A stretch of DNA of 63,724 bases, filler included, from Welwitschia mirabilis (GCA_051453625.1; 4 parts of one record of this genome joined end to end with filler, not necessarily neighbours in it), one strand, 5' to 3'; counted from the whole stretch's first letter, positions 1 through 63,724 are shown. Numbers and translations: made by a program. Notes: a model not told the origin generated them from the letters alone.

Positions 1-2149
1 ATGTAAGATGAAATACAACAGTTCAAGAGAAATAATGTTTGAAAGCTAGTAGAAAGGCCAAAAGATAAAAATGTCATTGGAATTAAGTGGATTTTTAAAA
101 ATAAATGTGATGAAGAAAACAATGTCATTAAAAACAAGGCAATATTATTAGCACAAGGCTATAATCAATTAAAAGGCATTGATGTAGGTGATACTTTTGT
201 TTCTATTACAAGGCTAGATAGCATCAGAGTCCTTTTGTCTTTTTTATCCTATAAAAAATTTAAAGTTTATCAAATGGATGTGAAGAGTGCTTTTCTAAAT
301 GATACTTTAAATGAAGAATCCTATATAGAATAACCACAAGTTTTTATTAATCCTCATAAAATCAATCATGTGTATAGACTTAAGAAATCGTTGTATGAAC
401 TGAAACAAGATCCAAAAGCTTAGTATGAGAAGCTAGCCAACTTTTTAAATAAAAATAGATATATTCATGGAACTGTAAACAAAACCTTATTTATAAATAA
501 CTTCAAAAAGGATTTTATTATTATACAAATTTATGTAGATAATATTATTTTTGGTGCCTCAAATAAAAAAGTTGTCAAAAGAATTTTCAACTATTATGAC
601 AACTCATTTTGAAATAAGTATGCTAGATAAAGTATAAATGTTTCTTAGACTATAGTTCAAATAATTTAAAGATGGGATATTTATTTTTCAATTCAAATAT
701 GCAAAAGATTTAATAAACATTTTGGATTAGAAAATGCAAAAACAACTTACACCTCTAGGTTTATATCATATAAAGTGTGTTTAGATGAAATTTATAAACT
801 AGTGGATCAAAATATTTATAGAAGTATAATAGGTAGNNNNNNNNNNNNNNNNNNNNNNNNNNNNNNNNNNNNNNNNNNNNNNNNNNNNNNNNNNNNNNNN
901 NNNNNNNNNNNNNNNNNNNNNNNNNNNNNNNNNNNNTTTCAAAGTTTATCAAATGGATGTAAAGAGTACTTTTCTAAATGGTACTTTAAATGAAGAAGTC
1001 TATGTAGAGCAACCACGAGATTTTACTAATACTCATAAAACTGATCATGTATATAGACTTAAAAAAGAATTGTATGGATTGGAGCTTAAATATGAGAAGA
1101 TAGCCACTTTTTTAAATGAAAACAGATATATTTATAAAACTATAGATAAAACCTTATTTGTAAAGAATTTTAAAAAGGATTTTATTATTATACAGATTTA
1201 TGTAGATGATATTATTTTTGATGCCTCAAATAAAAATTTATTAAAAGAATTTGCAATTATTATAACAACTCATTTTGAAATGGGTATGCTTAGTGAAGTA
1301 AAAATTTTCTTGAACTATAGGTTAAGTAATCAAAAGATGGGATATTTATTTCTTAATTCAAATATGCAAGAGATTTAATCAAATATTTTGGATTAGAAAA
1401 TGCAAAAACGACTAGCACTTCTGTGTCTACATCATGTAAAGTAAGTTTAGATGAAAATGGTAAATCAATGGATCAAAATCTTTACAAAATAATGACAGGT
1501 AGTTTATTATATTTGACTGCAACTAGACCAAATATTATGTTTAGTGTTAGAGTATGTGTAAGGTATCAATCTCGACCAAAAGAATCACATCTATAAGTAG
1601 AAAAAGAATAATCAGATATGTAAAAGATACATGTGATTATGACTTATGGTATCCTATAGAAAAAGCACAAGTGAAAATTATAAGTTTTAGTAATACAGAT
1701 TGGGCTAGTTGTAAAAATGATAGAAAAAGCACAAGTGGAAATTATTTTCTATTAGGTTTATGTTTAGTAGGATGGATAAGTAAGAAATAAAACTCAATCT
1801 CTCTCTCAACTATTAAAGCAAAATATATTGTAGCAGGTAGTTGTTGTACTTATATTTTGTAGATAAAATAAATCCTAAAGGATTTCAGTGTTAATTTTGA
1901 ACAAGTCCCTATCTTTTGTGATAACACCAGTGTTATAAACATATTAAAAAATCCTATTCAGCACTCAAGAACCAAACATATTAAGCTAAAGCATCATTCA
2001 TAAGAGATCAATTAGAAAAAGGGCACATCTATATGAACTTCATGAGTACATATCAATAGCTGGCAGATATTTTTAATAAACCCCTGAATTTTAATATTTT
2101 TCTTCATCTCAAAAATAAAATGGGGGTTATTTTGTAATCCTATGGCTAA
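1..2149 (+). pseudogene. pol: Copia reverse transcriptase-RNase H with many stops and frameshifts; RT segment duplicated across gap 837-936
   Basis: ORFs 953-1378 (MDVKSTFLNG...YVDDIIF) and 1554-1790 (DWASCKNDRKSTSG); sequence from 937 repeats ~257-836 with divergence. Confidence 0.92.
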
Positions 2150-2911
2150 TTGCAAGACAGTCAACTGGATCCTTAATTTGGTTAACCAGATGCAATCAAT
2201 TAACTGCAAGAAGCTCAGTTTCCTAGACCAACTTAGTTCTATAGGTCCTTCAATGAAAGCTGACAATGTAAGATGGAAGTTTTTTTTATCAAATAACAAT
2301 TGTATTATATGTTTTCATCTTTTTATATTGATTATTTAATTATGTTTTTTCTATGTGCTTTTATTCTCTCCTTTATCATTGATGTTAAAAGGAGGATAAT
2401 TATTTATTTAATATTTGTTGCTTATACTTTCAAATATAGTATGCTCTTGATGAGAACTTTTACTTTGTAATGCTTGCATATGTTTAATGAAATCAACATG
2501 CACTTAGTTCTATATTTTTAATTGGTATTTTAAATCCTTTTTGTGTAATTCATATAAGCTTGACATTTTTCCAATGATAAATATTAATGTTCTAAATGGT
2601 TAACCCATATATTCAAATGTTGTTATTACATATTGAAAATAAACTTTGAAAAGTGTCAATGATCAATATGTTAAATGCTTTATGTAATCACATTATGCTT
2701 TGTATAAAATTTATGTTCTTAACTCTCTAAATTTACCCCTTAAATTCGTCTTAGCTTTGCAAAAAATTTGACTATTCAAAATGTCTTAAATTAATTTCAA
2801 AAGATTAAATACTTTGTAAAGAATAATAGGCATTTTATGAGGAGAAGTTCTCTAAGTCCTAAATATTTTTACAACTAATTATTATTTTCCATTAATGTCA
2901 AGGAGAGATAT

Positions 2912-4372
2912 TATTAGATTAAGTTTTATTACTTGATGTTAAACTAATGTTTTATGTACGCCAAATTTTGTTTATCAAGTGCAGAAAATGTTAATCACTT
3001 AGAAGTTTAATGATGAAGCTAAAACCATTAATTTTTTTATCACTAGAGATCTATTAAATTTAGTTATACTTTTAAGGCATCGACTAGACTTACAAGGGGT
3101 CGACCATACCTAAAGTAAAAACTTAGAAATGAACTAAATTCAAATGGGTCAATTAAATTTTTGATGGAGTCAACTGGACTATGATTTTAAGAGCTAATAT
3201 CCCTAAACCGAATGGCAAGTGGTTAATCAGATCTTTTATGAGATCAACTAGATCTGTGAACCTGAGAAAAATACTTCTGAATCAATTATTAAGGGGTTAA
3301 CTAGACTATTTAAGAGGTCAACCAAACCTAAGCACTATGTAGCTAATACCCCTAAGCCAATTGTCATAGAATCGATTGGACACCTAAAGGAATCAATCAA
3401 GCTTGATGTAAAAAATTAGAATGATCTTTTATCAAGACTAAAGGGTGACTGGATAGAATTATAGTCAACCAGATTAGGGTTAATTAGACCCTAAGGCATT
3501 GAGACGTGAAGCCATAAGAAATTAAGATGATTAAAAATTTCACTTGAGTGACCTATGTAAGTTACAACACCAAATAAGGTCAACCAAACTTGAAACAGAA
3601 GTAAAATTTTCTATTTATTTTATATCTATTATGTATTCATTAGATAGTTATTTTCTAGCTATTTATAGACATTAGAAGTGCATGTTCAAATGTAATAAAC
3701 TCTAAAAGCCTTTCAATATAAATAGCCAAGAGAAATATGCCTAAAATACTTTTCTTTTTTACTCATGAAATAGTATTGAAATCTTGTGATATTCACTATT
3801 GAATCTTGGCATTTGTACTCTTGATCATGGAAGATCTATCATCTGAGTTATTTGTACATTCAAGGTTAGATCTAGTGCTTTATTTATTCTACTATCTATA
3901 GGAGAAGAGCTCCATCAAATTCATTATACCAAAGAATGAGTGGTATTTGTGCATTAAGGCATTCTTACCACCACTACGACATCTTCTGAAGGTTGAGACT
4001 GAGCCTACAAAAGTTTGGTTGGAAAGGTTGAAACTTAGCCTATAAAAGTCCATTTGTAAAGGTTATAGGTAAACCTACAATACCTAGAATAGTTAACAAA
4101 GATCCAAATTAATATTGGGAATAAGTTGATCATCAAGAGTGGAGTAGGGGATTTCTTTAACCATTATAAAATCCTATGTGCATCTATTTAGTATTTTATG
4201 CTTTTTGTTAGTTTTATTACTTTGATTACTTTTAGTTTTTCTTTATATGCATAATTTTATTATCAAATTATTTTGATCAAGATTTTGGTATATCATGAAT
4301 TGTTAGTTCATTTTATTTAATTATTATTTAAAAGAAAAACTTATTCACTCCCTAAGATTCTTGATCCTATCA
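2912..4372 (+). repeat. SIRE-1 3' LTR (starts TA, a decayed TG; ends CA)
   Basis: Follows PPT AAGGAGAGATA; TATAAATA at 3717; homologous to LTRs at 28001-29321(-) and 57680-59163(+). Confidence 0.85.
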
Positions 4373-6099
4373 GCATCCACCTCACATATCACTTGTCACC
4401 TGTATTGTTGGTATATCAAGGTGAACTAAAATCCTATAGAGTTAAGCATAGCCATGTTTATATAGTTTAGAATTTAAAGTAGAACTAACTCACATCTAAA
4501 GGGTGGCCAAATATTGAGTTAAAATTCCATTAATTAGAATTTAAACCTCCTATCATATTGGTTAGATATTATCCTTAAAATTTATCCATATATGTTGACA
4601 ATAAGTTTACATCACCTCAACTATTCATAAGATATTTTTTTTAAGACCAAAAACCAGGAAGAAATGAAGGATACAAAATTTTCATATTGCTATTGTTTGT
4701 AAACTGAAATAACCTAAAAATTAATTATAAGTAACTATATGATATTAATATGATTTTTCTTTCTTATAATATGAAAATTCTAATTAAGGAGTAAGCAGAA
4801 TTTGGTTCTAGATTCTGCTATGTTTATTAGGTAAAACTATTAAAGAATAAAGAAAGGTAAATAAAAAAATAGTACTTAATCAAGTTAAAATAAAAGAGGG
4901 TGTTATAAATTGATATTAAAGATTTAGATTAACTTAAATAATACTTATGTTAAACAATTACAAATTCATAAGAATATAAATCCAATTACAGTTTTAACAA
5001 CCTTTCTCCTTAATAATTATGAATTTAGTGGTAACTATAAAAACCTTAATTTATAATAGCTATAAAGTTGGTTATATCTCTAATAATCTTAAACCATAAG
5101 TAAAATTAATTATATCCTTAAAAATACTAGATTTCAGAATAACTTAACTCCTAGGTAATCTTGAAGTTAATCATAGCTTCTAATATTCATGAATTCCATT
5201 ATACTTATAATTTTCCTACTATCTATATATGTACCCAATTATATTTATATTAATTTCAATAATTATAAAGATTACACTAATCATAATCTTAGGACCTAAA
5301 TAATCCTATAAGTTGGTTGTATTTTTTATATCTCCAAAGTATTCATAATGTTAATATAATCCCAATGCCTGCATGATCATTATGTTAATCATAATTATGA
5401 CAATTCTAAATCCCTAAATAAACTAAAATGAATTATGAACTCAAGTCATTAAATACTCTATTACCTTATAGATATAGATGATAATTACCTTCAAGGATTC
5501 CTGTTATCTTAATAATTTAGGACAATGACCTTATGTGATTACTTAAAGAGCTTAATCTTTTGCAAATATAAAATAAAACCTTATAATTAGAAAACTTTTA
5601 AAATAATCAAACTTCCAACCATGTTATTCATTCTAAATTATAGCATCACATAAATTTATAGTGAAAATCCATATTCATAACTTGTAAACCTTATCTATTA
5701 AAAATAAAGAAAGGAGATAAACTTAATTATGTGGTTTAAAACATAAATAAGGACTCATCACATCATAATAATAACCATGTCCTTCCTAACATTATAAAAA
5801 TATTTCTAAGTTTAACCTTTACTAATATCTATCTTATTTCCAAATATAATCTCATGAAAATTTTGCATTCTTTTAGATGTCTCATCATTGTCAATTAAAT
5901 CTTAAAGCAAGTTCAGTTGCATTAAGTAATCAAGGTTAGTTATACCAAGTAATTAAAATCAAAAGAACACATAAAATAATTAGCAACATAATAATGGAAA
6001 TCAAACCCTATTCTAACTTAATCTAGAAGAAGTAATGAATACCTTTATGCAATTCCTATTACAAATAGTAAATCAATATCAAAATCCACTAGTAAATAA

Positions 6100-6450
6100 T
6101 GGTACCAATCAACCTAAGGAAGTGGTTATGAGGAAATTAATTTAAATGTTTATCAAAATAAATCCATCAAAGTTTTTAGGAGGTTCAGATCCTTTTAAAG
6201 TAGAAGCATGGCTAAGTGATGTTAAAAATGTTATAGGTATCTTAGGATGTGATGAATATGAAAAGGCTTCCTTAGCTATTTATATGTTATAAGGAGAAGC
6301 TAATCAATGGTGCAAAATAAAAATGACCAACTTAGAAGTTCTAGAACTTTCATGGATGGCATTTAAGCATATCTTTAAAGAGAGGTATATCATCAAGTTC
6401 TATATTCTCTAAAAGGTTATAGAATTCTATAATCTATTCACTTCTTATAT
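6100..6450 (+). pseudogene. gag: Ty3/gypsy gag (Retrotrans_gag-like) remnant
   Basis: Hand translation FIKINPSKFLGGSDPFKVEAWLSDVKNVIGILGCDEYEKASLAIYML*GEANQWC fits the chromovirus gag pattern. Confidence 0.8.
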
Positions 6451-6906
6451 GATCTCTTATTCAAGATTTCTAATTAACCTTAATATTGGCTTTGGTATTA
6501 TTTAGATGCTATCATCACAAAGTGCACTTGATGTGAAGCCTATGGATAACTAAGAAGTAAGTATCTTAGTCATAACATAAATTATTCTATCATAATATTT
6601 AATCTTATCATGTTAATTACAATGTAATGTAATAAAGATAATTAATAAAATTAAAAAATTAATGCTTTAGATATGAGTTGGTTAATGCAAAATAGAGTAG
6701 TAATAAATTATGAAAAGTTAATATCTAAATATTTTTGAATTTCATAACATGTAGTTAGATGTCTTAAGATCTTTATGTATCTTGATTCCTAGGAATGAAT
6801 TAATCTAACCAGGGTAAAATATCATATCCTATATTTTATAAATCTTATTTAATTAAATATTAATTATCTTAACTCCCAGGAGTAAATCATTCTAAGTTGG
6901 AGAGAA

Positions 6907-9900
6907 TGTCATATCCCATATTTTGTAAATCTTATTTACTTAAAAATTAGGTACATTAGGCTTTTAGTTAATGATTAATTATCTCTATTTAAGTTCCTTA
7001 TCAAATAAGATGTCATTATAAAATTATCCTTAGTTTGTAATCTTTATAATTTATCATGAAAGTGATAAAAATTATGTTAAAAGCTTTTATGAAAAAAATC
7101 TTCCAAACATTTAAAATTACATACTTTCATTATGTGAAAAATTAAAATCACATGATAAAACTAACTAATTAAAAGTTTCAAGAGGACATAATAATATATT
7201 TTTCATACTCATTTATGTTCTTGGTAAATGTAATATGTGCACTATATTATGAATAAATATTTTCTTCCTTGTATTATGTGATTCATATATTTTATGTATT
7301 TTAAAATAAATTAGTACTTAAATAAGTACATGCACTTTTACTCAGAACCAAGAAAGATAAATAAGTAGGTTTACTCTACCATAACTTTTATATTCTTGAG
7401 ATATGTAAGGGAACTTTGTTTATAGCATACTCATTGCTTTATTCATTGGAATTGAAACATTTGTCTCATTATACTACATGTGAATTTTAAGATTTGTGCA
7501 TTTTTTCTTTTGATACATGTTTTATATGAATTAAAATTACTTATGAGCCTATGAAGGATTAAAACGAGATAGCATGGGGAAATGATGTATGTATTTAAAC
7601 TTGCTAATTGAAGCAAAATGATTACTCATCCTAGTTAGGTGTATGAATCATAAATACAATCTATATATGTAATCCAATATCACTTACTACTCATCCCACT
7701 TATTAATGCTAAATCATGTGATTTTGTTATCTTAAGCTATGTCCTTTATTTGTTTATATATAGAGATTATTTTCTCTCTTGTAAAAGGAGATACTTTTCT
7801 TTTATTTTGTACAAGTACATTACTTATTTCATCTCTCTCACACACACATACACATACACACACACTCTCTCACACATTCTCTTACTTATGGAGCTTAAAT
7901 CTTAAAAGTTTGAAGCTAAATAACTCTTAAGCATGGATCTTTATAATCTTTAACTATCAAGATCTTACTTATCTTTCCAAGTACGATCCTTACTCTTATT
8001 GTTCTTATGATCTCCTTTTTTTAATTAGAATGAAGGGATATTTCATTATGGAATTATATATGGATTTTATGTAATTATGTTATAAAATACTTTCCCCTCC
8101 CATTGGCAACCACCAAGATGTCATAGTGAGACATAAGGGTGTCTCTTATACTTGGTTATGATGGATTACTAATGGATAATTATGGTCAAGTGACTAGAGG
8201 GTTCACTATGAAAAGAAAAAAAGGAATTTAAGTACCCATGTTTATTTTAGTATTATATTAATTCTTATTTATTATCCATTAGGAACATCTTATTAGGGGC
8301 AAATTTTGATCCTTAAAATTCTTTTTAGGCTGATACTCTTTTATGGAAATCTCAAGGATTATAGTAAATGTTTTTTTAATTGATTTGATTTTTCTTTTTA
8401 TAATTATTCTTTTATTTTTGTACTTGATTTCTTTTTCTATAATTAATTATTTAGTATATCCATTATTTTTCTGATCTGATTTATTTCTTAAGTAGTTATA
8501 TAAACTTTATCATATTTTTGTTATGGCGAAAATTAAATTTCTAGATTAGAGACATAAGATAAAAACACTATATCATATTAATCAATAGGTATATTCTAGG
8601 ATTGTATTATAAATTGGAAAATATAAAAATATTAATTTTTTAATGAGTAGTTATTTTTAAAATATTTAATTCTTAAAATGTGTTAGAAAATAGATGCTAA
8701 AAAAAGTAACCAAGTAATTTATGTTTATGTACCTGCCTATGAATATATTTATCAACATGAATATCCTATGTTGTCAAAAATTGAATAATCTTTCTAAAAA
8801 ATTTTGAATCATTTATAAACTCAAAGTATATTAAACATTATGATTATTTTGGTGTAGGGTGGTAGGACTATAATTTTAGAAAATTTGAATGTTTTTGACC
8901 TTAAAGGATAAAGTTAGAAATAATACTTTTATAATTTCAAAATAGTTAAAGTTAAATTCTAAGAAACCTATTATGTGTTTGGTTTTTTGAAAAACTACTA
9001 TAATTTAATTTTTGATTTGTAATTAATTAATTATTAATTTTTAATTATGATATCTTCTTAAAGCCTAAAAATGTTATAATTAATGTTTAAAATTATAGAA
9101 AAATTAATATATAAAATTTTATAAGAAACTTAAGTATATAAAATATGTTTTTATTAGTAAATTTAAGTTAAATTACTATAAGCATTATTTATTTGTATAA
9201 ATACCTCTTTTATCCCTTTATCTTTAGCTTACTTTGAATGTGCATGATTATAAGAGTTTTCAGCTTAGTAGTTTAAGTAACATAAGTAATACTTAACTTA
9301 TCAATTTTTGAATTGATTTATAATATAGTCATATTAGTATTAAATAAAGATTTATATCTTAATAATTATGCTTGACCCATACTTTCTTTTGTTTACATTC
9401 TTTGCACCAATCCATGGAGATTGTCATATGAGCATGAAAGAATGTTTTTAGGATTAGCATAGCTCTAGGTATGTGTTAGTTTCTTTAAGTACATTATTAT
9501 AATTTTATTTGTTACATTTTAAATATTTTTATTATTATTGAAAGAAAAATAAAGGAATATTTGTTTTATTCAGACATAAAATAAAATGATATTTCCTTTA
9601 TCTAGATTTTTATTATTATAATCTTGAATATAAAAATGTCCTTGTATGCTTACTTTCTTTTTATAGTTGTTTCTATAACATGAATCAAATGATGATTAGA
9701 ATTATTATAACTAGGTAAATAATATTAAATAACCACATTAGTTAGAATTATTTACATGCATTTGTATGGTGTATTCATCAAATAGAACTAAATCAAGACA
9801 ATTCCATTAATTTTCATTCCCACAATTGCATTTCATCACTAAGGTGGATTGCATTGCATTTTTTTTATAATACCATTCTGGAAGTGGATTTGATCACTAG

Positions 9901-10559
9901 TCTTTTGTCCTACCCATGTATGAACTTACTTTGACTTAATATCTTGAGCCTTTGACATCGATGGATCTTATAGCACCATCTAAAGATGCTTCAAGGAAGT
10001 AAGGGTCATTTGTAAGCATGTATCAACCTCACATACTGCTTGTTACCTATATTGGAGGTTTATCGAGGTGAAGTAAAATCCTACAAATTTGAGCCCAACA
10101 ATGTTTGTACAGTTTAGAATCTAAAGTAGAACCAACTTATGAACTAACTTATGTCTAGAAAGTGGCTGAATATCAAATTGGAATGTCATTAATTGGAGTT
10201 GTAACCTTCTATTATATTAATTAGGTATTATTCTTAAAACTTATCCATGTATATTAACAACAAATTTATATCTTCTCAACTATTTATAAGATATTTTTTA
10301 TGTGATGAAAAAACTAGGAAGAAATGAAGGATACAAACTTATGACACTACTATTATTTGTAAACTAAAATAATCTAGAAATTAATTATAGGTAAATATCT
10401 AATATTAATATAATTTATCTTTCTTAGAATATAGAAATTATAATAAGGTCATAAGTATAATTTACTCCTATATTCCACTGTGTCTATTAGATAATAATAT
10501 TAAAGAAGAAAGGAAGAGGAAAAAGATAAAAAAATATATAGTGCTTAATTAGGGTAAGA
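6907..10559 (+). repeat. Tekay-like 3' LTR (~3.6 kb), interrupted just before its terminus
   Basis: TG start after PPT; 3' part aligns with 4373-4890 and 11382-12720 but lacks the final TAAAAGAGGGTGTTACA. Confidence 0.65.
7832..7879. repeat. (CT)n/(CA)n microsatellite inside LTR
   Basis: tctctctcacacacacatacacatacacacacactctctcacac seen directly. Confidence 0.9.
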
Positions 10560-12737
10560 GAAGCAATGGTTTTACATATTATCATACATTTTATCAATGA
10601 AAGATTATTTATAATGAAGACTCAAGGCCTTTTATAGATGAGGAAAGGCTTTGGAAGCTTTGACATATTGTGATTAATGAAAGTTACATAAAAGTGGTTA
10701 TACTTTGGAGCAATTACATTAAGAGAAGATTATAAATTTTAGCATGTATTCTTAATAAAGAATTCCTTATCTTCTTTTCAAAAAAAGGTGATGACATTGA
10801 CTTTGGGTAATGATGTTCTTGTCACTAGATATTATACCATGTGTTCTCCACATCATTATGCTCATTACTACCACATCTTACTACAACGTGTTATCTTATG
10901 CCTTTGTCACATGTCATAAAAGTTAATGGTTAATTCTGATTTAACATTCAAGCAAGCACATAAGTAAATGTGATGTATTTTCCATAAATATATGAGAACA
11001 TAAAAATGAACTCATTTTTCCATGAAATACTAGTGCCATTAGTGATCTAGATGGGTACACTTGCATTTTCTATTAGAATGTCTTCAATTTGCAGGATATT
11101 TTTCAGAAGATAGTAATTAATCTACAAATGTTATGAAAAAGTACATAAATTTATAATTCACAATAAAAAAAAAGTAGAATACATAATTTTATGATAAAAT
11201 AGCTATTTTAATATCTTTATCTATACTAAATTGATTAAATATACTTGACTGCAATGTCAATTTTTTCCCTTAAACATAACTNNNNNNNNNNNNNNNNNNN
11301 NNNNNNNNNNNNNNNNNNNNNNNNNNNNNNNNNNNNNNNNNNNNNNNNNNNNNNNNNNNNNNNNNNNNNNNNNNNNNNNNNAAATTATTTATAAGTAGTA
11401 TTTAATTTTACAAATAACGCTTTTACCCATTTTTCCTTAACTTACTTCAAATGTGCATGCTTATAAGCATTTTTACATTAATAGTTAAGTGAAATAAGTA
11501 TTCTCTAGTTTATTGCTTATTTTTATTAACTTATAATATAGCCATATGGAATATTGAATAAGTACATATATCTTAATAATTATTCTTGATCTACACCTAC
11601 TTTTGTTTACCTTCTTTGCACCAATCCATGGTGATTGTCATATGAGCATGGAAGAGTATTTCTAAGATTGACATAGCTATAGGTATGTTTTAGTTTGTTT
11701 AGGTATATTATTTTATATTTTTTTAAAATGGAAAAAATAATATTTCTTTTATTTAAATAGAAAATAAAAGAAAATATTATTTCCTTTATCTAGATTTTTA
11801 TCATGATAATCTTGGAAAAATAATTATTCTTGTATGGTTGCTTTCTTTTTATGTTTGTTTCTATAAAATGAATCAAATCATGATTAGAATTATTATAACT
11901 AGGTAGATAATTCATTAAATATCTCCATTAGTTAAGACTGTTTACATGCATTTGTATAATGTATTCATTAAACAAGACTAATCAAGATCATTTTAATAAT
12001 GTTCATTCCCATACTTGGATTTCATCACCAAGATAGATTGCATTTTTTTTTAANNNNNNNNNNNNNNNNNNNNNNNNNNNNNNNNNNNNNNNNNNNNNNN
12101 NNNNNNNNNNNNNNNNNNNNNNNNNNNNNNNNNNNNNNNNNNNNNNNNNNNNNNNNNNNNNNNNNNNNNNNNNNNNNNNNNNNNNCAGGAGTTCTTTGTA
12201 AGCATGCATCCACCTTACATACTAGCTACCACCTATATTGATGGTATATTGAGGTGAAGTAAAAGCCTATGAAGCTGATAAAGTCATATTTGTATAGTTT
12301 AAAACTTAATGAAAAACCAACTCATGTCTAGAGGGTGGACAGATATCAAGTTAAAATGCCATTAATTAGAGTTGTAGTCTCTAATTATATTGGTTAGGTA
12401 TTATCTTTAAAATTTATTCATATATGTTGACAATAAGTTTACATATCCTTGACTATTTATAAGATATCTTTTATGTGACAAAGGACTAGAAATAAATGAA
12501 GGACACAAACTTATGATATCTCCATTAATTGTAAACCAAAATAACCTAGAAAATAATTAGAGGTAAATATATGATATTAATATGATTTCGATTTCTTATA
12601 ATATGGAAATTATAATTAAAGAGTAAGTGGAATTTATTCCTAGGTTCTATTGTGTTTATTAGTTGAAAATATTAAAGAAGAAAGAAAGTCAAAAAAAAAA
12701 GTTACTTAATTAGGATAGAATAAAAGAGTGTGTTACA

Positions 12738-15114
12738 ATGTAACTATCATGTAAAGATGAACTGATGTTATGGATCATCTATCTGTGCAAAATGCGATAG
12801 GTAGGTGTCAAATGTGTAATCAAAACTCCTTACATATTACCTATAACATCTAATAATATGTTAAGTGTAATGCCATAAGCATAATGACCCTCTATCCCAT
12901 CAGCTGAATAGATATATATACTCTTGATGCCACCTAAACTAGTTATAGTAGTAATATGGCTTAGGAGGACAGACATTTCATGATCATGTACTAAAGCTAT
13001 AATCATGTTAACCAAGTGGTTATAGGCATCCAAACATCTCTATGTATGCATGGTATCATAAATCTCATGGGTCTCTAAATAAAAATATAGTCTGTGGGCA
13101 TTAATGAGCTAGCTTAAATGTAAATCTATTAGTCTCTGGTCCATCCCTAGCTCTATTAACTCATGAAGTTATCAAAATATCTCTTAATATAGATAGCATC
13201 CACCTGAATAGACCAAGAATGTTCCTATCATGGTGGAGGATGTACAAGCTGGACATGCTCTATAACTGGTGAAACTAGAGGATCCGCCTCTTGCTTTATT
13301 GGCTTGGCCTTTACCTCAACCCACCTAGCTCTATGTATGAATGGCTTAATCACACAAAAATATAGTGCATTATCCTTATCGAGTGGAAATTACAAAAATT
13401 TACATCTCATGAAAAATCTAAGATAACCTTTCAAAGTGAAATTTTAGGCATGAAAATATGCCCTCCTATGTCCTCCATATTAGATAATGGAGTGAAAAAC
13501 ATTATGTAAAAATTAGGAAAATTCACAACTCCCAATTCAGTGAACCCCACATAAAGTTGAAAGCTAAAAGCACTCTAATGAAAAATCTAATCCATTAACA
13601 ATGTATAGCTCATTACATTGATCAATTTTGCTTAAAGGATCATGTCAATCTGACCTAAGTTTATAAGAAAATGAGTTATAAAGATAAAAACCTAATTCAA
13701 CCTCATAGAATGCAAAATTTCAGATTTCATGAAAAATACATGGTGAAAACTAAATTCATAAGTTCCAAATTGAAGAGTATGAAAAATTCAATGACATATG
13801 TCCAAACTACACTCCAAAAGCTCAAGAAATGAGAGAAAAAATAAAAAATAGATAAAATAAAAAAAAATGCACCTCATTTTCAAAAAGTTGATTGGATCTA
13901 ATAATCTAGTATGTGAAAATCTTGATAATTAATCTCAAATTAATGGTATGCTTAATCATGAAATGTCTCTCATGAAAGAAAAGAGTAAAAAGCTTAGAAA
14001 TGGTGAAAATGGTGTTTAGAAAATGGCAGCCCATAGTTTTAACACACTATCATCNNNNNNNNNNNNNNNNNNNNNNNNNNNNNNNNNNNNNNNNNNNNNN
14101 NNNNNNNNNNNNNNNNNNNNNNNNNNNNNNNNNNNNNNNNNNNNNNNNNNNNNNNNNNNNNNNNNNNNNNNNNNNNNNNNNNNNNNNNNNNNNNNNNNNN
14201 NNNNNNNNNNNNNNNNNNNNNNNNNNNNNNNNNNNNTAAGGATTTAAGAAGATTCTAAAAACTATAAAAATGTGAGTGACTAAAAGATTAGGTGATGAAA
14301 ATGTGCTAGGTGGAATGAAGCATGTATAAGTGCTAACCCAATATGCCCTAACAAAAATAGCATGTAAAACTCCGAAAGCCTAAAAGAATGAAGATCACAA
14401 AAATTTCAAGAAAACTTATCTAATTAGGAAATTAGTTTTTATTTAAAATGAACAATTAATAAGCAAGAAAACTACTAAATTTTAAGGTTCTCAAATAATA
14501 TAAAAGCATAATAATAACTTTGAAATAACTAATTGAACAACCTAAAATGGACATAAGGAACATGAAAAATATAGCCTACCTATCCTAAATCCTAATCTAG
14601 TAAAATTCCGTGGAAGAAATCATAACATCACTTAATTTATAATTCATGGCTACATGTATAATTCTAGAAGATTCCATTTGATAAGGTAATAGTTTTGATA
14701 ATGCTAAAAATCAAATGTCTAAAAAATGAGTGAAAAGATCAAATAGTTGATTAAAAATAAACTCACCTATTTACATCTCAAAATAAATATCTAAATATCA
14801 AAAGGGAAATGATCATGTGAAAAGACTGAGAGTCTAAGAAATAATCAATGCTTTTGATGATACTAAGAACACCACTAATTCCATAGCCTTAAAGTTTTTA
14901 TTATTTCATTTTGCATGATAAGAAACATAAAAATATAGTCAGAGAAGTAAGGACTCATAAATTATGATCAAATAACCTCTTAGTGAAGTTTCCACTAACA
15001 AAGCTTTTCTCAGGAAAATTTACCCTAGTGTGATTGTGATAGAACATCATGGTGATCATGTTTTTAACTGAGCTCAAATAGAAGACATCATGGCTTTATT
15101 TCTTCACACACACA

Positions 15115-15173
<59 letters not shown>

Positions 15174-15285
15174 ACACACACACTCACTCACTCTCTCACT
15201 CTCTCTCTCTCTCATATATTTAAAATAAAAGAAGATTTCACGTGATTGAAAACTCCTAAAAGACGTAGATGAAGTAGTAAGTTGA
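12738..15285 (-). mobile_element. Athila-like 3' internal fragment with env-like (plant transposon protein) pseudogene at ~12740-13410
   Basis: Minus translation includes YNHLVNM... and LTPTYRILHR*MIHNI; 14500-15050 aligns with the 3' non-coding region (16570-17040) of the adjacent Athila. Confidence 0.6.
15105..15213. repeat. (CA)n(CT)n compound microsatellite
   Basis: Seen directly. Confidence 0.97.
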
Positions 15286-18200
15286 NNNNNNNNNNNNNNN
15301 NNNNNNNNNNNNNNNNNNNNNNNNNNNNNTTAATTAATTAANNNNNNNNNNNNNNNNNNNNNNNNNNNNNNNNNNNNNNNNNNNNAAGAACAACTATCTT
15401 CTTTTGTTCTTTTCTCCAACATGAATCAGCCTCTATATTGTACAGTTCTTCTAATTCTGCAGTATCAGAATAAGACTGGAAAACTCCTAATAATATCAAA
15501 TATTACATGTTTTACTAATCATCATATCAAATCCTCATAATTACCAGTATTTCATCAAAACCTATATGAATGTCCTATAAAAGTACTCAAAATACACCAT
15601 CAAATTCCCATAAATTAACATCGTAACATAGCTCCCTACTTAGCCTTGTCAGTCCCTGATAAAATAAGTGATCAACTAGATTGTGAGCCAATTTGTTTAA
15701 GATAAAAATAATACCTGTAAACTGAGTCCATAGAAAATGATATCAATATCAGGTGATTAATATAAGTAATGAAAATTTCCCTAAGCCCCCTACTTAAACA
15801 TGTCATTATGGAATGAATGCAATACACATATAGAAATCATGAAGTAAAACATGATGTCTCAAAAAGTGAAACTTTTTATGCATAATCTAGATCATCATGA
15901 TAACTGAAGTAGTTTTTATATTGGATGATCTAGGTGATTAGAAAGACATGGCTATAAAAAACATGTGCAAGTACTATTGGATCTTGCATGATAAAGTGCA
16001 TAAATGTGCTAAAAATTTTATTTAAATTATATGAAGAATGCATTAAAAAAAAACTTATCAAAATTTGATCATGAAAGCTTAGGACTACTAAAAGTTATAT
16101 GTTGATTTTACTAGATTAACGCCCAGAAAGGCATCCTATTCCCTTCCTCCCTCCTTTCCCCCACAAGAGAGGCAAGACGTCTTGAGTTGTGCCTGTAACA
16201 AAAAAACAAGTGTCATCCCCTCTATCGTGGGGATGACATAAGAAGAGACATACTCTAAATAGCGGATATGGAGAGGAAGATAAGATCTGAAAAACTAAGA
16301 AAATTAGAAAATGTAGGAATGCAAGGTAAAGAAGAGAGCGACCTGGGAAATAAAATGAATGAAGAGCCTAAAGGATGAATGCATGATGGAGAAATGAAAA
16401 AGGATCATAGAGGAAAATAATACTTAAAGATACCTCAAATGTTCCTAAACGCATGGAAAGATGGAACTTATCAGATCAAGGAAACCTATCATAGAGAAAT
16501 AATCATCCTCTAGAAAACATCACAAGAGACTAAAAAATGCTTAGGCCCATGACATAATGCTTGAAAATGTATAAGAAAATAACTTTGAAAATTCCAATAA
16601 AATAACTCAAGAAAAAAAAATTAAAAATGGACAACTAGGAACATGAAGAAGATTACATTATTACCCTAAATTCCATCCTAATAAATTCCTATAGTAGCAA
16701 TCATAAAATCACTTAATTAATGATGCATAACATAATGTATAAATTCATAAAGTTTAACTCAATAGGAAAATGGTTATGACGATGTTAAGTATGCTATTAT
16801 TATCAAATAATGAATGATAAAATAAGAAGCTATTTAAAATGCAAGGTCTTATAAGTTACCATTTCAAAACAAACACTAAAACCCATAAAGTAGAGTGATC
16901 ATGTGGAAGTACTAGAGATTAAAAAAATGTGATTTATTTGTCCATGATGAGGGGAGTGCAACCACTATTAGAGGAGTAAGGACCCACACACCATGGCCGA
17001 CTGACCCCCCAATGGAGTTTCCACAGCTATTATATCGCACTNNNNNNNNNNNNNNNNNNNNNNNNNNNNNNNNNNNNNNNNNNNNNNNNNNNNNNNNNNN
17101 NNNNNNNNNNNNNNNNNNNNNNNNNNNNNNNNNNNNNNNNNNNNNNNNNNNNNNNNNNNNNNNNNNNNNNNNNNNNNNNNNNNNNNNNNNNNNNNNNNNN
17201 NNNNNNNNNNNNNNNNNNNNNNNNNNNNNNNNNNNNNNNNNNNNNNNNNNNNNNNNNNNNNNNNNNNNNNNNNNNNNNNNNNNNNNNNNNNNNNNNNNNN
17301 NNNNNNNNNNNNNNNNNNNNNNNNNNNNNNNNNNNNNNNNNNNNNNNNNNNNNNNNNNNNNNNNNNNNNNNNNNNNNNNNNNNNNNNNNNNNNNNNNNNN
17401 NNNNNNNNNNNNNNNNNNNNNNNNNNNNNNNNNNNNNNNNNNNNNNNNNNNNNNNNNNNNNNNNNNNNNNNNNNNNNNNNNNNNNNNNNNNNNNNNNNNN
17501 NNNNNNNNNNNNNNNNNNNNNNNNNNNNNNNNNNNNNNNNNNNNNNNNNNNNNNNNNNNNNNNNNNNNNNNNNNNNNNNNNNNNNNNNNNNNNNNNNNNN
17601 NNNNNNNNNNNNNNNNNNNNNNNNNNNNNNNNNNNNNNNNNNNNNNNNNNNNNNNNNNNNNNNNNNNNNNNNNNNNNNNNNNNNNNNNNNNNNNNTCTCT
17701 CTCACTTTATTATTCTACATGATCAAGTACTTGTAAGGATAAAAGTGAAGAAACGAGATGAGTAACAAAATAAGATCATGCAAAAATAACTAATTATTTA
17801 CATTATTATAAGATAATAAAAGAATTAAAACATCTTCCTATAGATATACAAATGTCTGAAAATTGGATTAAGCCAATTTTTATCATTATAAATGTTCAAG
17901 TAAAATATTACTCATCATGAAAACTTTATAAGTAAATACAGATGTCAATTTAAAGATGTTCAAGTGATAACATATGTTAACTAAAGGAATGAGTTAGGAA
18001 AGAATTTAGATGATGGAAAAAGGAAGGTCCTCCTCTTGAAGATAGGATTCCAAAACAAGTGCTTCTATCATGTTTAAGGTTTTATCAAAAAATGACTCAT
18101 AAATATTTAACCTTTATCCATTGATTTTTTGGATTTCTTTAGTATTTAGATTGGAAATTTCAATTGAGTCATTTGAGTGTATGTTTTCAATAAGATAAGG

Positions 18201-18539
18201 GCCTAACCATTTTGAATTTAACTTGTTATGTAGAAGGTGTACTTGGGTGTCATATAGTAAGACAAATTGGCTAGGTTCAAACTATTTATGAATAATTTTT
18301 TTATCATGTCAAAACTTGGCCTAAGCCTTGTGAATAAGTTGACGATGTAGGGCATGAATATGTTTTTCATTTAGGTGGTTGAGTTAGGCTAAATGAATTT
18401 TAAGATTTTCATTTAGGTCAACCAGGTTTAGTTAATGGATGGAACAATAAGAATTATAANNNNNNNNNNNNNNNNNNNNNNNNNNNNNNNNNNNNNNNNN
18501 AAGTTAAAGATGTTCAAGTAAAAACATGATGTTGATCAA

Positions 18540-19760
18540 AGGAATGAGTTAAGAAAGAATTTAGATAATGCCAAAAGGAAGGTACTCCTCTTGAATAGGG
18601 GCTTCCAAAATAAGTGCTTCTATCATGTTCAAGGTTTTATTAGAAAATGACTCATAAAGATTTAACCTTTATCCATTAATTTTTGAATTTCTTTAGTGTT
18701 TAGATCAGAAATTTCAACTGAGCCATTTGAGTGTATGTTTTTGATAAGATAAGGGCCTAACCATTTAGAAGATAACTTTTTGTGTAGAAGTGTACTCGAA
18801 TGTTACATAATAAGACAAATTGGCTAAGTTCAAACTATTTATGAATAATATTTTTATCATGTCAAAACTTGATCTAAGTCTTATGAATAAGTTGACGATA
18901 TAGGGCATGAATATGTTTTTCATCTAGATGGTTGTGTTGAAATAAATGAATTTTGAGATTTTTATTCAGGTCAGCAAAGTTTAATTGATGGATGGAATGA
19001 TAAAAATTATAGCAAACATCAACTTGTCAAACACACACTGTATAGTATACAAGTTCATAGGGTGTGAAACCAAGAGAGTTATGCTAAGTAGTATGATAAG
19101 CCCAAAGAACATCATTAAGTTTAGAGGACCAAGTCTTCTTATTGACTGAGACTAATATTTGAAGCATTTTCTTGATCTTTCTATTTGCATTTTTAGCTAA
19201 ACCATTAGTTTGAGAATGATAAGCACAAACAACTCTATGTTCAACACCAATGAAGAGAAGAAGTTTTCAAACGAGATGATTAATGAAATGGGTACCTTGA
19301 TCACTAATGATAATATGTGGAAATCTAAATCATTGAAAAATATAAGTTTAAACAAAGTTACAAATAGTTTAGGCATCATTTTTAGTAGTAGGAGCAACTC
19401 CAACCCACATAGTAACATAATCCACAGCTACTAAAATATAATTTTCATCATTAGATGGTGGTAAAATTGGGCCCACAAAGTCAATTCTATAATAATTGAA
19501 AGGTTCACATTTAAGTATAGGTTTTAAGGGTATATTATGAGAATAAGTGAGGATATCATAACATTGACAAGCATCACACTTTCGAGAAAAGTTGAGTGAA
19601 TCTTTAAAAAGAGTTGGCCAATACAATCCAGAGTGAGGAATTTTCATGGTGATCTATTGGCCACTAAAGTATCCTCCACAAACTCCACCATGACAAAGTA
19701 TTAAAATTTCTAAAGTTTCCCATTCAGGCACACATTTACACATAATTTGGTCTTTGCAAT
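18540..19760 (-). pseudogene. Athila-A integrase (C-terminal part duplicated at ~17950-18459)
   Basis: ORF 19369-19647 GLYWPTLFKDS...CDACQ...IDFVGP...YILVAVDYVT; CHGGVCGGYF upstream; LSSKWLGPYLI near the end. Confidence 0.9.
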
Positions 19761-19999
19761 ATCTATAAAGATGTGGCTCAATCCACTCATAATTACTAAT
19801 CCTATTAAGAAAAGTTTTTCATTGATTTTGGTCTCAATGCTATGGGGTTTCCATAGTCACAAGATAATTGACAATGTCAACATGTCAAAGAGTAGGATGA
19901 GAATAAGAGATAGTGTACAGTTGTTTAATTATAAAGAGTTACTCATCAGAAAAAGAATCATTACTAGGATTTTCATCAGTGAAGCAAGTAATTCGAAAC

Positions 20000-21300
20000 A
20001 AATGGTATTCCATACTATTATGTTTTCTAGCCTTATCCATGATGGTAGAATTAAATTCTTGTATTAAAATGATCTATCTAATAAGTCTGGAGCTAGAATC
20101 TTTCTTGGTTATAAGATAACAGATGGCGGCATGGTCTGTGTAAACATTAATATAAAATCCAAGACAATAGTATCGAAGATCATTTAGACAAAAAATAATA
20201 GTAAGCATTTCTCTCTCAGTGGTAGTATAGTTGGTTTGGGCACTAGTCAATGTTTTGCTAAGGTAAGATATGACTTTGAATCCATTCTCATATTTTTGAC
20301 TGAGAACCCCCCCTATAGTAATGTTTCTTAAATTATACATAAGTTCAAAGTCTTTGTTCTCATCAAGACCCATGACAATAGGTTTAGAAGAGATTTTATA
20401 CTTAAAGGTTCTAAAAGCAAGTTAGCATGATTCAGACCACTCAAATTTGACATCTTTTTCAATAAAAGAGTGAAGATGTTTACAAGTTTTGGCATATTCA
20501 TGGATGAATCATCAGTAAAAGCCTACATGTTCAAGAAAAGACCTAACTTATTTGATATTTTTTGGAGGATTAAGATTTTTAATGATATCTACTTTTGTAG
20601 AGTCCATCCTAATCCCTTACTTTGAAATGTGATGACCCAAAACAATCCCATGTTGAAAAAGGAAGAAACTCTTTTCCCAACTTAAATGCAACCCACTTTC
20701 AATACGTTTATTAAGGACTTTTTCTAATATTAACATAGTTTATTTAAAAGTATTACTAAAGATGGAAAAATCATCCATAAAGATTTCTGTAGAGTCTTCT
20801 ATCATATCAGAAAAGATTCCTATCATGGCTCATTGGAAGGTTCCAGGGGCATTACAAAGTCCAAATGGCATTCTTTTGAAAGCAAAGGTTCCAAAGGGAG
20901 ATGTGAAGGTCGTTTTAGCTTGGTCCTCATTTGCTATAAAAATTTGATTATAGCCACTATTTCAATCAAGAAAATAATAATAAGTATGACCTTGGATCCT
21001 ATCAAGAACTTAATCAAGAAAAGGTAAAGAGTAATGATCATTTTTGGTGACTTCATAAAGTTTTCTAAAATCAATGCATGTTCTCCATTTTCCTTCTTTT
21101 TTGGGCACTACTATTAAAGGACTAACCCATTTACTATCTGCTATGGCAAATTCTAGCATCCATAATTTTAATGATTTTATCTTTAACAATTTGTTTAAGG
21201 GCTAGATTTAATCTTCTTTAGGGTTGCCTAACTAGTTTAGCATTATCCTCAAGATAGATTTTATGTTAAACTATAAAAAGAGAAATGGAATCCAAGTCTT
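20000..21300 (-). pseudogene. Athila-A reverse transcriptase and RNase H
   Basis: Minus strand WRTCIDFRKL, RMPFGLCNAPGTFQ, IFMDDFSIF; ORF 20074-20373 AQTNYTTTEREML...VYTDHAAICYL. Confidence 0.92.
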
Positions 21301-21601
21301 TATGTATCCAAGAAAAGGCATTTTTCTTTAATTCTAATAGAGAAGTTAAATCCAATTCATGTTGAGGAGTGAGAAGGTCATGAATTATCATAGGTTTCAT
21401 TTGATTTTCAGATAAGAATATATATTTTAGACCTTTGGGTAATTGCTTAAGCTCATAAGTGTTAAGTTAGGATGTCGTCCCATCTATCGTGGGGACGACA
21501 GGTAGAGGACAACATTCTTCAAAACGTTTTTCTATTAAATATAGATGTTGGGTTTCTTCCTCATCTTTGAGAACTTCATTCTCAGATTTAAAAAAATCTA
21601 A

Positions 21602-24052
21602 TTAGGTAGGGTTATCATAGTAAGTTGGCTTATATGCATAATTAATTTCTCTTTTAAGGGTCAATGTTTGTAAAAATAAATTTCGCCTTAAATCATCTTT
21701 AATGTTGAAATCAGTTCCTGCATCCTTTTCAGTAGTGCCAAAAACTCTAATGATAATTTCTTTATTATCAAACTGGTATCTCATCATTTCAAATAAAGTG
21801 TCAATGATGCAATGAGCTATAGCGCAAAAGGCTCTTTCTAAAAGTAGTGAATACCCTTCATCATGCTCTATTTCAATTATAACCATATCAATGGGATAAA
21901 AAGCTTCCTCAATTTGAGTGACTAGGTCCTTTATAATTCCTAATGATTTCTTAATTAAGATGTTATCTAGTTCTAAGATAATAGATGTGGGCTCAATTTT
22001 GCTTTCTAAACCAAGTCTTTTACATATGTGGAAGGGTATAATGTTTACACTTGCACCTATGTCAATTAAAGCCTTTTTAATTCTTTTGTTTCCTTCTAAA
22101 ATAACACTCACAGTTGCAGCCCCAGGATCCTTGAATTTAGGACATTTCTTCATTACTAAATTGGAGAGAGATTAGGGAAGGAAGATCTTACTTAGAATGA
22201 TACATTTTTGTTTTCTTCTCACTAAGTCCTTCCATAACTTAGAATATTTTGGGTTTTCTTGCAAAAGTTTCCAAAAGGGAAAGTTGATATTAAATTCTTG
22301 CATTAAGGCTTTTAAGGATTTGTTAAATGTAGGTTTGTCTTTAATCTATTAAGCCAAGGAGTTGATGGTCTCTTTTCCTTATCCTCTTTTAAATTGTATT
22401 TGACAGAGGTTTTAGTAGATGATGTGAAAAGAAGGCTATAAGAATTTAGTATTTCTACATCATCTTCCCTAATTGCTTCATTTTATTTAGAAACCTCATG
22501 AGTAGGAGGTGTTGTATCTTTTCCATTTCTTATTACAATATTTAAGTCTCTCCTAAATTTGTTTGGGTTGGGCATTGGTTGAGAAGTAAGAGACCCTTAT
22601 GGTATTTGGTTAGTAAGCATTGTTTGTTAAAGTACATTCAATAGGTTCTCAATGTTGCTATTGGTTGTTTCATACACCTTTTTCATATCTTTAATGGATT
22701 TTCTAAGGGAATTATTAAAATTTTATTAAGAGTGTGCTTGAAAATTGGGAGTTTTAAATCTATTCTTAAGTGGTTTTCATTGGGGTTTCCCACTAGGTCT
22801 TTATTGAAATGGTGATTGGCTCTTAAAGTTAGAATTTCTTTGGTTGAAATCACAAACCTCTTTAAACATTTTTTTCCTTGCAAATTATTAATAAATAATA
22901 TTCTTTAGTTGAATGGAAATCATCTTCACAAAGTTTACAACTAGAAGTTGAGGGTTTATTTTTATAAATCTTTGCATCAACTATCATTTACGTGTACTTC
23001 TCTAAAGTAATCATAAAATCTTTCATTAAATTAGTTGAATTCTCTATCTCTTCTTCTTTATCATGTTTTACCTCTTTGAGGTCTTTTAAAATTTGGCCTA
23101 TAGTGTGGTTTTCCTTAGTGAATTTAGGCTAGGTTTGACTAATTTATACTAAATTTTCTAGCATCCTCTAAGCATCATTTAAACTTAAGTTCAACAAATT
23201 TCCTCCACAAGAAAAATCTATAAGTTGTTTAGTTGAAGCATTTAGTCCACTATAGGAATAATATACTAGTTCTTCCTTACGAAATTTGTCAATAGGGTTG
23301 TAGTGACTAGTAATTATAAAACATTTGTATGCAATTGCATAATCTTCATGTGGTTGTTATTGAAAGTTGGTGACTTCTTTTGTTCTCTTTCTCATAGTGA
23401 AATTGTTTGATGAAAACTTCTTGTACTTGACTCCTTAATTTAAGGCTTTTATGCAAAATAGTTTTGAGCCACATTTTTGCCCTACCTTTAAGAGTGATAG
23501 GAAAGATAATCATATAGATACAATTGCTAATATGTTTTTTCCCATTTTCAGAAGTAATTACAAGTTGTTCAATGTCGGCTAAATGTTGAAAAGGATCTTC
23601 TTCTGGTTTCCCCAAAAAGATTGGGTATGCGCTTAAATTTATTAACTCTACATCATCTCCAAGAAGTAAATCAAAAGGATTTTGAATTTCATGTTTCCTA
23701 TTAGTAATTAAATCTCTAAGTGTAACATTCGCATTTGAAGAAGAAGTTCCTAATATGATTGAAGCATTAAAAGAAGCTACTTGCTTCTGTTTTAATGATG
23801 CTTTTGAAATATTCAACATTTTTAAAGAAACAATATAATTGCCTTCTACACTATACTTTTATTTTGCAAAATTAGATTCTAAAACAATAAAAGTAGAAAA
23901 ATATTCTTTTCAATTCTAGGAATTTGCATACCTGGAGTGTGTGTACCTGGATTTAATTTGAAATCAATCAGTCCTTCTCTAATATTTTCTTCAATCAGGT
24001 TTTATTCTCTCTGATATTTCGTGTTTTTACTAGGATTCACCATATCCTTGCA
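21602..24052 (-). pseudogene. Athila-A gag and aspartic protease
   Basis: ORF 23346-23819 (PIFLGKPEEDPFQHL...FPITLKGRAKMWL) and ORF 21602-22153 (KDPGAATV...ALIDIGASVNIIP). Confidence 0.9.
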
Positions 24053-24489
24053 TGCTCAAATAACTAACAAAATGGAGAGATCAAAAATAGTAGACCATTT
24101 TTTGTCTAGTTATGGGAACAACAGATAGGATGATGGTAGTAGTAAACAGAAAATTTGAATTTATGGAAACTTGAAAAATAGAGAACGGTCATCCTAAAAT
24201 GTCATGTGGAAGATAAAAAGGATAACATAAAATTTACTTTATAGAAAAGAAAAATGTGAAAATATGTAAATGTGGTAAATTTTTTAGACTATCATCCTCT
24301 TAGGTCATGAACACGACAGAATGAATGACAAAGGAACAAAAAGAAAATGTAGAAATTTAAATTACAGAAATAGACCTACTTTAACTTAAACTAGAAAAGT
24401 ACAATAATAATTCAAATGAATGCCTGAACAGAAAACATTCAAGATACCTACTTGATTAGTGACAACCCTCTTATCTTCTTGTGGCTTTA

Positions 24490-24508
24490 CCTGGCAATAG
24501 TACCAAAA
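24490..24508 (-). promoter_or_regulatory. Primer-binding site, tRNA-Asp type (decayed)
   Basis: Minus TTTTGGTACTATTGCCAGG equals the Athila-type TTTTGGCGCCGTTGCCGGG with CpG transitions, directly after LTR end ...CACAACA. Confidence 0.8.
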
Positions 24509-25789
24509 TGTTGTGGTGCAAATTTATGTAATCTTAAAGTTCTTAGATAAACCTGCAATCAAATAACTTGCAGAAAAACACATGCTAGTAAAGACAGGAG
24601 TTCACCTTAATGTTGTAATCCAATGAAGGAACTAGGCTTAGAGTTAGAGAATTAATTTTGCTAATTTATTTTTGTTCTTTTATCCTTAGAAAAACTAAAA
24701 GGAAAAAACTTAAGTAAATGCAATGCTTAAATGGAAATAGAATGCTAGTGAATGGAAATAGAATGCAATGCAATGAAAATGGAATAGGAATGGGAATGAA
24801 ATAGATCCTACTTGGATCTTAGTCTTTCTTTCATAAATACCACTTCTCTATAACTTATATCAAAGAATAAGAGTATTTACTAGTTCTTAATCAATATAAA
24901 CTATGAGATCCACCCAAGTAAGACTTGAAATGTAATATGAAAAGAAAGAAATAAATAATGCAAATCTACTTTACTAATAAGGTTAACCTTAACAAAGGTT
25001 GTCCTTATGATCTAAATAAACCAAATCTTATCACTTAACTAAGATCAACTTAAATCATAACGGAGATGCACAATAATGAGATGAAAAAAGACATTGTATT
25101 AATCTAATGAAATCAAAATAACATCTACTTACAGCATCATAATAATAACATCTCAATGGGAGAGACATAGCCTAACATCAAGGAGACTCCTTTCTATAGC
25201 ATGGGGTGGACCTCTCACCCTTTAAGCTTCCATCACAAGTATCAGGTATAAAATATGTGGGGAAATGAAGCAAGAGAAGGGTATTTATAGATTTTTTAAG
25301 GAGGTATTTGGAGGCAAATCCTAAAGATAGGAAAATAGAAGCCTTAATGACCCACATGGGTTATTTAACCCCATTTACAATAGAATTTATTGCTATAGTG
25401 TAAAAATAGTTGTCGTCTTATATGTCGTCCACATGACTGGGGAGACAATGCCATCTTAACGGCTTGGACATTGTGCCATGTGCTATCATTAGCCGTATGG
25501 ATTATTTGCACGTAGTTCTAATGTCGTTATCTTGTCTATCATCCAGAAGACCATGTGATCAATGCTCTGTCAATGTGTGCCTCATGTGCTGCTATCGACA
25601 CTGCAGGTTTCTGATCAAGTCAGCCATCAAGTCATCTTGGTTATCATGAGGATGACAGGAAGGATAACTATCTTCTTTTGTTCTTTTCTNNNNNNNNNNN
25701 NNNNNNNNNNNNNNNNNNNNNNNNNNNNNNNNNTTAATTAATTAANNNNNNNNNNNNNNNNNNNNNNNNNNNNNNNNNNNNNNNNNNNN

Positions 25790-27934
25790 CAAAGGATAAT
25801 GTACAAAAATCCAAATTACTTTTATGAGGAATAAAATGATTACCAGAATCGAGCTTATATCATAATTAATAAAAAAACATTTAATTTTATCACTATCTTT
25901 CCTAAAATGTTGATCTTCATGTACTGATTGATCTAGAGTTTCAATATCTAAACTATAAGCATTATCAACACGTTTTGCACAAAAAATAATAGCATTTATT
26001 TTCTCATTTTCAACTATACATTTAGATTTATCAAAGATNNNNNNNNNNNNNNNNNNNNNNNNNNNNNNNNNNNNNNNNNNNNNNNNNNNNNNNNNNNNNN
26101 NNNNNNNNNNNNNNNNNNNNNNNNNNNNNNNNNNNNNNNNNNNNNNNNNNNNNNNNNNNNNNNNNNNNNNNNNNNNNNNNNNNNNNNNNNNNNNNNNNNN
26201 NNNNNNNNNNNNNNNNNNNNNNNNNNNNNNNNNNNNNNNNNNNNNNNNNNNNNNNNNNNNNNNNNNNNNNNNNNNNNNNNNNNNNNNNNNNNNNNNNNNN
26301 NNNNNNNNNNNNNNNNNNNNNNNNNNNNNNNNNNNNNNNNNNNNNNNNNNNNNNNNNNNNNNNNNNNNNNNNNNNNNNNNNNNNNNNNNNNNNNNNNNNN
26401 NNNNNNNNNNNNNNNNNNNNNNNNNNNNNNNNNNNNNNNNNNNNNNNNNNNNNNNNNNNNNNNNNNNNNNNNNNNNNNNNNNNNNNNNNNNNNNNNNNNN
26501 NNNNNNNNNNNNNNNNNNNNNNNNNNNNNNNNNNNNNNNNNNNNNNNNNNNNNNNNNNNNNNNNNNNNNNNNNNNNNNNNNNNNNNNNNNNNNNNNNNNN
26601 NNNNNNNNNNNNNNNNNNNNNNNNNNNNNNNNNNNNNNNNNNNNNNNNNNNNCCTGAGTATTTAACCTGAAGTTATCGGCTTTGAGTACTTTGCACTTTT
26701 CTTCTACTTCCTCCTTTTCTTTTGTGATGGTCTTCACTAATTTGTTCAATTCATTGATTCTTTTGGCAAGCTTTTTACATTCTTCACACAACTCTTAACA
26801 TGTTTTTTCTAACTCATCTTCCTCCTCATCAATCATATGTAAGTCATCTAATGTTGAAGTACTAAGCACATTCTTGAGAGATGATACTAGGGCTATGAAA
26901 GATAATCTCCTTTCTCTATCTGATCCATGATCTGAGTAGTTTTCTTGATCTTCATCATCATCATTATCCTAAGTTACCATCAATGAGGTGTTTTTAGGCT
27001 TCTTTCATTCTCTTCTAGTATTGGGACATTTGTTGGCCGTATGTCCAAATCTTTGCACAAATAGCACTAGATTTCCTTTCCCTTATCTTGTTATCTTCTT
27101 TGTTTTGGATTTTTTTTCCTTGGATTCCTGCTTAGTTCTCCTTCCTTTTTTCTATAGAGAAATCTTTTAAAATTTTTAGCTAGAAAAGCTACCTCATCAT
27201 CATTAAGTTCTTCATCTGATCTATTAGATCTTTAATCCTCTTGTACACAATTCAAAGTAATACCTTTTTTTCTATCTTTAGTGAATTTAAGTTCATATGT
27301 TTAAAGGTTATTTTAAAGTTCTTCCAATGCTATTATATTAATATTTTTGCTTTTTTTTAATGGCTGTTACTTTCAGTTCAAATCTCTTGGGTAGGAATCT
27401 CAGCACTTTCCTTACCATTTTTCTTTCTTTCATATGTTCTTTGAGGTTTGCCATTAAGTTTACTATATCTGTAAGTCTAGCAAAAAATTCCTACAAGATT
27501 TCTTCATCATCCATATAAATGTCTTTAAATTTAGAAATAAGCATTAGTGGTTTTGATTATTTAACAGTGGATGTTCCTTCATGTGTAACTTCCAAAATAT
27601 CCCAAGCTTCTTTTACATAATTACAGTTTACAATTCTTTTAAATTTATCTTCACACACTGCATACAAAATAGCGTTAAGAGCATGGGTATCTATTATGGC
27701 TTTGGTTTTATCTGTAGGAGTCCATTAGTCTCTAGATTTGGGAACCAAGATAGTATTTCTATTTGCATCTATCTGGGCTATCATAGATATAATATGATCT
27801 TTGTAAATAACCTCTTCTACATTGGCATCTAGTGATATAAGAAAAATCCTCATCCTGGCTATTCAATAGGAATAGTTTTAACCATCGAACATGGGTGGAT
27901 TACCAATTAAAAATCCATTAATTAGGTTACTCAT
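25790..27934 (-). pseudogene. gag: SIRE-1 gag (UBN2-type, CCHC knuckle) plus protease-distal region fused to an RNaseH-like tail
   Basis: MSNLING...PPMFDG*NYSY*IARMRIFL; frameshifted knuckle CYLCK/FGHTANKCP at ~27020-27070; IFDKSKCIV...KRVDNAYSLD at 25790-26038. Confidence 0.85.
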
Positions 27935-29965
27935 TTTTAGGTTTCTTAAGTTTAGATATGTAAAAATCTCTCAAAGACTAACCTATTATCTGATACTAAA
28001 TGATAAGATCGAAAATCCTAAAGCGGGAGGGGTGAATAAGTTCTCTTCAAAAACTTTAAGCTCAAAACAACTTAATAAAATCTAATCACAGATTTCTTAT
28101 AAACAAATAGTAAAATCAAGACCATGGATACAAAGAATGAGTATAAAAAAAATAAAATGTAAACCATAAAATAGAAACTATCAGTTTAGATGTACGTAGG
28201 ATTTATAGTGGTTCGAGAACTCCACTACTCCACTCTCGACAATCAGCTTTTTCCAAGCTTGATCTCTGATCTTTGTTACTTCATAGGTTTTATTAGGCTC
28301 ACCTATTAATCCTTATAAGAATAGTTTTACAGGCTAAGTCTCAACCTTAATAACAGACGTTTTTAGGCTAAGTCTCAACATTTGACAACGGACTTTTATA
28401 GGCTAAGTCTCAACCTTTGAAGACAAATAGAAGTAATGAAATAAAGCCTTTATAGCTCTGATCTCACTTATTCAGTATCAGTACATAGAATGAATCTCTT
28501 ATCCAAATGAATACAGTGATGAAGTCCTTAGATCTGATTTTGAGTGACGTCCTAATCCAAGAATAGATCTCCTCAATTAGATATAAATCAATACAAAAGA
28601 TATTCCAATAAAATATACTACTTGATCTTTTGAATTCACAATGAATATACTAGTTTTGAAAATCTGCCAAAAAGATCTTTAGGTCATTCTTTGCCTAGGT
28701 ATTTATAATGGAGGGTTACTAGGATTTGATACGATTAAATTGCACCTTCAATGGCTATAAACAGCTAGAAAATGGCTAGGTAATGGCTAGGTAATAGATA
28801 CATAACATCTACAAGATTTACTTTTCTATACTGTTCTGTCGATCTCACAAATATCCAGTTGACCCCATCAGAACTTAGTCGACCCCATCCTGGGTCCAGT
28901 TGATCCCTTGTCTCTCAGTTTGGGACTATGAACTTTGTCAGCTTCTCAGGTTTGATTGATCCCTTTCCTTTCGGTCTGGGACTTGCCTGTCAGCTCCTCA
29001 AATCTAGTCGACTCCACAAATATCTGATCGACCCCATTCCTCTTGATCTGGGACTATTAGTTCTTGAGATCACAGGTCCGGTTGACCCCTTCATAATATG
29101 GTCAACCCCTCTAGGTTCAGTTCATTTTTGTTATCTTCTTTAGATGCGGTCGATACCTCTAGGATCCCACTAGAAGTAAACATAATTAAGTAGTTTCTTT
29201 CATGTATTTTAGTTTACATCTTTCACTTGTATAACTCAAACTCATCTACACACAATATCTAATAAATTTACACTATACTAAAGGAATTAGTTTGATATCA
29301 ATTGGTAAATATAATCTAATAATCTTCCCCTTTAACATTGATGGTAAATAATTTAGTGATTTCAAAGATTTAAATAATTTAAACTCATTTACTAAATGTT
29401 TTTAAGAACACATTAAAAAGTCAAAAAGCTCCCCTTTATATCAAGACATACACATATGTAAGAAAAAGGTAAGATAGGTAATATTTTTTCCTCCTTTAAC
29501 TAGATAGCATAAGATCTTCAAAAATTACAATAAAAAGAGAATATTGAATTGAATATTGAATTGAAAGAACTACATATTCTCTTTCCCTTTGACATCAATG
29601 GTAAATAATAATCACATTTAGGCACTTTGAAACATATTCTTCTCCTATGTTTTTACCAAATGATAAATAATGATAATCCAAAAATTTTTAAAACATATCG
29701 AGGCATTTTTAATAGACAAATTGTGCTTTTAAATGAGACAATCTTGAATATGCACAAATTCTACCAAGATTACTGATCAAAACAACACTTATGAATTACA
29801 TATTTAAATGATATCATTTGAGAACAAACTATAATACCAAATGATAATGTAAAATATGATAAAAAAATTTTAACTTATTTTTTCTTGAGATGATAATTTT
29901 AATTTTGTTCCAAAGAATATAGCACTCAAGAATATCAAAATAATGCAAGGATTAAGCTCAAACAT
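25790..29965 (-). mobile_element. SIRE-1 tandem: 3' multi-PPT region of one unit, shared LTR (28001-29321), PBS, then gag-PR of a pol-less unit
   Basis: PPT AAAGGGGAAGAT abuts LTR start 29321; LTR end ...GATCTTATCA at 28001 is followed by PBS TTTAGTATCAGATA; gag starts at 27934. Confidence 0.85.
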
Positions 29966-30228
29966 NNNNNNNNNNNNNNNNNNNNNNNNNNNNNNNNNNN
30001 NNNNNNNNNNNNNNNNNNNNNNNNNNNNNNNNNNNNNNNNNNNNNNNNNNNNNNNNNNNNNNNNNNNNNNNNNNNNNNNNNNNNNNNNNNNNNNNNNNNN
30101 NNNNNNNNNNNNNNNNNNNNNNNNNNNNNNNNNNNNNNNNNNNNNNNNNNNNNNNNNNNNNNNNNNNNNNNNNNNNNNNNNNNNNNNNNNNNNNNNNNNN
30201 NNNNNNNNNNNNNNNNNNNNNNNNNNNN

Positions 30229-33200
30229 ATCTAAAAGTAAAAAAGGACATAGAATATTTAATAAGGACAATAGAAGATAAAAAAGTATTATTACCTCTTT
30301 TAAAGTTATTGAAAGACATGTCTAGGTATTAGAAACAAATGAAGATTATGTATTCAAAAAAAAAGAGTAAAAAGAAAAAATGAATTGAAATGGTAAGGGA
30401 GGATCAAGTTTCTTGGTCTTCCACACAAGTTCTTTAAAATAAAAAATAGTACATTGATTCTAGAACACCTATGATAGATGTAAAAAGTGATGGAAAACTC
30501 AAAGTAGAAGCACTTGTGGATCTTGAGTAAGTATTAATGTTATAACCTATGAAACTTATGAAGAATTAGAAAAAACCAAAGTTAATATCTCATCAAAAAA
30601 AGTGTACTTAGCACATGGCTTAGAAGTAACACCTAAAGGAGTTCTAAAGGATGTATCCATTAAACTTTAATGTTTCATCTACTTGATAGATTTATTAGTA
30701 ATGAAGACTCAAGGAGATACACATGCACTGATTTTAACTATTTATTTTAGAAGAGGAGTAATGAAAATCAGTGTAGTAGATCTTAAAAAAGATATTAAAC
30801 TTTTGATGTAGCATTCATTATAAAAATGTTATAGAACACAGAAGTAAGAACCAATGTAATTCTAACATAGGAAGTTATAAATAAATGAAATGAATAGAAT
30901 TCTAAGGAGGAAGATTTGACAACTTAAGAAATACAAAATCCACTATTTAAGAAAGGATTAGAATATATCAAAGTAGCTCCTAATAGACCTCTAATCATAA
31001 ATAGTTATTTAACTCATTCTCGAAAAAAGAAAACTTAAGAGGATGTTGATTAAAAAAATAGGAGACTTTGCTTGGGATCATATAGATATTAAAGAAATAG
31101 ATCCAAAAATATAATAACATAAAACCTATTTAGATATTTCTATCAAATCAAGCCAATAACCAGAAAGAAGATGTAACCCATACATGTAGGAAATAATTAA
31201 ATAAAATATTTTCACATTCTTGAATGTAGGATTCATCTATTCTATATATGATTTAGAATGGATTAATTTTAGAATGGTTTTACCAAAGAAAGAAAATAAA
31301 TGGAGAGTGTTTATAGACTTTAGAATGTTAAATACTGCAACTTATAAAGATCATATTCCTCTTTAATTTATAAACCAACTTCTAGAAAGATTATCTGAAC
31401 ATCAATACTATAAATTTCTAGATGGATATAGTGGCTATAACAAAGTTCCTATAGCTTTAGAGAATTAAGTCAAAACAACTTTCACTCATCATTGGGGTAT
31501 GTATGCTTATAAAGTACTACCATTTGGATTATATAATGTTTCCAATACTTTTCAAAGGTTAGTAAATAGCATTTTTCAAGATATTATAGGAAGATCAGTT
31601 GAAGTATTTATGGATGATTTCTCAATTCTCGGAAATGACTTTAAAGAATTACTTGACAGACTAGAAAGATTTTTAAAGAGATGTGAAGAAAACCACCTTA
31701 GACTTAGTTAGTCAAAAGTCATTTTATGGTGGTAGAAGGCATAATACTAGGACAAAATAATTCTTAAAAAGGGATTAAAACTAATGAATACAAAATTAAA
31801 GCTATAAAAGACATTCTAACATCAACAAAATTGAAAAAATTAAGATCTTTCCTGAGACATGTTAGATATTATAAATGATTCATATCCAACTTTAGTAAAG
31901 TTGCTAAATATTTGAGTAACCTCTTATGAAAGGAGGTAGAATATGAATGAAGTGATGAATGTCAAAATGCTTACCAAACCTTAAATGATAAACTTTTATT
32001 ACCACTTATTTTATAAGGGTCAATTTATGCAAGAACATTTCAAATTATAAATGATGCATCTAATCATGCTATGAGAGTAGTTTTAGAATAAAAAGATGAA
32101 GATAATAAAGCTTGTGCCATTAATTATATTAGCAAGAACTTCAAACTAGCTCAAAAAAATTACATAATAACAGAAAACTGTTTGTTGATAGTGGTAATGG
32201 CATTAGAAAAATTCAAATATTATATTTGAAATTATGAAGTAAAAGTTCATACTGATAATAGTACCATTAGATTTCTAATGAATAATAAATAAGCAAACTC
32301 AAGAATTATGGATGGATATTATTAATGCAATAGTATAATTTAAAAACTATAGATAGGAAAGGGATAGAAAACGTGGTACAGATCACATCTAAAGGTTATA
32401 ATTTTTAAATGAAAAATAGATCAACATAAGAGATGAGTTCTCAGATGAACATATTTTTTAGGTAATAAAAAATCCATGATATACTAATATAGCTAACTTT
32501 TTCATGAGGAAAAAGTTACCATATTTTATAACTTACTATGAAATAAAAATATTGCCAAGAAAATCTAGAGATTATATTTGATGTGATAAGATATTATTTA
32601 GAGAATATAAAAATCATGTTATGAGCATATGTATAGAAGAAAACCTATAAAATAAAATATTAAGGAAAGCTCATAAAGGAGAAGGAGGAGGACATTATGA
32701 TGTAAAAGGATAGAAATAAAAAATCTGCATATGGGATACTATTAGCCTACTATATTAAAGGATTCAAACATTCATATCAAGGTTGTGATAAATGTTAAAA
32801 ATAAGGTAAATTTAGCCAAAAGTTAGAAATGCCATAATAATGGATTTAGATAATAAAAACTTTTGCTGTATGGGAAATAGATTTTATTAAGCCTATAAAT
32901 CCTTCATTTTTTAGAAAAAGATATATTTTGGTCTATGTTGATTACTTCACTAAATGGGCTAAGGCTAAGGCTGGGACTAATTATTCTTCCCAAACTATAG
33001 TTAACCTTTTTCTTAAAAATATTATCTATCAGTTTGAATCCTCTTGTAGTCTTATATCTAATAGAGGAATCCATTTCACTAGTGAATACAACTTTTGACC
33101 AAGTTTGAAATCCATTACAAACTCTCTACAACCTATTATCCTCTATCTAATGATTAAGATAAAGTAACTAATAGAGAACTAAATAGAATATTAACCAAAG

Positions 33201-36200
33201 TTATAGATAGTAAGGAAACGTATTGGGTTAAAATTAAATAACACTCTATGGACTTATAGAATAACTTAAAAATATATTATAGGATTTAATCCATANNNNN
33301 NNNNNNNNNNNNNNNNNNNNNNNNNNNNNNNNNNNNNNNNNNNNNNNNNNNNNNNNNNNNNNNNNNNNNNNNNNNNNNNNNNNNNNNNNNNNNNNGAAAC
33401 CTATTGGGTTAAAATTAAATAATACTCTATGGACTTATAGAATAACTTAAAAATATATTATAGGATTTACTCCATATGAATTAGTCTATAAAAAATGGGT
33501 GATTTTGCCAATTGAATTTAGAATAAAAACATTTAAATTAGCTAATGAATTAAAATATGACTTAGATACATCTTAAAAAGAGTGGATAGAAAACATAAAA
33601 ATTTTAGATGAAAAAAGAGAAGAAGCTCTTTTATGTAAAGAACTTATACAACAAAATATATATATATCATGATAATAAAATCAAGGAAACAAATTTTAAT
33701 GTGAAGGATTCTGTATTAATTTATGACCCTAATAAAATCCATTTAAAATAAAAATATGAACTAAAATGAATAGAACCCTATACCATAACTAAAATTTTAG
33801 GTAATGGATCTATAGAAATATATGATCCTGATGAAAAAATAACTACCAAGTTAATGGGCAAAGAGCAAAAATGTACTATGTTTATAAGTTAATGCTAAAG
33901 TATTTAGGAAACCCTAATAGGATGAAAAAAATACTTCCACTTTGCCTCTAAAATAAATTCCAAAATTAAATAATAAAAAATTTATTATTTCTTTAAAATT
34001 TATTTAGTCTACCAATTTACTAGATTGTTTAAAGTAAATGTTATGGTTATAAACCAAGAAGCTAATTTGGTAAGTCTTCAATAAGGAACTATGCATTATA
34101 TTTTTTAAGAAGATTGAGGAGACATGTTCCATAATTAAAAAAATACCTTTTGAATTAAAAAAAAAAAGAAAGAGAGAGAGAGAGAAATAATAGAAAGAGA
34201 GAAAGTACCAAAATTTCTACCATAAGTTTACTAGGACAAATATTCTTAAGAGGGGTCTTTGATAGTGCAATATGATAGCTATGAGAACTCCACTAAGGAG
34301 TCAGTTGGTTATAATTTAGATATATGACAGAAAAAAAAATCTTATGGGTCTTTAATTCTTTGACAATGGTTTCACTCTCCTCATTATCATTAACTTAAGT
34401 TATGAAAAATAAAAAAGTTAAGAAACAGTTATATCCTAGGATTTATCTGAGACATAGCTAGTTACTAAAACTCTATCATAACTTAATCAAAAAAAAAGAA
34501 GGATTAAGAGAGGAAAAAAATAAAAGAAAAATATTCTAGTTTATGATGGAATGTGTATCCAAATATTTTCAATACAATAGTATGTACAATCATTAAATTT
34601 TGTTTGAGCTAAGGGAAAGCTTCAAAGTTTTACAATCATTTTACATTATCTTAATAATTTAATAAATTGTCTAGTTTGAATTTTATTTAATAAAATTGAT
34701 GTACCCATGATAAAATAAAATAGTATAAGAAACTTTATTTGAAATAAAAATAAAAATTTTATTAAGTAAAAATTTTATTACATTTAATTGTAGAATAATA
34801 GCACTTCTCAAATCACTAAGCAAGTAAATTGTAAACTTAAGAAACTAAATTTTTATAATGACCAGAAGACTTGTTTCTCTTGTGAGAATGCCTAGTCTTA
34901 GATGTCGACCCTATAAATTTCTTACCTAGGGGAAATTAATGCATGTCACCTAGAGATTCTAACAACATATTAATCTCCTCTAAGTGGGCTTACCAAAAGT
35001 TTTAATAAGGTTTAGCATTCCATATTATCTTCTCTATATTTTCTTTATCAAAACTTAATACCGTAAGCTTAAGAATAGAGTTTGTGTGTTAAATTTGATT
35101 AATCCTTTTCTATAGTAGCTACATTTTCCTAGCTAGCAGACCCAAACCAAAAGCTTAAGCCAAATCCCCATAATTAAGTTGTCAACATAGTTCCTTNNNN
35201 NNNNNNNNNNNNNNNNNNNNNNNNNNNNNNNNNNNNNNNNNNNNNNNNNNNNNNNNNNNNNNNNNNNNNNNNNNNNNNNNNNNNNNNNNNNNNNNNNNNN
35301 NNNNNNNNNNNNNNNNNNNNNNNNNNNNNNNNNNNNNNNNNNNNNNNNNNNNNNNNNNNNNNNNNNNNNNNNNNNNNNNNNNNNNNNNNNNNNNNNNNNN
35401 NNNNNNNNNNNNNNNNNNNNNNNNNNNNNNNNNNNNNNNNNNNNNNNNNNNNNNNNNNNNNNNNNNNNNNNNNNNNNNNNNNNNNNNNNNNNNNNNNNNN
35501 NNNNNNNNNNNNNNNNNNNNNNNNNNNNNNNNNNNNNNNNNNNNNNNNNNNNNNNNNNNNNNNNNNNNNNNNNNNNNNNNNNNNNNNNNNNNNNNNNNNN
35601 NNNNNNNNNNNNNNNNNNNNNNNNNNNNNNNNNNNNNNNNNNNNNNNNNNNNNNNNNNNNNNNNNNNNNNNNNNNNNNNNNNNNNNNNNNNNNNNNNNNN
35701 NNNNNNNNNNNNNNNNNNNNNNNNNNNNNNNNNNNNNNNNNNNNNNNNNNNNNNNNNNNNNNNNNNNNNNNNNNNNNNNNNNNNNNNNNNNNNNNNNNNN
35801 NNNNNNNNNNNNNNNNNNNNNNNNNNNNNNNNNNNNNNNNNNNNNNNNNNNNNNNNNNNNNNNNNNNNNNNNNNNNNNNNNNNNNNNNNNNNNNNNNNNN
35901 NNNNNNNNNNNNNNNNNNNNNNNNNNNNNNNNNNNNNNNNNNNNNNNNNNNNNNNNNNNNNNNNNNNNNNNNNNNNNNNNNNNNNNNNNNNNNNNNNNNN
36001 NNNNNNNNNNNNNNNNNNNNNNNNNNNNNNNNNNNNNNNNNNNNNNNNNNNNNNNNNNNNNNNNNNNNNNNNNNNNNNNNNNNNNNNNNNNNNNNNNNNN
36101 NNNNNNNNNNNNNNNNNTCTATAGTAGCTACATTTACCTAGCTAGTAGACCCAAACAAAAATCTCAAGCCAAATTCCCATAATTAAGTTATCAACATAGT

Positions 36201-39200
36201 TCCTTGATTCTCATCCTCAAATACTCAAGCACCAAGTGATGGATCATGGGACTAAGACTTGGGGGAATACTACCACTTTCAAAATAGTCTTTATTAGCCT
36301 TAGTGATAAAGGGATTTAAGGTATCTAAGACCTTAATTGTGGATTTGTAATCATAGTAAGAATACTTTGTACCACATTTTTAGACCTAACATAGACTTAA
36401 GGTGACTAGGAATCTATACTACTAATGCATATATTTATCTATGTAGAATCCAAGTTTAACAAATAATGCTTTACCTTCTTAACACCAGAGGCAATAATGA
36501 GAGAAGAAGAAGGAGTACATGTCACAAGGATTAATGAATAAAAGATGAGAAAGAGTGAAAAATGATTAAGTGAAGAAATTCTTAAGCTTAGATGAAGAGT
36601 GATGAATGATTAGCATGTAAATAATAAGATCTATAGCACAAGTTTTATTATCATGCTTGATAAGTGTAATTTATATTAAGTTATCTACTGCACATGTGTA
36701 AGTATTTAAGTAAAGAATTAAGTAAAAGAAGTATACCTATTTTACTAATAGTTGAAGTGTGCCAAGTATTAGCATAAATATTAAAGCAAGTTTGAAGTCA
36801 AAGGATACCAACCTGATCAAGATTTAACCTAAATTCATAACTTCAGATTAATTTATGATTTGTTTAGATTTCCCAAACTGCATACTATTATAGGAGCCCA
36901 TTGAATTTTGAAATCATAAGCTATAGTACCAGGTAATTATCAAAAACCCTAAAAACACTTTTGAGAAAAAAACAAAAATTCTTTTTAAGCTATATCTAAT
37001 AACTTATAGAAGATTTTCTTTTATTTTGTTTTAAGGAAGAATAAGAAATAAAAGTTACTAATGTTTCTTTTCTAACATAAAATGGTCCTTGAAGTTAAAA
37101 AGATCACTTGGTTAATTGATACTAACACCAAAGCTAAAACTCTAAGTTAAATTTTAGATCAAAACATTGTGAAGAGAACTTGAATCTTTTGGCTAATAAA
37201 ACTCAAAGTCAAAACTTTGAACTAGATCTTAAGCTAAATTATTCATCTTATAGTGCTTTGAAACTTGCAATTAAATAACATCTTATCATTAATTGATATC
37301 AACTTGAATTTAAAACTTTAAGTTGGATTTCAAGCCAATCCAATGACTTCTTCACTCTACACAGAAGAAAGAAAATTGCTTGGTCAACTGACCAACCCAA
37401 AGTTAGAACTTTGAATTGGATTTTAAGCTATATCATGAGTAAGCAAGTCCTAAAAGTTAACTAATATCAGATCAAAGATGAAGATTTAGATTAAATTTTA
37501 AGTCAAGTTTTTCTTTTAAAATTACTTTTAAAAGAGGAAGGTTTCATTCTTAATGCCCCCACATATTACCACTATAACTCTGTCATAAGAATTTTTTTTA
37601 ATTATTAATTAATTTTATAATGCTGATGTTTATAATTCAAAGGATGTTGTTGAGAATTCTTGAGTTCTTAGTGACCATCTTTGAATTCTTTCAAGTTCCT
37701 CCATGGATTTGATGGGCCTTATCAAGAACTCGAGAGTTCTTAATAACCCTCATTAAGCCTAGTTTGTAGAAAGTAATTATCACTTAAATACATCTTTCCA
37801 TTACCTCATCATTCCACGTAAACTCATTCTTTATGACCTCTCTTTATTATTGATGATCCCCACTGCAATATCAGTTCCACATTATCCGAACCATATCAGC
37901 ATCTATGATATTAACTCTAACTCAGTAAATTTTTTGAATTTATACCTTATCAATATCTAATTCAGATTTTTTATTAGCACTAACAGAGTATGAAAAAGCT
38001 TTAGTCCCATCTATTTGAGTTTCAGTTCATGATCAAGTTTACTCCGTAATAATGTGAAACTAATGCAATTGCAAGTATAATTCTTTGCCTATATTAAGTA
38101 GGAATCAGGTCTATCACTTTAACATTTTGTATCCTCTTGTGTTTTCATGCTCTATCATGTTTTACAATGCTTTTAAATTTATGGCAAGTTAGCTTCATGT
38201 AAAGTTTTAAGACAGACTCTAGCATTTGGTATTAAAACTTGTAGAAAGAGGACCAGGATATCAGAAAGAAGGAAATCAAAGAGAGCTTCTAATAAGAAGA
38301 GTGATTATAATAATGCATTCAATTGCCTTTATTAAGAACTCTCTAGTTCTGAATGATTCTCATTAAGCCCTCTTCATAAGAAAAGTAACCATCCATATTA
38401 TAATGCTCTTATGAGTCTATAGTAAAAATGTTCTAAGCTAAGTTTTAAGCAAACAGATTATCTTGAAAAGTTGAATAAAACATCTGAGGAAATGGATCTC
38501 TAGTTAAGTCAAATGCAAATGATACTTTCTAGAGAGTAGAGTAATAAAGAGTTAAAGGAAGTTTTTAGTAGGAGAAAAGCTCCTAAAAGATAAAGAGATG
38601 AAAGCAATCAAAGTAAACAGGTTAGATTTTCAAAAATAATTTTCTCAATGATGAGTTCCTATACACAACTTCATGATTTTTGTGTAAGAGGTTCATGGTC
38701 TATAGAATATAAAGTTATTAACATAAGCTGGGAGAATCCTGAGCACATTTATGCAATTGTTAAGATTAAAAGGGCTAATTTTGAGTTTAAAAAGTAAGGG
38801 TAGTTGTAGAGCACTAAAATTACAACACATGAATATATGGCTTCTACTTTACTAAGCTTCTTGTACTGTGAATGTGCTAAGGGTGATCTATCCTTTAGGA
38901 ATTTGGTGTTTTAAGCATCCCTAACCTAAATCTCTATTTCTGTGTTTTGTATAAACTTTTTTTTTTTAAAGAACTAATAAAATATTTAGCTTAGGGGAAC
39001 TGATAAAGATAAATTTTAATGTAAATTATGCTTATTTATAAAATTTTTCTATTATTTTAATCATACAATTTAGATTTAATAAATATTTTTATTTGTCAGT
39101 ATAATTACTAATTAATACATTAGTTAGTATGTTAGTAGCTTAATATATATATTTTAATAATGCATTTCATGGACAAGATGCCATGTGACATAAAGATGGG

Positions 39201-39628
39201 AGAGAAGTTTGAGATGGTAAAGAAGCAATAACAAACCCCAACCATATACCCACATCTAAGAAGTAAAGAATGGAAACAAATGAAAATAAAGAAAAAAATA
39301 AGGGTATAAGAATAAGATCACCATTAAATGTGGGGATCTTTTTGGGAAAATGTTCTAGGAATAGATAATGGATGAAGACCATGAAATGGAGCTCCATCTA
39401 TCCTAAAAAGCGTGTAGTAGCATTTTCCTTATTCATAGTATTACCTACAAAGAAGAACACAAGCATTAGTGCATCTTTATATAGTAATTGGTATTTTAGT
39501 ATAAAGTTGAAAAGCATATTTGAGCATCATTGTATGCATACTTTATTACTTAAAAAAGTAATATTATCTCTATTTTCTCCTGTTTGTACAACTAAACATA
39601 AATATAAATAATTAACAATACTTAAAAA
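30229..39628 (+). mobile_element. Degenerate Athila-type Ty3/gypsy element (Athila-B): pol, long 3' region, PPT and start of 3' LTR at 39001
   Basis: PR (EALVDL...INVI), RT (WRVFIDFR, FLDGYSGYNKV, VFMDDFSI), RH, IN (YILVYVDYFTKW); PPT TTTAGCTTAGGGGAAC then TGATAAAGATAAATTTT. Confidence 0.82.
30450..33890 (+). pseudogene. pol: Athila-B pol (PR-RT-RH-IN), heavily disrupted
   Basis: ORF 31499-31711 MYAYKVLPFGLYNVSNTFQR...FMDDFS plus flanking motifs by hand translation. Confidence 0.9.
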
Positions 39629-39728
39629 NNNNNNNNNNNNNNNNNNNNNNNNNNNNNNNNNNNNNNNNNNNNTTAATTAATTAANNNNNNNNNNNNNNNN
39701 NNNNNNNNNNNNNNNNNNNNNNNNNNNN

Positions 39729-42338
39729 AAATAGTTGTATTAGTTGTTACCATTCAAGGTCTTCCTAGGATGATAGGGTGAGTATTTCCTTTTGTCTTTA
39801 TCATAATTAAATCCATTAGATATCTAAATCTTTGTAGTTCTATTAAATTATTTTCCATTATTTCCTTTAGCTTTACTGCAAATCCATCTACCATGTAAAC
39901 ATGTTAATTATATGGAGTTAACTAATGAATTCTAAATTATTCAAATATGTCATGAAAAATGAGATTAATACTCATCATTAAATCCACCAGAGCTTCCATT
40001 TTATAGGTATCTTTAATAATTATATCTACTACCAGTATTCTAGGGTTACTATACTTCTTAATTTTATTTTCTTATAAAGCTTGAGTAAAGACCTAAGATA
40101 CCTAGACTATTTTACTTAATTCTTTTACTAATTATTATTTATTAGTTTGCTCTTTATTTTTCTTACTCCCCTCTTTACTACAGATCTTTTTCATTTGCTT
40201 CCAGTACAAGGGGATATCTTTTAATAATTTTTCTAAGGTTAAGGTAATTGCAGTGTCTTTTATAGCCTTTTATAATATTTTACATCTTTTTCTTCCTTTC
40301 TTTGAAAAATTTTCTATTATCTTACTTGTCATTAAAAATGGCTTCTACCTGATCTAGTTTTAATAGTTTTACAACGAGCTTCTCTTGAATTTGGTTAAGA
40401 TTATATAGCTATAGAAGGTTCTTTAGGTTTTTCCTTTATTTACTTATTAAAGGTAAATATATTCTCCTTCTTAATTTTTCCAACTCTTAAAATAATCATA
40501 TCTCTTAGATTACATAAATCTCTATATTAGAGTTTATTTCTTACCTTTCCATTTTCTAGTTTGGTTAGGATATGGCTTCTTCTTAATTTAAGGAGTATCG
40601 TTGGATTATAATCAATTCTATTAATGTCTAGCAATTTTAAAAAACCTGCCATTAATGGACATTCTATAGGATGATGATTCTCATCATTACAATGTTCATA
40701 GGTTTCTACTACTTCTTCTTGTGTTAATCTATTAATCTCATCTATTAAAGTTCTACTCTTTTATTAGTTTCTTCTAACATGCTTGCATGCCTAGTCTCTA
40801 TTTCTTTTTTTACCAAAAATTTATTAACCTTCCTCTTCCCTTTCTATTTATTTTGAGTCCATCCCTGACTCATGCTATATAATTTTTCTATACTAGATTT
40901 TATCTCTTAGATGCTACCATTCTTGATGCTTCTCCATGAAGAATATCTAGCTTCTCTAAAGAATCACTTTTTAGACCTTCTAACAAGGATCTTATTTATT
41001 CTCTAAGAGTTATTGCATGGTTTGAACATCTCACCAGTAAAATCCAATATCTATTCATGAATTCAACAAATTTCTCATGTTCTTTCTATTGAACATTTAA
41101 AATTTAATCTTTCATTTCTTTAATGACTCATATATGTTAATATTTATTTAAAAATGTTGATCTTATACAGTTCGAAGATTTAAAAATATAGTTTGAAAAT
41201 ATATCAAACCATATCTAGGCATCTTCCTTTAAGAAAAAGGGAAATATCTTAAGAAATCTAAGTTGGTTTCTAAGTAGTTTTCGTTGCAAAAAGAATGAAA
41301 AAGACTCAAATGAACTATAGGTTCTTCATTTTTTCTACCTTTAAAAGTGAAGATGCTAGTATTATTTATTTTTCTTATTTTATGATGTGTTTTTAAGATT
41401 AAAGGATCTATAGGTTTATGTGTGTGAGATGTATAATAGTCAACACATAAAGGAGTAGAGTCAATTATTTCTTTTTCATTTCAATATAATCCTTCTGATT
41501 CTTGTATTTTTCCCCCTTCTTATTCNNNNNNNNNNNNNNNNNNNNNNNNNNNNNNNNNNNNNNNNNNNNNNNNNNNNNNNNNNNNNNNNNNNNNNNNNNN
41601 NNNNNNNNNNNNNNNNNNNNNNNNNTCAATATAATCCTTCTGATTCTTGTATTTTTCCCCCTTCTTATTCAAGTTTGTGTCAATATATCTATCTTATGTT
41701 GTAACTTTATTTGACCTTTTTTAAGTTTTTTCATATCTTTTATGAAGTTTTAAGGGTCAATTTTAATTATTTCTATATCATTTGATTACTTCATTTAATT
41801 TGTATTTCTCATGGTTCTTGATATATCATTTCTTTAATTGTCCTTGCTTATATTTTCTTAAAGAGACCTTTATTATTTCTAGNNNNNNNNNNNNNNNNNN
41901 NNNNNNNNNNNNNNNNNNNNNNNNNNNNNNNNNNNNNNNNNNNNNNNNNNNNNNNNNNNNNNNNNNNNNNNNNNNNNNNNNNATCCAATATCTATTCATG
42001 AATTCATCAAATTTCCCATGTTCTTTTTGTTGAACATTCAAAATTTAATCTCTCATTTCTTTAATGACTCATACATGTTGATATTTATTCAAATATTTTG
42101 ACCTTATAGAGTTCTAAGCTTTAAAAATATAGTTTAAAAATATATCAAACCATAGCTGGGCATCTTCCTTTAAGAAAAAAGGGAAATATGTTAAGAAATC
42201 TGAGCTGGTTTCTAAGTAGTTTCCCTTGCAAAAAGAATGAAAACGACTCAAATGAAGTATAGGTTCTTCATTTTTTCTACCTTCAAAAGTGAAAATGTTA
42301 GTATTATTTATTTTTCTTATGTTATGAAGAATTTCTAA
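39729..42338 (-). pseudogene. gag: Athila-like gag remnant (segment duplicated at 41983-42338)
   Basis: Minus strand KEHEKFVEFMNRYWILLVRCSNHAITLRE*IRSLLEGL; IFPFFLKEDA*IWF. Confidence 0.75.
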
Positions 42339-43087
42339 NNNNNNNNNNNNNNNNNNNNNNNNNNNNNNNNNNNNNNNNNNNNNNNNNNNNNNNNNNNNNN
42401 NNNNNNNNNNNNNNNNNNNNNNNNNNNNNNNNNNNNNNNNNNNNNNNNNNNNNNNNNNNNNNNNNNNNNNNNNNNNNNNNNNNNNNNNNNNNNNNNNNNN
42501 NNNNNNNNNNNNNNNNNNNNNNNNNNNNNNNNNNNNNNNNNNNNNNNNNNNNNNNNNNNNNNNNNNNNNNNNNNNNNNNNNNNNNNNNNNNNNNNNNNNN
42601 NNNNNNNNNNNNNNNNNNNNNNNNNNNNNNNNNNNNNNNNNNNNNNNNNNNNNNNNNNNNNNNNNNNNNNNNNNNNNNNNNNNNNNNNNNNNNNNNNNNN
42701 NNNNNNNNNNAATGATAAGTGATAAAATTAACTAAAAATACTATAAAATATTTAACTAATTTTAATAAAATCTTAAAAAGAAATAATTACATTAACAAAA
42801 TGTTGGAAAAACATATAATTAAATTACAACATCTACATAGAGATCTTAATCATTAATAATTTTTATATAAAGATTACTTTTCTTTTTTACTTCTTAACTC
42901 AAATAAAGACTTTTCTTATTTCATCAGGATACATACTTTGTCAAGAATGACTATTCTTGGTGAAAAGATGTTCTAATAGTTAGTCAAATTATAAACAACA
43001 ATTTACAGGATATGAAGAAAAAAAAAGTAACTAGAATAAAGAAAACATAGCTAGATTAAGTTCACCAATTATTTCTATTTGATACAT

Positions 43088-43556
43088 TGTCTTAATATTA
43101 ACTCTAACTAATATCAATATTAAGAGCAATAAAAAGACAACATGCAACTTTTCCAAATTACACACTTCATCAACATAAGATTCTTTTCAGAATAACATAG
43201 CTTTATTACTTATCAGAAAAATACAATAATTAGCCCCTTTCTGTATCTTTACAATAGGTATAGTAGCATAGAAAGTTACTTTGTAGTTCATTCACTATGA
43301 TCTCTTCACTTGAGACACACTTTCTAGCTCTTCTTCAAGACTCCAAAAAAGATCTTTCACCTCCTCTATAATGCATATTTATAGCTTTGTTCTAGTGCAT
43401 TTGTTATTTCTTATTTTGTGTCACTTGTTTAGTTGTTATAGTTACTTTCCATTTCTGTAGTAGGGTTCCACCTAACTAAATTAAATCACAAAGTTAGCTT
43501 AAAATAACACATAATATATTATAATAATATCACAACATATTGGTAATAATTTAACA
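43088..43556 (-). repeat. Short copia-type LTR (~470 bp) with upstream decayed PPT
   Basis: Minus AAGTTAATGAAGAATA then TGTTAAATT ... CTATAAATATG ... AATAAA ... ATTAAGACA. Confidence 0.5.
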
Positions 43557-44705
43557 TATTCTTCATTAACTTTGATAAGAACATAGCATAAATGTGCATC
43601 TGTTTCTGAGTCCTTACATATACACATTAAATAGTTTTATACTATTATCAAAATAGAGGTCACTATCAATATAGTTTTCTAGCAAAATTTAAAGATAAGT
43701 ATTAAACTAACAATGCTAAGAGGCATGGTAGATTGGTACATCATTTTATGCAAGATAGACCAAAGAAAGTTTGGGTACCAAAAGTGAAATCAGACCTTAG
43801 CATTAAGAAGAAGAATATTTAACACATTTTTAGTGAATGGTCAAGGCATAATAATGATATTATAACTCAATACAATAATGATCTATTTGGTAATAAGAAT
43901 GTAAAATCTCAAGGCACTAAATGATACACTAATTCGTATAGGAACTTGGAGATTAGGCCTTGCCCAATGAGGTAAGTAAATAGGTAATATCCTTAACATC
44001 TCAACTCCATTAAATTTATCTTATGATTTAAGATTATGATTAGATGTAGTTTGTATAGTTAAAATTAAATTTTATGTGAATTTTGGCTTTTGGAAGTGTT
44101 ATTATTATGGTTATAATAGTCATAGACTATTTTCAAAAAATCTAAAATTTTATTGTAGATGTATTTAGTTTTGTAGACATCTCTAATAAAGACATATTAA
44201 AATTTATACACATCTTGGAATTAGACAATTTAATTTTTGTAGATATCTTTAAAGGATAAGTACTTTCTTTTAAGTTTTTGAGTTAGACATTTTAGTTTTT
44301 GTAGATATCTTAATAGAAAAAAATGTATTGAAATCTTTTTAACAACAAATAACTTTGATTTTGTAGATGTCTACTTTATGCATTTTAACATCTTGAATGT
44401 TGTAGACATCTTAACTATACTAGTGTGGAAATAAAAACACACTAATAGCTAGGGCCTTTACCCTTTTTAATAGCAAAATAGACCATTAAATATTATTTTC
44501 AAGTCCCCACTCAACATGTGTCTCTCTCAAGTGATTTCTCAAGCTTCATTTTCTCATATTACTCTAGAAAGACATCTTAGATCCTTTAAACATCTCAACC
44601 AAAAATAAGAATAGGGGTTTCTCTTAAAACAAGTCTAGTTTTTCATAGTTTCTTATATTTCAAGTTTTTTATTAGTTGGTCATTCTATTTTACAAAAATA
44701 ACAAG

Positions 44706-46382
44706 ATGAAAGGTAACAAGAACCTCTAGAGGAAAGGAAAAAACATTATAATAATCAAGATCACAATATGAACCATAATTCTATCATGAGGTAGCATAAA
44801 GAAGATTTAGAACTTGGGCTAGAAATTTAGTTATTGCAGAGTGAATCCTTGGATTTCAAAAGAGGTATAGAGATAAGCTCATGAGTTATTTTATTTATCT
44901 TGAATGAAAAACAATAGTACAACTTGTTCAACATGTTTATGATCTAATGGTAAAAAAGTTCTATGCTAATATACATAAAATCGATGATAGTATATGTTCA
45001 TTTCAAACTCAGATTAGAGGCATAAATTTACACATTCTTCTAAGTTTTATTAATTTATTACTTGGCATAGATGACACAAATAATTTCATATAGTTATAAG
45101 CATTCATTTAAAGAAATATTCAATTCTAGAGTTATCAATGTGTCTCGGCATCAAATAAGAAATGTTTTATTTGGGAATAGTAGAATAAACTTTGTTAAAG
45201 ATATTGAGAGAAAAGATATGACACCTAATGTATCAATTCTTAATTCCATAACATTTCCTAACATTTTAATTAGAGGAGGTAGCTACAGTTACTGCAAATC
45301 CATATACACTTTCATTATATATTATTTACTCAATGGTTTATAGATAGATTTGGGTTTTGTTTTATGTATGAATATCATCTCATTATTTCACAAGGAGCAA
45401 AGCTTGGATCATCCTTATCTTATTAGTCTAATCATTAGCAATGCAAATATTTCAGTGTCATAACTCAACCTCATCTGTTAATAGAAACTATTAGTAGAAT
45501 TTAATGAAAAATGAAGAGCACCAGTGATACTAGGTAAGGGTATAAGTAGGAGGACGCCTCAGTATCAAAGATCATTTTCCACTACTACTTATAGCTCTTT
45601 ATTGGTAAAAAATGGATTAAAGATAATTACAGAAATGGTTAACAAATTAAGAGTAATCTTTTAAGGCTAAAGAAACATAGATCCATTGTAAGTAAAGGTC
45701 AGATACCAATAGAGAGTTGGAAATCCATGAAAGAGGAGGATTTAGAAAAAGAGGAAGCAAGACCTTTAGCTCCATTTGGCACAAGCTATAACTTAGATAG
45801 AATAGTAGATAATAAATCTTTAAAATAATCTTTTAGAGATGAGACATAAACTCATAAGGAGTACTAGACTCCTATAGAGGTACATGTGCAAGCGGATTAA
45901 TAGGCTCCAAATCCTTTGTAATATAGGCCGACACAGTAGAAGATAGAATTTGAGAGCTTAGATGCACTGCCTATTATCTTTCATCATTCTCATTGAAAAA
46001 TTCAATGTTGTCATCCTACACAGCCACCGTCACCACCATGTATACCTTCTCCACCTTTAGTCCCTTACCACTACCTTCCCATATAAAACCAATGCAAGTA
46101 GAACCACGTTCATATATGTAGTTATCATAATCCTTTATAGAGACTATCATAACTAGTTGCTTTAGTACCTTTATCACTTCTAAAATATATTAATGCATAA
46201 GGATACATACCTTTAAGGGCCCTAACAAAACATCCTAGAATCCCTCTAATAAGAGGCACACTTTATCTCCTACCTCCTCATCATTATATACCCAGCCAAC
46301 CTCTACTATCCTTGGTAGTAACAATAGTGATGAAGAAGACCAAGGTGAGAATTACATAAGTGATTTAGCTCTTAGTCACTAG
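44706..46382 (+). pseudogene. SIRE-2 env-like ORF (putative plant transposon protein type) with Pro-rich C-terminal part
   Basis: VYDLMVKKFYANI...SFQTQIRG...INLLLG; NILIRGGSY...FIIYYLLNG..IDLG; HPTQPPSPPCIPSPP; lies between pol end and PPT. Confidence 0.75.
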
Positions 46383-47271
46383 AGCCCTTTTTTGATGTCT
46401 AAAAAGAGGAAGAATTATGTGGCAAATCAGTGGTAGATCAGTTGGGCAATATAGACTTTAGGTTAAGGACACTCTATTGAGCTTAGAGTGCTTGATTATG
46501 AGATTTTGGATTTAATCTATGAGTGTTATCATTTCTATTGATGATCCTTCCTTAATGTTTTAGCAAACATTTATGTTATTTAATATTTTTTATCATTCCA
46601 TCTTGTTAATACATATCTCATGTTTGACACATTTCTTATTCTCAATACTATGCTTTTGTTAGCATTCTTTTAAATATGTAATACTCTAATTATTTAGTGA
46701 TTAAAATGCATTTATGTGGTAATAGCATATTTTTTTTCTTGCTCTGAAGTTTATTGATTATCATTTTTATAAGCACATTCTTTATGATATAGTATTAGCA
46801 CATAATTCAANNNNNNNNNNNNNNNNNNNNNNNNNNNNNNNNNNNNNNNNNNNNNNNNNNNNNNNNNNNNNNNNNNNNNNNNNNNNNNNNNNNNNNNNNN
46901 NNNNNNNNNNTTTAACAATAAATAACTTTGATTTTGTAGATGTCTAATTTGTGAATTTTAACATCTTGAATGTTGTAGAAGTTTTGACTATACTAGTGTG
47001 AAAATAAAAACACATTAATAGCTAGGACCTTTTTAATAGCAAAAGAGACCATCAAATCTTATTTTCAAGTCCCCACTCAACATGTGTCTTTCTCAAGTGA
47101 TTCCCTAAGCTTCATTTTCTCATATTGCTCTAGAAAAACATCTTAGATCCTTTAAACATCTCAACCAAAAGCAAGAATAGGGGTTTCTCTCAAAACAATT
47201 CTAGTTTTTCATAGTTTCTTATATTTTAGTTTTTTTATCCATTTGTCATTCTATTTCACAAAAATAACAAG

Positions 47272-48888
47272 ATGAAAGGTAATAAGAACCTTTAGAGAAA
47301 AGGGAAAAACATTATAATAATCAAGATCACAATATGAACCATAACTCCATCATGAGGTAGCATAAAGAAGATTCAGAAATTAGGCTAGAAATTTAGTTAT
47401 TGCAGAGTGAATCCTCAAATTTTAAAAGAGGTACAGAGATAAGCTCATGAGTTACTTTATTTATCTTTTATGAAAAATAATAGTATAACTTGTTTAAACT
47501 ATTCATGATTTAATGGTAAGAAATTTCTATGCTGATATACATAAAATCGATGATAGTATATGTTCATTTCAAACTCAAGTCAGAGGCACAAATTTACACA
47601 TTATTCTAAGTTTTATTAATTTATTACTTGGCATAGATGACACAAATAATTTCATATAGTTACAAACATTCATTTAAAGAAATATTTAATTCTAGAGTTA
47701 TTAATATATCTCAGCATTAATTAATAAATGTTTTATTTGGGAATAGTAGAATAAATTTTGTTAAAGATATTGAGAGAAAAGATATGACACATAATGTCTC
47801 AATTCTTAGTTTGATAACATTTTCTAACATTTTAATTAGAGGAGGTAGCTATAATTACTGCAAACCCATGTAGACTTTCATTATATATTATTTACTCAAT
47901 GGTTTAGAGATATTTGAGTTTTGTTTTGTGTATGGATATCATCCCATTATTTCACAAGGAGCAAAGCTTGGATCATCCTTATCTTATAAGTCTAATCATT
48001 AGCAATGCAAATATTTTAGTATCATAAGTCAATCTCATCTGTCAATAGAAACTATTAGTAGAATTTAATGAAAAATGGAGAGCACTAGTGATACTAGATA
48101 AGGTTATAAGTAGAAGGATACCTTAGTATCAAAGATCATTTTCCCCTACTACTCATAGTCCTTTATTAGTGAAAAATGGATTAAAGATAATTACAAAAAT
48201 GGTTAAAAAATTAAAAGTAATCTTTTAAGGCTAAAAAAACATAGATCCCTAGTAAGTAAAGGTCAGGTACTAGTAGAGAGTGGGGAATCCATGAGGACTC
48301 CAACATGGTCAAACACAGAGGAGGATTTAGAAAAAGAGGAAGCAAGACCTTTGTCTCCATCTAGAGCAAGCTATAACTCAGATAGAATAATAGATAAAAA
48401 ATCTTTAAAATAATCTTTTAGAGATGATACACAGACTCATAAGGAGTATTAGACTCCTGTAGAGGCACATGTGAAAGGGGAGCAATAGGCTCCAAGTTCT
48501 TTATAATATAGGCCGACATAGTAGAAGATAGAATTTGAGAGCTTAGATTTACTTCATATTATCTTTCATCATTTTCATTATAAAATTCAATGTTTTCATC
48601 CTACACAGCCACCATCACCATCATGTATACCTTCTCCACCTTTAATCCATTACCACTACCTTCTCATATAGTACCTTTATAATCTTTAAAATATATTAAT
48701 GTATGAGGAGACATACCTTTAAGAGCCCTAACAAAACATCATAGCATCCCTCTAATAAGAGGCACACTTTATCTCCTACCTCCTCATCATTATATACCCA
48801 GCCAACCTCTGTTATCCTTGGTAGTAATAATAGCAATGAAGAAGACCAAGATAAGCATTACATAAGTGATTCGGCTCTTAGTCACTAA
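47272..48888 (+). pseudogene. Second copy of SIRE-2 env-like ORF
   Basis: 46911-48956 aligns to ~44338-46452 with substitutions and indels; bounded by 100-N gaps. Confidence 0.75.
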
Positions 48889-49845
48889 AGCCTTTTCTGA
48901 TGTCTAAAAAGAGAAAGAATTCTGTGGCAAATCATTGATAGATTAGTTGGACAATANNNNNNNNNNNNNNNNNNNNNNNNNNNNNNNNNNNNNNNNNNNN
49001 NNNNNNNNNNNNNNNNNNNNNNNNNNNNNNNNNNNNNNNNNNNNNNNNNNNNNNNNAGACCAAGGTGAGAATTACATAAGTGATTTAGCTCTTAGTCACT
49101 AGAGCCTTTTTTTGATGTCTAAAAAGAGGAAGAATTATGTGGCAAATCTTTGGTAGTTCAGTTGGGCAATATAGACTTTAGGTTGAGGACACTGTATTGA
49201 GCTTAGAGTGCTTGATTATGAGATTTTGGATTTAATCTATGAGTATTATCATTTCTATTGATGATCCTTCCTTAATGTTTTAGCAGACATTTATGTTATT
49301 TAACATTTTTTATCATTCCATCTTGTTAATACATATCTTATGTTTGACACATTTCTTATTCTTAATACTATGCTTTTTTTAGTGATTAAAATGCATTTAT
49401 GTGGTAACAGCATTTTTTTTTTCTTGCTCTGATGTTTATTGATTATCATTTTTATAAGCACATTCTTTATGATATAGTATTGGCAAATAATTCAATTTCA
49501 TTCTCTAAAATATGGCACATTATCATTAGTATATTTCAATTAAGAGATTGCCACTTTTTAGTTCTTTACTATTTCATATTTGAATGGAAAACATCATGAT
49601 TTATATCTCATTTTTATGCATTTAGCTATTTGCTCAAGTGATTCTAAAATGTTTTTTATTCCAATTCTTTAAGTGGTATATGTCTATATTTATTTTGACT
49701 TATTTTAAGTAGTGGATATAATGATTATTAGAATTAGTGCCTATGTTCATTTCTATAGCATAAAAATGCCTAATTTAAACTAATTAAGATGAGATTATAC
49801 TAATGAAATTTACTAAGTCTTGAACATCACCAAAAAGGGAAATAT

Positions 49846-51778
49846 TATTGGAAAATCTAGTTTTGATTATTCCACTTGTTAAACATTTTATATCATTATA
49901 TAGATAAGTTACTATAGGAACATCAGATCTTGATAAACACTAGATCATAATGGATATTCAATTACAATATCTCATGAAAAGGATTAAATGCTAAACTATA
50001 AATATTAATTATTTAAAATGTCTGAGAAATTAAAGATATCTTAAGAGAAGACATTTAGAATGTTGAAGATTTTTGGTATGTATTAAAGTTCAAATCACAG
50101 ACTAAAAGATGATGACCATATTCAAGATGACTGAGCTAAATGTTAAACTTAACATAGATGAAGACATCTAAATAATTAAAGACATCTATACTAAAGTAAA
50201 ACAAGTCATAGAGTTNNNNNNNNNNNNNNNNNNNNNNNNNNNNNNNNNNNNNNNNNNNNNNNNNNNNNNNNNNNNNNNNNNNNNNNNNNNNNNNNNNNNN
50301 NNNNNNNNNNNNNNNTTTGATTACTCCACTTGTCAAACATTTTATATCATTATATAGATATGTTACTACAAGAACATCATATCTTGAAAAGCACTAGATC
50401 ATAATGGATATTCAAATACAATATCTCATGGAAAGGATGAAATGCTAAACTATAAAGATCAATTATTTAAAGATGTTTGAGAAATTAAAGACATCTTAAG
50501 TAAAGACATCTAGAAAATTAAAGATATTTTGTATGTATTAAAGTTTAAATCACAAGCTAAAAGATGATGACCATATTCAAGATGACTAAGCTAAAAGTTG
50601 AACCTAACATAGATGAAGACATCTATACTAAAGTAAAACAATTCATAGAGTCAATTTGGGTTTTAACTAATATCTTACATTTTAGATGAGCTATGAAATT
50701 ATACATTGCAAATTCATAATCACAAAGGTTTAAGGATACTATAAAGCAAAATTCATTAAAAGTTGGGCAAGTTAACTAAAGATGTCTATAATGTAAATAT
50801 TTTTGGCTATGAGTAGATGTTTAGAAAAGTAAAAATATTTCAAATTAAAGATCATGTCAATTAAAACTAAAGTTATACATCCAAAGCATAGACATTAGCT
50901 GTCCATTGCACAGTGATTATCCAATTAAATTACCACCTTCTAAGCCAAAATGATTAGATCTTACTCACCCTTATAAAGCATTGATATCACAAAATAGAAG
51001 AAAAATTTTGATACTTCATTGATCAATCAAAAACATAGATATTTCTTAACTCTTAATGATTAACATTAAAAGAAAGCTTGCATGAATAAAAGACACTTCT
51101 CATAAAGAATCAAGGCATCATTGCAGAAGAGCTAGCATCGGTATCATCATTCTCTCTTGAATCTTCATTGCTCCATTTGTCATTCATACTCACAAAAAGA
51201 ACAACATCAAGGAGCTTAAATATTTATCAAAGCAATATCGTAAGGCTTATTGTTATATTATATTTTTAATTTATATTATAGATTATCTTATTATTGAATA
51301 TTATTATAAAGTACATTTCTTGAATATCAAATACCTTGTAAGGCAACCCTTGTAGTAGTGTGCATTTATTATGCTCTTAGATACTTGTTTAATGTAAGGT
51401 TACTAATGAACCAGAAAACCATTATTACCTTGTGAGGGAGAGAGTATTATCTTACAAGGTGGCTCTCACTATTGTAAAGGTTCATGGTGCACCTATGAAA
51501 ACCACTATACCCTTCAGGAGGAGAGAGTGCTACCTTGTGAGAAAACTCTCATTTGTTATAAGATTGGTGATGCACCAAAAAACCACTATTTCTTGTAAGT
51601 TAAGCTTATCCATAGGTGTGAGTAGAAACTATCCTCTATGTATGCACATACCTAGATTAGCCAATCATGTTATCTCAATAAGGTGTATTATTATTATGCA
51701 TTTTTATTTTATTATTTGATTTAAATTTTATATGATAAAACACTTTTATCCCTCCCCTCTGAGTTTAAATGATCCTCA
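49846..51778 (+). repeat. SIRE-2 3' LTR (5' part duplicated across gap 50216-50315)
   Basis: TATTGG start (decayed TGTTGG), AGACATCT-type repeats, ~80-bp tandem repeats at ~51390-51600, C-rich end plus CA. Confidence 0.75.
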
Positions 51779-52454
51779 TGATGACTTATGTATTGGGTAA
51801 GGATCAATCCCTAAATTTCTACATGATTTAACAAACGTATCACCACTTAAAGATTTAGTAAAGAAATTCTTAAGTTAATCATTAGTATTGATGTATTCTA
51901 GCATGATATCCTTCTTTTGTACGTGCTCTCTAAGAATATGAGATTGATCTTGATGTGTCTGGTTCTTTAATGCTGAATAGGATTCTTTAAGATATTGATA
52001 GCACTTTTATTATTATAAAATATTGGAATGCTTATCATGAATAGTCCAAAATCTTTTAAGGTTTACTTCATCCAAAGTAATTGAGCATAATAACTTCCAA
52101 TAGTAATTTATTCAATCTTAATGGTTGGAAGAATAGTTTAGTTTTACTTTTTGCTACTCTAAGACATCAAACATTGTTCAAGTAAGAAGTAACTTCCAAT
52201 GATTCTTCTTATATCATCCTCGCATCATACCCAATTTGCATCACAATTTTTAACTAGATTAAGGTATGAGTCCTTCAAATACCAAAGATTATAATTAATA
52301 ATATCTCTTAAATAGTGAAAACTTCTTTTAATTATTATAAGATGTGATTCTCTAAGATTACTTTGATAATGAGTACAAATCTATACACTCAAAATAATAT
52401 TAGATCTACTAGTAGTAAGATATAATTAACTACCAATCAAACCTTTGTAGAAAA
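51779..52454 (-). pseudogene. pol: Sirevirus RT C-terminus and RNase H fragment
   Basis: Minus FYKGLIGS*LYLTTSRSNI ... NKSAINILKNPIQH*RTRHI ... FTKSLSGDTFVKSCRNLGIDPYP. Confidence 0.88.
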
Positions 52455-52535
52455 ACTCCAAATTCTTATTTCAAAATTTGAATATATTCATATGAATAAA
52501 GAAGAAACATTGTAAGAATTTTTTGCTAAACTTAC

Positions 52536-53103
52536 TGTTGCGATGCCAACTTAAGTGTATTTGTTAAGGTATTTTGAGTTGTTTTACAGATAAACTAATA
52601 GATAAATGCCTAGTTTCTATGACAATTGATAATATAGGAACATAAGATGAAAACATGCAGTTTATCAGATAATTCATAAAGATTTTCTATAGATATTGAT
52701 AAATTGTATTTTCAAATGATTATTCCAGCAAACAACCAGATATCACACTACCAAAGAATGAGTAGAAGACTGTCGTCCCCTATGTCATCCAGACGACAGT
52801 CAGGATGACAACCCTAATTGGACAGATGAAAAACTTAATTCCAGATAGCTTGCAGTTGAAGTGAAGGTCTTATTAATAGACTCCATCATCCACCTCATCG
52901 TCCAGATGACATAAGTGGATAACATCTCCAATATCAGTTGATAACAATTTACATGAAGATCACAGATAGTTAAACTAGAAGCAAACTAAGATAACTTATT
53001 GTAAAATCCTGTTGTCTCCTCCATCGTCCGGACGACCACTTGAACGACACTGTTATCCCATACTTTTACAGATTGTATTCCTGAGTTGTTGCTTGTTAAT
53101 TGC
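52536..53103 (+). repeat. 5' portion of an Athila-type LTR inserted in SIRE-1 gag (same LTR start again at 55329-55403)
   Basis: Starts TGTTGCGATGCCAACTTAAG, resembling Athila-A LTR start TGTTACGATGTTAATTTATG; interrupts gag at GCTAAACTTAC; carries GTCGTCC/GACGAC motifs. Confidence 0.75.
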
Positions 53104-56025
53104 NNNNNNNNNNNNNNNNNNNNNNNNNNNNNNNNNNNNNNNNNNNNNNNNNNNNNNNNNNNNNNNNNNNNNNNNNNNNNNNNNNNNNNNNNNNNNNNNN
53201 NNNGATACCCAAGAGATTTGAACCGAAGATCATAGCCATCAAAGAGAGCAAAAACATAAATGCAATGGCACTGAAAGTACTTCAAGATAATTTACAAACC
53301 TATGAGCTTAAATTTATTAATGATAAGAAAAAGGTATTGCTTTAAAATGTATGCAGGAGGACTATAAATCTAATAGATCAGATGAGGAATTTGATGATGA
53401 TGAAGTAGCTCTTCTAGCTAGAAGGATCAGAAAATTTCTTCATAGAAGAAAGAGGAAAGAAAATTAAGTAGGAATGCAAAGAGAAGTCATTCAAAACATA
53501 GAAAGAAGAAAAAAAATGATAAAAAGATTCAATGTTATTCATGCAAAGGATTTAGTCATATGGCAAATAAGTGCTCAACACAAAGAGGAATAGCTAAAAA
53601 TCAAAGAATCCCTTATTCATTGCTACATGAGATAACAAAGATGATGATGATGATGATGAAAACTATTCAAATCAAGAATCAAACAGAGATAGAAGGTTGT
53701 CCTTTATGGCATTTATGCCATCGCTCAAAAATGTTCTTAGTACATCAATGCCTTATGATTTGGATATGATCACTAAAGAAGAGGATGATTAAAAAACACA
53801 TATCAGTAGTTGTATGAGGAATGTAAAAAGCTATCTAAGAGGATAATTGAGTTGATCANNNNNNNNNNNNNNNNNNNNNNNNNNNNNNNNNNNNNNNNNN
53901 NNNNNNNNNNNNNNNNNNNNNNNNNNNNNNNNNNNNNNNNNNNNNNNNNNNNNNNNNNTGTTATTCATGCAAAGGATTTAGTCATATAGCAAATAAGTGC
54001 CCCAACACAAAGAGGAATAGCAAAAAATCAAAGAATCACTTATTCATTACTACATGAGATAACAAAGATGATCATGATGATGAAAACTATTCAAATCAAG
54101 AATCAAACAGAGATAGAAGATTGTCCTTCATGGCATTTATGCCATCGCTCAAAAATGTTCTTAGTACATCAATGCCTGATGATTTGGATATGATTAATGA
54201 AGAAGAGGATGATTAAAAAACACATATCAAGAGTTGTATAAGGAATGTAAAAAGCTATCTAAGAGGATAAATGAGTTAATCAAAACAATGAAGACTATCA
54301 TCAAAGAAAACAAGGAATTGGAAGAGAAATACAATGTGCTAAAATCTGACAACACCAACCTAATGTCTTAAGAAAAAGGTCTTTCTTTTTTTTGTTAATA
54401 AATTCTTTAGTAGCTCTTTTAAATTAGAACAAATTCTTAGAGTACGAAAACCAACTAGAGATAAGTCAAGTATTGGCTTTAGTTCGTAAAAATATCAAGA
54501 ATAAGTAAACTGAAAGAGTAAGTATGCTTTCAATATTTCATGTAATTTTTGTGGTAAATTTGTTTATTCAAAGCCTTTTTCTAGATTTACATATTTAATG
54601 CTTTTTTCTAAAACTAAAAATACTTCACCTTTTAAATTTATTTCTAAGAAAAGTGTATCACATAAGTCTAATAAGATTAAGTGGATTAGATCTAATAATC
54701 TTTAAAGTTTTCTAGCACAGATAACTCTCATAAGAATAAGTACAAATAGTTAGTATCTAGGTAGTGATTGCTTAAAGCATATGTCAAGAGAAAAATCGAG
54801 CTTTCAGTATTTGAAAAGTATAAATAAAGGAGAATTCTTTTGTGAAAAAAATAAAAGGTCAAAGATAAAAGGTATAGGATGCATCAAGGGAGGTATGTTG
54901 TCTAAACCTGATGATGTGCTTTATGTAAATGGATTAAAACATAATTTATTAAGTATTAGTCAATTATGTGACAAATATCACAAAGTAATCTTTAAAAAAT
55001 TGAAATGAAATGTTGTAAATGAGAAAACAAATATTCCTATCTTTTATACAAAATAAGTGAATAATGTTTATAGAATAGATACTACATTGATTGATCAGTT
55101 ATTTCATGCAAACTATGATGTTAGGCTAAATCTTGATGAAAATGAATGTTTTTTGGTGAATTATGATGTAACACCTCATGTCTATAATTCAATTATCAAT
55201 CATAAAAATAATTTGGGGGTTCAGTCATTATTTCTTAGCTAATTGTAGGTTGATCAACTACATCTATGATTTGGTCAACTAGATGTGGTCAGTCGACTAG
55301 CCTAAAAGCTCGGTCACCTAAACCCCTTTGTTGCGATGCCAACTTAAGTGTATTTGATAGGGTATTTTGAGTTGTTTTGCAGATAAACTAACAGATAAAT
55401 GCTNNNNNNNNNNNNNNNNNNNNNNNNNNNNNNNNNNNNNNNNNNNNNNNNNNNNNNNNNNNNNNNNNNNNNNNNNNNNNNNNNNNNNNNNNNNNNNNNN
55501 NNNATGTTTATAAAATAGATATTAAATTATTCGATCAGTTATTTCATGCAAACTATGATGTTAGCCTAAATATTATTGAAACTAAACATTTATTGGAGAA
55601 ATCTAATGTAAAACCTAATGTCTAAAACTTAATTATTAATCATGAAAATGATCTGGGAATTCAGTCATCATCCCTTGGCTTATTGTAGGATGGTCGACTA
55701 TATCTATAATTCAGTTAACTAGATATTATTGTTTAACTAACCTGAAAGCTCAGTTACCTAGACCTTTTTTGTTACTATAGATTTGCATCTCGCAGGATCA
55801 ACCAGAATCTTGAGTGGTTAATTGGACCAGAGGGATCATAATGCAGAAGTATCATTGATGAACCCAATTTCTTTCTTTATTTCGCCCTATTTCTCATAGT
55901 CTATAAAATAAAGAGAGCCTTAAATTGATTTTGTTGTATTCTAGCCCTCTCTAGCTCTCAGATCTAGCATTTTTGTTTTAAAATCTAGAGGTTTGCTTTC
56001 AGATCTTACTTGCAAGAGTCTTAAA

Positions 56026-57065
56026 ATGTTAGAAAGCTCATCTAGGAAAAGAGTAAAGGAGGCCATCTCTAGGGATCCTGCTTTCTTCTACTAAGGAATG
56101 TTAGAGGAAGATGTTGATAAGTTTACTAAGAAGTTTGAGAAGAAGATGTGCCAAGAGTAGTCTGTAATCACTTCAAAGCTCAAGGAACTCAGAGAAGTTA
56201 TCCAACTCTTAAGAGATTAAGATATTGACCATTTCTAAGATGTTTTTGATTTAGCTTATCCTTTTCTTACTAGAATGTTTTATTGTAATGCTTTTTTTGA
56301 TCTGATACTAGAACCCTTGAAACACTCATTTTGAAAAAGCATATAAGAATGATAGTAAATCTTATTTCAGAACTGACTGACCTTCCAAAAGGGGACTATG
56401 AAGAGTTTTAGCCTCTTTAGAACACCATGGAAGACAAGCTTGCTATTTCCAGAGAGCTTTGTAGTAAGGTTTATATTTGGAATCACACTTTATCTACTTC
56501 TTTGTTAACTCTAAAATACCACTTTATTCATTTGATTTTCACCTATAACTTCTTACTCTTGACTGGCCATGATGATGAAGCCTCCCACTATCAAGCTTAT
56601 TTGATGTATTTGGCAGGGACTAATCATTCCATTAATGCTTCTACCATAATATTGAAGAATATGATTTCACAACTAGAGTATCACAGAAATAGGGCTTTAC
56701 CCTATACTCTATGCTTATCATAAGCATTTATCACCATTTTCATATTACCTTTTACTCAAAATTGGAGACCCTCCAACCTATGGCACTAATTAGGTGTGCA
56801 ACCCTATCTCACATGCATATTTTTGTCCCTTCTAAAAAAATCTTTAAAATCTCCTTCTCTAAAGGTATCCTCTTCTAATGAGACCCTCTCATATCTGAGA
56901 TAGATTGACTTCCGTATCAAACACATGAAGGAAGTCCTTATTACAGCTGATTATAATATTATTAACACCTTAGCAGAGGCCACCAGTTTAGCTCACACAG
57001 CAAGTGAAGAAGAAAAGTCAGAAGAGGACCATGAAGAAGAAGAAGAAGAAAAGGAGTCTAATTAA
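56026..57065 (+). pseudogene. SIRE-1 env-like ORF with acidic tail
   Basis: MLESSSRKR...AYPFLTRMFYCN...LKYHFIHLIFTYNFLLLTGH...RALPYTLCLS...EEDHEEEEEEKESN*; includes ORF 56427-56723. Confidence 0.78.
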
Positions 57066-57679
57066 ATTTTTCAAATTATATTTTGTGTTCTCTTCTTTGT
57101 CATTAATGTTAAAAGGGGAATAATTAGTTGTGTGTATTATTTATGATTTCAATTGTATGTTCAAATTAGTTGTGTATTGTTTATGATTTAAGTTGCTCTT
57201 GATGAGCACTTCTAGTTTGTAATGCTTGTACTTTTACTTTGTAATGTTTGCTTATATCTTATGAAATGAACTTTTCTACTTCAGGACAAAATCTTGTTTC
57301 ATATAATATCCTAAATCTATTTGTGCTTTTTAAAATCATAAATGCTAAATATATTTTTCTTTTGGTATCTTAAGTGCCTCTCTTGAACAGATAAAATCTT
57401 CTAACATTGGAAATAAATTTCACATTGTGACATCTAATTCAAGGTTAAATACGTTTTACATGATCACATTATGTTTATCATAAAGTTATGCCCTTTTANN
57501 NNNNNNNNNGCATATTAACTTGCTTTATTTAGAGCATAAAATTTATTTGTTCAAAATGCTTTTACTTATTTCAAATGGAATATTATTTTGCAAATAGGCA
57601 TTTTGTAAGGGGGAGTTTTTCTAAGATTTCAAATTTTTCACAACTTATATTTTTTGCCATTAATGTCAAAGGGGGATAT

Positions 57680-59163
57680 TGTTAGATTATGTTTTAACAA
57701 TTAATGTTAAACTAATATTTTCTGTATAGCAAATTTTATTTATCTTATGCAGAATATGTTAAATTACTTATAGGTCCAAAGATGGAACTAAAATGATCAA
57801 ATTCTAAGCACTAAAAACCTATTAATTTACTTACCCTCAATATGGGGGTGACTAGATTTTCAAGAGGTTGACCGCACCTAAAGCAGATAGAAAAATGAAC
57901 TACATCTAAAGGGGTCAATCGAATTTTGATGAGGTCGACTAGACCTGTAACCTAGAAAAATAGTGTCCTTGAACCGAATGGAAAGGGTTCGACTAGACTT
58001 TTATGAGGTCAACTGGATTTGAGAACTTGAGAAATAGTACTCTTTGACTGAATGATAAGGGATCAACTAGACCTATGATGGGGTCAACCGGACCTGAGAA
58101 CTATATAGCTGATACGCCTGAACTGATTATCATGGGGTCGACTCAACACTTAAAGGGGATGACTAAACTCAATGTAGGAAACTAAAAAGAGATTTTATCA
58201 AAAGATTAGGCAACTAAATGAATAGCAAGTAACCAAATAGGGGTCAACCAGACCTAGATGGAATCGACCAGATAGGGAGCCATAAGAAATTGGGGTGACT
58301 GAATTTCTCACTTAGGTAACCTGTGTAACTCACAGCACCACACAGGATTGATTGGAGTTTTATGGGGTTGACCAAATAGAGTGGAAATAAAAATTTTAGA
58401 AATGTTATGTAGCCATCTGATAGTCGTTTTCTAGTTGTTTATAGCCATTGGAAGTGCATTTCATATGTAATAAACCCTAAAAGCATTCCATTATAAATAG
58501 TTAAGACATAGATGACCAAATAATTTTTTGGAACTATTTTTATTGGTAAAAATCTATTAGATCTGAAAGATCAAGNNNNNNNNNNNNNNNNNNNNNNNNN
58601 NNNNNNNNNNNNNNNNNNNNNNNNNNNNNNNNNNNNNNNNNNNNNNNNNNNNNNNNNNNNNNNNNNNNNNNNNNNNNNNNNNNNNNNNNNNNNNNNNNNN
58701 NNNNNNNNNNNNNNNNNNNNNNNNNNNNNNNNNNNNNNNNNNNNNNNNNNNNNNNNNNNNNNNNNNNNNNNNNNNNNNNNNNNNNNNNNNNNNNNNNNNN
58801 NNNNNNNNNNNNNNNNNNNNNNNNNNNNNNNNNNNNNNNNNNGAAAAGTTCATTCTAAATTTTACAGGTGGATCTAAAATACTTGATGGAGTAACAAAGA
58901 TCCAAGATCTAGCTTGAGGATAAGTTGATCATTGAGAGTGGAGTAAGGGGTTCCCTGAACCACTATAAATATGACTTGCATCAAATTGGTAATTTTGTGC
59001 TTTCAGTTTCTATTTCCTTACTTTTATTATTTTCTCTTATTATGCACTTTCTAGAGTACTTTATTTTTGTATGCAATTTTTTTCTAGATTAGATTCATTT
59101 AGAATATTTGTCAAATTTTTTAAAGAATCTACTCACCCCCCTCTAGGATTCTCGATCCTATCA
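57680..59163 (+). repeat. SIRE-1 3' LTR (TG...CA)
   Basis: PPT AAAGGGGGATA then TGTTAG; TATAAATA at 58492; end ACTCACCCCCCTCTAGGATTCTCGATCCTATCA. Confidence 0.9.
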
Positions 59164-60325
59164 ACATGGATAGAAGATGTAGGGCTGACAACAATACATG
59201 GATACATGTGGCACATGGTGTCATCCCTTATGTTATTTTCATGATATGTAGGATGACAACACTGCTAAAATGGATAGAAGCTATAGGGCTAACAGCAGGG
59301 CATGTAGGCATGTGGCACATGGTAATGTCCCCTATATCATCCTAATAACAAGTGGGACAATAGCTATTTTTTCATGTTCGGAAGAAATATCTTTGAAAAT
59401 GGGGTCAAGTGATCCATGTGGATTATCAGGATTTTGTTTTCCACCTTTAGGATTTTGCTTCTAGAACCTCAAATGCAAACCTTTAAATACCCTTTCCCTC
59501 ATTTATTTCTAGGACATCTTTTGTACCTAATACTTGTGATAGAGGATTGAAGGGTAAGATGTCCATCTAGAGCTATAGAAAGGAGTCTCCTTGGTGTTAG
59601 GCTAAGTTTCTTTCATTGAGGTGCTATTATTCTGTTTGTAAGTGGATGTTATGTTTTGAATACTTTTTGAATTAATATAATTTCTCTTTTCATTTCAATT
59701 CTGTGAATGTTCCTTATGTTTTACATTGATCATAATTTATTATAACAACTCTATGATTTATCTAGATCATAAGGGTAGCCTTTGTTAAAATTGATCTTGA
59801 TTAGTAGTAGATTTTCTATTCCATTTCAATTCCATATTGCATATTACATGTTTTTACTTGGATATATCTCGAAGTTTATATTGGCTAAGAACTACTTATA
59901 TGCTCTTCTTAATTGATATGAGTTATAGAGAAGGTAGTCTTTGTAACACAAGGACTAAGATCTAAGTAGAATCCATTTCAATTTCCATTCATTGCATTTT
60001 CATATCCATCCATATTGCATTGCTTTTNNNNNNNNNNNNNNNNNNNNNNNNNNNNNNNNNNNNNNNNNNNNNNNNNNNNNNNNNNNNNNNNNNNNNNNNN
60101 NNNNNNNNNNNNNNNNNNNNNNNNNNNTTATAGAGAAGGTAGTCTTTGTAACACAAGGACTAAGATCTAAGTAGAATTCATTTCCATTTCCATTCATTGC
60201 ATTTTCATATCCATTCATCTTGAATTGAATTTGCATTATTATTTACTTTTAATATTAAAAGACAAAAAACTAAAAATACCTTTGGAAATCAATTCTCTAA
60301 CTCTAAGTCTAGTGCCTTCATTGGG
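59164..60325 (+). repeat. Internal part of an Athila-A-related LTR
   Basis: 59440-60325 aligns to the reverse complement of ~24620-25330; ~104-bp tandem duplication at 59166-59365. Confidence 0.78.
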
Positions 60326-63300
60326 TGTTGGTGGCCTAAATTGCCACTTTAAAAGTAATTAATTCTTGAAATAATGAAATTGTAACTAGGCTTAGTATAA
60401 AGTGATTTAACCAACGAATGTCGTAATATAAAGAGCATAAGATAACATTCTAATCAAGCACATAAATAAAGAAGAATAAACACTTTAATTTCAATCCAAT
60501 GTTTGTAATTAATTTTATGTTTTNNNNNNNNNNNNNNNNNNNNNNNNNNNNNNNNNNNNNNNNNNNNNNNNNNNNNNNNNNNNNNNNNNNNNNNNNNNNN
60601 NNNNNNNNNNNNNNNNNNNNNNNAAATACCTTTGGAAATCAATTCTTAACTCTAAGTCTAGTGCCTTCATTGGGTGTTGGTGGCCTAAATTTCCACTTTA
60701 AAAGTAATTAATTCTTGAAATAATGAAATTGCAACTAGGCTTAGTATAAAGTGATTTAACCAACGAATGTCATAATATAAAGAGCATAAGATAACATTCT
60801 AATCAAGCACATAAATAAAGAAGAATAAAATACTTTAATTTCAATACAATGTTTGTAATTAATTTTATGTTTTTATAATGCAAAAAGTGAAATTGACAAT
60901 GCAACTATTATAATGTGTAATGCAAAAATGAAATAAAGATAAAATGCAAGCCTATGATAACCAAATTTCTAAGTTATTGTCATCCAACTTAGCCCTTATG
61001 ACCTATGTTTAATTTAGAATTAATCTAAAAAATAGCATTANNNNNNNNNNNNNNNNNNNNNNNNNNNNNNNNNNNNNNNNNNNNNNNNNNNNNNNNNNNN
61101 NNNNNNNNNNNNNNNNNNNNNNNNNNNNNNNNNNNNNNNNAGTATAATGTGCAATGCAAAAATGAAAGAAAGATAAAATGCAAGCCTATGATAACCAAAT
61201 TTCTAAGTTATTGTCACCCAACTCAGCCCTTATGACCTGTGTTTAATTTAGAATTAATCTAAAAAATAGCATTAGTTGAACTTCAACACAAATCATAAGA
61301 GAAATCATGAGAATTGAACAAGAAAGACAATTTATTAAATGAATTGAATGTCTTACAAATACCTCAACAAGGTAGTGACTCATCAATATTAGAAGCATAG
61401 TCTAATCACTAAGAATAATCTCTTCTATGATGCAATGGAATCTTAACGTCTTGGATGCCTTTGTTACTATTCCTCTAATGTTAAAAATATGATTAAATAA
61501 CGCTAAATGGGAGTTTTTATAGCTTCCCTAAGTTAGTTATGGATTAGGAAGTTTGGTATAGGCGAAGAGGTGTTATTAGATATAAAAGATCTTAATTGAC
61601 TCGTTAAGAAGAAGTTATGGCACTGTTGTGTTACTATCATTGTGGGGATGACATGTAACATGACAACCCTTCATCATCCAATCACAGCTCACCACGTTAA
61701 AAACTCATTGGAATTTGAATTCGAAAATTAACAAATAAGTTATCTCTTATGTCGTGGGGATGATACATGCCACAACAACCATACCAACACATCACATCAG
61801 CCTCACCAAGCTAGCCTCCATAAGCTTTCTTCAAATTCCTTTAACTTTGTTATCATGCCCTTTGTCGTGGGGATGACATTAGGAATGAAAATTATTTTGT
61901 TAGTCGTTTCCTCCACTTTTTGCTTCACTTTATTCCTTAGTTAAGTTCTTATTTTTCTAGATGAAAATATGACAATTAAGGTTATAATTGGATTGCTAGA
62001 TTAATTTATGACAAAATACCTGAAAATGATTAAATTGAGTTCCTATTACCTACAAAACATTGCAATTATGCTATTAAAACATGATAATTTTGGATTGTAA
62101 CATAGCCCTTCACCTAGCATTTTGTCAGTCCCTCGACAAACAAAGTGAAAGAGGACTTAATGATGCTAAATTACTAAGGAAAAAAACCTTAAAATCAAAT
62201 CAAAAGTTACATTGCATGTTTAGATAAACTAGTAATTTAAGATAAAAGAAANNNNNNNNNNNNNNNNNNNNNNNNNNNNNNNNNNNNNNNNNNNNNNNNN
62301 NNNNNNNNNNNNNNNNNNNNNNNNNNNNNNNNNNNNNNNNNNNNNNNNNNNTTTTCTAGATGAAAATATGACAATTAAGATCATAATTGAATTGCTAGAT
62401 CAATTTACAACAAAATGCCTGAAAATGATTAAATTAAGTTCTTGTTACCTACAAAACATTGCAATTATACTATTAAAACATGATAATTTAGGATTGTAAC
62501 ATAGCCCTCCACCTACCATTTTGTCAGTCCCTCAACAAACAAAGTGAAAGGGGACTTTACGATGCTAGATTACTAAGGAAAAAAAACCTCAAAATCAAAT
62601 CAAAAGTTACATTACATGTTTAGATAATCCGGTAATTTAAGATAAAATAAAGTCATCATCATTACATAAGTTTTAATTACCAGTTCCAAAAAACAATGTG
62701 CCTAAGTACAATGATATGAAAGAAACATAGTTTTTTATAAAAATTAGAACTACATCAACAATCATGGGTTCCTGTGTGAAGAAGACTAGAATTTAACNNN
62801 NNNNNNNNNNNNNNNNNNNNNNNNNNNNNNNNNNNNNNNNNNNNNNNNNNNNNNNNNNNNNNNNNNNNNNNNNNNNNNNNNNNNNNNNNNNNNNNNNNNN
62901 NNNNNNNNNNNNNNNNNNNNNNNNNNNNNNNNNNNNNNNNNNNNNNNNNNNNNNNNNNNNNNNNNNNNNGCTTCCTTCTACGAAGGACCTTCCATATGTT
63001 GAAATACTTAGGATTATCTTGAAGTATGTGCCAAAATGGTAGTGTGGCATTGACATCCTTCATGATTGTTTTGATGTACTCATCATAAGTTAGATTAGAG
63101 TTGAATCTATCTAACCAAGGGGTAAAATGTTTCTTCTTTTTTTTGATGATTCATTCTTATTGATTGAAGTGGAAGTGAAAGGAAGGTGTGTCTCATCAAG
63201 GATTTCTACATCTTCATCTTTTTTNNNNNNNNNNNNNNNNNNNNNAGATGGCTCTTCAAGTGTAGTAGTAGTACCTCTTTGAGTGACTACCTTCTAATCT

Positions 63301-63724
63301 TTCTTTACATCATTGGGGTTAGGAAATATCTTTGAAGCTAATGTGCCTTGTGGTCTTTTGTTAGCTAACATAATTTGTTGCATAATTCCAGTTAAATCTT
63401 GTATACTTTTTTTTATGTTTTCTCAATACTCTTATGTGTTCATTCATGGATGCTTCTTATCTCTATTATAACTTTCTTAATTGGGTCCTTCTTGTGTTAA
63501 TTGTATTCTTCATATCTTAGGTTATATAATTGTTTAAAGGAGGGTTTATACTCAAGTTTGAAAGAAGGACCTGATTGATGATAAGACTTTTTCTTACTAT
63601 GGTAAGATCCTTTGTAATGATTAGGATCTGATTAATTTACATAGCATACTTCTTCCCTTACTACTTCCTTCATAGTTTGTAAAAATGGGCATTCAATCAA
63701 TAAGGGATTTTTTTTACATAATTC
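60326..63724 (-). mobile_element. Athila-C: gag C-terminal region, short 3' region, PPT and 3' LTR (60326-62102), nested in the preceding LTR
   Basis: Minus GGGACTGACAAAATGCTAGGTGAAGGGCTA then TGTTACAATCC; LTR end ...GGCCACCAACA at 60326; ORF 62755-63063 LPFWHILQDNPKYF resembles Athila-A FPFWKLLQENPKYS. Confidence 0.72.

What the first reader, a model, noticed from the sequence alone, without database searches (positions are those of the whole stretch)
53959..57498. Possible bipartite Sirevirus system: pol-less/env-plus partner reciprocal to the pol-plus/env-less copy at 1-4372
Seen: in contigs 53959-55403 and 55504-57498, gag-PR runs through NNVYRID straight into ...INHKNNLGVQSLFLS*. This aligns with the RNaseH end of the pol-plus copy (LHLKNKMGVIL*SYG*, 2100-2149), and the next ~90 nt are also homologous (2150-2230 vs 55243-55325). 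IN, RT and nearly all of RH are therefore missing, yet a ~1-kb env-like ORF follows. The copy at 937-4372 has no gap, carries RT-RH, and goes from the pol stop to the first PPT (~2388, matching ~57111) in ~240 nt, so it lacks env. Both forms share LTR and 3' UTR. Known: non-autonomous LTR elements mobilised in trans exist (e.g. BARE-2, TR-GAG) and env-like ORFs are optional in Sireviruses. Inference: the family may have split its functions across two mutually complementing genomes. Only one pol-plus copy is visible, so its env loss could be a private deletion.
Basis: partly seen in the sequence, partly recalled or inferred. Interest (0 to 1): 0.8.

Follow-up and report, generated by a model that had tools for sequence, protein, structure and literature searches.

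The report
Decayed pol-deleted Sirevirus retrotransposon copies
These are dead copies of an abundant plant LTR retrotransposon that lost its integrase and reverse-transcriptase genes in one fixed internal deletion but kept gag, protease and an accessory gene; this is an ordinary helper-dependent element, not a shown two-part system.

Summary
The sequence-level observation holds. Three of three contigs that cover the stretch after protease (B1 53959-55403, B2 55504-57498, C 26038-25811 minus strand) jump from just after protease to the last ~21 codons of RNase H. About 850 codons are missing: integrase, RT and RNase H.

Single reads and contigs from four public runs cross the same junction, so it is not an assembly artefact.

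The span is a scaffold composite of paralogous contigs that are 78.5-93.6% identical where they overlap. It is not one element.

The "env-like ORF" (56026-57065) is not open. It has 9 stops and at least one frameshift. It is a decayed Pfam Transposase_32 (PF20167) accessory ORF.

Non-coding hallmarks place the family with ENV-class Sireviruses. Read depth shows it is high-copy and old.

Gag diverged under purifying selection between two pol-less copies (pN/pS about 0.3).

The reciprocal "bipartite" reading is not supported. It rests on one dead pol-plus copy that still has the motif boxes reported only for env-bearing Sireviruses. LTR identity between the two forms is about 70%.

Best reading: a helper-dependent deletion derivative, similar to Giselle or TR-GAG elements but also keeping protease and a 3' ORF. 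Interest is low to moderate.

The parts
53204..53858 (+). Contig B0: C-terminal half of gag with a CCHC zinc knuckle. It is a paralogous copy, 93.6% identical to 53959-54282.
   Evidence: blastn; tblastn with copy C gag; translation
53959..54353 (+). Contig B1: gag C-terminal part, with stops and one frame change.
54541..55080 (+). B1: second CCHC-like motif and protease. Pol_BBD lies at 54754-54975. The alignment runs to the first residues of the pre-integrase domain, and there are 4 in-frame stops.
   Evidence: Pfam Pol_BBD E 1.5e-10 and 1.1e-12, 48.6 bits; tblastn to P0069 623-839 and P0066 448-640
55081..55169 (+). B1: about 30 codons of unassigned origin between the last clear pre-integrase residues and the deletion junction.
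   Evidence: No significant similarity to the RNase H part of copy A left of 2079; conserved in B2 and C
55170..55242 (+). B1: the junction and the last ~21 codons of pol (RNase H C-terminus) with the stop codon.
   Evidence: 65.5% identity to A 2079-2239, z 17; reads crossing it, joints
55243..55328 (+). B1: post-pol linker with a repeated-motif (RM) box at 55273.
55329..55403 (+). Start of the LTR of another, very high-copy element nested into B1. It is not part of the family.
   Evidence: depth 4093 and thousands of loose ends at 55329/55403; second copy at 52536-52609, 94.6%; reading
55504..55781 (+). Contig B2 (a different copy): unassigned remnant, the same junction (~55610-55614), RNase H tail and post-pol linker.
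   Evidence: 77% to B1; 65.9% to A, z 19.6
55782..56025 (+). B2: leader of the 3' cassette, absent from copy A. It holds an RM box at 55816.
56026..57065 (+). B2: decayed accessory ORF of 346 codons, related to Transposase_32 (PF20167). It has 9 stops and at least 1 frameshift near 56297.
   Evidence: Pfam 19.7-25.1 bits, E 8.6e-4 to 1.9e-5, below the cut-off of 45; 4 of 5 library hits are PF20167 above cut-off; alignment A2
57066..57679 (+). B2 and the next contig: linker with three polypurine tracts (~57111-57121, 57608-57615, 57670-57677). An inverted repeat lies around the last one (57653-57664 / 57700-57711).
   Evidence: motif definitions from PMC2829016
57680..59163 (+). 3' LTR of copy B, with an assembly gap at 58576-58842. 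It has RM boxes at 57933, 58007, 58082 and 58242, and a C-rich signal before the end.
1..836 (+). Contig A0: RT (RVT_2) of a pol-plus copy, 81.5% identical to 938-1502.
   Evidence: Pfam E 3.5e-43
938..2137 (+). Copy A: RT and RNase H to the pol stop. Four HSPs lie in three frames and there are internal stops, so the gene is dead.
2138..2911 (+). Copy A: post-pol linker with an RM box at 2180, then 97 nt without a match (2240-2336). Homology to B2 resumes at 2337, which corresponds to B2 57059. PPT-like tracts lie near 2387, 2840 and 2901. There is no 3' ORF.
2912..4372 (+). Copy A: 3' LTR, 69.8% identical to the B LTR over 1016 nt.
28001..29965 (-). Copy C: linker with PPTs (29965-29322) followed by the LTR (29321-28001) with RM boxes.
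25811..28000 (-). Copy C: PBS-like site (27995-27987), gag from 27934, an assembly gap (26652-26039), the end of protease, and the same junction and start of the RNase H tail (26038-25811).

Best explanation
The finding covers parts of at least two or three decayed copies of one abundant, old, non-autonomous LTR retrotransposon family.

STRUCTURE
The family is an internally deleted derivative of an ENV-class, Sirevirus-like Ty1/copia element. One fixed deletion of about 2.6 kb removed most of the pre-integrase domain, integrase, RT and RNase H. The following parts remain:
- the LTRs and a tRNA-Met-type primer binding site;
- gag and protease;
- the last ~21 pol codons and the post-pol motif boxes;
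- a ~350-codon 3' accessory ORF of the Transposase_32 family;
- the multiple polypurine tracts.

HOW IT WORKED (inferred, not shown)
Such an RNA has every cis signal for packaging, priming and integration. It could make its own Gag. It needed integrase and reverse transcriptase in trans from pol-bearing relatives with compatible LTR ends, PBS and PPT. Copy A's family, or full-length relatives not seen here, could have supplied them.

STATE OF THE COPIES
Every copy in the window is now dead. The env-less copy A is most simply an ordinary variant or a secondary loss, not an obligate partner.
For: STRUCTURE
- The junction is in 3 of 3 window contigs that cover it, and 0 of 3 continue into integrase.
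- No integrase match of this family was found anywhere in the window with 7 reference polyproteins.
- Tail homology to copy A has z 17-19.6.

NOT AN ARTEFACT, AND MULTI-COPY
- Reads and contigs switch collinearly from B1 to B2 across the junction. Joint 55188>55634 is shown by 9 reads in X14, 1 read in X15 and 1 contig in X2. Neighbouring joints are shown by contigs of X1 and X2.

ABUNDANCE AND AGE
- From a 1.94-Gb read sample, summed depth is 357-1536 over gag-protease, 251-891 over the 3' ORF cassette, 225-311 over the linker and 436-2455 over the LTR.
- 43623 of 58757 laid reads are under 90% alike and only 539 are 99% or more (X14; X15 is alike).

SIREVIRUS-TYPE CIS MOTIFS
- The terminal PPT plus attachment site matches 11 of 12 in B and 10 of 12 in C.
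- B has three PPTs in its linker, and an inverted repeat around the last one.
- All 13 RM-like boxes found (0.2 expected) lie in the LTRs or post-pol linkers of A, B and C.
- A PBS-like site and a C-rich signal near the LTR end were read.
- The definitions come from PMC2829016.

THE 3' ORF
- 4 of 5 library hits are PF20167 above Pfam's cut-off.
- The N-terminal length matches P0004 (87 vs 86 residues) and both have an acidic tail.

GAG SELECTION
- pN/pS is 0.36 [0.26-0.49] for B0 vs C (150 codons) and 0.28 [0.18-0.41] for B1 vs C (95 codons).
- On the same nucleotide alignments the coding phase gives 0.27-0.33 and the two wrong phases give 0.98-1.19. Non-coding controls give 0.59-1.07.

KNOWN KIND
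Gag-retaining non-autonomous LTR elements with autonomous partners are well documented:
- PMC5738225, passages;
- PMC11302176, abstract;
- preprint 10.64898/2026.03.01.708851, passages.
Against: - No single contig links gag to the 3' ORF. The family structure is inferred from overlapping paralogous contigs.
- No full-length pol+/ORF+ relative was seen, so the parent of the deletion is hypothetical.
- Mobilisation in trans is inferred, not shown. No RNA or insertion-polymorphism data were examined.
- The selection signal in gag could have arisen in autonomous lineages, if the junction arose more than once or if recombination moved gag between forms. B's LTR aligns better with pol-plus A (1016 nt at 69.8%) than with pol-less C (385 nt at 66% plus 124 nt at 74%), which fits either of those.
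- The end of protease plus the remnant shows no codon-position pattern between B1 and C: mismatches are 20/16/14 and the ratio is 1.24 over 58 codons. The wrong-phase controls there are noisy (0.45-0.53).
- The Pfam match of the ORF itself is below the curated cut-off.
- RT-tree placement in the SIRE clade was not tested.
Confidence: 0.75

Rival explanations
1. Bipartite (mutualistic) system. The family split its functions between a pol-less form that supplies Gag, protease and the 3' ORF protein, and a pol-plus form that lacks the 3' ORF. Each form depends on the other, and there is no full-length element.
For: - Both forms are present in one window and share LTR termini, PPT arrangement and post-pol boxes.
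- B's LTR is closer to A's than to C's.
- The indel between A and B2 is a clean cassette that ends at the ORF's stop codon.
- The pol-less form is abundant and its gag was under selection.
- A precedent exists for complementary defective retro-elements: endogenous pararetroviruses in Oryza (PMC5491270, section 8).
Against: - Only one pol-plus/ORF-less copy was seen, and it is dead.
- It keeps a linker RM box, which was reported only in ENV-bearing Sireviruses.
- There is no evidence that the 3' ORF is required.
- Shared non-coding regions are 65-70% identical, not near-identical.
- ENV-plus and ENV-less Sireviruses commonly coexist.
- The absence of full-length elements is untested.
Confidence: 0.07
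2. The fixed junction is an exon-exon junction. On this reading, pol-less copies are reverse-transcribed copies of a spliced subgenomic gag-protease RNA of full-length elements. Drosophila copia removes a ~3-kb intron in this way. Such copies may arise repeatedly, rather than forming one old lineage.
For: - The same breakpoint occurs in copies that are 23-31% diverged.
- The deleted segment (from after protease to near the pol end) matches the layout of the Drosophila copia intron described in PMC5580714 (passages).
- Ty1/copia splicing around protease is conserved in Arabidopsis (same paper).
- B's LTR is nearer to pol-plus A than to pol-less C, as recurrent origin predicts.
Against: - No donor or acceptor could be read. 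No contig shows the donor side, and the acceptor region in A is decayed.
- The remnant upstream of the junction shows no coding constraint between B1 and C. This fits a free-running pol-less lineage better, though the sample is small.
- No RNA data were examined.
Confidence: 0.15
3. The 3' ORF cassette (55782-57058) is a later acquisition from another element type, such as an Athila-like Ty3/gypsy element, rather than the ancestral env-like gene of this Sirevirus family. Copy A would then show the original state.
For: - The only paper found that names PF20167 in a retrotransposon reports it in a 3' ORF of a sunflower Athila element (PMC11728184, passages; search).
- 0 of the 120 listed copia polyproteins nearest to copy A's RT carry PF20167.
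- The indel has clean borders.
Against: - RM boxes sit upstream of the cassette in B1, B2 and also in A. This is the position reported for ENV-bearing Sireviruses.
- Cassette depth equals gag depth, so it is a family-wide part and not a private capture.
- Separate ORFs would not show up in polyprotein predictions anyway.
Confidence: 0.15
4. Assembly artefact: the junction and the ORF linkage are chimeras made by a short-read assembler in repeats.
For: - The scaffold has 33 gaps.
- It strings paralogous contigs together.
- In copy C, the linker-LTR-PBS order may be a collapsed path.
Against: - Three independent contigs share the junction.
- 150-nt raw reads and contigs from four runs under two organism labels cross it.
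- B2 alone holds the junction, the ORF and the first PPT in one contig.
Confidence: 0.03

Closest known systems
RLC_Giselle (non-autonomous) with RLC_Inga (autonomous), barley Ty1/copia; also RLG_Sabrina and RLG_WHAM (PMC5738225, passages read)
   Same: An LTR element that lacks reverse transcriptase and integrase but keeps a gag region. It shares the PBS and LTR ends with a pol-bearing relative, is high-copy, and is thought to be cross-mobilised.
   Different: Here protease, the last pol codons and a 3' accessory ORF are also kept, and the breakpoint is a single fixed junction. The partner is not identified, and all copies seen are dead.
TR-GAG elements (Coffea, Arabidopsis, Triticeae) and GAG/PROT-only families of sugar beet (preprint 10.64898/2026.03.01.708851, passages)
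   Same: Terminal repeats plus gag (and protease) without the enzymes. 28 of 115 sugar beet non-autonomous families are of this type.
   Different: The TR-GAG definition is under 4 kb. This family is estimated at ~7 kb and carries a further ORF.
ENV-containing Sireviruses such as SIRE1, Hopie, Osr10 and Inga (PMC2829016 and PMC3414828, passages)
   Same: - the PPT octamer with an AT/TG attachment site;
- several PPTs near the 3' LTR;
- an inverted repeat around the terminal PPT;
- palindromic repeated boxes in the LTR and upstream of the 3' ORF;
- a tRNA-Met PBS and a C-rich signal at the LTR end;
- a sense ORF between pol and the PPTs.
   Different: Those elements are autonomous, with integrase, RT and RNase H. 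Their ENV-like proteins are described by transmembrane and coiled-coil features. Here the ORF is a Transposase_32 relative with no clear membrane segment.
RLG_Quinta / RLG_Cereba of wheat centromeres (PMC11302176, abstract read)
   Same: A long-lived non-autonomous partner that contributes Gag and is cross-mobilised. The authors describe the pair as mutualistic.
   Different: It is Ty3/gypsy, and the autonomous partner there is complete, so the dependence is one-sided. No 3' ORF is involved.
Complementary non-autonomous endogenous pararetroviruses ePVCVL / ePVCVL2 in Oryza (PMC5491270, section 8 read)
   Different: They are pararetroviruses, not LTR retrotransposons. Their shared regions are 97-99% identical with proven recombination, against ~65-70% here. 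No autonomous partner was found there after a genome-wide search, which could not be done here.
Drosophila copia spliced gag RNA and plant Ty1/copia shGAG RNA (PMC5580714, passages)
   Same: Removal of the segment after gag and protease gives an RNA that makes the structural protein in excess. In Drosophila the ~3-kb intron leaves an RNA that ends in the 3' LTR, with the same layout as the pol-less copies.
   Different: Those are RNA isoforms, not genomic copies. No splice sites could be read here.
Athila 3' additional ORF with partial Transposase_32 similarity in sunflower (PMC11728184, passages)
   Same: A sense ORF between pol and the 3' LTR with PF20167 similarity.
   Different: That element is Ty3/gypsy and this one is Ty1/copia. 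Identity of the window ORF to any library protein is at most 35%.

Membership tests
Sirevirus (Ty1/copia, Pseudoviridae) | Ty1/copia coding domains: gag, protease, RVT_2-type RT and RNase H. | tested here: met
   RVT_2 E 3.5e-43 in copy A; Pol_BBD E 1.1e-12 in B1; gag matches to P0069/P0081 in C. Integrase of this family was not seen in the window.
Sirevirus (Ty1/copia, Pseudoviridae) | Terminal PPT octamer followed by the AT/TG attachment site (12-mer), from PMC2829016. | tested here: met
   B 57670-57681 matches 11 of 12 and C 29331-29320 matches 10 of 12, both exactly at the linker/LTR border. Copy A has a decayed version. The count alone is not above chance (4 matches vs 2.0 expected).
Sirevirus (Ty1/copia, Pseudoviridae) | Several PPT copies clustered in the linker near the 3' LTR. 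| tested here: met
   B has three tracts (~57111, 57608 with the exact octamer, and 57670). A and C have two or three decayed ones.
Sirevirus (Ty1/copia, Pseudoviridae) | Inverted repeat whose left arm borders the terminal PPT and whose right arm lies inside the LTR. | tested here: inconclusive
   B: 57653-57664 / 57700-57711, 12 nt, 83% complementary. None was found in A, and the result in C is ambiguous.
Sirevirus (Ty1/copia, Pseudoviridae) | High-copy palindromic repeated-motif boxes in the upper LTR. In ENV-bearing members they also occur upstream of the 3' ORF. | tested here: met
   The pattern, allowing C>T and G>A decay, gives 13 hits vs 0.2 expected. All 13 lie in A, B and C LTRs or in post-pol linkers (2180, 55273, 55816). 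The CGG-CCG core itself has decayed.
Sirevirus (Ty1/copia, Pseudoviridae) | 5' LTR end CA, a 5-nt spacer, and a 9-nt tRNA-Met PBS. | tested here: inconclusive
   Only copy C shows a 5' junction. The PBS matches 7 of 9 and the spacer 3 of 5. The 16-mer search with up to 3 mismatches missed it and found one unrelated site.
Sirevirus (Ty1/copia, Pseudoviridae) | RT groups with the SIRE/Maximus clade in a tree. | not tested
   No lineage-labelled reference sequences were available. The nearest library polyproteins are 45-54% identical and generically named.
Sirevirus ENV-like gene | A sense ORF between pol and the PPTs with transmembrane and coiled-coil features. | tested here: inconclusive
   Position and sense are met. 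The hydrophobicity maximum is 1.83 over 19 residues, inside the conserved domain and interrupted by a stop, so there is no clear membrane segment. Coiled coil was not tested.
Pfam PF20167 Transposase_32 | Score at or above the curated cut-off (45 bits). | tested here: not met
   19.7, 22.2 and 25.1 bits in three scans of the decayed ORF.
Pfam PF20167 Transposase_32 | The nearest relatives in an all-protein search are family members. | tested here: met
   4 of 5 hits at E up to 1e-3 score 59.6-60.4 bits to PF20167. The fifth is low-complexity noise. The conserved core aligns without gaps.
Gag-retaining non-autonomous LTR retrotransposon (TR-GAG / Giselle type) | LTRs, PBS and PPT with gag kept, and integrase, RT and RNase H absent, in many copies of the same structure. 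| tested here: met
   The TR-GAG size limit of under 4 kb is not met (about 7 kb estimated from copies B and C).
Complementary (mutualistic) pair of defective retro-elements | Two classes, each fixed for the loss of a function that the other keeps, and no autonomous form. | not testable with these tools
   The pol-less class is fixed and abundant. The ORF-less class is represented by 1 copy. No genome is held, and the read tables were too truncated to count forms.
Complementary (mutualistic) pair of defective retro-elements | Unusually high identity or recombination of shared non-coding regulatory regions between partners. | tested here: not met
   LTR 69.8%; tail plus linker 65.5-65.9%. Decay of both copies weakens this test.

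The most novel reading that the evidence does not exclude
An ancient pol-less Sirevirus lineage persisted through ~30% sequence divergence with its own gag under purifying selection, keeping protease and a Transposase_32-type 3' ORF. It co-evolved with pol-bearing relatives that had shed that ORF. This would be a split-genome (two-component) LTR retrotransposon in a seed plant, comparable to the complementary endogenous pararetroviruses of rice.
Probability: 0.07. Interest if true: 0.7.

Novelty: new member of a known kind. Interest (0 to 1): 0.3.

Why it matters
If the ordinary reading holds, this is one more helper-dependent LTR retrotransposon family.
- It is useful for repeat annotation of a very GC-poor seed-plant genome. 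Pipelines that score only integrase, RT and RNase H would call it domain-free.
- It is a documented case of a Sirevirus-like derivative that keeps gag, protease and a PF20167 accessory ORF.
- The selection signal in gag between two junction-bearing copies suggests that such derivatives can be long-lived replicators and not only debris.

If the bipartite reading were true, it would be the first split-genome LTR retrotransposon. It would also give the unexplained 3' ORFs of plant retrotransposons a testable role.

Tried and rejected
TOOLS THAT WERE CLOSED OR GAVE NOTHING
- Search of the window's own genome: none is held.
- PDB profile search: 0 matches at E up to 1.
- P0004 against longer proteins: none at E up to 1e-5.
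- Profile A2 against the protein library: it found only P0004 itself.
- Six-frame Pfam scan over 15 kb failed on output size. It was replaced by a scan of 41 open frames of 70 or more codons.

ANALYSES THAT LED NOWHERE
- I had planned to count pol-plus versus pol-less and ORF-plus versus ORF-less forms from loose ends and joints. The tables were cut (13053 loose-end rows and 438 joints not shown), so no ratio could be taken.
- No joint that skips the ORF cassette is among the 15 shown, which proves nothing.
- A longer RNase H remnant (about 45 codons) that I thought I saw by eye was rejected. Left of A 2079 the nucleotide and protein scores are within shuffles (371, 223 and 346 of 500 shuffles, and 837, 449 and 978 of 1000 shuffles, reach them).
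- The PBS-like match at 45697-45712 has no LTR or gag context and is taken as chance.
- I first read 55329-55403 as gag. That was rejected: it is the start of another element's LTR.
- The linker upstream of copy C's LTR matches A and B only around the PPTs, so it says nothing about an ORF in that copy.
- RT A0 vs A1 gives pN/pS 0.51-0.54, but mismatches are flat over codon positions (28/28/27) and the wrong phases give 0.63-0.70, so there is no selection signal.
- Supplements of the papers cited could not be seen. Tables of element structures in PMC2829016 and PMC5738225 may bear on the comparisons.

Full report
SETTING

The window is a heavily gapped scaffold with 33 runs of N. It has 28.5% G+C, computed from the base counts. 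No whole genome is held for it.

It is a nest of decayed retrotransposons. Besides the family studied here there are:
- Ty3/gypsy pieces at 19372-20421 (minus strand) and at 31469-33095;
- an unrelated copia RNase H at 52452-51907 (minus strand) with a short linker;
- other LTR fragments.

The contigs that matter:
- A0: 1-836
- A: 938-11281; the element occupies 938-4372
- B0: 53204-53858
- B1: 53959-55403
- B2: 55504-57498, followed by 57510-58575 and 58843-60027
- C: on the minus strand, 29965-26653 and 26038-25790

CHECKING THE OBSERVATION

Coding domains. Copy A carries a Ty1/copia reverse transcriptase (RVT_2, E 3.5e-43 and 5.5e-25). It aligns with full-length copia polyproteins from the RT to their last residues (P0066 1042-1529 on window 1-2131). 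B1 carries the protease beta-barrel (Pol_BBD, E 1.1e-12, 48.6 bits). It aligns with P0069 residues 623-839. In that protein the pre-integrase domain is 819-883, integrase 898-1001 and RVT_2 1249-1492.

The junction. About 30 codons after the last clear pre-integrase residues, B1 becomes homologous to the very end of copy A's pol and to the ~100 nt after its stop.
- A vs B1: 108/165 = 65.5% identical, local score 41 against at most 19 in 300 dinucleotide shuffles.
- A vs B2: 110/167 = 65.9%.
- Left of A 2079 there is no similarity above shuffles.

So the pol-less form keeps about 21 pol codons and has lost about 850. The ~30 codons before the junction are unassigned.

The other two copies. B2 restarts inside the stretch already covered by B1 and is 77-78.5% identical to it across the junction. 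C is 69% identical to B1 from the end of protease through the junction, until its contig ends. So 3 of 3 contigs that cover this stretch have the junction, and none continues into integrase. Seven reference polyproteins found no integrase of this family in the window.

What the observation gets wrong.
- The span 53959-57498 is a chain of paralogous contigs, not one element. B0/B1 overlap at 93.6% identity and B1/B2 at 78.5%.
- B1 leaves the element at 55328/55329, where the LTR of another very high-copy element starts. The same LTR start interrupts a fourth gag fragment at 52462-52535.
- The "~1-kb env-like ORF" (56026-57065) has 4 + 5 in-frame stops and a frame change near 56297. Its longest open stretch is 100 codons.

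WHAT THE 3' ORF IS

Pfam gives only sub-threshold matches to Transposase_32 (PF20167): 19.7, 22.2 and 25.1 bits against a cut-off of 45.

A full HMMER scan of 1.84 billion representative proteins gave 5 hits at E up to 1e-3.
- Four of them (P0002-P0005, 24-35% identity) are PF20167 proteins above the cut-off.
- The fifth is low-complexity noise.

P0004 is a complete 357-residue transcript ORF. It has the same layout as the window ORF: 86 vs 87 residues before the conserved ..FYCN.. motif, then the domain, then an acidic tail.

There is no clear transmembrane segment and no PDB relative.

The only paper found that names this Pfam family in a retrotransposon puts it in the 3' ORF of a sunflower Athila (Ty3/gypsy) element (search; passages of PMC11728184). 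"Env-like" is therefore a statement of position only.

WHAT THE FAMILY IS

The non-coding hallmarks that define Sireviruses in PMC2829016 (passages) are largely present.
- Terminal PPT plus attachment site: 11 of 12 in B and 10 of 12 in C, exactly at the LTR border.
- Three PPTs in B's linker, one of them the exact octamer.
- An inverted repeat around B's terminal PPT.
- A decayed tRNA-Met PBS in C, and a C-rich tract about 20-30 nt from the LTR ends.
- A repeated box found 13 times against 0.2 expected. All 13 lie in the LTRs of A, B and C or in the post-pol linkers of A, B1 and B2.

[quoted passage not shown] Copy A lacks the cassette but keeps a linker box.

Relative to B2, copy A lacks 55781-57058 and has 97 unmatched bases instead. 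Homology resumes at the ORF's stop codon. Secondary loss in A is therefore the simpler reading. A gain of the cassette in B's ancestor is not excluded.

An RT tree with lineage-labelled references was not possible.

READS

Two raw-read runs (X14, X15; 1.94 Gb sampled from each) and Logan contigs of two runs (X1, X2) were laid on 53959-59400 at 80% likeness or more. The runs carry two coded organism labels.

Summed depth in X14:
- gag-protease: 357-1536
- the two junction bins: 357 and 122
- the cassette: 251-891
- the linker: 225-311
- the LTR: 436-2455
- the nested foreign LTR start: 4093

Depth here counts local matches, so it is only a rough copy measure. Even so, several hundred from a sample that can cover a single-copy locus only a few times at most means a high-copy family. 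The cassette is as common as gag, so it is not a private capture.

Age. 43623 of 58757 laid reads are under 90% alike and 539 are 99% or more. The family is old.

Junction. Reads and contigs switch collinearly from B1 to B2 across the junction. Joint 55188>55634 is shown by 9 reads in X14, 1 read in X15 and one contig in X2, and three neighbouring joints by contigs of X1 and X2. Further copies with the same junction therefore exist in independent data.

One in-frame stop. At one of the nine in-frame stops of the ORF, 293 of 302 and 261 of 269 reads (X14) carry another letter, so that stop is private to this copy. The cut tables say nothing about the other eight or about the frameshift.

The tables were too truncated to count pol-plus against pol-less forms, or ORF-plus against ORF-less forms.

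SELECTION

Gag. Between the two junction-bearing copies B and C, gag mismatches pile up at third codon positions (36/25/66 and 18/14/50).
- pN/pS is 0.36 [0.26-0.49] and 0.28 [0.18-0.41].
- On nucleotide alignments the coding phase gives 0.33 and 0.27, while the two wrong phases give 0.98-1.19.
- LTR and linker controls give 0.59-1.07.

The end of protease plus the remnant. This stretch shows no such pattern (20/16/14, ratio 1.24 over 58 codons). The controls there are noisy.

Interpretation. If the junction arose once, gag stayed under selection within the pol-less lineage. That is what one expects of a non-autonomous element that packages itself with its own Gag. This inference fails if the junction arose repeatedly or if recombination moved gag between forms. 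B's LTR is in fact closer to pol-plus A than to pol-less C.

The 3' ORF has only one copy in the window, so its selection could not be tested.

HOW IT MOST LIKELY WORKED

Shown:
- the anatomy;
- the copy number;
- the shared cis motifs;
- the past constraint on gag.

Inferred:
- transcription from the 5' LTR;
- translation of Gag and protease;
- co-packaging with, and reverse transcription and integration by, enzymes of pol-bearing relatives that recognise the same PBS, PPT/attachment site and LTR ends.

The origin of the fixed breakpoint is open. It could be a single deletion. It could also be reverse transcription of a spliced gag-protease RNA, the layout known from Drosophila copia (PMC5580714, passages). 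No splice sites could be read in these decayed copies.

COMPARISON AND VERDICT

Gag-retaining non-autonomous LTR elements with pol-bearing partners are well known:
- Giselle/Inga, Sabrina and WHAM (PMC5738225);
- Quinta/Cereba (PMC11302176, abstract);
- GAG/PROT-only families and TR-GAGs (preprint 10.64898/2026.03.01.708851).

This family is a new member of that kind. It is unusual in keeping protease and a PF20167 3' ORF, and in having Sirevirus-type motifs.

The criteria used there were:
- near-identical shared non-coding regions;
- recombination between partners;
- no autonomous form after a genome-wide search.

These are either not met here (65-70% identity) or could not be tested.

ENV-plus and ENV-less Sireviruses in one genome are common (PMC3414828). 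One dead ORF-less copy is too little to call a class.

HOST (AN UNVERIFIED LEAD)

The G+C of 28.5% and the excess of C>T and G>A among differences to the reads fit long-term deamination of methylated repeats. The nearest relative of the 3' ORF is a transcript labelled Welwitschia mirabilis. That genome is reported as exceptionally GC-poor (about 29%) and rich in non-autonomous LTR elements (PMC8275611, passages). This is consistent with a gnetophyte host but does not prove one.

Noticed in passing
window 55329-55403 and 52536-52609: This is the start of the LTR of another, extremely high-copy LTR element: depth ~4100 against a few hundred around it. In most reads a PPT-like tract precedes it. 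It is nested both into copy B1 and into a fourth gag fragment of the same family (52462-52535).
   Followed up: partly
window 29965-27987, minus strand: Copy C's LTR is preceded by a linker with PPTs and followed by a PBS and gag (internal-LTR-internal order). This is either a head-to-tail pair sharing one LTR or a collapsed assembly path through the two LTRs of one element.
   Followed up: no
window 53204-53858 vs 53959-54282, 55064-55324 vs 55504-55764, 259-836 vs 938-1502: Neighbouring contigs of the scaffold are overlapping paralogues (93.6%, 78.5% and 81.5% identity) rather than consecutive pieces. Scaffold order in this window therefore cannot be trusted inside repeats.
   Followed up: partly
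window 59164-60027 and 25417-24773 (minus strand): The sequence right after the end of copy B's LTR and the sequence after copy C's gap belong to one further repeat family (74.5% identity over 666 nt) with a TATA-like LTR layout.
   Followed up: no
window 19372-20421 (minus strand) and 31469-33095 (plus strand): Two Ty3/gypsy remnants: RT_RNaseH with Integrase_H2C2, and RVT_1 with rve. Unannotated open frames of 170 and 189 codons at 21605-23858 (minus strand) may be their gag region.
   Followed up: no
window 52452-51907, minus strand: RNase H of a different copia family, 38-44% identical at protein level. A purine tract follows almost directly after pol and there is no 3' ORF, so it is a 'classic' copia next to the Sirevirus-like copies.
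   Followed up: partly
whole window: G+C is 28.5%. Transitions dominate the differences between the window and the reads (C>T 449 and G>A 480, against at most 139 for any transversion type, in X14). This is consistent with long-term deamination of methylated repeats.
   Followed up: partly
window 56026-57065: A Transposase_32 (PF20167) ORF sits in the env position of a Ty1/copia element. The only paper found that names this domain in a retrotransposon reports it in a Ty3/gypsy Athila element, so the same accessory domain may be shared across the two superfamilies.
   Followed up: partly
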